Shown: positions 1-64,000 of the stretch, piece by piece | Layout of the letters: each line of letters begins with the position of its first letter | Position numbering within the stretch: position 1 is the first letter of the stretch | Origin: Mustelus asterias | Lineage: Eukaryota | Assembly (NCBI RefSeq): GCF_964213995.1 | Contig: NC_135807.1 | Location: forward strand, 96,906,001-96,970,000 | DNA: 64,000 nucleotides | Direction of reading: 5' to 3' | Program-made: the position numbers and the translations under genes | The notes under the pieces: generated by a model | Seen by the model: the letters and a program-made list of their open reading frames with translations, nothing else | The model's database searches: none | What the model was told of the DNA's origin: nothing

Positions 1-1466
1 TTCCAGTGAGAACAAACTAAGTTTCTCCAACCTCTCCTCATAGCTAATATCCTCCAGACCAGGCAACATCCTGGTAAACCTTTTCTGTACCCTCTCCAAA
101 GCATCCACATCCTTCTGGTAGCATAGCAACCAGAATTGTACACAATATTCTAAATGAGGCCTAACTAAGGTTCTGTACAGCTGCAGCATGACCTGCCAAT
201 TTTTATACTCAATGCCCCGACTGATGAAGGCCTGCATGCTGTATACTTTCTTGAGTACCCTATCCACCTTCGTTGCCAATTTCAGTGATCGGTGGACATG
301 TGCGCCCAGATCTCTGTGCCTGTCAATACTCCTAAGGGTTCTACCATTTACTGTATAATTCCTACATGCATTAGACCTTCCAAAATGCATTATCTCACAC
401 TTGTCCACATTAAACTCCATCTGCCATTTCTCCGCCCAAGTCTCCAATCGATCTATATCTTACTGTATCTTCTGACAATCCACTTCACTATCCACAATTC
501 CACCAATTTTTGTGTCATCTGCGAGCTTACTAATCAGACCAGCTACATTTTCCTCCAAATCATTTATATATACTATGAACAACAAAGGTCCCAGACTGAT
601 CCTGTGGAACACCGCTAGTCACAGCCTTCCATTCAGAAAAACACCCCTCTACTGCTACCCTCTGTCTTCTATGGCCAAGCCAGTTCTATTTCCTTCTTGC
701 CAGCTCTCCTCTGATCCCGTGTGACTTCACCTTTCAAATCAGTTTACCATGAGGTACCTTGTCAAAGACTTTACTGAAGTCCATGAATATACCATCCAAT
801 ATATTCCCTCATCTTCCATCTTCGTCAGTTCCTCGAAAAACTCAATCAAGTTAGTGAGGCACAACCTCCTCTTCACAAAACCATGCTGTCTATCACTAAA
901 AAGTCCATTTGTTTCCAAATGTGAGTAGGTCCTGTTCCTAAGAATCTTTTCCAATAATTTCCCTACCACTGACGTAAGGCTCACCGGCCTATAGTTTCCT
1001 GGATTATCCCTGCTGTCCTTCTTAAACGATGGAACAACATTGGCTATCCTCCAGTCCTCTGGAACTTCACATGTTGCCAATGAGGATATAGAGATTTCTG
1101 TCAAGACCCCAGCAGTTTCCATCCTTGCCTCCCTCAGTATTCTGGGGTAGATCCCATCAAGTCCTAGGGACTTACCTACTTTAATGCTTTTTAAGACACC
1201 CAATACCTCCTCCTTTTTGATATCGACATGACCCAGAATATCTACACACCCTCCCCTATGCTCCTCATCCATCAAGTCCCTCTCTTTGGTGAATACTGAG
1301 GCAAAATATTCATTTCATACCTCACCCATTTCCTCTAGTTTCATGCATAGATTCCCTCCACTACCCTTGAGTGTACCGACCCTTTCCCTGGCTACTCTCT
1401 TGCTCTTTACATACGTCTACAATGCCTTAGAATTTTCCTTAATCCTCTTTGCCAAGAACCTTTCAT
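1..1466 (-). mobile_element. CR1-clade LINE fragment (ORF2 RT region, degenerate, runs off window start)
   Basis: Minus ORF 739..1275 has CR1 motifs DGIYPRILRE, PEDWRIANVVP, GNYRPVSLTSVVGKLLE, QHGF, CLTNLIEFFE; stops and frameshifts present. Confidence 0.93.
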
Positions 1467-2270
1467 GATGTGGATGATTTTTCTTATCTTGGGAGCCTCC
1501 TCTTAGTGGAGATAGACATTGACCAGCACATTCATCATGATCTCCAATGTGTCAGCTCAGACCTCACCCCACTGAGGAGAAAAGTATTTGAGGATCAGGA
1601 TCTCAAATCCAAGAAGAAGATCATGGTTCTCTGGGCAGCGGTAATCACCATGCTCCTATATGCTTCAGAGACTTGGACAACCTACAGCAGACACTGTAAA
1701 GCATTGAAGATTTGCCACCAACTGTACCTTGGCAAGATTGTTCAAATCCACTGGTAATAAAGATGGTCCAACACCGGCATCATCTCCCAAAGCAACATAC
1801 CCAGCATTGAGACACTATTCACTCAAATTCAGCTCCGCTGGACAGGGCATGTTGTTCATGTGCCTGACACCAGACTCCCAAAGCAACAGCTTCACTCAGA
1901 ACTCAGTCACAGGGCAGGAGACTGGGTGATGGAAACACATTTGGAGATGTCCTCAAAACATCCCTGAAGAGATTAAACATACCCACTGATTCGTGGGAGA
2001 CCGTGGTTGTGACCAATCAAAATGGAGAAGGCTCATTTGTGAAGGCACTGACCACATCAAGAGACTTCATTGGGCATATCCAGAGGTTAATTTGAGGCAT
2101 CAGAAGGAGTGCACAAACCTCTAAACAACCAGCTACCCAACTTTTAAGTGTCACCAGCTCTACATGTGGCAGAGTCCCAGATCACGCATTGGACTTATCA
2201 CCCATCTCAGAACCCAGTGGAAGCAAGACATCCTTGATCCCAAAGGACTGTATAAGAGGAGGAGGAAGAC
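1467..2270 (+). mobile_element. RTE-clade LINE 3' fragment, degenerate
   Basis: ORF 1449..1757 reads VDDFSYLGSLL...LLYASETWTTYSRH, typical of the RTE RT C-terminal region; continues in other frames toward a LRWAGHV-like region. Confidence 0.7.
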
Positions 2271-2899
2271 GTTAATGTGTTTACAAAATCCAAACTCCCT
2301 TTGTAGTCCTCTGTGAACATCAGTTGAAAGGAGATGTTGCTAAACCTCCTGAAGCTTCTTCTAGAGTGAGGAAGAATGGTGTTAGGGAGCTGCATGAACT
2401 GTCTTGAATTGTTCATAACTGTTTTTAAAAAGGTACACAAAATCTTGCTATTTGTAGAAGTTAAATATTTATATTGAAGTGTAAATTGCGGCACTGATTT
2501 TGTTCATCTATTTTTTAATTCTGTGTAACTCCATACCCGATATAAAATGAGCGTCCTTACTAGATGATATGTTGTGGATCAAATTCATGCATCAAATACT
2601 TTTCTATCTTAATAATTATTTTATTTGGCCTTAACAATGATTTACTGGCATGTGATATTTTGATAGCGGTTTGATGTTAAACTATCCAAGCGTGCTAATT
2701 CTATTACATTTCTATCATTGTGCCTTTTCTATTTAGCTCTGCATAATCTCAGTTAATCTGCAAGAAAATGAAAGAAGCAACTTGTATTTATATAGAACCA
2801 TTTATAATCTCAGGACATTGTAAAATGTTTGATAGCCAATGAATTTTGAAGTGTGGTCACTCTTGTAATGCAATGCAAATAACTAAAGGAAGCTCCAAT

Positions 2900-4375
2900 G
2901 TTAGATTGTAGATGTAAGTGCAAGGCTTATATCCAATGAAGAACAGTGCAAAACATTCCAAAAATGAGTCAGGATCGGTTGGGATGTATGTGAGTTTTTA
3001 AAGCATCCAAAAGTAAATTGCAAAATTAGAAGAATTAATGATTATAGAGGGAAATGACAGAAACTCCAACAGATACATGGATCCAATAGGAAGGGACTGA
3101 GAACTTAATTTTCCTGATTAGAATATTTTCCAAAGAGAAAGTATAGAAATGGTTTTGAGGAGCAGTGTTAATATATCATAGTATATTGTTTATAGCACAG
3201 TAAGGATATAGTGGGGTTAATTCAGAATCCATATGGATAGGGTTAACAAATAGGAATGGTGGGCATTACAGTCAGTTCTGGGTTCATTTTTGCTCTGTAT
3301 GTACAGCTGATTTGGACTTGTTTATAGCAAAAGGAACTTGGCACCACAACAGTAGGTTTGTCAAAATATGAGGAGGATTGCAAAGACTTCAGAAAGACAG
3401 GTCAACAGAATGGGTAGGTGCAGGTTAGTGTAGGCAAATGTGATGCAGTACATTTTGGGAGATAAAGAAGGAATGGAGTAGACACTGAATGGATCACAAG
3501 TTTAAATACATCATTTTGTGAAAGTGCAAGAGCAGATGATAATGTGCTAATGGCCTTTTAATAGCTTTGGGCACAGCAACAGAAAGTACAAGGAAATGCA
3601 CACTAAAACTCCATCTTAAAATTTGCAAATAACAAAACTTGAAAGTCTTGTGAACTGTGAGGAGGATAGTAATAGACATCAGGACAGCATATACAGGGTG
3701 GCAGAATGAGTGGACACGTGGCAGATGGAATGTAGTGCAGGGATATGTGCAGTGAAATATAGGTAGGAAAAATAGCAAAGGCAGTAAGAATAAAGGATAC
3801 ATTTCCAAAATTGTTGTAGGAGCAGAGCGACCCGGGGTTATATGTGGACAAATCATTGAAGGTGACAGAGGAAGTTGAGAAAGTGGTTAATGATGCATCC
3901 AGCATCCTGGGCTTTATAAATAGAAGCATAGAATACTAAAGCAAGGGTGTTATGGTGAATCTCCATACCACAGTGGCTCACACTCACCTAGAGTACTGGA
4001 TCCTCTGGGTGCCACACTTTGTGGAGGATATTAAAGCATTAGAGAGGGTGCAGAAACGATACCCAAGAACGGTTTCAGGAACGATGGACTTCAATTATGT
4101 AGATAGATTGGAGCAGCTGGGACTATTTTTCTTAGAGGAGAGAAAGTTAAGAGGAGATTGCCAGAGGTGTGCAAATTCATAAGGGTCCTGTACAGAGTAA
4201 ATAGGGAGAAACTGTTCCACTGGCAGAAGGATTGAGAACCAAAGGACATTAAACTATGGTGAATAGCAAAAGAATCAGAGGATAAGAGGGGAAGTTATTT
4301 AAAACAGCGAGTGGTTAGGATCTGGATTGTACTGCCTGAGAGTGTGGTGGTGCCAGATTCAACTCCAACCTTCAG
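2900..4375 (+). mobile_element. Old CR1 LINE fragments (possible APE remnant plus RT C-terminus)
   Basis: ORF 3952..4182 HLEYWILWVPHFVEDIKALERVQKR...LGLFFLEERKLRGD matches the CR1 C-terminus; upstream part heavily decayed. Confidence 0.7.
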
Positions 4376-4588
4376 CGATATGTAGAGATGACACACACCC
4401 GGATCTATGTTTGAACAAAATCTTTATTACAATGCTTTTAAAATGTCTGTTTTCTCATGCTTACTCTTGTTTCTGTTTCTCTAACCACACTCACTGGCAA
4501 GCAGTGAATATTCCTCACAGCACAATGAGCAGTCAACAGACAGACACAGTTAAACACCAAACAATTGAACACAATATTCTTTCCCCTT

Positions 4589-4930
4589 GCAGCATGGTGG
4601 CACAGTGGTTAGCACTGCTGCCTCACAGCTCCAGGGACCCAGGTTCAATTCCAGCCTGAGTTGATTGTGTGGAGTTTGCACATTCTCCCCATGTATTTGT
4701 GGGTTTCCTCTGGATGCTCTGGTTTCCTCTCACAGTCCAAAGATGTGCAGCTTGGATGTATTAGCAGTGGTAAATTGTCCCTTAGTTTCCAAAGATGTGT
4801 AGGTTATTTGGATTAGCCATGTGGGGTTACGAGAATAGAAGGGATGGCCTGGCTGGGATATTCTTTCAGGGAGTTGGTGCAGATTTGATGGGCCGAATGG
4901 CCTCCTTCTGCACTGTAGGGATTCTATGGT
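4589..4930 (+). mobile_element. tRNA-derived SINE (HE1-like) with CR1-type 3' tail
   Basis: A box TGGCACAGTGG, B box GGTTCAATTCC, shared core GGGTTTCCTC..GCTCTGGTTTCCTC, tail GGGCCGAATGGCCTCCTTCTGCACTGTAGGGATTCTATG shared with other copies in the window. Confidence 0.9.
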
Positions 4931-4999
4931 TAAATTACAGGATCATATTTTGAGTCATTTTTTAGAGTATCTGTTTTTTCTAAGTTCAGAAACAGCCTT

Positions 5000-5950
5000 T
5001 GAGATATGATGGTCGCTGATGACAGCGCTGATATCTCCGAGCCTGAGTATGATCACTTCAATGAAGTGAATGATCAACATTGCACTCATTCAATCGAAAA
5101 AGAAATCCTCATAATCACTGTCCTTGAAATATTCTGGTCTGCTCACTATCAAGTCTTTCGTGTTCCACTACGTGTTGACATCCAACAGACAAGAGTTGGT
5201 ACTGGGCAACCGTTTGAGCTGCTTTGGTCCTGATAGAGATGATGCGAGCTGTGTTCATGATTTGGCCATTTGGTGTGATGTGATTTCGATTTTTTGATCA
5301 GAACAAAATCTCCAACTTCAAATCCCTGGCTCGTGTTCACTTGTTAGGGTATGTTTTAGCGTTACCTTTCTGATTTCTCCTGCTTTCGCTCTGACATTCT
5401 CACTGGATAGTGTTGACAGCTTCACGATGATGTGAAAGTTACAACCAGGCATTCGTTCAGCCAGTGCCTTTGGGACTGATGGATAGATCAATATGTGCAC
5501 AGTTAGATGTGACTTAGATTGCTCAAACATTTTCTGCTTCAGCGTGTCCATGGTCACCCTGCCAAATCATTTGATTCCACCAGGTAAACCACAGGTTTTA
5601 CCACAATGTTAGGATGCTAGGAATTCTGTGACTGGAAACAAACTGCAGTCTATTGTTTGTAGTTACTGTATATGGCAAACATTGTTTTGTAAACAAAATG
5701 GCGAAATTGGGAATGAGGAACATGTTTTTGATTAGGACTCAATTAGAAAGGTCCCAGCCATGCGATTGGAATATTAGTTTGGGCAGTATTGTGTTGCAGT
5801 ACCTATATGCAACAGATGAGGGAGCCTCTGAGCAATACATTGATGAAGAACCTGCCCATCAGTTCAGTTCATGGTCCCATCCCCCCATGCCATGTTCCTG
5901 ATGTGCCCATCCAGGGAGGCCCTCCAGCCCTGACCTATTGGGAGCCCCTC
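5000..5950 (-). mobile_element. Decayed Gypsy integrase remnant
   Basis: Minus strand near 5640-5710 reads ILFTKQCLPYTVTTNNRLQ (cf. integrase LF..GLP..VTDNGPQF); downstream FEVGDFVLIK resembles the integrase C-terminal region. Confidence 0.5.
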
Positions 5951-6219
5951 TGGTCAAGATGAAAACTGTCGATTCGTGATGGAGAAAGAGAGGGCCCTCA
6001 ACATGAAGAAACTGAGAGTAGATGCAGTTTCCAATTAATTTTTATATGCGGCGATCTATTGCTGGCCACTGAATAGTAGTTAACAGGACAATAACCACCA
6101 GGGGTATTGACTGGGAAACAGCATACACAAGACTGAACGCATTTTAGACCTGTTTTACCAGATGATCATTTCAATGCAATTGTATCATATATTGCAACGC
6201 AATGCAATTGTATCATAAA

Positions 6220-7160
6220 TACCTGGATGAGGAAGTGGAGGGATGGGTTGGTAAGTTTGCCGACGACACGAAGGTTGGTAGTGTTGTGGATAGGTTGGAG
6301 GGATGTCAGAAGCTGCAGCGTGACATAGATAGGATGTCTAGTGGCAGATGAACTTCAACCCGGATAAATGTGTAGTGGTCCATTTTGGCAGGTCAAATGG
6401 GATGAAGGAGTATAATATCAAGGGTAAGACTCTTAGCAGTGTAGAGGATCAGAAGGACCTTGGGGTCCGGGTCCATAGGACTCTTAAATCGGCCTCGCAG
6501 GTAGAGGAGGTGGTTAAGAAGGCGTATGTGCTGGCCTTCATCAATCGAGGGATTGAGTTTAGGAGTCGGGAGATAATGATGCAGCTTTATAAGACCCTCG
6601 TCAGACCCCACTTGGAGTACTGTGCTCAGTTCTGGTCGCCTCATTACAGGAGGGATGTGGAAATGATTGAAAGGGTGCAGAGAAGATTTACAAGGATGTT
6701 GCCTGGATTGGTTGGCATGCCTTATGAGAATAGGTTGAGGGAGCTCGGTCTTTTCTCCTTGGAGAGACGAAAGATGAGAGATGACCTGATAGAGGTGTAC
6801 AAGATGTTGAGAGGTATAGATCGGGTGGATTCTCGGAGGCTTCTTCCCAGGGCTGAAATGGCTGCTACGAGAGGACACAGGTTTAAGGTGCTGGGGAGTA
6901 GGTACAGAGGAAATGTCAGGGGTACGTTTTTCACTCAGAGGATGGTGGGTGAGTGGAATCGGTTGCCGTCAGTGGTGGTGGAGGCAAACTCGATAGGGTC
7001 TTTTAAGAGGCTCCTGGATGAGTACATGGGACTTAATAGGATTGAGGGTTATAGGTAAGCCTATATATAGGCCTAGGTAGGTAGGGACATGACCGGCGCA
7101 ACTTGTGGGCCGAAGGGCCTGTTTGTGCTGTATTTTTTCTATGTTCTGTGTTCTATGTAT
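6220..7160 (+). mobile_element. 5'-truncated CR1 LINE
   Basis: KFADDTK then ORF 6348..7058 (FNPDKC, LVRPHLEYCAQFWSP, LFSLERR); 3' UTR GGGCCGAAGGGCCTG and (TTCTATG)-like tail. Confidence 0.95.
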
Positions 7161-7391
7161 TCTTGAGCTGGCTAAAACTGACACTTCTGTTTTGCAGTTG
7201 CTTTTCTTGCCCAGAAGCAGGTTTGCTGTTTTCCTGCATTGGATATTGATGCCTTTTTCTAAAAGGAATAGTAACAATGAAATGAACATTTTTTTGGGAT
7301 CTAAAGAATGGTTTTGAAAATTTGAGTCATTGTCTGGTTATAGATTGCTTCTATCGTTTGGTGAATCAATAACAAAGGGACTAAAGATTAT

Positions 7392-8589
7392 CAGTTTGGA
7401 TTTCCAAAAGGCGTTTGATAAGGTGCCTCACAAAAGGTTGCTGAAGAAGATTGGGTCACACGGAGTTGGGGGTAGGGTGTTAGTGTGGATTGGGGATTGG
7501 CTATCCGACAGGAAGCAGAGAGTCGGAATAAATGGGTGTTTTTCTGATTGGCAGATGGTAACTAGTGGCGTGCCGCAGGGATCGGTACTGGGGCCTCAAC
7601 TATTTACTATTTATTTAGATGATCTGGAAGAGGGGACTGAGTGTAGGGTAAAAAAGTTTGCAGATGACACAAAGATAAGTGGAAAAGTGAATCGTGTGGA
7701 GGGCGTAGAAGGTCTGCAGAGAGATTTGGACAGGCTGAGTGAGTGGGTGAGGATCTGGCAGATGGAGTGTAACGTTGACAAATGCGAGGTTATTCACTTT
7801 GGAGGAAATAATAGCAAATTGGATTATTATCTAAATGGAAAGAAATTACAACATGCTACTGTGCAAAGGGACCTCGAGGTCCTTGTGCATGAGACGCAAA
7901 AACCCAGTCTGCAGGTGCAACAGGTGATCAAGAAGGCAAATGGGATGTTGGCCTATATCGCAAGGGGGATAGAATATAAAAGCAGAGATGTCTTGCTGCA
8001 TCTGTACAAGGCATTGGTGAGGCCTTAGCTGGAATACTGTGTGCAGTATTGGTCCCCTTATTTGCGGAAGGATATATTGGCCTTGGAGGGAGTGCAGAGG
8101 AGGTTCACCAGGTTGATACCAGAGATGAGGGGTGTTGATTATGAGGAGAGACTGACCAGATTGGGTTTGTACTCGTTGGAATTTAGAAGGCTGAGAGGGG
8201 ATCTTATAGAGACCTATAAGATAATGAAGGGGCTGGATAGGGTAGAGGTGGAGAGATTCTTTCCACTTAGAAAGGAAACTAGAACTAGAGGGCACAGCCT
8301 CAAAATAAAGGGGGGTCAGTTTAGGACAGAGTTGAGGAGGAACTTCTTCTCTCAGAGGGTGGTGAATCTCTGGAATTCTCTGCCCACTGAAGTGGTGGAG
8401 GCTATCCCGTTGAATATGTTTAAATCACGGATAGATGGATTCCTGATCGGTAAGGGAATTAGGGGTTATAGGGATCAGGCGGGTAAGTGGAACTGATCCA
8501 CTTCAGATCAGCCATGATCTTATTGAATGGCGGGGCAGGCTCGAGGGACTAGATGGCCTACTCCTGCTCCTATTTCTTATGTTCTTATG
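7392..8589 (+). mobile_element. 5'-truncated young CR1 LINE with 6-bp TSD GATTAT
   Basis: DFQKAFDKVPH, GVPQGSVLGP, KFADDTK; one in-frame stop at 8026; (TTCTTATG) tail; GATTAT at 7386-7391 and 8590-8595. Confidence 0.95.
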
Positions 8590-8679
8590 GATTATTTAAG
8601 CAGGAGGTTAGAATTGTTTGCATACAGATAGTTAATAGAATGTGGAATGCTTTAGCACTGGGAATATTGAAATTGATTT

Positions 8680-9227
8680 TATTTGTTCATGGGATATGGA
8701 CATTATTGACCAGGCAAGCTTTTACTGCCCTTGAGAAGGTAAAGTTGCAATATCTATTTGAACCACTGCAGAGGTGTGTTGTAGGAACACAGTGTTGTTA
8801 GGGAGGGAGTTCCAGGATTTTGAAGATGATATATTTCCAAGTCAAGATAGTGTGTGGTTAGAAGGGGAACTTGCAGGTGGTCATGTTTCCAAAGACCTGC
8901 CTCCCTTACTCCTTAGGCAGTAGAATTTGCAGATTTTGAAGGTGTTGTCGAAGTAGCCTTGGTGAGTTGCTGTAGTGCGTTTTGTAGCTGGTACACACAC
9001 ACTGCTGCCATGGTGCACCAATGGTGGAGGGAGTGAACGTTTAATGTGGTGGATTGGGCGCTGATCAAGTCGGCTGCTTCATTCTGAACAGTATTGATTT
9101 CTAGAATGTTGTTGGAGCTGCACTCATCCAGGAAACTGGCCTTACTTGCTTCAATTTTACTAAGGCTCCTCAATGCCACACTCAGTCTCCAAATGCTGCC
9201 TTGATGTCAAGGAGAGTCACTATCACT
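8680..9227 (-). mobile_element. Old LINE (CR1/L2-like) 3' end, interrupted by the CR1 at 9228
   Basis: Minus ORF 8913..9179 TVQNEAADLI..LNVHSLHHW.MAAVCVY resembles the segment SLSWPHKAAVCTIYKMCCSNF at 19600-19745; the element appears to resume at about 12390. Confidence 0.75.
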
Positions 9228-12200
9228 AGATAGGTTGGGGGGAGGGGATCAAAGTGACGTGACTGAGAGTGAGGAAGGTAGCTCGCAAACAGAGAAGGGT
9301 TATAGGCAGTGCAAGAGGGCAGGTGGACTGGGAACAGAGAAGGGGAGAGGTCAGACCGTAGGATTGAGATGTGTCTACTCTAATGCCAGGAGTATAGTGA
9401 ATAAACAACTAGCTAAAGGAGGAGAGGGCTTGGGAGATGTTAGTAGCGCTTCAACAAACCGGGTCCAGATAAAGGCTGGCATAAAGACACTTTGCCTGAA
9501 TGCACGAAGCATTCGAAACAAAGTAAATGAGTTGATAGCACAAATCCATACAAATGAATAGGATCGAGTGTCCATCACAGAAACGTGGTTGCAGGGTGAC
9601 CGGGACTGGGAACTGAATATACAGGGTTATCAGGCATTTAGGAAGGATAGACAGGTAGAAAAAGGAGGTGGGGTAGCTTTGTTAATAAAGGATAATATCA
9701 GGACGGTAGTGAGAGACGACATAGGCTCTAAGGAGCAAAACGTGGAATCGTTGTGGGTGGAGATAAGGAATAGTAGGGGGAGAAAGACACTGGTAGGCAT
9801 GGTCTATAGGCCCCCAAATAATAACTTAGAGGTGGGGAGGGCTATAAACAAGCAAATAATGGATGCGTGCAAAAGTGGAACGGCAATAATCATGGGGGAT
9901 TTTAACCTACATATTGATTGGTCGACTCAAATTGGACGTGGAGGGCTTGAGGAAGAGTTCTTGGAATGCTGTCGGGATTGTTTCATTGAACAGTATGTTA
10001 CAGAACCTACGAGAGAGCGAGCTATCTTGGATCTTGTTCTGTGCAATGAGACAGGTAGGATTAAGGATCTTCTTGTGAAGGATCCTCTTGGGATGAGTGA
10101 TCATAATATGGTGGAATTTCTGATACAGATGGAGGGTGAGAAAGTAGGGTCCCAAACCAGTGTCCTCTGCTTGAACAGAGGGGAGTACGATAGGATGAGG
10201 GTGGAATTGGCTAATGTAGACAGGGCGAGCAGACTGGTAGGTAGGACAGCTGAGGAACAGTGGAGGATTTTTAAGGAGATTTTTTTAAGTACTCAGCAAA
10301 AATATATTCCGGTGATAAAGAAGGACTGTAAGAAAAAGGATAACAGGACGTGGATAACGAAGGAAATAAAGGAGAGTATTAAAATAAAATCAGATGCGTA
10401 CAGAGTGGCCAAAAATAGTGGAGAATTAGTGGATTGGGAAAGCTTTAAAGAAAAACAAAGAACGACTAAGAAAGCGATTAAGAAAGGAAAGATAGATTAT
10501 GAAACTAAACTAGCTCAAAATATAAAAAATGATAGTAAAAGTTTTTACAAGTATATAAAAAGGAATAGAGTGGCTAGAATGAATGTTGGACCCTTGGAAG
10601 ATGAGAGGGGGGATTTAATAGTGGAAAACGAGGAAATGGCTGAGACTTTAAATAAGTTCTTTGTGTCGGTCTTCACGGTGGAAGACACAAATAGTTTGCC
10701 GAATATTAGAGATCGAGAGTTGGTGGGAGGGGAGGTCCTTAATACAATTACTGTTACTAAGGAGGTGGTGCTTGGTAGACTAATAGGACTGAAGGTAGAC
10801 AAGTCCCCAGGCCCGGATGGAATGCATCCCAGGGTACTGAAAGAAATGGCTGAGGTAATAGCAGATGCGTTAGTAGTAATTTATCAAAATTCGCTGGACT
10901 CTGGGGTAGTGCCGGCTGACTGGAAAACAGCTACTGTTACGCCGCTGTTTAAAAAAGGAAGTAGACAAAAGGCGGGTAACTACAGGCCGGTTAGCTTAAC
11001 GTCCGTAGTTGGGAAGATGCTAGAGTCCATTATTAAAGAGGAAATAACAGAGCACCTGAATAAGAATGGTTCGATCAAGCAGACGCAGCATGGATTCATG
11101 AAGGGAAAGTCGTGTTTGACGAATCTACTGGACTTTTATGAAGATGTCACTAGTGCGGTTGACAGAGGGGAACCGGTGGATGTCGTGTTTTTAGATTTCC
11201 AGAAGGCGTTCGATAAGGTGCCTCACAAAAGGTTGCTGCAGAAGATTGGGGTACACGGAGTTTGGGGTAAGGTTGGCGTGGATTGGGGATTGGCTATATA
11301 ACAGGAAGCAGAGAGTTGGGATAAATGGGTGCTTTTCTGGTTGGCAGTTGGTGACCAGTGGCGTGCCGCAGGGATCGGTGCTGGGGCCTCAATTGTTTAC
11401 CATTTACATAGATGATCTGGAGGAGGGGACTGAATGTAGGGTATTCACGTTTGCTGATGACATGAAGGTGAGTGGGAAAGCGAATTGCGTGGAGGACGCG
11501 GAAAGTCTGCAGGGAGATTTGGATAGGCTGAGCGAGTGGACGAGGATCTGGCAGATGGAATATAACGTTAGCAAATGTGAGGTTATCCACTTTGGAAGAA
11601 ATAATAGTAAATTGGAATATTATTTAAATGGAGAAAAATTACATCGTGCGACTGTGCAGAGGGACCTGGGGGTCCTTGTGCACGAATCGCAAAAACTCAG
11701 TCTGCAGGTGCAGCAGGTGATCAAGAAGGCGAATGGAATGTTGGCCTTTATCGCGAGGGGGATAGAATATAAAAGCAGGGAGGTCTTGCTGCAACTGTAC
11801 AAGGCACTGGTGAGGCCGCAACTGGAGTACTGTGTGCAGTTTTGGTCCCCTTATTTGCGAAAGGATATATTGGCCTTGGAGGGAGTGCAGAGAAGGTTCA
11901 CCAGGTTGATACCGGAGATGAGGGGTGTAGCTTATGAGGAGAGATTAAACAGATTGGATCTGTACTCGTTGGAGTTTAGAAGGATGAGGGGTGATCTTAT
12001 AGAGATATATAAGATAATGAAGGGGCTGGATAGGGTAGAGGTGGAGAGATTCTTTCCACTTAGAAGGGAAACCAGAACTAGAGGGCACAGCCTCAAAATA
12101 AGGGGGGGCCGGTTCAGAACAGAGTTGAGGGGGAACTTCTTCTCTCAGAGGGTGGTGAGTCTCTGGAATTCTCTGCCCATTGAAGTGGTGGAGGCTTCCT

Positions 12201-12388
12201 CGTTGAATATGTTTAAATCACGGGTAGATAGTTTTCTGATCGATAAGGGAATTAGGGGATATGGGGAGCAGGCGGGTAAGTGGAACTGATTCGCTTCAGA
12301 TCAGCCATGATCTTGTTGAATGGCGGGGCAGGCTCGAAGGGCCAGATGGCCTACTCCTGCTCCTATTTCTTATGTTCTTATGTTCTTA
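9228..12388 (+). mobile_element. Young CR1 LINE with near-complete ORF2 (APE endonuclease + RT)
   Basis: NARSIRNK, ITETWL, GGGVALLIK, YRPP, MGDFN, LDLVL, SDHN, NYRPVSLTS, QGSVLGP, FADD; stop at 9559 and frameshift near 11270; (TTCTTATG)n tail. Confidence 0.96.
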
Positions 12389-12765
12389 TTTTCTCTCCTC
12401 TGAAATTTAGCTCTTTTCTCCATGCAATGAGCAAGACCAAGCTGAATGCATCTGCCAGGATGAGCATCAGAGATCAGGTTATTGCTGAGTAAAAAATATT
12501 TGATGGTACATGTCAGTGACACTGATCATCATCTTTCTGATATTTGAGAGTATTCTGATTGGGCTGTAACTGGTCAGATTGGATTTGTTCCGCTACGTGT
12601 GGACAGCTAGCACACACATACCTGAGAAATTTCCCACTTTGGGGTGGATGCCAGTGTTGAAGCTGTATTGGAACAGCTTAGCCAGGGACACAGCTAATTC
12701 TGGAGCATGAGTCTTCAGTGCGACAGCCAGAATATTGTCAGGATCCATGGCGTCTGCTGTATGAT
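12389..12765 (-). mobile_element. Continuation of the old minus-strand LINE from 8680-9227
   Basis: Sequence resumes the same family after the CR1 insertion (CTCCTCTGAAATTTAGCTCTTTT...GTCTTCAGTGCGACAGCCAGAATATTGTCAGG); based on my recollection of the family consensus. Confidence 0.65.
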
Positions 12766-12849
12766 ATGGTTAGTAAATATTTCAAAAGGAGGAATATAAA
12801 ATAGATCATTCCCATTGAAGAGCGGACACAGGCATCTTGGGCTGAATGA

Positions 12850-12965
12850 CTCTCTCTTTCTCTCTCTGTCTGTCTCTCTCTCTCTCCCCCCCCCCCCCCC
12901 CCTCTGTCTCTCTCTCTCTCTTTCTGTCTCTGTATGTGTGTATGTCTCCCTCTCTTTGTCTCTCG
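12850..12965. repeat. (CT)n / poly-C microsatellite
   Basis: Directly visible CT runs flanking a long C homopolymer. Confidence 0.95.
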
Positions 12966-14636
12966 GCTGTAAATTCTATTGATTTGTAAATATGTTAGTG
13001 AACAGATAGATGTAGAACAAACTCTGATAGTTAATACATTTCAATTACTAACGGTTAATATTTTGGGATCTATAATTGCAGTTAGCTTTTTTAGGTTTAA
13101 AAAAATGGAACCAGTTGAGTTAAGAAAACATAAAAGTTGCTGTTTGGTTCCATGTTTATTTTCCCTCTTTCCCTCTCTGACTTTGCCTTACCTTGTTCTC
13201 ATTCCGTTTTTCCCTTTTTCCTTCTCCAATTCATGCCATCCATAATATAACTGAGATGCGATGCAAAGTACACAAGTGAGTTATTGCTATTTGCTGTCAA
13301 GGAGATGAATTTGATGCACAGTTGAAAATGTCCTCATGTAGTTGAAAGTAAAACAAGTTGGAATGAAAGCTGGATTTTAGAGCTGTACTTGCTCCAAAGA
13401 ATCGCAGAAAGCGATTGAGCAAATAAGAATTGTATCTAAGTACGAGATTGAAATAACAAAGGAAGAGCTAAGACTGAAAGATTAGGACATCATTAATCAT
13501 TATGAGGATAAGCCCAAAAGTTGCAGTACAAAATTGCTGTCATCCCTTTTCAGCACTGAATCAAAAACGAGATGGAAAATACAAGCAGCAGGAGCAAGAA
13601 GGTACAGGTAATGAGAAAGAATTTAAAGCCAGCCCAGAGTACTAATAGAAGAATTTGAGACATCCTTGGGTAACAGGCGGTGTATCTCTACTGGTAGGAG
13701 TGCAGCTAGGAGTTCTCAACCTTCGTACTTGAGATGGAGGCAGCCATCTTACATTACTGTAGATACATCTTACGGACCTCCTGCAACTCAATGCCTGTAT
13801 CTTTTCTGTATAAAAATTGGACATACAATTAAAAGGCTATTTATTATTATTTTTGTTTTACTTACTTAATGTGATACTTGTAAGTGGATATACAATGTGT
13901 GCTATTGGTGGGAGTTTTAGCTGCATTCACATACCAAACACTCACAGCAAACTCTCCACTTTGGATGAATTGGTTCTGAGCACTGTTTCTCCACTCTCTG
14001 AAGGTAAATAATCAGGAGCTTGCTGTTCTGGCTTTGACTGACTAAAATCCTATAACATTTTTGCCTAAAGTTTTGTTGGCTCATTTCTGAAGACTGCATA
14101 GGCCACCCTGTTGCCATGGCACCCAACTTCTTGCCCTAAGGATTATTTCTTTTTATTTTAATGCACTTGTTTCTCCTTCTTGGTTTGTGAGTTTCAGAGT
14201 GCTGCAATTCAGATTAAACTCAACTAGACCATTGGGCCCAGGTCCAAAAAGAACCCCACAGTTATTTTTAACAACCCATTTGAAACTTTTTCACAGACCT
14301 GAGGGGACCATGGCACCCAGTTGAGAATCTCAGCTGCAATGGACATGTGGCATGTGGTATTAGATTGGAATTACAGGAGATGCTTAGCTAAGCTGTTACA
14401 AATCCCATTGCATTGACATTGACTTAATAAATATTTTAAATATGAAACAAACTATGCAAGGAAGCTAAGCAATATAAGTGAAAGCAATAGATTAAGGTTC
14501 GTTTTTCCCAAGAGTTTGGCGATTGAATTGAACTGCAGAAATTGATATTGGTGGTGAGAGCCATTTTCTATTTGTGTAACAAATATTATTCATAGTCCTT
14601 TAAAATGTCCACTCCATTATACAGCTCTGGCTTCTA

Positions 14637-14870
14637 GTCATAGAATCATAGAATCCCTACAGTGCAGAAGGAGGCCATTTGACCCATCAAGCCTGCATCG
14701 ACAACAATCCCACCCAAGCCCTATCCCCATAACATCACGTATTTACCCTTGCTAATTCACCTGACACTAAAGTCAATTTATCATGGCCAACCCACCTAAC
14801 CTGCACATCTTTGGGGTGTAGGAGGAAACTGGAGCATAGGGAGGAAACCCAGGCAGGCACAGGGAGAACA
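14637..14870 (-). mobile_element. HE1-like SINE, 5'-truncated
   Basis: Reverse complement of the SINE tail (CATAGAATCCCTACAGTGCAGAAGGAGGCCATT) and core. Confidence 0.88.
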
Positions 14871-15201
14871 ATCATAAAATAGAATCCCTACAGTGCAGAA
14901 GGAGGACATTCAGCTCATCGAGTCTGCCCCGGCCACAACCTCTATCCAGACCCTATCCTCATAACCCCATACATTTACCCTAGCTAACCCCCCTTTCACT
15001 AAAGGGCAATTTATCATGGCCAATCCACCTAACCCGCACATCTTTGGACTGTGGGAGGAAATTGGAGCATCCGGAGGAAACCCACGCAGACACGGGAATA
15101 ATGTGCAAACTCCACATAGACAGTGAACCAAGCTGGGAATCGAACCCGGGTCCCTGGCGCTGTGAGGCAATAGTGCTAACCACTGTGCTATCGTGCTGCC
15201 C
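14871..15201 (-). mobile_element. HE1-like SINE, full length
   Basis: Reverse tail at 14871; reverse B box GGGAATCGAACC and A box CCACTGTGCTA at about 15135-15190. Confidence 0.92.
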
Positions 15202-16075
15202 CACGATAAAGTTATTACACACAACATTAAGATTGAATAGCTCTATTGTGCCAAGGAGAAAGGTGAGGCGCTAGTGTTGAGCTTCATTGGAAACAGCAAG
15301 GGACAGAAAACATTGGTGCGAGTTTGTTTATAGGCCACCAAGCAGCAGTGGTAATGTAAATCGCAGTATATATCAGGAAAGTAGAGGTGTGTGTAACAAG
15401 AGCAATACAATAATCATTGGAGATTTTGATTCACATCAGTATTAATGTTATGGAGGATGAGGTTTTGGAATGTATGCAAAATGATTTTCTAGAGCAATAC
15501 ATCGAGGAGCCAAATAGGAAACAGACTATTTTGGATCTGGATTGTGCAATGAAAAATGGCTAATTAATAATCTTGTTGTAAAGGAACTGTAGGAAAGGGT
15601 GACCATAATATGATAGAAATTTCCATTAAATTTGAAAATGATGTAGTTCAATCAGAGAGTAGGGTCTTAAATCTAAACAAAAGAAACTATGAAGATATGA
15701 GGTGGAAATTGGATATGGTAGATTGAGAAGCTATGTTAATAAGTATAATGGTAGACAGCCAATGGCTAATACTTAAATAACTAATACATAGTTTACAAAA
15801 ATACATTCCTTTAATTCACAAAAAAGCAGAAAGGAATATGATCCAACTGTGGCTAATGAAAGAATCAAGGATTGCATTAGATCAAAGGAAGAGGCTTGTA
15901 AAGTTTACCAAAAAGATAAGCCTAAGAAATGGGAGCATTTCGGAATTCTGCAAAGGAGGACCAAGAAAAAGATAAAGAAAAGGGAAATAGAATATGAGAG
16001 TTACAGTAAAAGCTTCTATACGGGTATAAAGTGAATGATTAGCAAAAACAAATGTTGGTCCATTATAAGCAGAGT

Positions 16076-16382
16076 TTAAGGTCTTGTGGTGCAGTGGGTA
16101 GTGTCCCTGCCTCTGAGCCAGAAGCTCCAACTTTGAGTCCCATCCCAGGACTTGATGGACAAGGAAGGTGTGTTCATATTGAACTGAGTGTCAACCTGCA
16201 AATCCTGTCAACGTGTCAATGGCTGACAATAAGAACACAAGAGTCTCCTGGTGAGCCACGCTTGTTGCTGCCTCTGGCGACAGGCCAGCAACTTGCTCCA
16301 GGAATAACTAGCAATGGAAACAGACAAAAGTCCACCTTAGTGCACCACTAGGTGTGGGAAGGGAATTGGAAATGGAAAAGTG
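16076..16382 (+). mobile_element. Second tRNA-derived SINE family inserted in old CR1
   Basis: A box-like TGGTGCAGTGG and B box-like TTTGAGTCC; body unlike HE1; CR1 sequence resumes after it (GAGT on both sides). Confidence 0.65.
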
Positions 16383-16897
16383 GAGTCAAGAGAATTCATA
16401 AAGGGGAATAAAGAAATGGCAGAAAAATTAAGCAAATACTTTGTGTCTGTCCTCACAGAGGAACTTAAAACCTCTCTCAGGAATAGTGGAGCATTAAGGA
16501 ACTAGTGCAAATGAGAAACTGCAAGATATTAATATTAGTAAAAATTAAATGAGTAATTAATGGGATTCAAAATAGATAAATCCACTGGACCTGATGATCT
16601 ACATTCCAGAGTATTGAAAGGGGTGACTGATAGTAATGCATTGATAGTCATCTTTCAAAATTCGACAGATGCTGGAATGATTCCTGCAGATTGAAAGATA
16701 GGAAGTGTAACACCAGTACTTAAGGAAGGAGGGAGAGTGAAAATGAGACACTATAGACCTGTTAGCCTGACATTGATAGTAGGCAAAATGCTAGAATCTA
16801 TAAAAAAGGATGTGATAACAGGACATTTGGAAAATAGCGGTGAGATTGTGCAGAATCAACATGGATTATTGTTGAAGGTTTCTGAGGATGTAACTGA

Positions 16898-17207
16898 AGT
16901 TTTAAAGTTTTTTTATTAGTGTCACAAGCATGTTTACATTAACAATGCAATGAAGGTACTGTGAAAATCCCCCAGTCGCCACTCTCTGGCACCTGTTCAG
17001 GTACACTGAGGGAGAACTTAGCATTGCTAATGCACCTAACCAGCACATCTTTGGAGTGTGGAAGGAAACAGGAGCACCCAGAGGAAACCCACGCAGATGC
17101 AGGGAGAACGTGCAGACTCTGCACAGATAGTCATCCAAGCCGGGAATCGAACCCGCATTCCTGACGCTATGAGGCAGCAGTGTTACCCACTGTGCCACCG
17201 TGCCACT
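16898..17207 (-). mobile_element. SINE with HE1-like tRNA head and core but a different 3' tail
   Basis: Reverse head CCGGGAATCGAACC...CCACTGTGCCACCGTGCC; tail region 16900-17020 differs from the CR1-type tail. Confidence 0.85.
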
Positions 17208-18599
17208 CCGAGCAGAATAGATAAGGAGGAACAAGTGGATGTGATAGATTTAGATTTTCAAAAAGCTTTTTATGAAGTCTCACCCAAGAGTAAACAAAAT
17301 AGTGCTCATTGGATTAGGGGTAAGAAACTGGAATGGATTGAGAATGGGCTAATGACTAGAAAACAGAGTTAGAATAAATAGATTATTTTCAGGTTTGGAA
17401 GGCTAATGAGATACCGTTTGGATCAGTGCTGGGCTCCAGTTACTCACAACCTATATCAATAAATGTGGGAGTTAAATATAATACTTCCAAATTTGCAGAT
17501 GACACAAAACTAGGCGGGGGCATCAGTTGTGAGAAATAAGCAAAAATGCTTCAAAGTGATTTGGAGAGGCGAAGCGAGTAGGCAAAAAATTGGCAGATGG
17601 AATACAATGTGGAGAAATGTGAGGTTATCCACTTTGGTAGGAAAGAAAGAAATACAGAATATTTGTTAAATAGTGGAAGGCTGGCAAGTGTTCAACCTCA
17701 AAGGGACTTGGGGGATCTTGTTCTTGAGTCACGGAATCTAACTTGCAGGTACAGCAAGTAATTAGGAAGGCAAATGGTATGTTGGTCTTTATCGCAAAAG
17801 GATTTGAGTGTAGGAGTAAAGATGTCTTACTGTGATTATATAGAGCCTTAGTGAAACTGTACCTGGAGCATTGTGTGCTGTTTTGATCTCCTTGCCTCAG
17901 GAAAGATATATTTGCCATAGAGGGAGTGCAATGAAGGTTCATGAAATTAATTCCTGAGATGCTGGGTTTGTCCTATAAGGAAAGGTTAAATAAACTGAGC
18001 CTTTATTCTCTGGAGTTTAGAAGAATAAAAGGTGACCTCGTTTGAACATACAAAATTATTATGGGACTCGACAGGCTAGATGCAGGAAGGATGTTATCCT
18101 TGGCCAGTGGGTCTAGATATAATCTCAGAATAAGGAGCAGGCCATTTAGGACAGAGATGAAGAGGAATTCCTTCATTCAGGATTGGTGAATCTTTGGAAT
18201 TATCTTTTCCCTCGAGGGCTATTGAGGCTCAGTTGTTGGGTAAGTTCAAGACTTGAGATCGATAAATTTCTACATATTAAAAACATCAAGGGAAATGGGA
18301 AAATTCTGTTAAAGTAGAAGTTCAGCCATGATCTCATTGGAGGGTGAAGCAGGCTGAAAAGACTGAATGGCTTTCTCCTGCTTCTATTTGTTCAAATATT
18401 CTTGATATATGTTGGGTGGAGATGAACGAACCTGAGCCCCACAATCCGCTCTGCAAGAACCAAACCCTCTATTATTAATCAATGAGGAAAAACTGGAACA
18501 ACCAACCACACTATCCACACCCAAACCTGCTCCTCCCTGTAAGTGCAATGTCTCTCACATTGGTGTTAATGATTGCTGCTCATTAGAGAACTGAATCAA

Positions 18600-19592
18600 G
18601 GTGAGAAAAACAGAATGAGGAAAAGGGAGAAAAGGACTGGGGAAGAGAGAGATACAGATAGGGGAAGTCAGTGAGACTTGGGAGAGAGACAAACACTCTG
18701 GAGACACTATGGAAAGAGAGACATACACAGTGGAAGAGGAGAGAAAGACAGGAGAGAGAGGGAGACTGGGGAGAGAGAGAGAAAGACACTGGGAAAGAGA
18801 GAGGGACTGGGAAGTGAGAGAGACTGTGAGAAGGGCGAGAGACTGGGCAGAGACAGAAACCAGTGTGGGGGGGGGGGGGGGGAGAGAAAGAGACCGACGC
18901 ACATTTGGGGAGGAGAGAGTGAGTAGGGAAGAGAAGGTTGGGAAAGACAAAGTCTGAAGGTGTGTGTGAAAGAGAGGGAGAGAGGGAGACTAGGGGAAAA
19001 TGAGGGAGAGAAATTGGGGGGAAAGGGAGAGATGCTGGGGGTGAGAGAGAGAGAGAGGGAGACTGGAAGGAGAGAAGGAGAGACAGGGAGAGAGATTGGG
19101 GAGAGACAGGGAGAGAGATTGGGGAGAGACAGGAGAGAGGCTGAGTGAGAGGGAAAGATTACAGGGAGAAGGAGAATGAAGGCAAGTGTGAGAGCAATTG
19201 TACAGAGATAGCGAAGGACTGGGGGAGAGATGGAGAAAAGAGTGGGACAGAGTAGAAAAGAGACTGCAGATGGAGAGTGAGACGGGGAAGGGAGAGAGAG
19301 AGAGAGATGGGGAAAGTGAGTGAGAGACAGAGAGAGAGAGAGAAACTGGGAGAGAGAGGTGATGAGGGATTGGGAGATAGAAATTAAGAAAGATTGGGCG
19401 AAAGAGAAAGAGACCTGGAGAGATTGGAAGAAAGATGGGAGTGAGACTGGGGAGACAGATAGAGAGGCATGGGAAAGAGAAATAGACTGGGGAAGCAGCG
19501 AGAAAGAGAGACTGGGGAATGAGAGGAACTGGTTGTGGCAGAGAGATGTGGAAACTGGGGACAGAGAAAGGGAGAGTCTGAGAAAGAGAGAT
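18600..19592. repeat. GA-rich polypurine low-complexity tract (GAGACTGGG-like units)
   Basis: Strong purine bias on + strand with recurrent GAGAGACTGGG; generates spurious Ser/Leu and Glu/Arg ORFs. Confidence 0.9.
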
Positions 19593-20222
19593 GTCACAGG
19601 TTTGGAAGTTGCTGCAGCACATCTTGTAGATGGTACACACTGCAGCTTTGTGTGGCCATGACAGAGGGATTGAATGCTTATGGTGGTGGATAGGTTGCTT
19701 TATCATGGGCAATTCAAGCTTCTTGTGTGTTAGAGCTGCTGTCATCTAATCAGGTGGGAAATATTCAATCATGTTCCTGACTTGTGCCTTGTAACAGGTT
19801 TTGGAGAGAAGGTAGGAGAGATACTCTCTGCGGATTACCAAACCTCTGACCTGTTCTTGTACATACATTATTATATGTATGTACCTGTTCAATGAGAACT
19901 CCCAGGTTGTTGATGATGGGAAATACAGTGATGCAACTGCTGTTGAATGTCCTTAAATGGCAACAGGAGGTGATTAGATTCTCTCTTTTCGGAGAGGAAA
20001 TTGCTTGGCACTTGTGTGGTATAAATTTTATTTGTTAATTATCATCCCAAGCCTGAACATTGTCCAGATCTTGTTGCATATGGATACGGACCTTTTCAGT
20101 ATCTCAGGAATTGTGAATGGTGCTGAATATGGTGCAGTCATCAGCAAACATCCCCATTTCTGACCTTATGATGGAAGGAAGGTCATTGATGAAGCAGCTG
20201 AAGATGGTTGAGCTTAGGACAC
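19593..20222 (-). mobile_element. Old LINE fragment, truncated by the Gypsy 5' LTR
   Basis: AAVCTIYKMCCSNF on minus; GAAGGAAGGTCATTGATGAAGCAGCTG is the reverse of the RT FSCFINDLPS region, ending at the SVL segment next to 20223. Confidence 0.75.
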
Positions 20223-20530
20223 TGTGGTGAACCATAGATGGTTACCACTATGGGTACTGAACCATAGATGGTTATCACTATGGGTACTTGTACATATGTT
20301 ACTCTTGTTACTGTTGGGGTTAGGGTTGGGGTGTTCCACCTGTTGGCATTGTTCTGTGGTACACTCCGGTTGGCTCCGCCTTCCTATAAGAGTATAAAGG
20401 TCACTGCACTTCCTAGTGACCCTTTAGTCTGGGATTGTATTGTTAAGCAGTATGCTCTATTCTTGTTGCTAATAAAAGCCTTTATTTCCCGGGTACGATC
20501 CAGCCTCCCGAGTGAATTAATCGCGCATCA
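20223..20530 (+). repeat. 5' LTR with 30-bp tandem duplication near its start
   Basis: TGTGGTGAACC...CGCGCATCA; TATAAA and AATAAA inside; homologous to 26535-26811. Confidence 0.95.
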
Positions 20531-20567
20531 ATTTTATAAGCAACAATTTTTGTTTTGAAAAAAAAAC

Positions 20568-22142
20568 ATGGAGCAGATGTTAAAACCAGATCGCCTTACC
20601 TTAGATCCGTGTGTCGCTGGAGCATCGAACACTTTCGACCATTGGTTGAAGTGTTTCCAGGATTATAGCGACGCCTCAACAGCAGTCCAAAACGACGCCG
20701 ACAGATTGCGGGTCCTCCACACAAGGGTAAGCGACACTGTGTATGCAACAATCCGTGATTCCCAAGACTACAAAGAGGCCATCGAATTACTCAAGAAGCT
20801 GTACCATAAACCGCCAAACGAGATTCATGCTCGTCACCTACTAGCCACTCGACGGCGGCAGCCCGGCGAAACGACGGGACAGTACCTGCGCGAACTTCAA
20901 CAGCTAGCCAGAGCCTGCAATTGCAAGCCTGTGTCGGCTACTCAATACACTAACGATCTGATCCGAGATGCGTTCGTGGCGGGAATCGGCTCATCCTATA
21001 TTCGCCTGCGGCTGCTAGAGCAGGGTAACTTGGACCTAGCTAAGACGGTGGAATTGGCTGATGCGATGGAAACGGCCTCCAGTCTTGAAACTTACCCCAC
21101 CGACCACGTGGGAACATCGTGGCAAGTACAGCCACCGACTCAACTCTACCCAGCGGCTCCTAGGAACTGCGCAATCGTGCTTTCAACCTCGGACCTGGCG
21201 GCTGCGGCAGCTCCAGGAGGCCCACGGTGCTATTTCTGTGGATTGGCGAAGCACCCTCGCCAGAGATGTCCGGCCAGGACGGTATTTTGCTCCGCTTGTG
21301 GAAAGAAAGGGCACTATGCTAAAGTGTGCCGAGCGAAGCCCCCTTCGAAGCCAAGCAGTGCTGCGTGTGACTCCCCAGGATCCGTCTCCTCGTCTCCAGC
21401 TTCGTCAATGTCTTCAACCACGTGCGATTCACGGGCGCCGCCATTCCTGATGACGACGACGCAAGACACGTGCGACCTGCGGGTGCCGCCACTTTCAAAG
21501 CCATTGACCACGTGCGATCCATGGGCGCAGCCATCTTGGTCGACACCGGCTGCTGACGACCAGCAGGGGTCCTCATCATCGACCATCTCAGCTGCCTGCA
21601 GTTGCACTCGGGATCCAACAGTGGCGTCAATCATCCTGGACCAGGCCAAGCCTCACAGACTCGACAAGTCCATGATGGGCATAGAGGTAAATGGATGCCT
21701 GATACATTGTCTGTTTGACAGCGGGAGCACGGAGAGTTTCATTCATCCGGATACCGTGAAACGGTGCGCTCTCCGAGTACAAACTGTCAGGCAGACAATC
21801 TCTATGGCTTCGAGGTCCCGATCTGTTACCGTTCTTGGGAGCTGCGTGGTAACTCTAACGGTGCGCGGCACAGTTTATGAGAACTTCAGGCTCCTCGTGT
21901 TACCGCACCTTTGCGCTCCGGTACTCCTGGGACTAGACTTTATGGTCCACCTGAGGAGTGTGACCCTGCAGTACGATGGGCCACTCCCTCCACTTTCAGT
22001 GGGAGAACAGCAGCCTCCAAATTGCCCAGCGCGCTCTACGTGCAGACACTCAAAATTACCCCGCCTTCTTTATTTGAAAATCTCGTGCCAGGCTGCAAGC
22101 CCATCGCAACTAAGAGCAGGCGTTACAGCGCTGAGGATCTGA
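20568..22142 (+). CDS. gag: Gypsy gag-protease
   Basis: Paired zinc knuckles CYFCGLAKHPRQRC and CSACGKKGHYAKVC; aspartic protease LFDSGS; frameshift to pol near 22045. Confidence 0.9.
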   Translation: MEQMLKPDRLTLDPCVAGASNTFDHWLKCFQDYSDASTAVQNDADRLRVLHTRVSDTVYATIRDSQDYKEAIELLKKLYHKPPNEIHARHLLATRRRQPGETTGQYLRELQQLARACNCKPVSATQYTNDLIRDAFVAGIGSSYIRLRLLEQGNLDLAKTVELADAMETASSLETYPTDHVGTSWQVQPPTQLYPAAPRNCAIVLSTSDLAAAAAPGGPRCYFCGLAKHPRQRCPARTVFCSACGKKGHYAKVCRAKPPSKPSSAACDSPGSVSSSPASSMSSTTCDSRAPPFLMTTTQDTCDLRVPPLSKPLTTCDPWAQPSWSTPAADDQQGSSSSTISAACSCTRDPTVASIILDQAKPHRLDKSMMGIEVNGCLIHCLFDSGSTESFIHPDTVKRCALRVQTVRQTISMASRSRSVTVLGSCVVTLTVRGTVYENFRLLVLPHLCAPVLLGLDFMVHLRSVTLQYDGPLPPLSVGEQQPPNCPARSTCRHSKLPRLLYLKISCQAASPSQLRAGVTALRI

Positions 22143-22374
22143 TCTTCATTCGATCTGAGGTTCAGCGGCTCCTCAGGGAAGGGATCATTCAACCTAGCAC
22201 TAGCCCATGGAGAGCGCAAGTCGTGGTGGTTAAGACTGGAGACAAGCCACGGATGGTCATGGACTATAGTCAGACCATTAATAGGTACACGCAGCTGGAC
22301 GCGTACCCTCTCCCGCGCATATCTGACATGGTCAACCAGATTGCGCAGTACGAGGTGTTCTCCACCATCGACTT
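22045..22374 (+). pseudogene. pol: Gypsy RT N-terminal part, cut by CR1 insertion
   Basis: LREGIIQPSTSPWRAQVVVV, RMVMDYSQTIN, DAYPLPRI, FSTIDL; continues as DLKSAYHQ at 24321. Confidence 0.92.
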
Positions 22375-24320
22375 AAGTCCAGGCAACTGAAAACAGATGG
22401 AGCTCTGGAGGAATACAGAGAGAGTAGGAAAGAAGTCAAACGGGGAGTTAGAAGGGCAAAAAGAGGTCACGAGATGTTCTTGGCAGGCAGGATTAAGGAG
22501 AATCCTAAGGCATTCTATTCATACGTTAGGAACAAAAGAGTTGTCAGGGAGAAAATCGGACCTCTCAGGGACAAAGGAGGGGAATTATGCTTAGAACCCA
22601 AGGGAATAGGGGAGATCCTAAATGAATACTTTGCATCGGTATTCACGAAGGAGAGGGGCGTGTTAACCGGGAGTGTCTCGGAGGGAGGTGTTGACCCGTT
22701 AGAGAAAATCTCCATTACAAGAGAGGAAGTGTTAGGTTTTTGAGGGAACATTAAAACTGACAAAGCCCCCAGGGCCTGATGGCATCTATCCTCGACTGCT
22801 CAGGGAGACGAGAGATGAAATTGCTGGGTCTCTGACGGAAATCTTTGTCGCTTCTTTGGACACGGGTGAGGTCCCTGAGGATTGGAGGATAGCGAATGTG
22901 GTCCCGTTGTTTAAGAAGGGTAGCAGGGATAACCCAGGAAATTATAGGCCGGTGAGCTTGACGTTCGTGGTAGGGAAGTTGTTGGAGAGGATTCTTAGAG
23001 ACAGGATGTATGTGCATTTAGAACGGAATGATCTCATTAGTGACAGACAGCATGGTTTTGTAAGAGGGAGGTGGTGCCTTACAAATTTGGTGGAGTTTTT
23101 TGAGGAAGTGACAAAAACGGTTGATGAAGGAAGGGCCGTGGATGTCGTCTATATGGATTTCAGTAAGGCATTTGACAAAGTCCCACATGGCAGGTTGGTT
23201 AAGAAGGTTAAGGCTCATGGGATACAAGGAGAAGTGGCTAGATGGGTGGAGAACTGGCTTGGCCATAGGAGACAGAGGGTAGTGGTTGAAGGGTCTTTTT
23301 CCGGCTGGAGGTCTGTGACCAGTGGTGTTCCGCAGGGCTCTGTACTGGGACCTCTGCTATTTGTGATATATATAAATGATTTGGAAGAAGGTGTAACTGG
23401 TGTTATCAGCAAGTTTGCGGATGACACAAAGATGGCTGAAATTGCGGATAGCGAAGAGCATTGTCGGGCAATACAGCAGGATATAGATAGGCTGGAAAAT
23501 TGGGCGGAGAGGTGGCAGATGGAGTTTAATCCGGATAAATGCGAAGTGATGCATTTTGGAAGAAATAATGTAGGGAGGAGTTATACAATAAATGGCAGAG
23601 TCATCAGGTGTATAGAAACACAGAGGGACCTAGGTGTGCAAGTCCACAAATCCTTGAAGGTGGCAACACAGGTGGAGAAGGTGGTGAAGAAGGCATATGG
23701 TATGCTTGCCTTTATAGGACGGGGTATAGAGTATAAAAGCTGGAGTCTGATGATGCAGCTGTATAGAACGCTGGTTAGGCCACATTTGGAGTACTGCGTC
23801 CAGTTCTGGTCGCCGCACTACCAGAAGGACGTGGAGGCATTAGAGAGAGTGCAGAGAAGGTTTACCAGGATGTTGCCTGGTATGGAGGGTCTTAGCTATG
23901 AGGAGAGATTGGGTAGACTGGGGTTGTTCTCCTTGGAAAGACGGAGAATGAGGGGAGATCTAATAGAGGTGTACAAGATTATGAAGGGTATAGATAGGGT
24001 GAACAGTGGGAAGCTTTTTCCCAGGTCGGAGGTGACGATCACGAGGGGTCACGGGCTCAAGCTGAGAGGGGCAAAGTATAACTCAGACATCAGCGGGACT
24101 TTTTTACACAGAGGGTGGTGGGGGCCTGGAATGCACTGCCAAGTAGGGTGGTGGAGGCAGGCACGCTGACATCGTTTAAGACTTACCTGGATAGTCACAT
24201 GAGCAGCCTGGGAATGGAGGGATACAAACGATTGGTCTAGTTGGACCAAGGAGCGGCACAGGCTTGGAGGGCCGAAGGGCCTGTTTCCTGTGCTGTACTG
24301 TTCTTTGTTCTTTGTTCTTT
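22375..24320 (+). mobile_element. 5'-truncated CR1 LINE nested in the Gypsy RT, TSD GACTT
   Basis: ORF 22856..24169 CR1 RT; (GTTCTTT)n tail; GACTT at 22370-22374 and 24321-24325. Confidence 0.95.
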
Positions 24321-26327
24321 GACTTGAAGTCAGCCTACCACCAGCTCCCCATTCGCCCAGAGGACCGCAAATACACGGCCTTTGAGGCGGATGGCCGTCC
24401 CTACCACTTCTTAAGGATCCCTTTTGGCGTCACTAATGGGGTCTCGGTCTTCCAGCGTGAGATGGACCGAATGGTGGACCAAAACGGGCTACGGGCTACC
24501 TTCTCGTACCTGGACAACGTCACTATCTGCGGCCATGACCAGCAGGACCACGACGCCAACCTCCTGAAGTTTTTACGCACTGCGTCTCGCCTGAATCTGA
24601 CCTATAACAGGGAGAAGTGTGTATTCAGCAAGCACCGCCTAGCAATCCTCGGATACGTGGTGGAAAACGGGGTAATCGGCCCCGATCCAGACCGTATGCG
24701 CCCCCTCCTTGAACTTCCCCTACCCACTAGCATCAAAGCACTGAGAAGATGCTTAGGCTTCTTCTCGTATTACGCACAGTGGGTTCCCAATTATGCGGAC
24801 AAAGCCCGTCCGTTCATAAAGTCTACCTCTTTTCCCCTGGCAGCAGAGGCTCGCTTAGCCTTTGAAGGGATAAAAGCTGACATCGTGAAAGCCACGATGC
24901 ACGCTGTCGATGAGTCCATCCCCTTCCAGGTAGAGAGTGATGCATCTGATTTCGCCCTGGCCGCCACACTTAACCAGGCGGGCAGGCCCGTCGCCTTTTT
25001 CTCTCGCACCCTCCAAGGCCCTGAAATTCGGCACTCCTCTGTGGAAAAAGAGGCTCAGGCCATTGTGGAGGCCGTACGGCATTGGCGCCATTATTTGGCT
25101 GGAAAACGATTCACCCTGCTCACGGACCAGCGGTCCGTGGCATTCATGCTCAACAACACGTTAAGGGGTAAAATTAAGAATGATAAAATCTTGAGGTGGA
25201 GAATCGAACTCTCCACCTACAACTATGATATCATGTACCGTCCGCGGAAGCCCAATGAGCCCTCAGATGCCCTGTCGCGTGGAACATGTGCCAGTGTGCA
25301 GGAGGACCGGCTACAGGCCCTCCACAATGATCTCTGCCATCCGGGGATCACTCGGCTCTTCCATTTTGTAAAGACCCGGAATCTGCCCTACTCCATAGAG
25401 GATGTCAGGTCGATAACTCGAAGCTGCCAGGTATGTGCTGAATGCAAGCCGCACTTCTACCGACCTGACAGGGCACACCTCATTAAGGCCACTCACCCTT
25501 TTGAACGACTGAGTGTTGATTTCAAGGGCCCCCTTCCTTCGACAGATCGGAATGTGTGTTTCCTCAACATGGTTGACGAGTACTCCCGATTCCCTTTTGC
25601 CATTCCCTGTTCTGACATGTCCGCTGCCACGGTCATCAAAGCCCTGCGGAGTCTTTTTACCCTGTTCGGCTACCCCAGTTATATCCACAGTGATAGGGGT
25701 TCGTCGTTTATGAGCGACGACTTGAGGCAATACCTGCTCTCTAAAGGAATTGCCTCAAGTAGGACTACGAGTTACAATCCTTGGGGTAACGGGCAGGTCG
25801 AAAGAGAAAACGCTACAGTCTGGAAGGCTGTCTTACTGGCGTTGAGGTCTAGGGGTCTTCCAGTCTCCCGTTGGCAAGAGGTACTTTCTGATGCGCTCCA
25901 TTCAATCTGGTCCCTCCTGTGTACGGCAACCAATGCTACCCCACATGAGCGGATGTTTACCTTCCCTAGGAAGTCTTCCTCTGGGACCTCACTGCCGTCT
26001 TGGTTGACATACTCAGGACCTGTCCTCCTGCGGCGGCATGTAAGGACCCGCAAGTCCGACCCTTTGGTTGAACAGGTCCATCTCCTCCACGCCAACCCTC
26101 AATATGCCTATGTAGCATATCCTGACGGGCGAGAGGACACGGTCTCTATCCGAGATCTGGCGCCTGCAGGGGACCTGGAAACCCCCGTCGCTCCCGCACC
26201 CCTGGTTAGTGTTCCTTTGCCCATTCTCTCCCCTCCTGACACGGCGCGGGCAGTATCGGGACCTCCGCTTAATCCTCTTACTCCCGTGTACAGCTTGCCT
26301 GAGTCCAGGAGATTGTCGCCACCTTAA
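24321..26327 (+). CDS. pol: Gypsy pol remainder: RT (YLDN), RNase H, integrase
   Basis: DLKSAYHQ, PFGVTNG, YLDNV, ESDASD, EKEA, TDQR, HHCC (H..CHPG...CQVC), SVDFKGP, HSDRG, GNGQVERE; open frame throughout. Confidence 0.93.
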   Translation, partial: DLKSAYHQLPIRPEDRKYTAFEADGRPYHFLRIPFGVTNGVSVFQREMDRMVDQNGLRATFSYLDNVTICGHDQQDHDANLLKFLRTASRLNLTYNREKCVFSKHRLAILGYVVENGVIGPDPDRMRPLLELPLPTSIKALRRCLGFFSYYAQWVPNYADKARPFIKSTSFPLAAEARLAFEGIKADIVKATMHAVDESIPFQVESDASDFALAATLNQAGRPVAFFSRTLQGPEIRHSSVEKEAQAIVEAVRHWRHYLAGKRFTLLTDQRSVAFMLNNTLRGKIKNDKILRWRIELSTYNYDIMYRPRKPNEPSDALSRGTCASVQEDRLQALHNDLCHPGITRLFHFVKTRNLPYSIEDVRSITRSCQVCAECKPHFYRPDRAHLIKATHPFERLSVDFKGPLPSTDRNVCFLNMVDEYSRFPFAIPCSDMSAATVIKALRSLFTLFGYPSYIHSDRGSSFMSDDLRQYLLSKGIASSRTTSYNPWGNGQVERENATVWKAVLLALRSRGLPVSRWQEVLSDALHSIWSLLCTATNATPHERMFTFPRKSSSGTSLPSWLTYSGPVLLRRHVRTRKSDPLVEQVHLLHANPQYAYVAYPDGREDTVSIRDLAPAGDLETPVAPAPLVSVPLPILSPPDTARAVSGPPLNPLTPVYSLPESRRLSPP

Positions 26328-26534
26328 GGTCCACCCGTGCGTGAGGAACTGGAGGAGTCACGGGACACCACCTTGGAGAGAGGGACACCACGGTCACCAG
26401 AACCGGCACTACCGACAGTGCTGTGGAGGTTGCAGAGACGGTGCGGACCTCCGATACGACTGAACTTGTGAATATATGGACAGTTCGTACGGTTTTTTTG
26501 CCTCACCAGCCTTTGTTTTTAAAGGAGGGGTGAA

Positions 26535-26811
26535 TGTGGTGAACCATAGATGGTTACCACTATGGGTACTTGTACATATGTTACTCTTGTTCCTGTTGGG
26601 GTTAGGGTTGGGGTGTTCCACCTGTTAGCATTGTTCTGTGGTACACTCCGGTTGGCTCCGCCTTCCTATAGGAGTATAAAGGTCACTGCACTTCCTAGTG
26701 AGTCTTTAGTCTGGGATTGTATTGTTAAGCAGTATGCTCTATTCTTGTTGCGAATAAAAGCCTTTATTACCGGGTACGATCGAGCCTCCCGAGTGAATTA
26801 ATCGCGCATCA
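26535..26811 (+). repeat. 3' LTR
   Basis: TGTGGTGAACC...CGCGCATCA preceded by the PPT. Confidence 0.95.
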
Positions 26812-27469
26812 CCATGTTTAAAAAATATTCAGAGCAATAACAAAGCAGATATAGAAATGTAAAATGTGAGAGATGTTTGTGGAACCATGGCTATGATTAA
26901 CAAGGTATCTGATGTCAATGACTCAATTACAGCACACAAAAACAAATGAAATGATCTCCATTGGAATATAATTGGGGTATAATCTTACACCCCAGCCAAT
27001 CAAACTTTCTCCTTAATCTATTTAATTAAAGTCTCTAAAACCAACTGATATTATTAATGAAGATTTATTCGACACTCGGGTTCTGTGAACAAAGCTTCAA
27101 GCTGTGAATATATATTTGGAGGAGGCAAAAGGGCCTGAGCCCTAAGCCTCACGATTCCTGACTGTCCCAAACTGTCAAATTCCAGTAAGCTGCAGTAACG
27201 TTGGCACCAGTAATACTGGACTTCCATATTGAAGTATATAAGACCAGTTCCAACACGTTTTACTGGTACCTTTCATTCCGAAGATTTTCTGGGGTTTCCA
27301 ACAACTCTGCATTAACCAACCCCTTAATTATTAAAGAATGAGGAAAGACTGGAACTGCCAACTATACCATTCACACCCAAATCTGCTCCAGTCTGTTCGT
27401 CTCTGTAAGAGCAAAGTCTCGGCCTCCAACATTGTCGCTAATGTTTGCTGCTCGGTAAAGAACTGAATC

Positions 27470-28380
27470 AAAGTAAGAGAAACAGAAGGAGAGAAAGAAA
27501 GATGTACCGGGGAGAGAGAGGCTGGGAAGAGGAAGAGTCAGTGAGGGAAGGATGGGAGATAAAGAGACTTGGGGAAAGAGAAAAAGGCTGGGCAGAGAGA
27601 GAGACCCACAGTGCGGAGGGAGAGAGAGACTGGAAAGAGAGTTTGTGGGCAAGTGAAAGATGGGAAAGAGAGAGACTGGACATGAAAGGGAGAAAGGGAC
27701 TGGGTGGAGACAGGGAGAGATGGAGTGGAAAAAGAGAGAGAGAGACTGAGAGTGCAGCTTGAGGCCAGACAGAAAGAGACTGGGAGAGGGACAGAGACAA
27801 GAGGACCACAGAGAGTGAGAGGAAAAGACTGAAAAGAGATAGCGAAATAGAGACGGGGAGAGAGAGAGAGGCTGGAGCGCAAGACAGAGAGCGAAGGACA
27901 GACTGGGACAGAAGGACTAGGGTGGGAAGGAGAAAACTGGCAAACATGATAGCAACTGGGCAGAAATAGAGAGAGGGAGAGATGGACAGAAAGGGAGAGA
28001 GGCAAGCAGAGTGAGACCGGAGCAAGTTGCAGAGACTGCCGATGGAGCAAGTGAAACGGGGGAAAGAAGGAGAAAGACTGGCGTAGAGAGATTGGGGGTA
28101 GAGAGAGAGGGCGAGGGACTGCAAATTAGGGAGTAGGAGAAATATGAAGAGAGAAACATGGGAGATATTGGCAGAGAGAGAGGAATGAGATTGGGAAGAG
28201 AGATAAATGGGGGAGACAGAGAGAGACTGAAGGAGAGACGTAGACTGAGGAAGCAGAGAGAAAATGTCACTGGGATAGAGAAAGAGAGGGATTGCTTTGG
28301 ACAGAGAGAGATAGTGAGAGAGGGACAGAGAGGTAGAGAGAGATTGGGGTCAGATGGGAGAGAGAGGGACAGGGAAAAGA
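27470..28380. repeat. GA-rich tract in the array unit (also about 32000-32910, 36530-37440, 41050-41960)
   Basis: Polypurine GAGA/GACTGG repeats. Confidence 0.9.
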
Positions 28381-28794
28381 GGTTGCCCGTTTGGAAATTG
28401 AGGCAGTGCATTCCAAACTCCCTCCAGACTGTTCCAGCAAGTGGAAACAGGAGCTCCACTCTAAATACTGGTTTGATCCAGTGGAATACTTGAGGCTGAT
28501 GGAGTATGTGGCCTCCTCATTCATTCCTGTCCTCGTCATTGTATGGGATGTGGAGCCCAGGTTTGCCATCTGCAGTACCAATATCTCCTTATGTATATAT
28601 CCAATTCCCATTTGTAAATTACAATTCACTCCAATTCTATTGCAAAGTATTGCATTCGAAATCATAACTTAATCTGTTCAAAATAACTCATCGCCCCCTT
28701 GTATCTACATCCTATGGTTACCATCTGTGCTGCCAGTAGAAACAGTTTCTTCTTGATTATCACAATCCTTCATGATTTTTCAACATCTCTATGA

Positions 28795-28960
28795 GGGAGA
28801 AATGGTGGCCTATTGGCAATGTCACTGGACTAGGAATCCAGAGGCTCAGACTGTTAATCTGAGCAGATGGGCTCAGACCCCACCTTTATCCTACATTTAT
28901 CTGGTCTGGCCCACATGTGATTACAGACCCACAAATGTTAACTGGAACATCCTGTCGACG
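28795..28960 (+). mobile_element. Old, internally deleted tRNA-headed SINE remnant (in each array unit)
   Basis: GGTGGCCTATTGGCAATGTCACTGGACTAGGAATCCAGAG tRNA-like head and CTGGTCTGGCCCACATGTGATTACAGACCCAC core-like segment. Confidence 0.5.
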
Positions 28961-29259
28961 TGAGGAGCTGAAAAATTCCAGCCAGTGTCATTATCTTGAT
29001 TAGTTTTTCTATGTACTCCAGTTCTTGGTTTTTATTCCCAACCATTGTCAGTTCACAAGAAAAAGGTACACACAAAACAATGAATTAATGAAGATTTTAA
29101 GAAGTTCACCCAAGAGACATGGGTGAAGACTTGCCATGTGTCTAACTTTACAACCTTTCCAAATTTTTATGAGCAATTTGTTTTGCCCATCGTATCTTTT
29201 TCAATTTTAATGTTGAGCATCAATGTGTCCGAGAAGGGAGTTTTCATTATGTTGGAACA

Positions 29260-29680
29260 TTGGCATTTAACCAATGACAGGTAGTTAAGTAGGGGCAGCC
29301 TTGGCATGTTGCCAATGACAGGGGCCTGACCTTTGTGCCTGTTTGATGCGTGCACTCGACGGGCCTGCCAGCCAACCAGAAAAGCAGACAGGCCACATGT
29401 GACCCAATTTATGTTTTGGTTGGATGGACTTCTGACTATGGTGTGCGCCCACTAACTGAAATATTGTGCGAGTGCGCGATGATGTTTGGAAGAGTGCTCT
29501 ACATTTTTTCACATACTTTCACCCACCCAAGCAACAAAAACTTCTGGCCAAAGTGTTGTCAGTATGTGGGAGCTTTGGTATGTAGCCAATAACAGGCAGA
29601 TTAATATGTGAGTGCATTGGCAAGTAGCCAATGACAGTGAATTTTGGTCTTTGGAAACATAGGTTTGTATCCAACGACAG
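29260..29680 (+). promoter_or_regulatory. Cluster of five TTGGC-N5-GCCAA-TGACAG composite motifs (NFI palindrome + CCAAT + MEIS/TGIF-type site); repeated in all four array units
   Basis: Sites start at 29260, 29301, 29575, 29617, 29660; two are perfect NFI consensus; function not shown. Confidence 0.5.
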
Positions 29681-29975
29681 AGAGTCTGCTGGCTGATTGA
29701 CATTCACAGTCAGAGAGAGAGTTTGATATGTTCCTGCAGAAACTGGCCTATTTGCAGGGGCCTGCCTCAGTTACTGTTTCCTTTTCAGTGTTGTAAACTT
29801 CCAGCTCGTTTTCTCTCAGCACACAGATTGACAGGCAGACAACAATGACAGGGCAGATACTGTTAGGCAGACAGGCAGTCAGGCAGCTCTGTAACGTAGC
29901 TATTATCCCCCGTCTTTGTACATTGCCAGAGGAAACTGGAATACGTTAGTCCATCTCGGCAATTACACACAGGAC

Positions 29976-31067
29976 AGGCGATTTTGCACCCACATTCAGC
30001 GTCAGCAAGAACGGCTATGCAGGGACAAAATACTGTGAGATTTGAGAATCAAGATTCTTACCGGTGTGATCTCGTTTCCCGATTTTTGCCACCCCTCACT
30101 GGTGATGTATCAAGGTTCACGGCCAAAAAGGGTGGGAACCTCATTTTAATAAATCTCACTAAATTTAAATAGGGTTCAAGCGGGTCCTCAAGATATGTTC
30201 CCCCCTCACTAAATATTCATACCTTGCTGACGTGATGACATGTCTGCGAGGTTCACAACAGCTATTCAAGAACGTGAGGCAGTCGAGGGGAACCCAAAGA
30301 GGGAGGGGGAGAGCCCCCCTCCAGTAGTGCGATGGTGGGGGGGGGTGGTGGTGGAGGATTGGAGAGGGGGAATGTGTCCCCTGATATTGCAGTTGTTGGG
30401 GGGTGGAGTGGGGTCACCCCAATGTTTCTGGGGCTGCGAGAGTGGTTCTCCATGTCCTCGGAGGAGTGGTGTGGAGGGAGGGTGCGTGGAAGTTTATTTT
30501 TAGTGTGCTGATTGGGGCACCCTTTAAAGATGGTGCCCTGATCTCTGTGGAGACGGCCTTGCCGGCTCTTATCAGGCGCCACCTCACCGCAGTGAAGGCA
30601 TAAACCATGGTCCCGGATCTATTTTGTCAGCGTGCCAGAAAGTCTGGTCAGAAAATTTGGCAGTGCATCTGGAGAGATACACACCGGTTTTCAGTCAGAG
30701 CCTGACACTCTGATAAATAGGGGTGGCACAGTGGCACAGTGGTTAGCACTGCTGCCTCACAGCACCAGGGAGCCGGGTTCGATTCCCGGCTTGGGTCACT
30801 GTCTGTGTGGAGTCTGCATATTTTCCCTGTGTCTGCATGGGTTTCCTCCGGGTGCTCTGGTTTCCTCCCACAGTCCAAAGAATGCGGGTTAGGTTGATTG
30901 GCCATGCTAAATTGCCCCTTAGTGTCGGGGGGTTAGTAGGGTAAATAAGTACAGTTGTAGGGATGGGGCCTGGGTGGGATTGTGGTCGGTGCAGACTCGA
31001 TGGGCCGAATGGCCTCCTTCTGTACTATAGGGATCCTCTGATTCTAAATCATGGGAAAATTCCTCCC
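29976..31067. mobile_element. Non-autonomous Harbinger-type element (MITE-like) in the array unit, with nested SINE
   Basis: Termini GGCGATTTT... and ...GGGAAAATTCCTCCC resemble the Harbinger ends at 47013-47027 and 57106-57118; subterminal CACACCGGTTTTC is shared with 46977-46989. Confidence 0.6.
30719..31044 (+). mobile_element. HE1-like SINE with TSD TAAAT (copies at about 35251-35576 and 39770-40095)
   Basis: A box TGGCACAGTGG, B box GGTTCGATTCC, CR1-type tail; TAAAT at 30714-30718 and 31045-31049. Confidence 0.92.
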
Positions 31068-34000
31068 TCGGGCTTTGAGGTGGGATTGTCGTTATGTCTC
31101 TTTGTCTTTACCAGAGATTGTGATCAGTCTTTGGATGCTTATAGAAATATTTTCTCTCGAAACACAATGTTCCTTCGGGAAACTCCCTGTAGCCATGCCA
31201 GTCAGGGGCGAGCTTACATTCTCAGCCATCTTTGGTGTCTGTGCCCATCTTTAAGATACAACATCATACCGGCCAATTGCAATGTGCGCAACAAGCTCAT
31301 TTACCTTGTTCAGGGACCAGGGACCTGGAATTTGTTTCCATGTTTAAAAAATATTCAGAGCAATAACAAAGCAGATATAGAAATGTAAAATGTGAGAGAT
31401 GTTTGTGGAACCATGGCTATGATTAACAAGGTATCTGATGTCAATGACTCAATTACAGCACACAAAAACAAATGAAATGATCTCCATTGGAATATAATTG
31501 GGGTATAATCTTACACCCCAGCCAATCGAACTTTCTCCTTAATCTATTTAATTACAGTCTCTAAAACCAACTGATATTATTAATCAAGATTTATTCCACA
31601 CTCGGGTTCTGTGAACAAAGCTTCAAGCTGTGAATATATATTTGGAGGAGGCAAAAGGGCCTGAGCCCGAAGCCTCACGATTCCTGACTGTCCCAAACTG
31701 TCAAATTCCAGTAAGCTGCAGTAACGTTGGCACCAGTAATACTGGACTTCCATATTGAAGTATATAAGACCAGTTCCAACACGTTTTACTGGTACCTTTC
31801 ATTCCGAAGATTTTCTGGGGTTTCCGACAACTCTGCATTAACCAACCCCTTAATTATTAAAGAATGAGGAAAGACTGGAACTGCCAACTATACCATTCAC
31901 ATCCAAATCTGCTCCAGTCTGTTCGTCTCTGTAAGAGCAAAGTCTCGGCCTCCAACATTGTCGCTAATGTTTGCTGCTCGGGAAAGAACTGAATCAAAGT
32001 AAGAGAAACAGAAGGAGAGAAAGAAAGATGTACCGGGGAGAGGGAGGCTGGGAAGAGGGAGAGTCAGGGAGGGAAGGATGGGAGAGAAAGAGACTTGGGG
32101 AAAGAGAAAAAGGCTGGGCAGAGAGAGAGACCCACAGTGCGGAGGGAGAGAGAGACTGGAAAGAGAGTTTGTGGGCAAGTGAAAGATGGGAAAGAGAGAG
32201 ACTGGACATGAAAGGGAGAAAGGGACTGGGTGGAGAGAGGGAGAGATGGAGTGGAAAAAGAGAGATAGAGAGAGAGACTGAGAGTGCAGCTTGAGGCCAG
32301 ACAGAAAGAGACTGGGAGAGGGACAGAGACAAGAGGACCACAGAGAGTGAGAGGAAAAGACTGAAAAGAGATAGCGAAATAGAGACGGGGAGAGAGAGAG
32401 AGGCTGGAGCGCAAAACAGAGAGCGAAGGACAGACTGGGACAGAAGGACTAGGGCGGGAAGGAGAAAACTGGCAAACATGATAGCAACTGGGCAGAAATA
32501 GAGAGAGGGAGAGATGGACAGAAAGGGAGAGAGGCAAGCAGAGTGAGACCGGAGCAAGTTGCAGAGACTGCCGAGGGAGCAAGTGAAACGGGGGAAAGAA
32601 GGAGAAAGACTGGCGTAGAGAGATTGGGGGTAGAGAGAGAGGGCGAGGGACTGCAAATTAGGGAGTAGGAGAAATATGAAGAGAGAAACATGGGAGATAT
32701 TGGCAGAGAGAGAGGAATGAGATTGGGAAGAGAGATAAATGGGGGAGACAGAGAGAGACTGAAGGAGAGACGTAGACTGAGGAAGCAGAGAGAAAATGTC
32801 ACTGGGATAGAGAAAGAGAGGGATTGCTTTGGACAGAGAGAGATAGTGAGAGAGGGACAGAGAGGTAGAGAGAGATTGGGGTCAGATGGGAGAGAGAGGG
32901 ACAGGGAAAAGAGGTTGCCCGTTTGGAAATTGAGGCAGTGCATTCCAAACTCCCTCCAGACTGTTCCAGCAAGTGGAAACAGGAGCTCCACTCTAAATAC
33001 TGGTTTGATCCAGTGGAATACTTGAGGCTGATGGAGTATGTGGCCTCCTCATTCATTCCTGTCCTCGTCATTGTATGGGATGTGGAGCCCAGGTTTGCCA
33101 TCTGCAGTACCAATATCTCCTTATGTATATATCCAATTCCCATTTGTAAATTACAATTCACTCCAATTCTATTGCAAAGTATTGCATTCGAAATCATAAC
33201 TTAATCTGTTCAAAATAACTCATCGCCCCCTTGTATCTACATCCTATGGTTACCATCTGTGCTGCCAGTAGAAACAGTTTCTTCTTGATTATCACAATCC
33301 TTCATGATTTTTCAACATCTCTATGAGGGAGAAATGGTGGCCTATTGGCAATGTCACTGGACTAGGAATCCAGAGGCTCAGACTGTTAATCTGAGCAGAT
33401 GGGCTCAGACCCCACCTTTATCCTACATTTATCTGGTCTGGCCCACATGTGATTACAGACCCACAAATGTTAACTGGAACATCCTGTCGACGTGAGGAGC
33501 TGAAAAATTCCAGCCAGTGTCATTATCTTGATTAGTTTTTCTATGTACTCCAGTTCTTGGTTTTTATTCCCAACCATTGTCAGTTCACAAGAAAAAGGTA
33601 CACACAAAACAATGAATTAATGAAGATTTTAAGAAGTTCACCCAAGAGACATGGGTGAAGACTTGCCATGTGTCTAACTTTACAACCTTTCCAAATTTTT
33701 ATGAGCAATTTGTTTTGCCCATCGTATCTTTTTCAATTTTAATGTTGAGCATCAATGTGTCCGAGAAGGGAGTTTTCATTATGTTGGAACATTGGCATTT
33801 AACCAATGACAGGTAGTTAAGTAGGGGCAGCCTTGGCATGTTGCCAATGACAGGGGCCTGACCTTTGTGCCTGTTTGATGCGTGCACTCGACGGGCCTGC
33901 CAGCCAACCAGAAAAGCAGACAGGCCACATGTGACCCAATTTATGTTTTGGTTGGATGGACTTCTGACTATGGTGTGCGCCCACTAACTGAAATATTGTG

Positions 34001-37000
34001 CGAGTGCGCGATGATGTTTGGAAGAGTGCTCTACATTTTTTCACATACTTTCACCCACCCAAGCAACAAAAACTTCTGGCCAAAGTGTTGTCAGTATGTG
34101 GGAGCTTTGGTATGTAGCCAATAACAGGCAGATTAATATGTGAGTGCATTGGCAAGTAGCCAATGACAGTGAATTTTGGTCTTTGGAAACATAGGTTTGT
34201 ATCCAACGACAGAGAGTCTGCTGGCTGATTGACATTCACAGTCAGAGAGAGAGTTTGATATGTTCCTGCAGAAACTGGCCTATTTGCAGGGGCCTGCCTC
34301 AGTTACTGTTTCCTTTTCAGTGTTGTAAACTTCCAGCTCGTTTTCTCTCAGCACACAGATTGACAGGCAGACAACAATGACAGGGCAGATACTGTTAGGC
34401 AGACAGGCAGTCAGGCAGCTCTGTAACGTAGCTATTATCCCCCGTCTTTGTACATTGCCAGAGGAAACTGGAATACGTTAGTCCATCTCGGCAATTACAC
34501 ACAGGACAGGCGATTTTGCACCCACATTCAGCGTCAGCAAGAACGGCTATGCAGGGACAAAATACTGTGAGATTTGAGAATCAAGATTCTTACCGGTGTG
34601 ATCTCGTTTCCCGATTTTTGCCACCCCTCACTGGTGATGTATCAAGGTTCACGGCCAAAAAGGGTGGGAACCTCATTTTAATAAATCTCACTAAATTTAA
34701 ATAGGGTTCAAGCGGGTCCTCAAGATATGTTCCCCCCTCACTAAATATTCATACCTTGCTGACGTGATGACATGTCTGCGAGGTTCACAACAGCTATTCA
34801 AGAACGTGAGGCAGTCGAGGGGAACCCAAAGAGGGAGGGGGAGAGCCCCCCTCCAGTAGTGCGATGGTGGGGGGGGGTGGTGGTGGAGGATTGGAGAGGG
34901 GGAATGTGTCCCCTGATATTGCAGTTGTTGGGGGGTGGAGTGGGGTCACCCCAATGTTTCTGGGGCTGCGAGAGTGGTTCTCCATGTCCTCGGAGGAGTG
35001 GTGTGGAGGGAGGGTGCGTGGAAGTTTATTTTTAGTGTGCTGATTGGGGCACCCTTTAAAGATGGTGCCCTGATCTCTGTGGAGACGGCCTTGCCGGCTC
35101 TTATCAGGCGCCACCTCACCGCAGTGAAGGCATAAACCATGGTCCCGGATCTATTTTGTCAGCGTGCCAGAAAGTCTGGTCAGAAAATTTGGCAGTGCAT
35201 CTGGAGAGATACACACCGGTTTTCAGTCAGAGCCTGACACTCTGATAAATAGGGGTGGCACAGTGGCACAGTGGTTAGCACTGCTGCCTCACAGCACCAG
35301 GGAGCCGGGTTCGATTCCCGGCTTGGGTCACTGTCTGTGTGGAGTCTGCATATTTTCCCTGTGTCTGCATGGGTTTCCTCCGGGTGCTCTGGTTTCCTCC
35401 CACAGTCCAAAGAATGCGGGTTAGGTTGATTGGCCATGCTAAATTGCCCCTTAGTGTCGGGGGGTTAGTAGGGTAAATAAGTACAGTTGTAGGGATGGGG
35501 CCTGGGTGGGATTGTGGTCGGTGCAGACTCGATGGGCCGAATGGCCTCCTTCTGTACTATAGGGATCCTCTGATTCTAAATCATGGGAAAATTCCTCCCT
35601 CGGGCTTTGAGGTGGGATTGTCGTTATGTCTCTTTGTCTTTACCAGAGATTGTGATCAGTCTTTGGATGCTTATAGAAATATTTTCTCTCGAAACACAAT
35701 GTTCCTTCGGGAAACTCCCTGTAGCCATGCCAGTCAGGGGCGAGCTTACATTCTCAGCCATCTTTGGTGTCTGTGCCCATCTTTAAGATACAACATCATA
35801 CCGGCCAATTGCAATGTGCGCAACAAGCTCATTTACCTTGTTCAGGGACCAGGGACCTGGAATTTGTTTCCATGTTTAAAAAATATTCAGAGCAATAACA
35901 AAGCAGATATAGAAATGTAAAATGTGAGAGATGTTTGTGGAACCATGGCTATGATTAACAAGGTATCTGATGTCAATGACTCAATTACAGCACACAAAAA
36001 CAAATGAAATGATCTCCATTGGAATATAATTGGGGTATAATCTTACACCCCAGCCAATCGAACTTTCTCCTTAATCTATTTAATTACAGTCTCTAAAACC
36101 AACTGATATTATTAATCAAGATTTATTCCACACTCGGGTTCTGTGAACAAAGCTTCAAGCTGTGAATATATATTTGGAGGAGGCAAAAGGGCCTGAGCCC
36201 GAAGCCTCACGATTCCTGACTGTCCCAAACTGTCAAATTCCAGTAAGCTGCAGTAACGTTGGCACCAGTAATACTGGACTTCCATATTGAAGTATATAAG
36301 ACCAGTTCCAACACGTTTTACTGGTACCTTTCATTCCGAAGATTTTCTGGGGTTTCCGACAACTCTGCATTAACCAACCCCTTAATTATTAAAGAATGAG
36401 GAAAGACTGGAACTGCCAACTATACCATTCACATCCAAATCTGCTCCAGTCTGTTCGTCTCTGTAAGAGCAAAGTCTCGGCCTCCAACATTGTCGCTAAT
36501 GTTTGCTGCTCGGGAAAGAACTGAATCAAAGTAAGAGAAACAGAAGGAGAGAAAGAAAGATGTACCGGGGAGAGGGAGGCTGGGAAGAGGGAGAGTCAGG
36601 GAGGGAAGGATGGGAGAGAAAGAGACTTGGGGAAAGAGAAAAAGGCTGGGCAGAGAGAGAGACCCACAGTGCGGAGGGAGAGAGAGACTGGAAAGAGAGT
36701 TTGTGGGCAAGTGAAAGATGGGAAAGAGAGAGACTGGACATGAAAGGGAGAAAGGGACTGGGTGGAGAGAGGGAGAGATGGAGTGGAAAAAGAGAGATAG
36801 AGAGAGAGACTGAGAGTGCAGCTTGAGGCCAGACAGAAAGAGACTGGGAGAGGGACAGAGACAAGAGGACCACAGAGAGTGAGAGGAAAAGACTGAAAAG
36901 AGATAGCGAAATAGAGACGGGGAGAGAGAGAGAGGCTGGAGCGCAAAACAGAGAGCGAAGGACAGACTGGGACAGAAGGACTAGGGCGGGAAGGAGAAAA

Positions 37001-40000
37001 CTGGCAAACATGATAGCAACTGGGCAGAAATAGAGAGAGGGAGAGATGGACAGAAAGGGAGAGAGGCAAGCAGAGTGAGACCGGAGCAAGTTGCAGAGAC
37101 TGCCGAGGGAGCAAGTGAAACGGGGGAAAGAAGGAGAAAGACTGGCGTAGAGAGATTGGGGGTAGAGAGAGAGGGCGAGGGACTGCAAATTAGGGAGTAG
37201 GAGAAATATGAAGAGAGAAACATGGGAGATATTGGCAGAGAGAGAGGAATGAGATTGGGAAGAGAGATAAATGGGGGAGACAGAGAGAGACTGAAGGAGA
37301 GACGTAGACTGAGGAAGCAGAGAGAAAATGTCACTGGGATAGAGAAAGAGAGGGATTGCTTTGGACAGAGAGAGATAGTGAGAGAGGGACAGAGAGGTAG
37401 AGAGAGATTGGGGTCAGATGGGAGAGAGAGGGACAGGGAAAAGAGGTTGCCCGTTTGGAAATTGAGGCAGTGCATTCCAAACTCCCTCCAGACTGTTCCA
37501 GCAAGTGGAAACAGGAGCTCCACTCTAAATACTGGTTTGATCCAGTGGAATACTTGAGGCTGATGGAGTATGTGGCCTCCTCATTCATTCCTGTCCTCGT
37601 CATTGTATGGGATGTGGAGCCCAGGTTTGCCATCTGCAGTACCAATATCTCCTTATGTATATATCCAATTCCCATTTGTAAATTACAATTCACTCCAATT
37701 CTATTGCAAAGTATTGCATTCGAAATCATAACTTAATCTGTTCAAAATAACTCATCGCCCCCTTGTATCTACATCCTATGGTTACCATCTGTGCTGCCAG
37801 TAGAAACAGTTTCTTCTTGATTATCACAATCCTTCATGATTTTTCAACATCTCTATGAGGGAGAAATGGTGGCCTATTGGCAATGTCACTGGACTAGGAA
37901 TCCAGAGGCTCAGACTGTTAATCTGAGCAGATGGGCTCAGATCCCACCTTTATCCTACATTTATCTGGTCTGGCCCACATGTGATTACAGACCCACAAAT
38001 GTTAACTGGAACATCCTGTCGACGTGAGGAGCTGAAAAATTCCAGCCAGTGTCATTATCTTGATTAGTTTTTCTATGTACTCCAGTTCTTGGTTTTTATT
38101 CCCAACCATTGTCAGTTCACAAGAAAAAGGTACACACAAAACAATGAATTAATGAAGATTTTAAGAAGTTCACCCAAGAGACATGGGTGAAGACTTGCCA
38201 TGTGTCTAACTTTACAACCTTTCCAAATTTTTATGAGCAATTTGTTTTGCCCATCGTATCTTTTTCAATTTTAATGTTGAGCATCAATGTGTCCGAGAAG
38301 GGAGTTTTCATTATGTTGGAACATTGGCATTTAACCAATGACAGGTAGTTAAGTAGGGGCAGCCTTGGCATGTTGCCAATGACAGGGGCCTGACCTTTGT
38401 GCCTGTTTGATGCGTGCACTCGACGGGCCTGCCAGCCAACCAGAAAAGCAGACAGGCCACATGTGACCCAATTTATGTTTTGGTTGGATGGACTTCTGAC
38501 TATGGTGTGCGCCCACTAACTGAAATATTGTGCGAGTGCGCGATGATGTTTGGAAGAGTGCTCTACATTTTTTCACATACTTTCACCCACCCAAGCAACA
38601 AAAACTTCTGGCCAAAGTGTTGTCAGTATGTGGGAGCATTGGTATGTAGCCAATAACAGGCAGATTAATATGTGAGTGCATTGGCAAGTAGCCAATGACA
38701 GTGAATTTTGGTCTTTGGAAACATAGGTTTGTATCCAACGACAGAGAGTCTGCTGGCTGATTGACATTCACAGTCAGAGAGAGAGTTTGATATGTTCCTG
38801 CAGAAACTGGCCTATTTGCAGGGGCCTGCCTCAGTTACTGTTTCCTTTTCAGTGTTGTAAACTTCCAGCTCGTTTTCTCTCAGCACACAGATTGACAGGC
38901 AGACAACAATGACAGGGCAGATACTGTTAGGCAGACAGGCAGTCAGGCAGCTCTGTAACGTAGCTATTATCCCCCGTCTTTGTACATTGCCAGAGGAAAC
39001 TGGAATACGTTAGTCCATCTCGGCAATTACACACAGGACAGGCGATTTTGCACCCACATTCAGCGTCAGCAAGAACGGCTGTGCAGGGACAAAATACTGT
39101 GAGATTTGAGAATCAAGATTCTTACCGGTGAGATCTCGTTTCCCGATTTTTGCCACCCCTCACTGGTGATGTATCAAGGTTCACGGCCAAAAAGGGTGGG
39201 AACCTCATTTTAATAAATCTCGCTAAATTTAAATAGGGTTCAAGCTATGTTCCCCCCTCACTAAATATTCATACCTTGCTGACGTGATGACATGTCTGCG
39301 AGGTTCACAACAGCTATTCAAGAACGTGAGGCAGTTGAGGGGAACCCAAAGAGGGAGGGGGAGAGCCCCCCCCCCAGTAGTGCGATGGTGGGGGGGTGGG
39401 GGTGGAGGATTGGAGAGGGGGAATGTGTCCCCTGATATTGCAGTTGTTGGGGGGTGGAGTGGGGTCACCCCAATATTTCTGGGGCTGCGAGAGTGGTTCT
39501 CCATGTCCTCGGAGGAGTGGTGTGGAGGGAGGGTGCGTGGAAGTTTATTTTTAGTGTGCTGATTGGGGCACCCTTTAAAGATGGTGCCCTGATCTCTGTG
39601 GAGACGGCCTTGCCGGCTCTTATCAGGCGCCACCTCACCGCAGTGAAGGCATAAACCATGGTCCCGGATCTATTTTGTCAGCGTGCCAGAAAGTCTGGTC
39701 AGAAAATTTGGCAGTGCATCTGGAGAGATACACACCGGTTTTCAGTCAGAGCCTGACACTCTGATAAATAGGGGTGGCACAGTGGCACAGTGGTTAGCAC
39801 TGCTGCCTCACAGCACCAGGGAGCCGGGTTCGATTCCCGGCTTGGGTCACTGTCTGTGTGGAGTCTGCATATTTTCCCTGTGTCTGCATGGGTTTCCTCC
39901 GGGTGCTCTGGTTTCCTCCCACAGTCCAAAGAATGCGGGTTAGGTTGATTGGCCATGCTAAATTGCCCCTTAGTGTCGGGGGGTTAGTAGGGTAAATAAG

Positions 40001-42833
40001 TACAGTTGTAGGGATGGGGCCTGGGTGGGATTGTGGTCGGTGCAGACTCGATGGGCCGAATGGCCTCCTTCTGTACTATAGGGATCCTCTGATTCTAAAT
40101 CATGGGAAAATTCCTCCCTCGGGCTTTGAGGTGGGATTGTCGTTATGTCTCTTTGTCTTTACCAGAGATTGTGAACAGTCTTTGGATGCTTATAGAAATA
40201 TTTTCTCTCGAAACACAATGTTCCTTCGGGAAACTCCCTGTAGCCATGCCAGTCAGGGGCGAGCTTACATTCTCAGCCATCTTTGGTGTCTGTGCCCATC
40301 TTTAAGATACAACATCATACCGGCCAATTGCAATGTGCGCAACAAGCTCATTTACCTTGTTCAGGGACCAGGGACCTGGAATTTGTTTCCATGTTTAAAA
40401 AATATTCAGAGCAATAACAAAGCAGATATAGAAATGTAAAATGTGAGAGATGTTTGTGGAACCATGGCTATGATTAACAAGGTATCTGATGTCAATGACT
40501 CAATTATAGCACACAAAAACAAATGAAATGATCTCCATTGGAATATAATTGGGGTATAATCTTACACCCCAGCCAATCGAACTTTCTCCTTAATCTATTT
40601 AATTACAGTCTCTAAAACCAACTGATATTATTAATGAAGATTTATTCCACACTCGGGTTCTGTGAACAAAGCTTCAAGCTGTGAATATATATTTGGAGGA
40701 GGCAAAAGGGCCTGAGCCCTAAGCCTCACGATTCCTGACTGTCCCAAACTGTCAAATTCCAGTAAGCTGCAGTAACGTTGGCACCAGTAATACTGGACTT
40801 CCATATTGAAGTATATAAGACCAGTTCCAACACGTTTTACTGGTACCTTTCATTCCGAAGATTTTCTGGGGTTTCCGACAACTCTGCATTAACCAACCCC
40901 TTAATTATTAAAGAATGAGGAAAGACTGGAACTGCCAACTATACCATTCACACCCAAATCTGCTCCAGTCTGTTCATCTCTGTAAGAGCAAAGTCTCGGC
41001 CTCCAACATTGTCGCTAATGTTTGCTGCTCGGTAAAGAACTGAATCAAGGTAAGAAAAACAGAAGGAGAGAAAGAAAGATGTACCGGGGAGAGAGAGGCT
41101 GGGAAGAGGGAGAGTCAGGGAGGGAAGGATGGGAGAGAAAGAGACTTGGGGAAAGAGAAAAAGGCTGGGCAGAGAGAGAGACCCACAGTGTGGAGGGAGA
41201 GAGAGACTGGAAAGAGAGTTTGTGGGCAAGTGAAAGATGGGAAAGAGAGAGACTGGACATGAAAGGGAGAAAGGGACTGGGTGGAGAGAGGGAGAGATGG
41301 AGTGGAAAAAGAGAGATAGAGAGAGAGACTGAGAGTGCAGCTTGAGGCCAGACAGAAAGAGACTGGGAGAGGGACAGAGACAAGAGGACCACAGAGAGTG
41401 AGAGGAAAAGACTGAAAAGAGATAGCGAAATAGAGACGGGGAGAGAGAGAGAGGCTGGAGCGCAAGACAGAGAGCGAAGGACAGACTGGGACAGAAGGAC
41501 TAGGGCGGGAAGGAGAAAACTGGCAAACATGATAGCAACTGGGCAGAAATAGAGAGAGGGAGAGATGGACAGAAAGGGAGAGAGGCAAGCAGAGTGAGAC
41601 CGGAGCAAGTTGCAGAGACTGCCGATGGAGCAAGTGAAACGGGGGAAAGAAGGAGAAAGACTGGCGTAGAGAGATTGGGGGTAGAGAGAGAGGGCGAGGG
41701 ACTGCAAATTAGGGAGTAGGAGAAATATGAAGAGAGAAACATGGGAGATATTGGCAGAGAGAGAGGAATGAGATTGGGAAGAGAGATAAATGGGGGAGAC
41801 AGAGAGAGACTGAAGGAGAGACGTAGACTGAGGAAGCAGAGAGAAAATGTCACTGGGATAGAGAAAGAGAGGGATTGCTTTGGACAGAGAGAGATAGTGA
41901 GAGAGGGACAGAGAGGTAGAGAGAGATTGGGGTCAGATGGGAGAGAGAGGGACAGGGAAAAGAGGTTGCCCGTTTGGAAATTGAGGCAGTGCATTCCAAA
42001 CTCCCTCCAGACTGTTCCAGCAAGTGGAAACAGGAGCTCCACTCTAAATACTGGTTTGATCCAGTGGAATACTTGAGGCTGATGGAGTATGTGGCCTCCT
42101 CATTCATTCCTGTCCTCGTCATTGTATGGGATGTGGAGCCCAGGTTTGCCATCTGCAGTACCAATATCTCCTTATGTATATATCCAATTCCCATTTGTAA
42201 ATTACAATTCACTCCAATTCTATTGCAAAGTATTGCATTCGAAATCATAACTTAATCTGTTCAAAATAACTCATCGCCCCCTTGTATCTACATCCTACGG
42301 TTACCATCTGTGCTGCCAGTAGAAACAGTTTCTTCTTGATTATCACAATCCTTCATGATTTTTCAACATCTCTATGAGGGAGAAATGGTGGCCTATTGGC
42401 AATGTCACTGGACTAGGAATCCAGAGGCTCAGACTGTTAATCTGAGCAGATGGGCTCAGATCCCACCTTTATCCTACATTTATCTGGTCTGGCCCACATG
42501 TGATTACAGACCCACAAATGTTAACTGGAACATCCTGTCGACGTGAGGAGCTGGAAAATTCCAGCCAGTGTCATTATCTTGATTAGTTTTTCTATGTACT
42601 CCAGTTCTTGGTTTTTATTCCCAACCATTGTCAGTTCACAAGAAAAAGGTTCACACAAAACAATGAATTAATGAAGATTTTAAGAAGTTCACCCAAGAGA
42701 CATGGGTGAAGACTTGCCATGTGTCTAACTTTACAACCTTTTCAAATTTTTATGAGCAATTTGTTTTGCCTATCGTATCTTTTTCAATTTTAATGTTGAG
42801 CATCAATGTGTCCGAGAAGGGAGTTTTCATTAT

Positions 42834-43245
42834 AAGAACATGAGAACATAAGAAATAGGAGCAGGAGTAGGCCATCTAGCCCCTCGAGACTGCCCCGCCA
42901 TTCAATAAGATCATGGCTGATCTGAAGTGGATCAGTTCCACTTACCCACCTGATCCCCATAACCCCTAATTCCCCTACTGATCAGGAATCCATCTATCCG
43001 TGATTTAAACATATTCAACGAGGTAGCCTCCACCACTTCAGTGGGCAGAGAATTCCAGAGATTCACCACCCTCTGAGAGAAGAAGTTCCTCCTCAACTCT
43101 GTCCTAAACTGACCCCCCTTTATTTTGAGGCTGTGCCCTCTAGTTCTAGTTTCCTTTCTAAGTGGAAAGAATCTCTCCACCTCTACCCTATCCAGTCCCT
43201 TCATTATCTCATAGGTCTCTATAAGTTCCCCCCTCAGCCTTCTAA
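42834..43245 (-). mobile_element. Short CR1 3' end inserted only in array copy 4, TSD ATTAT
   Basis: Minus ORF 42932..43204 nearly identical to the 8041..8496 C-terminus; empty site GAGTTTTCATTATGTTGG in copies 1-3; ATTAT at 42829-42833 and 43246-43250. Confidence 0.97.
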
Positions 43246-45149
43246 ATTATGTTGGAACATTGGCATTTAACCAATGGCATTTAACCATCGGCATTTAACC
43301 AATGACAGGTAGTTAAGTAGGGGCAGCCTTGGCATGTTGCCAATGACAGGGGCCTGACTTCTGTGCCTGTTTGATGCGTGCACTCGACGGGCCTGCCAGC
43401 CAACCAGAAAAGCAGACAGGCCACATGTGACCCAATTTATGTTTTGGTTGGGTGGACTTCTGACTATGGTGTGCGCCCACTAACTGAAATATTGTGCGAG
43501 TGCGCGATGATGTTTGGAAGAGTGCTCTACATTTTTTCACATACTTTCACCCACCCAAGCAACAAAAACTTCTGGCCAAAGTGTTGTCAGTATGTGGGAG
43601 CATTGGTATGTAGCCAATAACAGGCAGATTAATATGTGAGTGCATTGGCAAGTAGCCAATGACAATGAATTTTGGTATTTGGAAACATAGGTTTGTATCC
43701 AACGACAGAGAGTCTGCTGGCTGATTGACATTCACAGTCAGAGAGAGAGTTTGATATGTTCCTGCAGAAACTGGCCTATTTGCAGGGGCCTGCCTCAGTT
43801 ACTGTTTCCTTTTCAGTGTTGTAAACTTCCAGCTCGTTTTCTCTCAGCACACAGATTGACAGGCAGACAACAATGACAGGGCAGATACAGTCAGGCAGAC
43901 AGGCAGTCAGGCAGCTCTGTAACGTAGCTATTATCCCCCGTCTTTGTACATTGCCAGAGGAAACAGGAATATGTTAGTCCATCTCGGCAATTACACACAG
44001 GACAGGCGATTTTGCACCCACATTCAGCGTCAGCAAGAACGGCTATGCAGGGACAAAATACTGTGAGATTTGAGAATCAAGATTCTCACCGGTGAGATCT
44101 CGTTTGCCGATTTTTGCCACCCCTCACTGGTGATGTATCAAGGTTCACGGCCAAAAAGTGTGGGAACCTCATTTTAATAAATCTCACTAAATTTAAATAG
44201 GGTTCAAGCGGGTCCTCAAGATATGTTCCCCCCTCACTAAATATTCATACCTTGCTGACGTGATGACATGTCTGCGAGGTTCACAACAGCTATTCAAGAA
44301 CGTGAGGCAGTCGAGGGGAACCGACAATCGGCACTTCGGGCCTGATTTTACCATTTTGAGTCTAAGTGCCGAATCTGGGCGTCAAATAGATCCGAGCCCG
44401 GAATCCTCTTCCCAGCGCGCCCATCCGCTTTTTGCCGGCTCCGGTCCGATTCGCGCTGTGGACGGGGCTTAGCGCTTCTTTTTTATGTAAAAAGATACAA
44501 AAAAAAGGATATATCCATCCTCTTTTTTTTCCCAGTGAACACAAATACACATTTGCACGCACAATCCTGTGCGACTGTGAGTTGCCCATGTTACACTCTA
44601 TATACCCTTGTTCTCCTGCATTGACAACTGTTTGGCCTTCTAGTCAGTCTCTGCATCTGTGTTGCATACCATCTTTAAACCAATCAGCTCTTTTAATGGA
44701 ATGCATGCATGTTGAACTTGGCTATTCTTCTGGGAGATGCTTTTTGTCCAGAGAATGTTGTTCCCTTGGTCTTTGTTACCTTGGAGACTACTATTGTTCC
44801 ATTTCCATTGTTGGGGCTTCATGGACCTTTTGGATTGATGGTAGTTCTGTGCTTTCTACCCAAACGGCCAATTGCTGTGACAGAACAGCTTCGCTAATTG
44901 ATCATATATGCTTGCGATTAGGCCAATATAATTGGTTATTCACTTCCACTGCGTACTTATAGAGGTGAAAATTCCTCTACACGTGTTCCAAATTTCCAAC
45001 TGTGCTGACACCTGTTGAGAATGTTAAGGGTTTGCACCTTGACTGGTTCTCCAATGCTCAGCACTGGGTAAAGGTGAGAAGCGTCATTCCATTCTTCAAT
45101 CAGTAGAGAACTGATGAAAAATGAGGTTTAATACAATCATACATAAGAC

Positions 45150-47027
45150 ATTAATAAAAGTCAGTGCTCAACAGACCTAATTGCCTAACATCACCCATGC
45201 CCACACTGTGCAAGTATAACTTTTTAACCTTCTTAACCCTGCCACTATGTCCTGGTGTGTCCCCAGGATCCACATCAGAGTATGAGGTGACCTGTTGTCT
45301 GCCACACTCTGTTGCATGAAATGTCCTTGGTTGACATCCTGTGGAGGGCCCCGGCCAACTTGCAGGTCGCACAAGTGTCACCCTGTTTTCTGTTCTTTGT
45401 GCCAGAGGTACCCTGGTCTGTAGAAGGTGGGAGTCAGAAAACTGGACACACTCAGGTTCTCCTGGATGGAAGGTCCCAGGCTATGCACCAGCAGATCCTC
45501 CTCACTTTAGGTGCTCACAGGCCCCTTGGTTCTCTCCCTGGGCAGAGGGACAACTGGAGTGAGATTCAGAAGCCCCGCTATCTATTCTCCTGCACATGCA
45601 CTCTTGGCTGCCCACCAGTGTCTGCACCATGCAGTTGATGCCCTGAACCATCAAGTTCAATGTCTGAACCATGGAGTTCGTGGCCTGAGCCAGGCTTTGG
45701 ACACCTCCTGCCTTGGATCTGGTGTCAGGCCCCAGGCTCTCCACTGCAGTCGCCACCTTTGCAGTGTTGGCCTGGATGCCTCACATCACCGGCACCATCA
45801 CCTGCGAGAGAAGGCTTTAGGACTCCTCCAGTTGGCCTTGCAATCACTGGAGTGCTGCTGACACCTCTGTCTGGTATTCCCAGCTCTGCCTTTACATATC
45901 CAGCAGCTGAGGGACGAATGATGTCAGAGGGACAGCACCTGGCTGAGGCACAGCTGAGTCCTGGTCCAGCAGATCTCCGACTGCCTGATCCCTGGGAAGT
46001 CCCTGCCTCCGCCTGATGTGAGGTGTTCACCAGATAGTGAACCAGAAGCCTGGCTGCTAAGATTGCCCACTGATGTATGTGTCTGCGCTGCTGGAGAGTA
46101 CGGGTGACAGCTGAGATGCATTACCAGTTTCCTCCGCCAATATCTCCTCAGTAGCTAGCTCTTGCGTTGGCAAGGGATTCCTGCTTGTGGAGGGGACAGG
46201 CTGCTCGAGTGGTTTTCCTGTGAGGGAAGGGACATAGTAGTCATGCATGGTAAGGACAAAGAGAAACAGAACTCACATCAGTTTGTGGAAATGGATGAAA
46301 CTGCAGAGACTCCTCACATTCCTCTCTCCTGCCACCTCGTTCTCCACACAGGCCCACTCTTGCTCTTCCCCTGCAAGCTCCAGTGCTCTCTCCTTGAAAG
46401 GAACCAGGATCCTCAACTCTATCTTGCCACCATCTGTCTTTGCTCGTTTGCAGTAGCTGTGAGCGACCTTATCCTGCAGGGAGACAGTTGAGATGTTGTT
46501 ACGCAGGCTGTGTGCCACGTCAGAGGGCAATGATGCCTGGCATGTGTGGGTGCTGTACGTGAGCAAGGATGAATCGTGAGCAAAAGCATTGAACACCTGT
46601 CCTCTTGTGGAGACCAACATGGCTACTGTCTTGAACTTGCTGGGGGGTGTCCTGCCTGCTAGTGGGTAGATAGTTGCCCTTCTCTCCTCCATGGCACCCA
46701 ACAGACATTTAAGGGCCCACTGCTTGAAGTGTCGAGCAGCTTGCAGCTTCTAGGCTGCCATCCCCCTGACCTAACTGAGTAAGTGCTGTGGAGTCGTTTA
46801 AATGCAGCACCCCCTGAATTAAACTGTTCAGGTGCTCCCCCACACCCCCCTCCCCTCCCCAGGGGAATGAATCAGACACATCGCGACACAGGCATAACGT
46901 TTTTCACATGGGAAAAACTTTTTCCGAAGTGCCTAAGGATTTGCAGTCTGATCGCACCGGTGGGGCCAAAGGGATTCACACCGGTTTTCGCACGGAAAAC
47001 AAAGCCTGATTTTAGGAAAATTATGCC
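45150..47027 (-). mobile_element. Right arm of a Harbinger transposon with decayed Myb/SANT-like accessory gene
   Basis: Minus ORF 46273..46701 begins GAMEERRATIYPLAGRTPP (Myb/SANT-like N-terminus); low-complexity segment at 45500-46030 similar to 54700-55450; terminus GGAAAATTATGCCC. Confidence 0.65.
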
Positions 47028-47589
47028 CAATGAATAGAATAGATACATAATTGGAAAGCTACCAAAGAGTGAGAGCAAGTAGATGAAGTGCTATCGACCT
47101 TTAATGGTGAGTGATGAGTCCTAGCGAGTGGCAGAATAAAGCTTTATTATTGCTACATCAGCACTCCCAGGTGAAGGATAGGATGAGTTACCTCTAGTAC
47201 AATTTATGTTTCAATAATATGATGCTCATTTTGCAAAAGAAACAATAATACCCAAAATACCAGAGAATACATCTGCTTCTTCTAAATGTAACACGTTGCC
47301 CAGGTTCAGTTGTTGGTGAAGTTGTTTTTGCTTTGATCAGTATATTAGAATTGGGGAGTTACAGTTCTGTATTTGGTAAAACCGTATTATTGCACTTTGG
47401 TTGGTAAGTGTGATCAGAGAATTACAAAGATTGTTCTTTTCTCACGAGTTTGTTTGATTTTCGATATCAATGGAGTGCTGCACGTAAGGATAATTCATTA
47501 ACAGTCACTGCAATTCCGTTACTTCTCATACCCCGGATCATTGCTGGAGAATAAACCATTTGTTTTAAAACAGGAATGGCAGGACTGTG

Positions 47590-48095
47590 AAGCTGTACAT
47601 AGTGAGAATGGATGGACTCTGTGCTTTCTTCGCTTGGAAATAGAAGGCTGAGGGGTGACCTAATTCTTGAAAATTCTGAAAGGTTTTGCTAGAATGGGCA
47701 CAGAGGGAGAGTTTCCACTTGTGGGGAAGATTCAAAAAGAAGTTATCGATATAGGATAGTCTCTAAGAAATCAAATAGGGAATTCAGAAGGAACATCTTT
47801 ATCCTGACAGTACACACCAACATAGGAGTTAGGATCTGGAGTAGGCCACTCGGCCCCTCCAGCCTGCTCCACCGTTTGATAAGATCCTGGAGGAGAATGT
47901 GAAACCTGTTACCACAGAGAGTAGCTTGGGGGAATAGATGCATTAGAGTAGAAATCAATAATTATGGCGGGGAAGAGACAGGAATAGAGGTTATAGAGTT
48001 ACTGAGGAAAGATCGAATATCACCTGTGATTGGAACATAAATACCAGCATGGACTGGTGGGCCCAAATGGACTGTTTCTCTGCTGTATATTCTAC
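47590..48095 (+). mobile_element. Old CR1 3' end with a small inverted CR1 tail piece inside
   Basis: TTGGAAATAGAAGGCTGAGGGGTGACCTAAT (LE.RRLRGDL) and 3' UTR GGGCCCAAATGGACTGTTTCT; reverse tail piece at about 47820-47886. Confidence 0.7.
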
Positions 48096-48169
48096 CTAAC
48101 GATATTTCTTTTGTGTTTCTTGCTCCCTGAATGCAGATATCATTGCTGTTACTAGCCAGGTGTGACTTC

Positions 48170-48296
48170 ATGAATAATCTGAGCAAGCCGACACAAAATT
48201 GGAATATTCCCCCCAATCGGCAGGATGGTGGAGGTGACGGAAACAAATGGAATTTTTGTTATTTTTTTTTGCCGATATTGGGAGGAGCTGCCTTAC
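48170..48296 (+). CDS. CCDC127: CCDC127-like, first coding exon (exon probably starts at 48137)
   Basis: MNNLSKPTQNWNIPPNRQDGGGDGNKWNFCYFFLPILGGAAL matches the vertebrate CCDC127 N-terminus as I recall it (MNNLNDPPNWNI...DGGDGSRWNYALLVPMLGLAAF); pyrimidine tract + CAG acceptor ending 48136; donor C|GTAAGT at 48297, phase 1. Confidence 0.9.
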
Positions 48297-49526
48297 GTAA
48301 GTGTTGTGAATGTAGATTCACATTGCCATGTTCTTGCTGTACTCCTTCTTCTCTTAATGTTATAATATACAGCTTCTGGAGTAAGAACAGAAGTGAACCA
48401 TTCAAACCCTGGAGGAGCGATTCTCCCATCCCGCTGTGCTAACCGAGCAGCGTAGTGGGCCGAGAGACATCAGCAGCGGCCGATTCGCGGGATTCGCGCT
48501 GGGCGGCCGGGCCTCCGCGCATCTCCCAACCTAAGTTTTTTTGTGTTGACGGATCCACGCTGAAAATCAACGTAACGATGATTTCCATTTGTTATCATAC
48601 CTTTGTATGTCATTAGCGGGTCCGTGACTAGAATCTTTGCCCCCGCTAGCGGCTCCCCCCTCACTGGCGTGACGTCACGCTGGCGGGGATTACATCTCCT
48701 GAATAAAAATCGGGACCTGGCGTGGCAGCATTGAACAGGAGTAAGGAGGTTGAACAGGAGTAAGGAGGTAAGTTTTACAGAGCTGCAGCCCCCGGAGTGC
48801 TGGGGAGGTAGGAGGCCGGGCCTGATAACTTTCTGCTTGCTGCGGAGAAGTTCCTGGAGAGCTGGAAGTGCTGACCCCAGGCCCAGGAATGTTCCACGTA
48901 GTCTCTGTGGAGTGGGGTGGGGTGGGGCCCTTTACTGACTGCTGATCAGGCTGCTGTTTGCAGTCACTGGGCTGTTCCATTGTTCTGGCTGTGGGGTGTG
49001 GTGAGGGACTGGATTGAGTGCTGGGGTTTTAGGGAGTGGGGTGAAGTGCACCATGAGCTGCTTGAGGGCTAATCAGTTCAGGCAGCTGGAGCTCAGTTAA
49101 CACAGACACTCACACTGCATGTACTCTGCAGTGAATGGGAACCCATCTTGTGATAATCAGGAGTCTGTCCCTGCCCCGTGTCCCTGACCTGTAACACATA
49201 CCTGGAAGGGAAGGCTGTCGTTGCATTCATGTCAATGGCTCAAGGGAGCACAATGGCCAAGCCCACACACCAACCTGCATACTCACCCTGCCTGCCGTGT
49301 TCACGATGCCAATGGCAGGCAACCTAATCAGGTGACGCATGGCACCCCGGATTGTGTTGTGTTGCCAGCATCCGCAAGTGGGAGTACTCCCAGTGAGGGA
49401 ATCGGGGAAGGGGGCGGGGGTTGGGTGGTGCTGGGGTAGCTGCAAGCAATAACATGTATCTATCAATGTCTCTCTCTCTAACCCCCATCGTGCAGATCTC
49501 GGTCTTATTGATTAGAGCTGGCCATC

Positions 49527-50673
49527 ATGGTGGCAGCTCAGGAGGAGGAGGGCGTGGAGAGGCCGCTCCAGAAGCAGCCAATGGCCTGCCACTCCAGGAA
49601 GGAGGGCAGGGGGCTCCCACTGATGGCCATGAGGTGGGAGAGCAGTCTCCCAAAAGGCTGCCCAGAAGAAGGAGGATGCGGAGGCCAAGGCGGTACTGGA
49701 TCAGGAGGTCCTTTGAGGGCCTGTTGGATGTCATGTGCCGTCGTCAGCTCCGCCTATCCAAGGACATGGTCTGGCATCTGTATGAGGTGCTCGCACACTT
49801 GACACCTCAGAGGAGGGGCGGCCACAGGCTGCCAGTAGAAGTTAAGGTATCGGCAGCACTGAATTTCTATACAACAGGGTTGTTTCAGGCACCCAGTGGA
49901 GATATCAGTGGAATCTCACAGGCCTCAGTCCACAGATGTGTTCCCCAGGTGACAGATGCCTTGTTCGCCCAGGCAGCCAATACATCCACTTTGGTGTCAG
50001 ACAGGTTCAGCGGGAGGCCTAGGCTGCAGGCTTCGCCGCCATTGCCGGGATGCCCCATGTGCAGGGGGCAGTGGATGGGACACACATCGCCCTGTGGTCC
50101 CCACAAGTGAGGGGCAACCTTTCATTAACAGGAAGGGATTCCACTCCCTCAATGTTCAAACTGTATGTGACCACCGGATGAACCATCATCTGAACATCAG
50201 GTCTGTGCACCCACTCAGGGAGTGTCCATGACAGCTTTGTGCTGAGAGGGTTGGACATCCCTGGGCTATTTGAAGACCAGCCCAGGCTTCCGGGATGGCT
50301 CGTGGGGGACAAGGGCTACCCACTGAAGTCATGGCTGATGACACCAGTGCGGAGGCCCGAGACCGAGGCGGGGGCCCGTTATAATGAGACCTATGCTGCC
50401 ATCCAGTCCATAGTGGAGCGTTGCATAGGCCTGTTGAAGATGCGGTTCTGCTGCCTGGACCGCCCTGGGCATGCTCTCCAGCATGACCCTGTGCGCAAAA
50501 TTGCGCAGCAGCAGGGAGACCAGTTGGAGGAGGAGAAGGAGGAGGATTGAAACCAAACAGAAGTGGACGACTTGCCATATGAGGAGCTGGAGGATGAAGG
50601 ACAGGCAGCGATGGCAGTGGTCCAGCAGGGCAGGGCAGCAAGGGAGGCCCTGATAGTAGCCCGCTTCATCTAG
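49527..50673 (+). pseudogene. Harbinger (HARBI1-like, DDE_Tnp_4) transposase, frameshifted
   Basis: LPVEVKVSAALNFYTTG.FQ...DISGISQASVHRC, GAVDGTHI, FINRKGFHSLNVQTVCD, DSFVL, LVGDKGYPL, VERCIGLLKMRFCCLD across shifting frames. Confidence 0.9.
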
Positions 50674-50699
50674 TTAGTGTTGTGCAGTGTGTGGGTTGC

Positions 50700-53463
50700 T
50701 GTTCTGTGAATGTACCTTTAAGAAAAGTTTTTTTAAAATCATGCAGCTTACAGCTTCAGTGATGTCATGGGGGTGGAGCTAAGCTGTGGCAGTCAGGTGA
50801 TAGGGGATTTTTCCTTTGGGCTTTCAGTTTCGTTTTGGAAAATGTTGGAAGCAGTTTAGCAGCAAGCTAAGAAGCAGTCTCTCTCTCTTGTTCTTCTCTT
50901 TGTTTGGTTCTGAAACTATTATCAGTTAGCTGAAGGAGAGGCTTATTGCCATCTTGCCTTAAAGAAGCTGTGTTTTGGGAAACAGATTTGATTACAACCT
51001 CTTCTGAATTTCTTCACAAGGGATTTTCAGCATTCAACCCAGGAGGCTGGATTCCTGTAACAATGGGCATTAACCCATGCTATATTGTGCTTATTTAGAA
51101 GATTTTGTGTATTGGATGTTGGCTTTGGTTGGAACACATTAGAGATATTCCTTAAGAGTTTTACATTATCCTGGTTGTTGTGTTTCTTGTTTGTAATTGT
51201 TAAACGTTCTTGCTAATTGTCTTACTATACATGTCAACAATATTCTGAATTAAACTTTGTTTTTGATAAAGGCTCCTCGTGGGTCAGTTGAATCAAACCT
51301 GAAGTGAAGCCTCTCATGCTCATCCCAGCCAAATTCAACATAAAACGTTACAGGTCAGGCAAGCTTCATAGAACACCTTGAAGTATCCAATCTGACTTAT
51401 AACAATTGGGGCTCGTCTGGGATTGAAATCTATATTTCTTGATTGATTTGGGATTAGTGAACTCAAAGACAGAGTGTGGTGAGCATATTTGTGTTTTCTT
51501 TCCAGGTGTTGTATTCAAGTTTAAATAGGGAGTGTGGTGTGGACTAATGGCTCTTTCAGAGGCTCAGAAGTTTCTTGGGGGTGGAGGAAGTCAACGCAAG
51601 GTACCTTACAAAAGGTGATTAAGCAAAGCTTTTGGGATTGGCAAACACGTTGCAGTTGCCATTGCCTGGCAGAGTACAGAAAGGAGAGATAATTGTGGCA
51701 ATAGTACAGCATTTGAAATTGCCAGAAGCACAGTCAGAATCGTTGGAAATGGCGAGAACTCAGTTACAAATGAAACAGCTTGAATATGAAAAAGAATTAA
51801 AACTATTTGAATTGCAGGCAAAAGAAAAAGAGAGGGAGCCAAGGGAAAGAGAAAAAGAAAGAGGGAGAGACTGTGAACTTTGGAAACTGGCCTTAAAAAG
51901 TGAACGTGATTTGATTTGATTTATTATTGTCACATGTATTTGCATACAGTGAAAAGTATTGTTTCTTGCGCACTAGACTGACAGAGCATACCGTTCATAG
52001 AGAAAGAAATGAGAGAGCGCAGAATGTAGTGTTACAGTCAAAGCTAGGGTGTAGAGAAAGATCAACTTAATGCAAGGTAGGTCCATTCAAAAGTCTGACA
52101 GCAGCAGGGAAGAAGCTGATTGTGGCCTGTGGGTTAGGAGGTTCAGGATCCAGTCGCAGAGAGAGGTGCCGAGGCCCAGGCCACGGAGTTTGGAGATGAG
52201 TTTCACAGGAATAATGGTGTTGAAGGCTGAGCTGTAGTCAATAACTAGGAGTCTGACATAGGTGTCCTTGTTATTTAGGTGTTCCAGGGTTGAGTGCAGG
52301 GCCAGGGAGATAGCAGCTGCTGTTGCAGCGGCAGGCAAACTGTAGTGGATCTTGATCCAGGCAATCCGGGAGGCTGGAACTGATTCATGGAATATCCCAC
52401 CAGCCCTCACCACTCCCCCTCCCCCCCTTTGCCAGGTATCTTTGCCAGTTCCCTTTGACAAGTGCTTATGACTGTAATCACTTTGTGTATCTTTTACGCA
52501 CATTTCCAAAGGACATTTTAGTCACTCCCAAAGGTGTCATGGGAGTGATGTCTACTGTGGTTGACAAGCCAGTGGAAAATCAAACAACTGAATTGTTGAA
52601 GGACTCATATCCTGGGATTTTTCCTGATTGTGTTGTAACAAAGTCGCAAAGCTACAGGTTAAGGCAGGAGGAGAAACCAAAGAGTGAAGATAAGAAGGTT
52701 GAAGTTCAATGATCAAAAATGATTTTTGATCAGATGGTTAGAAAAGAAAGAACAGGCAGAGGATGAGGTGGATATTCTTAGTTCAGGAAAGTTGGTAGAG
52801 TTGCAACAGAAGGACATAGAAATAAAACAATTCTATCAGAAAGCGTACACGGAAGAGGAATCTGAGTGTATACCAGAATTTTATTACCTTGAAAATGAGG
52901 TCTTAATGAGGAAATGGAGACCTTTACATATTCAGGTGGATGAAAAGTGGGCAGTAGTTCATCAAGTGGTGTTGCCGGTAGGGTATAGAAGGGAAGTGTT
53001 GCGAATAGCACATGAGGTACCAGTAGGAGGTCATTTGGGGGTCAGGAAAACTCACAGATTGTGTCATGTGAATATGCTTAAAAGGTATTTTGATAGGGAA
53101 GGAGAGCAGATGGAGGAAGTTTTGGTGGTTACAACTCAGAGGGAAGAACTGAATCCAGATGACTCTGAATTTGATATTCCTCAAATTAAATTGGAAAACG
53201 AGGACGTTATTAAAAATTGGGATAAAGTATTGAGTTATCTTCCAGAGGAAAATCGAACTGACCTGAAAGAGTTATAATATCACATGGACAAGTATGTGGG
53301 AATAAGTTGGGAAATACTAGAGTGGCTATGCATGATGTAGATGTGGGAAATGCTGTTCCAATTAAACAACATCCTTATAGATTAAACCGTCTAAAATTGG
53401 CACAAGTTCAAAGGGAAATTGAAGGTATGCTTAAGAATGACATGATTGAAGTGAGTAGCAGCC
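50700..53463 (+). mobile_element. Gmr1-type Gypsy element (integrase before RT), internally deleted, 3' half missing
   Basis: LTR TGTT...AACA 50700-51404; tRNA-Pro-like PBS TGGGGCTCGTCTGGGAT 51407-51423; gag remnant; INT AHEVPVGGHLGVRKT fused to CHVNMLKRY, then RT start PIKQHPYRL...IEVSSSP. Confidence 0.85.
51907..52400 (-). mobile_element. Rex1/Babar-like LINE fragment nested in the Gmr1 element
   Basis: Minus [53 protein letters not shown]; (TGATT)n reverse tail at 51907-51921. Confidence 0.8.
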
Positions 53464-54384
53464 CACCCTTTCCCACCCTTGCCCATCCACCGCCCCCCTG
53501 CGATTCCGAGAAACATCACAACAGGTTAATGGGCCTGGGTTGCAGTGGTAGCGATTCTTTGGTGAAGGCTGGACGATGAGACAACTCGCTGTAAAGCACA
53601 CTGGGATCCTGCCCCTGGTGCCACTCAAATCTGTCTCCTACCCTACCTGTTCTCCAGCTGCACACTGGCACCTGTGCTCATGTAGCAGGAAGGGCTTTGA
53701 CCACAAGTGTGTGGGGCAATGCGTCGGTTTGGTTCGATCGGAGGGTGGGGGGGGCGATGCCAGGGGGTGGTGTTTGGCTAAGGGTCCAGTGGACGCTGGG
53801 AAAAGTAGGGCAGGTAATCTATAACTTTTGGCCGAGGGGCTGGTATCGCACAGCACAGCAGTGTGCATCGCGATGCGTAGGATTGGGGTACACTCAGCTC
53901 TGTAGGGGGAGAATCAGAGACAGATTAGTCACAGCTGTGAGGTGCAAATAACATTTAATGGTGATCTTAACATTAACAAAAACTTAACGCTGACTACTGG
54001 TGACCTTCACCCGTGCCCTCTTAGTGACCCTACAGCTTTCTAATCTTATGCGGCCTACTGCTTTGTCGAGGTGCTCCCCCAGAATGCATATGGGAGGTGG
54101 AGGGATCCAGCTGTGATCTACACCCATTGCCTGTGATGCCCTTGGCGGGCATCCCTGGGGGTCCGAGACCTGGAGAGCCCTGGCCGACTTGCTGATGACA
54201 CTGATGTTTCTGTGCCGCCCTGTTCATCCAAGCTGGCCCTGAAATGCCCCAGTGTGAGGAAGGGGGGAATTGGAAGGTCTCAGGATGACCGGAGTCTCCT
54301 GGGTGGAAGGTCCTGGCATGGCTTTAGTCCTTCCTCCTCCCTTGGGCCCCAGGGGCAGTCCATGGGATGCCAGGGTAGCCAGGT

Positions 54385-54710
54385 CGGCACGGTAGCACAG
54401 TGGTTAGCACTGCTGCTTCACAGCTCCAGGGACCTGGGTTCGATTCCCGGCTCGGGTCACTGTCTGTGTGGAGTTTGCACATTCTCCTCGTGTCTGCATG
54501 GGTTTCCTCCGGGTGCTCCGGTTTCCTCCCACAGTCCAAAGATGTGCGGGTTAAGTTGATTGGCCATGCTAAAATTGTCCCTTAGTGTCCTGGGATGCGT
54601 GGACTAGCGGGTAAAATATGTAGGGATATGGGGGTAGGGCCTGGATGGGATTGTGGTCGGTGCAGACTCGATGGGCCGAATGGCCTCTTTCTGTACTGTA
54701 GGGTTTCTAT
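54385..54710 (+). mobile_element. HE1-like SINE nested in Harbinger
   Basis: GGCACGGTAGCACAGTGGTTAGC, GGTTCGATTCC, CR1-type tail. Confidence 0.93.
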
Positions 54711-55607
54711 GGACTGAGCTCCAGAAGCTCCGGTGGCACCTGGCTCTGCCAGTCCTGGAGGCCCTGATGCATCTGCCCCATGGTGTGTGATCCCTCAGCG
54801 CTGGGCCTTTGAGACTGGGCCAAGTTCTGGAGCCCCTCCGCTACAGCATTGTGTGAGCGAGCCAGGCTCCGGAGCCCCTCAGCATTAGCCCTCTGAGATT
54901 GGGCTAAGTTGTCAAGGCTCACAGCCATGGCCGACTGTGTCTCCAGAATTCCAGCAAGAGCCCCAACCATGGCCAGCAGTGTCTCCAACATGCCCCTGAC
55001 ACCCATGGTCCCGGACCGATATGTCTCCTGGGTGCCAGCGACACCCTCGGCCATGGCTCGCTGTGTCTCTGCCATGGCTCTCCAGGATGGCCTACAGCCT
55101 GTCACCCATGAGGCCAAATCCCTGAGCCAGACTTCCCACTGCGGACGCCACCCTTGCAGTGTTGGTCTGGTTACCCCACACTGTGCCGGCACCACCTCCT
55201 GCAACAGCGCTCTGTTTGACTCCTCTTAACGGTCTTGCAGTCGCAGCACGGTTACTGACAACCCATTCACGAATCTCACTAATGCATCTCACCAGCTTCG
55301 GGATGAACGAACCTTGTGTCCCGGCATCTGGCTTGGGGACAGCTGCATCCTCATCTTTGGCAGACTTGCGTGTGCCCGAGCCCTCGGATGTGCCCGCCTC
55401 CACCCGATGTACATCAGCGGCTGTGAAGTGCTCACCAGTAAGTGACCCAGAAGCTTCAGCTTAGCATGACTCACCGTGGTGATAGTCTCTGTGATGATGG
55501 GTTGTGTGGTTGATGCCTGTGTCGAATCACTGGTGCCCTCGGAGGATTCTTCTGGGACTCCCTCCAAGATGTCATCCAAGGTGTCATAGGCATTTCCTTC
55601 AGGAGCA

Positions 55608-55710
55608 GGGGCGGGGGGGCGGTGTAGCGGGGGATGTAGGGGGGTGTAGCGGGGGGGTGGGGGTGTAGCGGGGGGGGGTGTAGCGGGGGGGGGGGAGGAG
55701 GGGGGGGGCG
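55608..55710. repeat. G-rich minisatellite (GGGGGTGTAGC)-like
   Basis: About five degenerate units with long G runs. Confidence 0.85.
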
Positions 55711-57330
55711 CGCTGACACCTGAAGGGCCTGGTGCATCAGGATCCACCGCTGTAAGAAAGGATACACGTTAGTGGAAGGAGGGAAAACAGCCCGCGCAGC
55801 ACTTACTTCAAAGAAAACCTTAAGAAGACGGTTCAGTTTCAGCCTCCGTCACCAGGCGCAGCTCAGGAACATCCCCACCGGTTTTTCCCTTTCACACCGG
55901 TTGTGTGTGCTTTTTTCTCCTGGGGGACATAAGAGGGATTGAAAGTGTGATGTGTGGAAGGGTATGGGGTGCATTGTCTGTCGGGGCTGGGGAGCTTGTG
56001 TGGGCCATTTCGGGACAACGTCTTCCCACTGGTGGTGCTGACTGGGGGGTGGGGGGTGCCATAGGGGTTGGAGGCAGTATTGCGGGAGTTGGGGGGTAGG
56101 CCTTGGTGGCTGCCCTTGAGGTGTCAGGGGGTGGTTTGACATTGTAAGCATGGCACATGTACCGGTTTCAAAATGGGATGCTCACTCACCCTTGCTGCCT
56201 GAAGAAGGTCGTTCGTCTTTTTCCGGCACTGGTCTCCGGACAGACGTGCCAGTGTCTGGGTATTGACAGCTGCAATCGCTGCCTCTCATATCACACTTGC
56301 TGTGTGACCCCTTGGGCGACAGTCCTGAGTGGGGTACAGCAGCTGGCCCTCGACCCACTTCATCAATCAGGTGGCCCTGCTCACCCTCAGTGCCATCTTC
56401 CTGGCGTGACTGTCTGTGTGCCCATGCTTGCAGCTTTTATACAGCTCTGGCTTGTTAAGGGAGTCCGGGTGCAGTCAGTTTGGGCCAGTCATGGGCCCGT
56501 TAGTTAAATTTCATTGTGAATAATGTAGAGGCAACCGGGTTTCGATAGAGGGTGAGCCATCGCCAAAGGTGCTGATTGGGTGAACGCAACATGATACTGT
56601 GTGCGGGGGGCGGTGGGGGTGGGGGGGAGGGGGCGGGAGGGGGGGAGCAATGCTCTAGGGTCTCACTCAATAAAGGGGGATGCTCGCAGACAGGGGGTGT
56701 GCATGGCAGCTCAGTGTTCTCCCTGTGAAACGTGGCAGTGAGGCCAGCACCCCTTGTGTGAATGGGGAGGGGTGGTTGAAGGCCAGCAATGTTCCTGTGG
56801 GAGTGGAGGGGCAGTGAGAGGCCAGCGACAGCCCAGCAGTGTCCGTGGAAGGTTGAGAGGCCAGCGATCTGAATGCTGGGAGGACTTATGTAGCGATCTC
56901 CCAGAGATAGGCGCTGTGCAGTGGCACACTCAGCACACTGATTTCAGCCTCTTCAGCAGGAATAGGCCCCGCACCCTGATTTTATGTGAGATTCACGCGA
57001 GGGCACTCTGCACAGAATGTGGGAGATTCATTTTGAAACTCCCACTGAAAAAACCAGCGGGATTTACTCATGTTTTCACACAAATTCGACACTTAGAATT
57101 TGTTTGGGAGAATCGCCCGCCTCCTTGATCTCTTGTTTAAAGGAAATCTCCCTCTTCACTTTCTGACTCGAATAATATTTCTGTTGTATGGTGTAATGTA
57201 CACAACTTCACAGTTATTTGCTAATATCTGCTTTTAAAAGAGAGAGATTTGATCCATAGTTGTAAGCTTTCCTCCTGTAGTTTTTGAAGAAAGAATTGGA
57301 TTGAAACCCATCTTAATTTTGTTTCTCAAG

Positions 57331-57947
57331 ACTTCATCCAGGCCAGAAAATCACAGAAAGAGAGGGAACAAGTAATAGCAGCACAGAAGATGGCAAATAG
57401 AGAAAAAGAGATCGAATTGAAGTACAACATTCGAGAAAATCAGCACCGACGCTTGCTATCAAGATCTGAGTCAGAGAAGGAGAAACTCAAAAATAAAGTC
57501 CAAAGTTACCATCAAATCCTTTCAGCACAGCGTCAGCAGCTGGATGAAGAACGCAGACAGCTGCAAGAAGGTATAAATATAGAGGAGAAAACACAGGCCG
57601 TGTCGAAGTGGGAAAGCCAAGCTAGGTCACTAATTAAAGAATTTCAAGATTCTCTGCTCACCAGGCAAAGTTCATTCTGCAGCTCCATTACATCAAGAAA
57701 TCAAAGAACGGAATTAGAAAGGAAGATGCTTCACCAAGCTGCTACAAACCCAATTGCTAAAGAGTTGGGCATTGAAGCTGACTTGAACAACATCTTTAAA
57801 TATGAAACACACTGCGCAGGTAAACTAAACAAGGACAAAAGGGAAAACGGCAGGATAATGTGGGTCTATCTCACATACTGGCGATTTCAAACCAAACTCA
57901 AGATTCTTGAGAACGAAGCAGACAAATTGGGGAAACAAGACAACTAA
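57331..57947 (+). CDS. CCDC127: CCDC127-like, last coding exon (coiled coil + conserved C-terminal domain)
   Basis: Acceptor TTTTGTTTCTCAAG at 57330, phase compatible (C+AC = His); ARSLIKEF, RQSSFCS, LNNIFKYETHC, KRENGRIMWVYLTYW align with CCDC127 ARLLLKEF, RQNIYCS, LTDIFQHDTYC, KRQNGRLMWLYLKYW. Confidence 0.92.
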
Positions 57948-59844
57948 ATTATTGGCGATTTTTTTTAAAAAGCGGTAGTCATTGTACTAGAAATTGCTGG
58001 AAAATAATAGTGAATTAGCATCATTATTAGTTCACAAATTATCCTGCAATTTGAAGTGGAGAGCTACATCATGAGTTCCAATTCTGCACAAATTGTGGAC
58101 GATTTATCATTAGCCGTGTAAAAGATGAAAAAAATTACAATCTCCGTTCAAATGAATTGCATCATGAAATTTCTGGATTGCAAATTACTCTTGTTGCTGC
58201 CATTTGATATTCAATGCTGTAAGGATGATGTTAATGATCAGATTCAAGGTCCTAAATGTAAAACTCCAACCATGCAGGCTCTAAATGGGAACAATTGACA
58301 CTGCCATCCCTCAGTCCAGCAGGATTTCCTAGAAGGTCTTTAAAATTCTTTAATCAAGTTTGTTTTTCAGAAATGTAAATCGGATATATTTCTTTTACAA
58401 AGTAATTTTGGGATAGATTATGTGTGAGTGAATTGAGATATAGTCATGGAGTCATAGAGTCAAACAGTGCAGAAAGGCCCTTCGGCTCATCAAGTCTACC
58501 ACTAAAGTTGCGCTAAACCCATTTTCCAGCATTAGTCCCATATCCTTGAATGTTCTGATGTTTCAGGTCCTCATCCAAACACTTTTTAAAGTTTGTCAGG
58601 TTTCTGCCCTCCAATGGGTGCATTCCCACCACCCTCTGAGTGAAAATTTATTTTCTCAAATCTCCTCTGAATCTCCTGTCCCTTGCCTAAAACTATGCCC
58701 CCTCGTGATTGAGCCCTCAACTAAGTGGAACAGCTGCTTCCTATTCACCCTGTCCATACCCCTCATAATCTTATACACATTAATCATATCCCCCTCAGCC
58801 TTCTCTCTTCTAAAGAAGACAATCCAAGCATATCCAGTCTCTTCTTACACCTCAAATATTCCATCCCAGACAACATCCTGGTGAATCTCTCCTGTACCCC
58901 TTCTAGCACAAACACATCCTTCCTATGGCAAGGTGACCAGAACTGCACACAGTACTCCTGCTGTTGCCTAACCAAGTATCTGTACAGCTCCAATATTACC
59001 TCCTGGCTCTTATACTCTAGACCACGACTGATAAAAGCAAATGTCCTCTATGACTTAACTATCCTATTCACCTGCTCTGCCATCTTTAGGGATTTGTGAA
59101 TAACTACCCTAAGATCCATCTGTTCCTCTGAGCTTCCTAGTGTCCTGCCATTCATTAAATACTCCCTTGTCTTGTTACTTCTTCCAAAGTGCATCACCTC
59201 ACACTTATCTGGGTTAAATACCATCTGCCACTGCTCTGTCCATCTGACCAACCTATCTATATCTTCCTGTAATCACAACCTTCTTCTTCCCTATTAACCA
59301 CCCTACCAATCTTGGTGTCATCTGTAAACTTGCTTATCATTCCCCCTACATTATCATCTATATCATTTATGTATATAACAAACAATAAGGGTCGAAGCAC
59401 TGAACCTTGTGGTACACCACTGGACACTGGCCTCCAGTCACTAAATCAGCCTTCCACTAAACCAGTTTCGGATCCAACTCGCCAAGTTTCCCTGAATTCC
59501 AGGTGCTTCAACCGTCTCGATCAATCTCCGTGTGGGGTCTTGTCAAAGACTTTGCTAAAATCCATATAAACTACATCAACTATGCTTTTCTCATCCACAC
59601 ACTCGATCACATTTTTGAAAAATTCTATCAAATTTGTTAGGCATGTCTTCCCTCTGACAAAGCCATGCTCATTATCCCTAATTAATCCATGCCTCCCAAG
59701 TGGAGATTAATTCTCAGCTTCAGAATTTTCACCAATAGTTTCCCTACCACCCACCGGTCTATAATTTCCTGGTTCGTCTCTCCCACCCTTCTTGAAAAGT
59801 GGAGCCACATTAGTTGTTCTCCAGTCCTCTGGCACTTTGCCCGT

Positions 59845-60057
59845 TTAAGACCTTTAATTGCACTTTAAGACCTGGTTGGCTGTAGAGATTCGCATTCTAA
59901 ATCAGTATTCTGTAACTTGATTTTGTGTCTCTGTATGCCCTGTTTGAGAGCAGATTTCCACTCCATCTGACGAAGGAGCAGCACTCCGAAAGCTAATGGC
60001 ATTTGCTACCAAATAAACCTGTTGGACTTTAACCTGGTGTTGTTAAAACTCTTACTG
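59845..60057 (+). mobile_element. Short Penelope-like terminal-repeat insert with 11-bp TSD ACTTTGCCCGT
   Basis: TSD at 59834-59844 and 60058-60068 interrupts the CR1; contains a hammerhead core and AAATAAACCTGTTGGAC end typical of PLE repeats. Confidence 0.8.
59963..59999 (+). ncRNA. Minimal type I hammerhead ribozyme
   Basis: CCAT-CTGACGA-A-GGAG-CAGCA-CTCC-GAAA-GC-TA-ATGG: stem I CCAT/ATGG, core CUGANGA and GAAA, stem II GGAG/CTCC, palindromic AGCT stem III, UA cleavage site. Confidence 0.8.
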
Positions 60058-61789
60058 ACTTTGCCCGTGGCCAGAGAGGAATAAAAAATAAAACATTTGT
60101 GTCAGAACCCTGCAATTTCCTCCCTTACCTCCCACGGGAACCTGGGATACAACTCATCCGGACCTGGGGATGTGTCCATTTTTAAGCCTGTCAAAGTTGC
60201 CAATACCTCCTTATTTCCTATGTCAAATTGTGTAAGTTTCCTGAATCCCATACCTATCATCTCCTTTTTCTGATTGAAGACCAAGGAGAAGTATTCATTA
60301 ACACCTTTCCAATGAACTATGGCTTCACACACAGATTGTCCCCTTGATTTCTAAGAGGCCCTATTCTTTCCCTGGTTCACCTCTTCTCTTTAATGTATTT
60401 ATAAAATATCTTAGGATTCTCCCTAATCTTCTTTGCAAGTCCTTTTTCATGCCCCTTTTTGCTCTTCTAATTGCTTTCTTAAGTTCCCTCTTGTACTTCC
60501 TACATTCCTCTCGGGCCGTACCTAAATTGTTCCCTTTGGACATGCTAAGTCGTTCTCTTCTTCCTTATCCAGTCCTGAATTGTCTCGGACATTCAGGGTT
60601 CCCTGAATTTATTGCTCCTACATTTCCCCCTAACTCGAACATGTTGGACCTGTACTCTCTCCAATTCCTTTTTGAACTGGAGAGAGTATTTATATGCCAA
60701 GCTGCATATAAATTTCATAGCCTCACTGTATTTGGTAACAATAGATCTGAGGTGTCTAGCATCAATCCAAACAACTATCCTTATTTGGTCAACACAGAAA
60801 GTGTCAGGTCACGTCTCACAGCCAGGTCATGACTTGCTGCAGCCTTCCCTAAACTTGCATCTGTGTTTAATATAACTTGACCAAAATTCCCAGCATGTTT
60901 GACTCTCATTTCCACTGTTGCCCTCACTTTTGCTGTTGCTGTTGACCGTCCAGTCACAGGGTCGCCTGGCTTGAGGGACCAATGGGAACTGAGAGTGAGC
61001 GATCACCCCAGAGGGTGAAGTTCTCTCTCAGGCAGAATACATCTGGAAGCCATCTAGTAAACGTGTAGTGACTGATCTGCAAACCCCTGTATGTAGTTTC
61101 TCTTTATCGATAAATATCTTTAGTTCTGAATAAAATCTGAAGTCTATTGATGACACCTAAAATGCCAGTAAATAACAGGCGGGTCCTGAATGAGCCCAAC
61201 CTGCCAGCAACTTTGTTTTATAAAAGATCGGGCACCTTTTTTAAAGAGCACCCCAATTTTAAAAAATATATAAACCCACCACAGAATGCTCTCTCCCCTC
61301 TCTGTCACAAGCAACTCAACCCCCTCCTACTCATGGAACCCCACCAATACTTCCCCCATAGAATCCCTGACACTTCAAAGTGAAATTGTATCTGTGGTTC
61401 CCACAGCTTTTCACCACTGGGGTTTGGTCCCAGTTATATATGGATCAGCGCTGGCCTAATTGATAGAGATGCATTGCTATGACAACTCCACATCATTGTA
61501 TCATGTGACTACCATAATAGTAGAACGCAAATTGGATGGACTTGGGCATTTTTTTGACTAGCAATTCCTATTCTTTGAAGTAGTTTCACATTCCTGACCA
61601 TGGTGGATGGGGCTGCTGGTTCTATTTCTTCCTTCACATCTCAAGGAACAATATAGCAATTGCCAAACACAATTGAAAGTGGCACTCAATCTATTGTTAT
61701 GTACTGAATATATTACAAATAAAGATCTTTCAATTTGACCAACTGTCTCCCTATGCTTCATTATTGGGATATATTTTGGATAAGAATAA

Positions 61790-62125
61790 ATAGAATCATC
61801 GAATCCCTACAGTGCAGAGGGAGGCCATTCAGCCCATTGAGCCTGCATTGACAACAATCCCACCTACGCCCTATCCCCATAGCTCCACATATTCCATAGT
61901 CCAAAGATGTGCGGGTTAGGTTGATTGGCCATGCTAAAATTGCCCCTTAGTGTCCTGTGATGTGTAAGTTCGGGGGATTAGTGGGTAAATATGTAGGGAT
62001 ATGGGAGTAGGGCCTAGGTGGGATTGTGGTCGGTGCAGACTCAATGGGCCAAATGGCCTCTTTCAGCACTGTAGGTATCTATGATATTTACCCTGCCAGT
62101 CCCCCGACACTAAAGGCCAATTTAG
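61790..62125 (-). mobile_element. HE1-like SINE (minus) containing a nested plus-strand SINE 3' half (61894-62083, TSD ATATT)
   Basis: Reverse tail 61790-61893 resumes at 62084 (ATATTTACCCTG...ACACTAAAGGCCAATTTAG); ATATT at 61889-61893 and 62084-62088. Confidence 0.85.
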
Positions 62126-64000
62126 TGCGGAGTGAGGGGGGGGGGGGGGTTGTGGTTGGAATTGGTAGTTGGGTCGGATCAGGGGGTGTATTCAGGAATC
62201 GGGTTGGGGCCCAAGAAGTCAGGGGGCAGTCCTGCCGGAGGTGGGGTGGGGGTGTGGGAGTTCTCTGGACCCTTGGGGTTTGGGAAGTCCCATAGGGGAT
62301 CAGTGTGGGTCTGTACAAGTTACCCAGAAGCTAGAAGTGGTTTTAATTATTCTAACCTTTTCGGGATATCTGTATCTGTAACAGTTAGTACCATCTAAAG
62401 TTTTCTATCTAAATTGCATTTACAGATGGTTGCCAGAGCAGAGTAATTGCCCACTGGAAGTTTGCACTTCCTGGGAAATTGCCATGCAATCCTTACCTGG
62501 GGACAACCAGAGGAATTCACCAGCACCACTTTGGGTCCCTCTCGATACACTGCCTGGAGCTCAGAGGTTATGGCCCATGATGTACCTCCTGTTTCACACT
62601 AAAGTTCAAAATACAGCTTCAATTCATTGTGGAACAATAATGATGTAAAATTAATTGACTGAACACACTTCAGAAAACAACAGCACCTCTTCTTATCAAT
62701 GACAAGGGAGCTCCAAACTATATTCCTTGTTTTATTGTGCCTTTATTTAATACAATTTCCACCAACTCACATGCGACAAACAGAAGCAATGATCAAAACT
62801 GAAAAGTGCAACATTTATCAGATAGCAGCTCAAAATTTAGCCCCAACATGGGGATTGTTGCTAATGCCCCGGGCACTGGGTACGAAGTCAATGAAGAATA
62901 TTTATCTCTGTCATGAGTTGGCTTGCATTAGTCTTCACAGTACACTTCAGTTTAGCTGCAGAATTTCAGGTTTGAATAAATTGCCGTTAATGAATAATCA
63001 GACTAGTTGCATAACATTTGCCCTTTAGCCTATGGCTTTCTGTGATGGAGGATTTAGCTGTGCAAGGACATTGATCAATGATCTAAGGTAGCTGCAGATG
63101 CATCTGTCCATGACAGTATTGGTATGAGTGGCCACCGCACAGTCCTTGTGGCGACTAAGTCCCATCTTCACGTTGAGGATACCCTCTGTCGTGGAGTAGA
63201 TTATTATACAGGATGGTCTCAGGAGCCTTCAGGTCAGAGCAGTTGTTTGCCAGCCAACACATTGGGAGAGCACTATCTCAGAGAAAGGCCTCTGAGGCAG
63301 ACTCTCCCAATGCATTGGCTGGTGAATGGTGCTTCTGTGCCTGAGGGCTCTTGAGATTATTTTGTATAATAATCTACTCCACAACAATTGGCATTGCAAG
63401 CAGGATACTTGTATCGGATCGTCAGAACGGCTCTGCATAAAGGGTGAGTATATTTTATTTACCACCCGTATTTATTGCAGTAAGTCTGTCTGAAAACGAT
63501 CTAGTCAAGTATTAAAGAATCTGGGAGAGGAGAACTCAGGCAGAGGGAGGTGCCAGGGTAGGTGCAGGCAGGCTGATGAGGCCAAAGCCGCATGAGGTAG
63601 GCCAGGCCACCTCAGAGTGAATTGAGAGTGCAGGGGGCCAGTTTAGTTGAAACCGCACAGACGGGACTTTCGGTTGCTAAGACCGCAGTCAGAGCCATGC
63701 AGGCGGACTAACTTTCAGGTGAAACCACATTGGCAGATCAGCATCTGTTTGAAGCCACGCTGAATATCGCATAAAATCAAGTTGATAAGAACTACGCAGG
63801 TTCAAAAACAAACTACACAGAGACAGGCAGTGAGAGAATACCGTCAGGAAGAGAGTACCATGGACTTTGATTGGGGAGCCAAGCGCTCCATCATGTGGTT
63901 GATAGCAGAATGACAGTCAAAATTAGTTAAGAAAATGCTGAAGGACGGTTGGAACCCACATAGTACACCCAAGGGACAAAACAGCTAGTGGGTGGGTCAG

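Follow-up and report, generated by a model that had tools for sequence, protein, structure and literature searches.

Minisatellites (VNTRs) that have degenerated under concerted evolution are the closest kind of system to the motif array described here, and the palindrome TTGGC-N5-GCCAA, parts of which recur in the array, is the NFI consensus. As described in the available part of PMC11853044, the U3 enhancer of ERV9/LTR12 carries 5-17 repeats of ~41 nt with CCAAT boxes bound by NF-Y, for which excerpts of PMC11802806 give the consensus RRCCAATSR. Elements for TALE (PBX/PREP) proteins and NF-Y act in zebrafish genome activation (PMC6023610; PMC11802806); the accessible text of these papers gives TGATTGACAG as the TALE decamer (PMC6023610) and TALE-10bp-CCAAT as the geometry of the combined elements (PMC11802806).

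The window, a stretch of 64,000 nucleotides of Mustelus asterias DNA, contained a decayed tandem repeat of 41-43 bp at 29239-29680 on the plus strand, with five units split by a MITE-like insert. All five 21-mers reported by the initial annotation were recovered, as the plus-strand cores of units 1 (29260-29280), 2 (29301-29321), 3 (29575-29595), 4 (29617-29637), and 5 (29660-29680), with 1, 0, 2, 0, and 4 mismatches, respectively, to TTGGC-N5-GCCAATGACAG. Enrichment over shuffled sequence, which had been proposed as a check, was beyond chance: four matches with at most two mismatches occurred within 3.7 kb, against a shuffle mean of 0.01, and none of 200 shuffles reached four. The words of the proposed NFI, CCAAT, and TGACAG composite were present, but complete words occurred in part of the units only. 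In each of copies 1-3 of the duplication that contains the array, the full NFI word was found in two of five units (2 and 4), RRCCAATSR in two of five (1 and 4, unit 1 with an imperfect NFI half), and TGACAG in three of five. CCAAT was present in four of the five units and missing from the degenerate unit 5. Because TGACAG shares bases with the flank of CCAAT, what looks like a 'composite' amounts largely to a single extended CCAAT word within a palindrome.

The motif cluster is present four times because positions 26812-44322 form a tandem array of a 4.5-kb unit. This agreed with the fourfold multiplication and about 20 sites claimed earlier, as the cluster recurred at 33792, 38324, and 43260/43288, giving ~20 units. 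Copy 1 (26812-31337) begins where a Gypsy LTR ends; copy 2 (31338-35869) has 16 mismatches to copy 1 and an identical cluster at 33792-34212; copy 3 (35870-40388) has a cluster with one change at 38324-38744; and copy 4 (40389-44322), which is partial, has its cluster at 43260-43708, all on the plus strand. In copy 4, a LINE-like insert (42834-43246) lies just before unit 1, a 14-bp sequence is triplicated inside unit 1, and the TGACAG of unit 4 is changed.

An origin from a decayed 42-bp repeat, as proposed in the initial annotation, was confirmed in that the five units belong to one 41-43 bp tandem repeat. The reported spacings of 41, 42, and 43 bp were correct, but the true series is 41, 274, 42, 43, with a wide gap of 274 bp from unit 2 to unit 3. 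This gap consists of a 229-bp MITE-like insert, a probable 3-bp target duplication, and 42 bp. When insert and probable target duplication were taken out, the units followed each other head to tail with periods of 41, 42, 42, and 43 bp; as removal restores the 42-bp period, the original array consisted of five contiguous units. The insert (29322-29550, no strand assigned) is an internally deleted MITE-like element, with inverted ends complementary at 20 of 34 bases, flanks that match at two of three bases at this locus as a probable 3-bp target duplication, which the relatives did not confirm, and dispersed relatives at 76-88% identity. Matching left ends were found in L029 and matching right ends in five of seven relatives. 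Terminal inverted repeats and dispersed copies, expected of a non-autonomous DNA transposon (MITE), were thus both present.

Spacers described as more variable than the motifs were indeed so over whole units, with mismatches at 11/105 core positions versus 31/110 spacer positions (permutation P ~0.011-0.016, corrected for choice of the best window); over clearly homologous columns (11/105 versus 13/60) the difference was not significant (Fisher 0.066, permutation 0.155). A protein-coding repeat was rejected, because periods of 41 and 43 break the reading frame and four overlapping ORFs had no Pfam match. A structured RNA was likewise rejected, with no Rfam match within the window.

Like degenerate minisatellites, the array consists of head-to-tail units of 41-43 bp with a constant period once the insert is disregarded. 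As in minisatellites under concerted evolution, unit number varies between species and units are more alike within the locus than across paralogous loci. Unlike a typical minisatellite, the array has only 5-6 units, is old and split by a MITE, and is too decayed for Tandem Repeats Finder, which did not list it. As in the local-duplication binding sites treated in the accessible part of Nourmohammad and Lassig (2011, PMC3188502), the array has adjacent site-like words that share an origin and lie within ~50 bp; unlike the validated fly regulatory modules considered there, the array is known from sequence and its sites are conserved no more than background. The available description of ERV9/LTR12 (PMC11853044) matches the array in unit length and repeated CCAAT, but the array is not an LTR family: it is a single locus with a parent-gene counterpart, and two of its four CCAAT-bearing units have lost this word in a related species. 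CCAAT and TGACAG occur together in the array as in the zebrafish TALE/NF-Y elements, whereas none of the units of copies 1-3 contains the decamer TGA(T/G)TGACAG (TGATTGACAG), and the 10 bp that separate the two words in the TALE-10bp-CCAAT geometry are missing, as TGACAG and CCAAT overlap.

An intact CCDC127 paralog has its first coding exon downstream of the array. To the left of the window are SDHA, on the minus strand, and a CCDC127-like parent gene, on the plus strand (L054; P0003). Searches of the window with tiles of the parent upstream region (nhmmer) gave collinear matches at 28967-29044 (E 0.009) and 29201-29318 (E 2e-6), and stronger ones further on, at 47040-48189. The plus-strand stretch 28967-29318, which covers units 1 and 2, is thus collinear with the upstream/intron-1 region of parent CCDC127 (L053:5835-6030), and the array flank reached a pairwise local score of 70 against the parent, versus at most 48 in 42 control scorings. 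A weak homologue of the promoter-side region of parent SDHA/CCDC127, with a putative non-coding exon 1 that would end at a GT donor near 27473, was found at 27337-27519 on the plus strand; one tile search gave it an E of 0.0025 and a profile of two sequences an E of 0.18, and its pairwise scores were not above null. The collinear matches indicated that the 4.5-kb unit is likely a copy of the 5' end of the paralog, with the array in the equivalent of intron 1. With exon 1 putatively assigned from this homology, the motif array likely sits in intron 1 of the CCDC127 paralog.

The parent counterpart consists of two units with a period of 37, upstream of the parent's first coding exon, and CCAAT, ATTGG, TGACAG, and NFI words were all absent from these two units. 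A 1-bp deletion common to the parent's second unit and array unit 2 indicated that two units predate the gene duplication. Core identity was 18/21 (u1-u2) and 16/21 (a1-a2) within loci and 12/21 across loci, whereas identity of the 12-base spacer was 6/12 within loci, 9/12 for u1-a1, and 6/11 for u2-a2. This likeness of cores within loci, with only two units available in the parent, suggests that in one or both lineages the core has evolved in concert. Since core-over-spacer likeness also occurs in the motif-free parent copy, the argument from variable spacers is weakened.

A second species (organism B) was compared by means of one 1380-base contig from one sample (runs X5 and X8 represent the same sample). 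Contigs of organism C yielded no long piece across the array. Differences over the region numbered 40 in 830 bases and 19 in 394, a background of 59/1224 (4.8%). Four of the 105 core bases differed, at 29270 (unit 1), 29313 (unit 2), 29586 (unit 3), and 29661 (unit 5), versus 5.1 expected from background; all four fell within the 80 'fixed' positions, for which 3.9 were expected. The changes at 29313 and 29586 destroy CCAAT in units 2 and 3. Based on these four substitutions, 80% constraint was disfavoured (P 0.019 for 105 core bases and 0.008 for the 80 fixed positions), while 50% constraint was compatible with the counts (P 0.25 and 0.13), the power of one contig and four substitutions being low. 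The count excluded the difference at the 29605 junction and some four inside a doubled unit of organism B. This doubled unit is a sixth one: the 43 bp of unit 4 (29605-29647) occur twice, as a joint in two runs of the sample shows, so that unit number is two in the parent gene, five here, and six in organism B. Differences at 29331, 29424, 29574, and 29649, none of them in the core, are common to organism B and copy 4 and thus represent changes in copies 1-3 or 1-2. Two of the four core differences depart from the unit consensus in organism B only, as B-specific losses, and the lineage studied here may have kept its sites while B alone lost two. Equal conservation of spacers and motifs had been named as evidence against an enhancer, and between the two species it was found (4/105 in the core versus 59/1224 in the background), at low power. 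Because the motifs differ in the second species as often as the DNA around them, a neutral repeat is likelier than a new enhancer.

These observations indicated that the cluster is probably a decayed 42-bp minisatellite under concerted evolution, without strong constraint. Its transcription-factor-like words then likely go back to a single unit sequence present in five copies, not to selection for binding sites. Such a history would start from the two-unit repeat found in the parent gene at the collinear position, both units being older than the gene duplication. In the paralog, cores may have been homogenised between neighbouring units, by conversion or unequal exchange, while units were added, and the core that became fixed would merely happen to read ATTGGC-N5-GCCAATGACAG; the two parent units would have been homogenised to a different, motif-free core. 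Subsequent changes would comprise those visible in the present sequence, namely the MITE-like element between units 2 and 3, the LTR-like fragment abutting unit 5, the difference in unit number (5 versus 6), and the very recent 4.5-kb tandem duplications to four copies. The motifs would now drift at approximately the background rate, so that NF-Y or NFI, if they bind at all, would do so incidentally. Tolerance by copy 4 of its LINE-like insert, 14-bp triplication, and TGACAG change was counted in favour of a neutral repeat. Counted against it were the whole-unit core excess (P 0.011-0.016), the best unit (4) being intact and doubled in organism B, and the intact, old neighbouring paralog (dN/dS 0.45), which needs some regulatory sequence. 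As a neutral repeat, the locus would have little importance beyond showing how one tandemly copied unit can imitate a phased homotypic cluster, and that core-over-spacer likeness can arise without motifs.

The functional homotypic NFI/NF-Y/MEIS enhancer proposed in the initial annotation was not supported by the sequence comparisons, in which core differences in organism B were close to background and the parent showed core likeness without motifs. An unlikely alternative to the neutral repeat is that the array acts on the CCDC127 paralog as an enhancer or alternative promoter, homotypic for NF-Y/NFI, redundant, and possibly weak. Local duplication would have assembled it once the gene copy had left the bidirectional SDHA promoter; individual sites would turn over, and unit number (5 versus 6, and fourfold here) would tune expression. 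Each of copies 1-3 does carry RRCCAATSR and the NFI word in full twice each, and their palindromic core is missing from the parent counterpart, but the parent shows the same core homogenisation without motifs, and the array has neither a TALE decamer nor the TALE-10bp-CCAAT geometry. In organism B the best unit occurs twice, with CCAAT gone from units 2 and 3, and a core excess was seen over whole units (P ~0.013); however, conservation between species showed no excess, at the low power of one contig from one other species. The intact paralog 4.5 kb downstream of copy 4 is consistent with a regulatory role, whereas the MITE splits the array and no CpG island occurs in the array's part of the window. 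Precedents are given by the accessible parts of PMC3188502, which documents that binding sites can arise by local duplication, and of PMC11853044, in which LTR12 uses 41-nt CCAAT repeats. Decidedly unlikely is the more specific scheme in which an inert two-unit intronic repeat became the paralog's own 42-bp NF-Y/NFI enhancer array, away from the SDHA promoter, with turnover, unit number, and the fresh fourfold duplication setting expression. If functional, the locus would make the birth of an enhancer through local duplication unusually easy to read, the derived state lying 50 kb from the ancestral one, which the neighbouring parent gene would still show in its motif-free form.

A further proposal, that the units come from a transposable element, as its subterminal or U3 enhancer repeats, LTR12-like and shaped during activity of that element, is very improbable and already largely refuted. 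A dispersed LTR-like repeat fragment (29685-29925, no strand assigned; 40 scored of 173 candidates) does begin 4 bases past unit 5 and continues at ~31065-31266. Its family, LTR-like by inspection, appears to span ~1.2 kb with TG..CA-like ends, but the 21-mer was found in none of six aligned members. The words GATTGACAG and CAATGACAG near 29826-29851, previously taken as parts of the cluster, belong to the GACA-rich part of this repeat and not to array units. In the 3.68-Gb genome, the search for the 21-mer that had been suggested yielded at least eight exact occurrences, seven in the window and one elsewhere, with ~2 expected by chance; this placed the pattern mostly, but not exclusively, in the window. 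All 14 matches to a relaxed motif pattern lay in the window, these genome searches giving lower bounds. Array DNA matched outside sequences only in its MITE part, and the flank with units 1-2 is collinear with the parent gene. Although the region is a patchwork of mobile elements, these results argue against a mobile-element origin of the units.

Among these elements, a Gypsy-type LTR retrotransposon (20228-26811, plus strand) with protease, RT, RNase H, and integrase, LTRs that are 96% alike, and a LINE inside abuts the duplication array. Its 5' LTR starts with a 30-bp doubling, no target duplication is visible around it, and the 4.5-kb array starts at its 3' end. A DDE_Tnp_4 (Harbinger-type) transposase fragment and related pieces occur at 49400-50550, 45300-46150, and 54100-55550, in or near the 9-kb intron of the paralog.

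Paired CCAATRACAG words at 39-46 bp spacing gave 28 matches genome-wide, seven of them in the window, versus 20 for a reversed control, which indicated that such pairs are ordinary repeat background; the 21 outside pairs look like unrelated short repeats. The only exact 21-mer outside the window (L020:1499-2180; G000:C71:12.465 Mb) is followed after ~175 bp by a TCR-like V segment that carries a 23-spacer recombination signal; three CCAAT/ATTGG words cluster at this site. A link to TCR promoters was rejected, as other V-like segments in 200 kb showed no counterpart (eight tblastn matches, with the unit profile scoring L020 only) and ~2 chance matches were expected. An immunoglobulin-heavy-like V segment, typed by eye and with a 12-spacer-like signal, was observed among the TCR-like V segments (L096-L098, G000:C71 ~12.521 Mb).

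The copies of the 4.5-kb tandem duplication are ~99% identical, and copies 1-3 differ by 10-26 substitutions plus indels. In run X1, whose sample may be the source of the assembly, the collapsed contig had a depth of 60 versus ~17 for most other contigs listed, which, as a rough guide, fits about four copies. Contigs of two other individuals over the duplication had depths of 7-9 versus ~3-10, so that the fourfold array may be polymorphic between individuals. An assembly artefact of a single locus is hardly credible, since the likeness of the copies (~99% or more) and the depth of only 7-9 in the two other individuals, which would agree with it, are set against the substitutions and indels between copies, the insert private to copy 4, and the depth in run X1.

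The CCDC127 paralog begins 4.5 kb downstream of copy 4. Its coding exons run from 48170-48296 (first) to 57331-57947 (last) on the plus strand and encode 247 aa, identical to P0001; its intron measures 9 kb, versus ~330 bp in the parent. P0001 is a CCDC127/SPRIZ paralog with 59% identity to parent P0003 (dN/dS 0.45) that lacks ~18 residues in the apparent coiled coil and differs in its membrane anchor. A five-sequence tree places it with the Cetorhinus protein P0002 (support 0.999), and the two have indels in common, which suggests an old shark duplication. In the available part of PMC13666014, CCDC127/SPRIZ shows no distinct paralogous clades in chordates, and the SPRIZ rod, conserved in length, sets intermembrane width; on that basis, the shark paralog would be a natural short-rod variant, and it may merit more attention than the motifs. 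A protein atlas gave no informative match for the paralog. Further tandem duplicates of the CCDC127 gene are a decayed last-exon remnant with stops (13390-14457, plus strand) and, at 18446-19600, an older copy of the exon-1-like and purine-rich stretch, with ~69% identity to the 4.5-kb unit.

To the right of the window lies a DUF5614/DUF1308 gene, which we take to be C7orf25. Directly upstream of its coding exon is a G-rich minisatellite of ~20 kb (L056:8400 to L058:9100; ~G000:C7:96.978-96.999 Mb), followed near L058:9350-9490 by two remnants that are presumably U2-snRNA-like. A CpG-rich stretch in L058, considered as a promoter, proved to be a G-rich minisatellite instead. Synteny with what we assume to be the human gene neighbourhood, PSMA2/MRPL32/HECW, was rejected, because the family matches lay on other contigs or far off. 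A weak L32p match and a proteasome-subunit match occur together at G000:C2:140.62-140.65 Mb, while the C7orf25-like gene at C7:97.0 Mb lies beside CCDC127/SDHA and a gene that we take to be amphiphysin-like, an arrangement on C2 and C7 that presumably differs from the human order.
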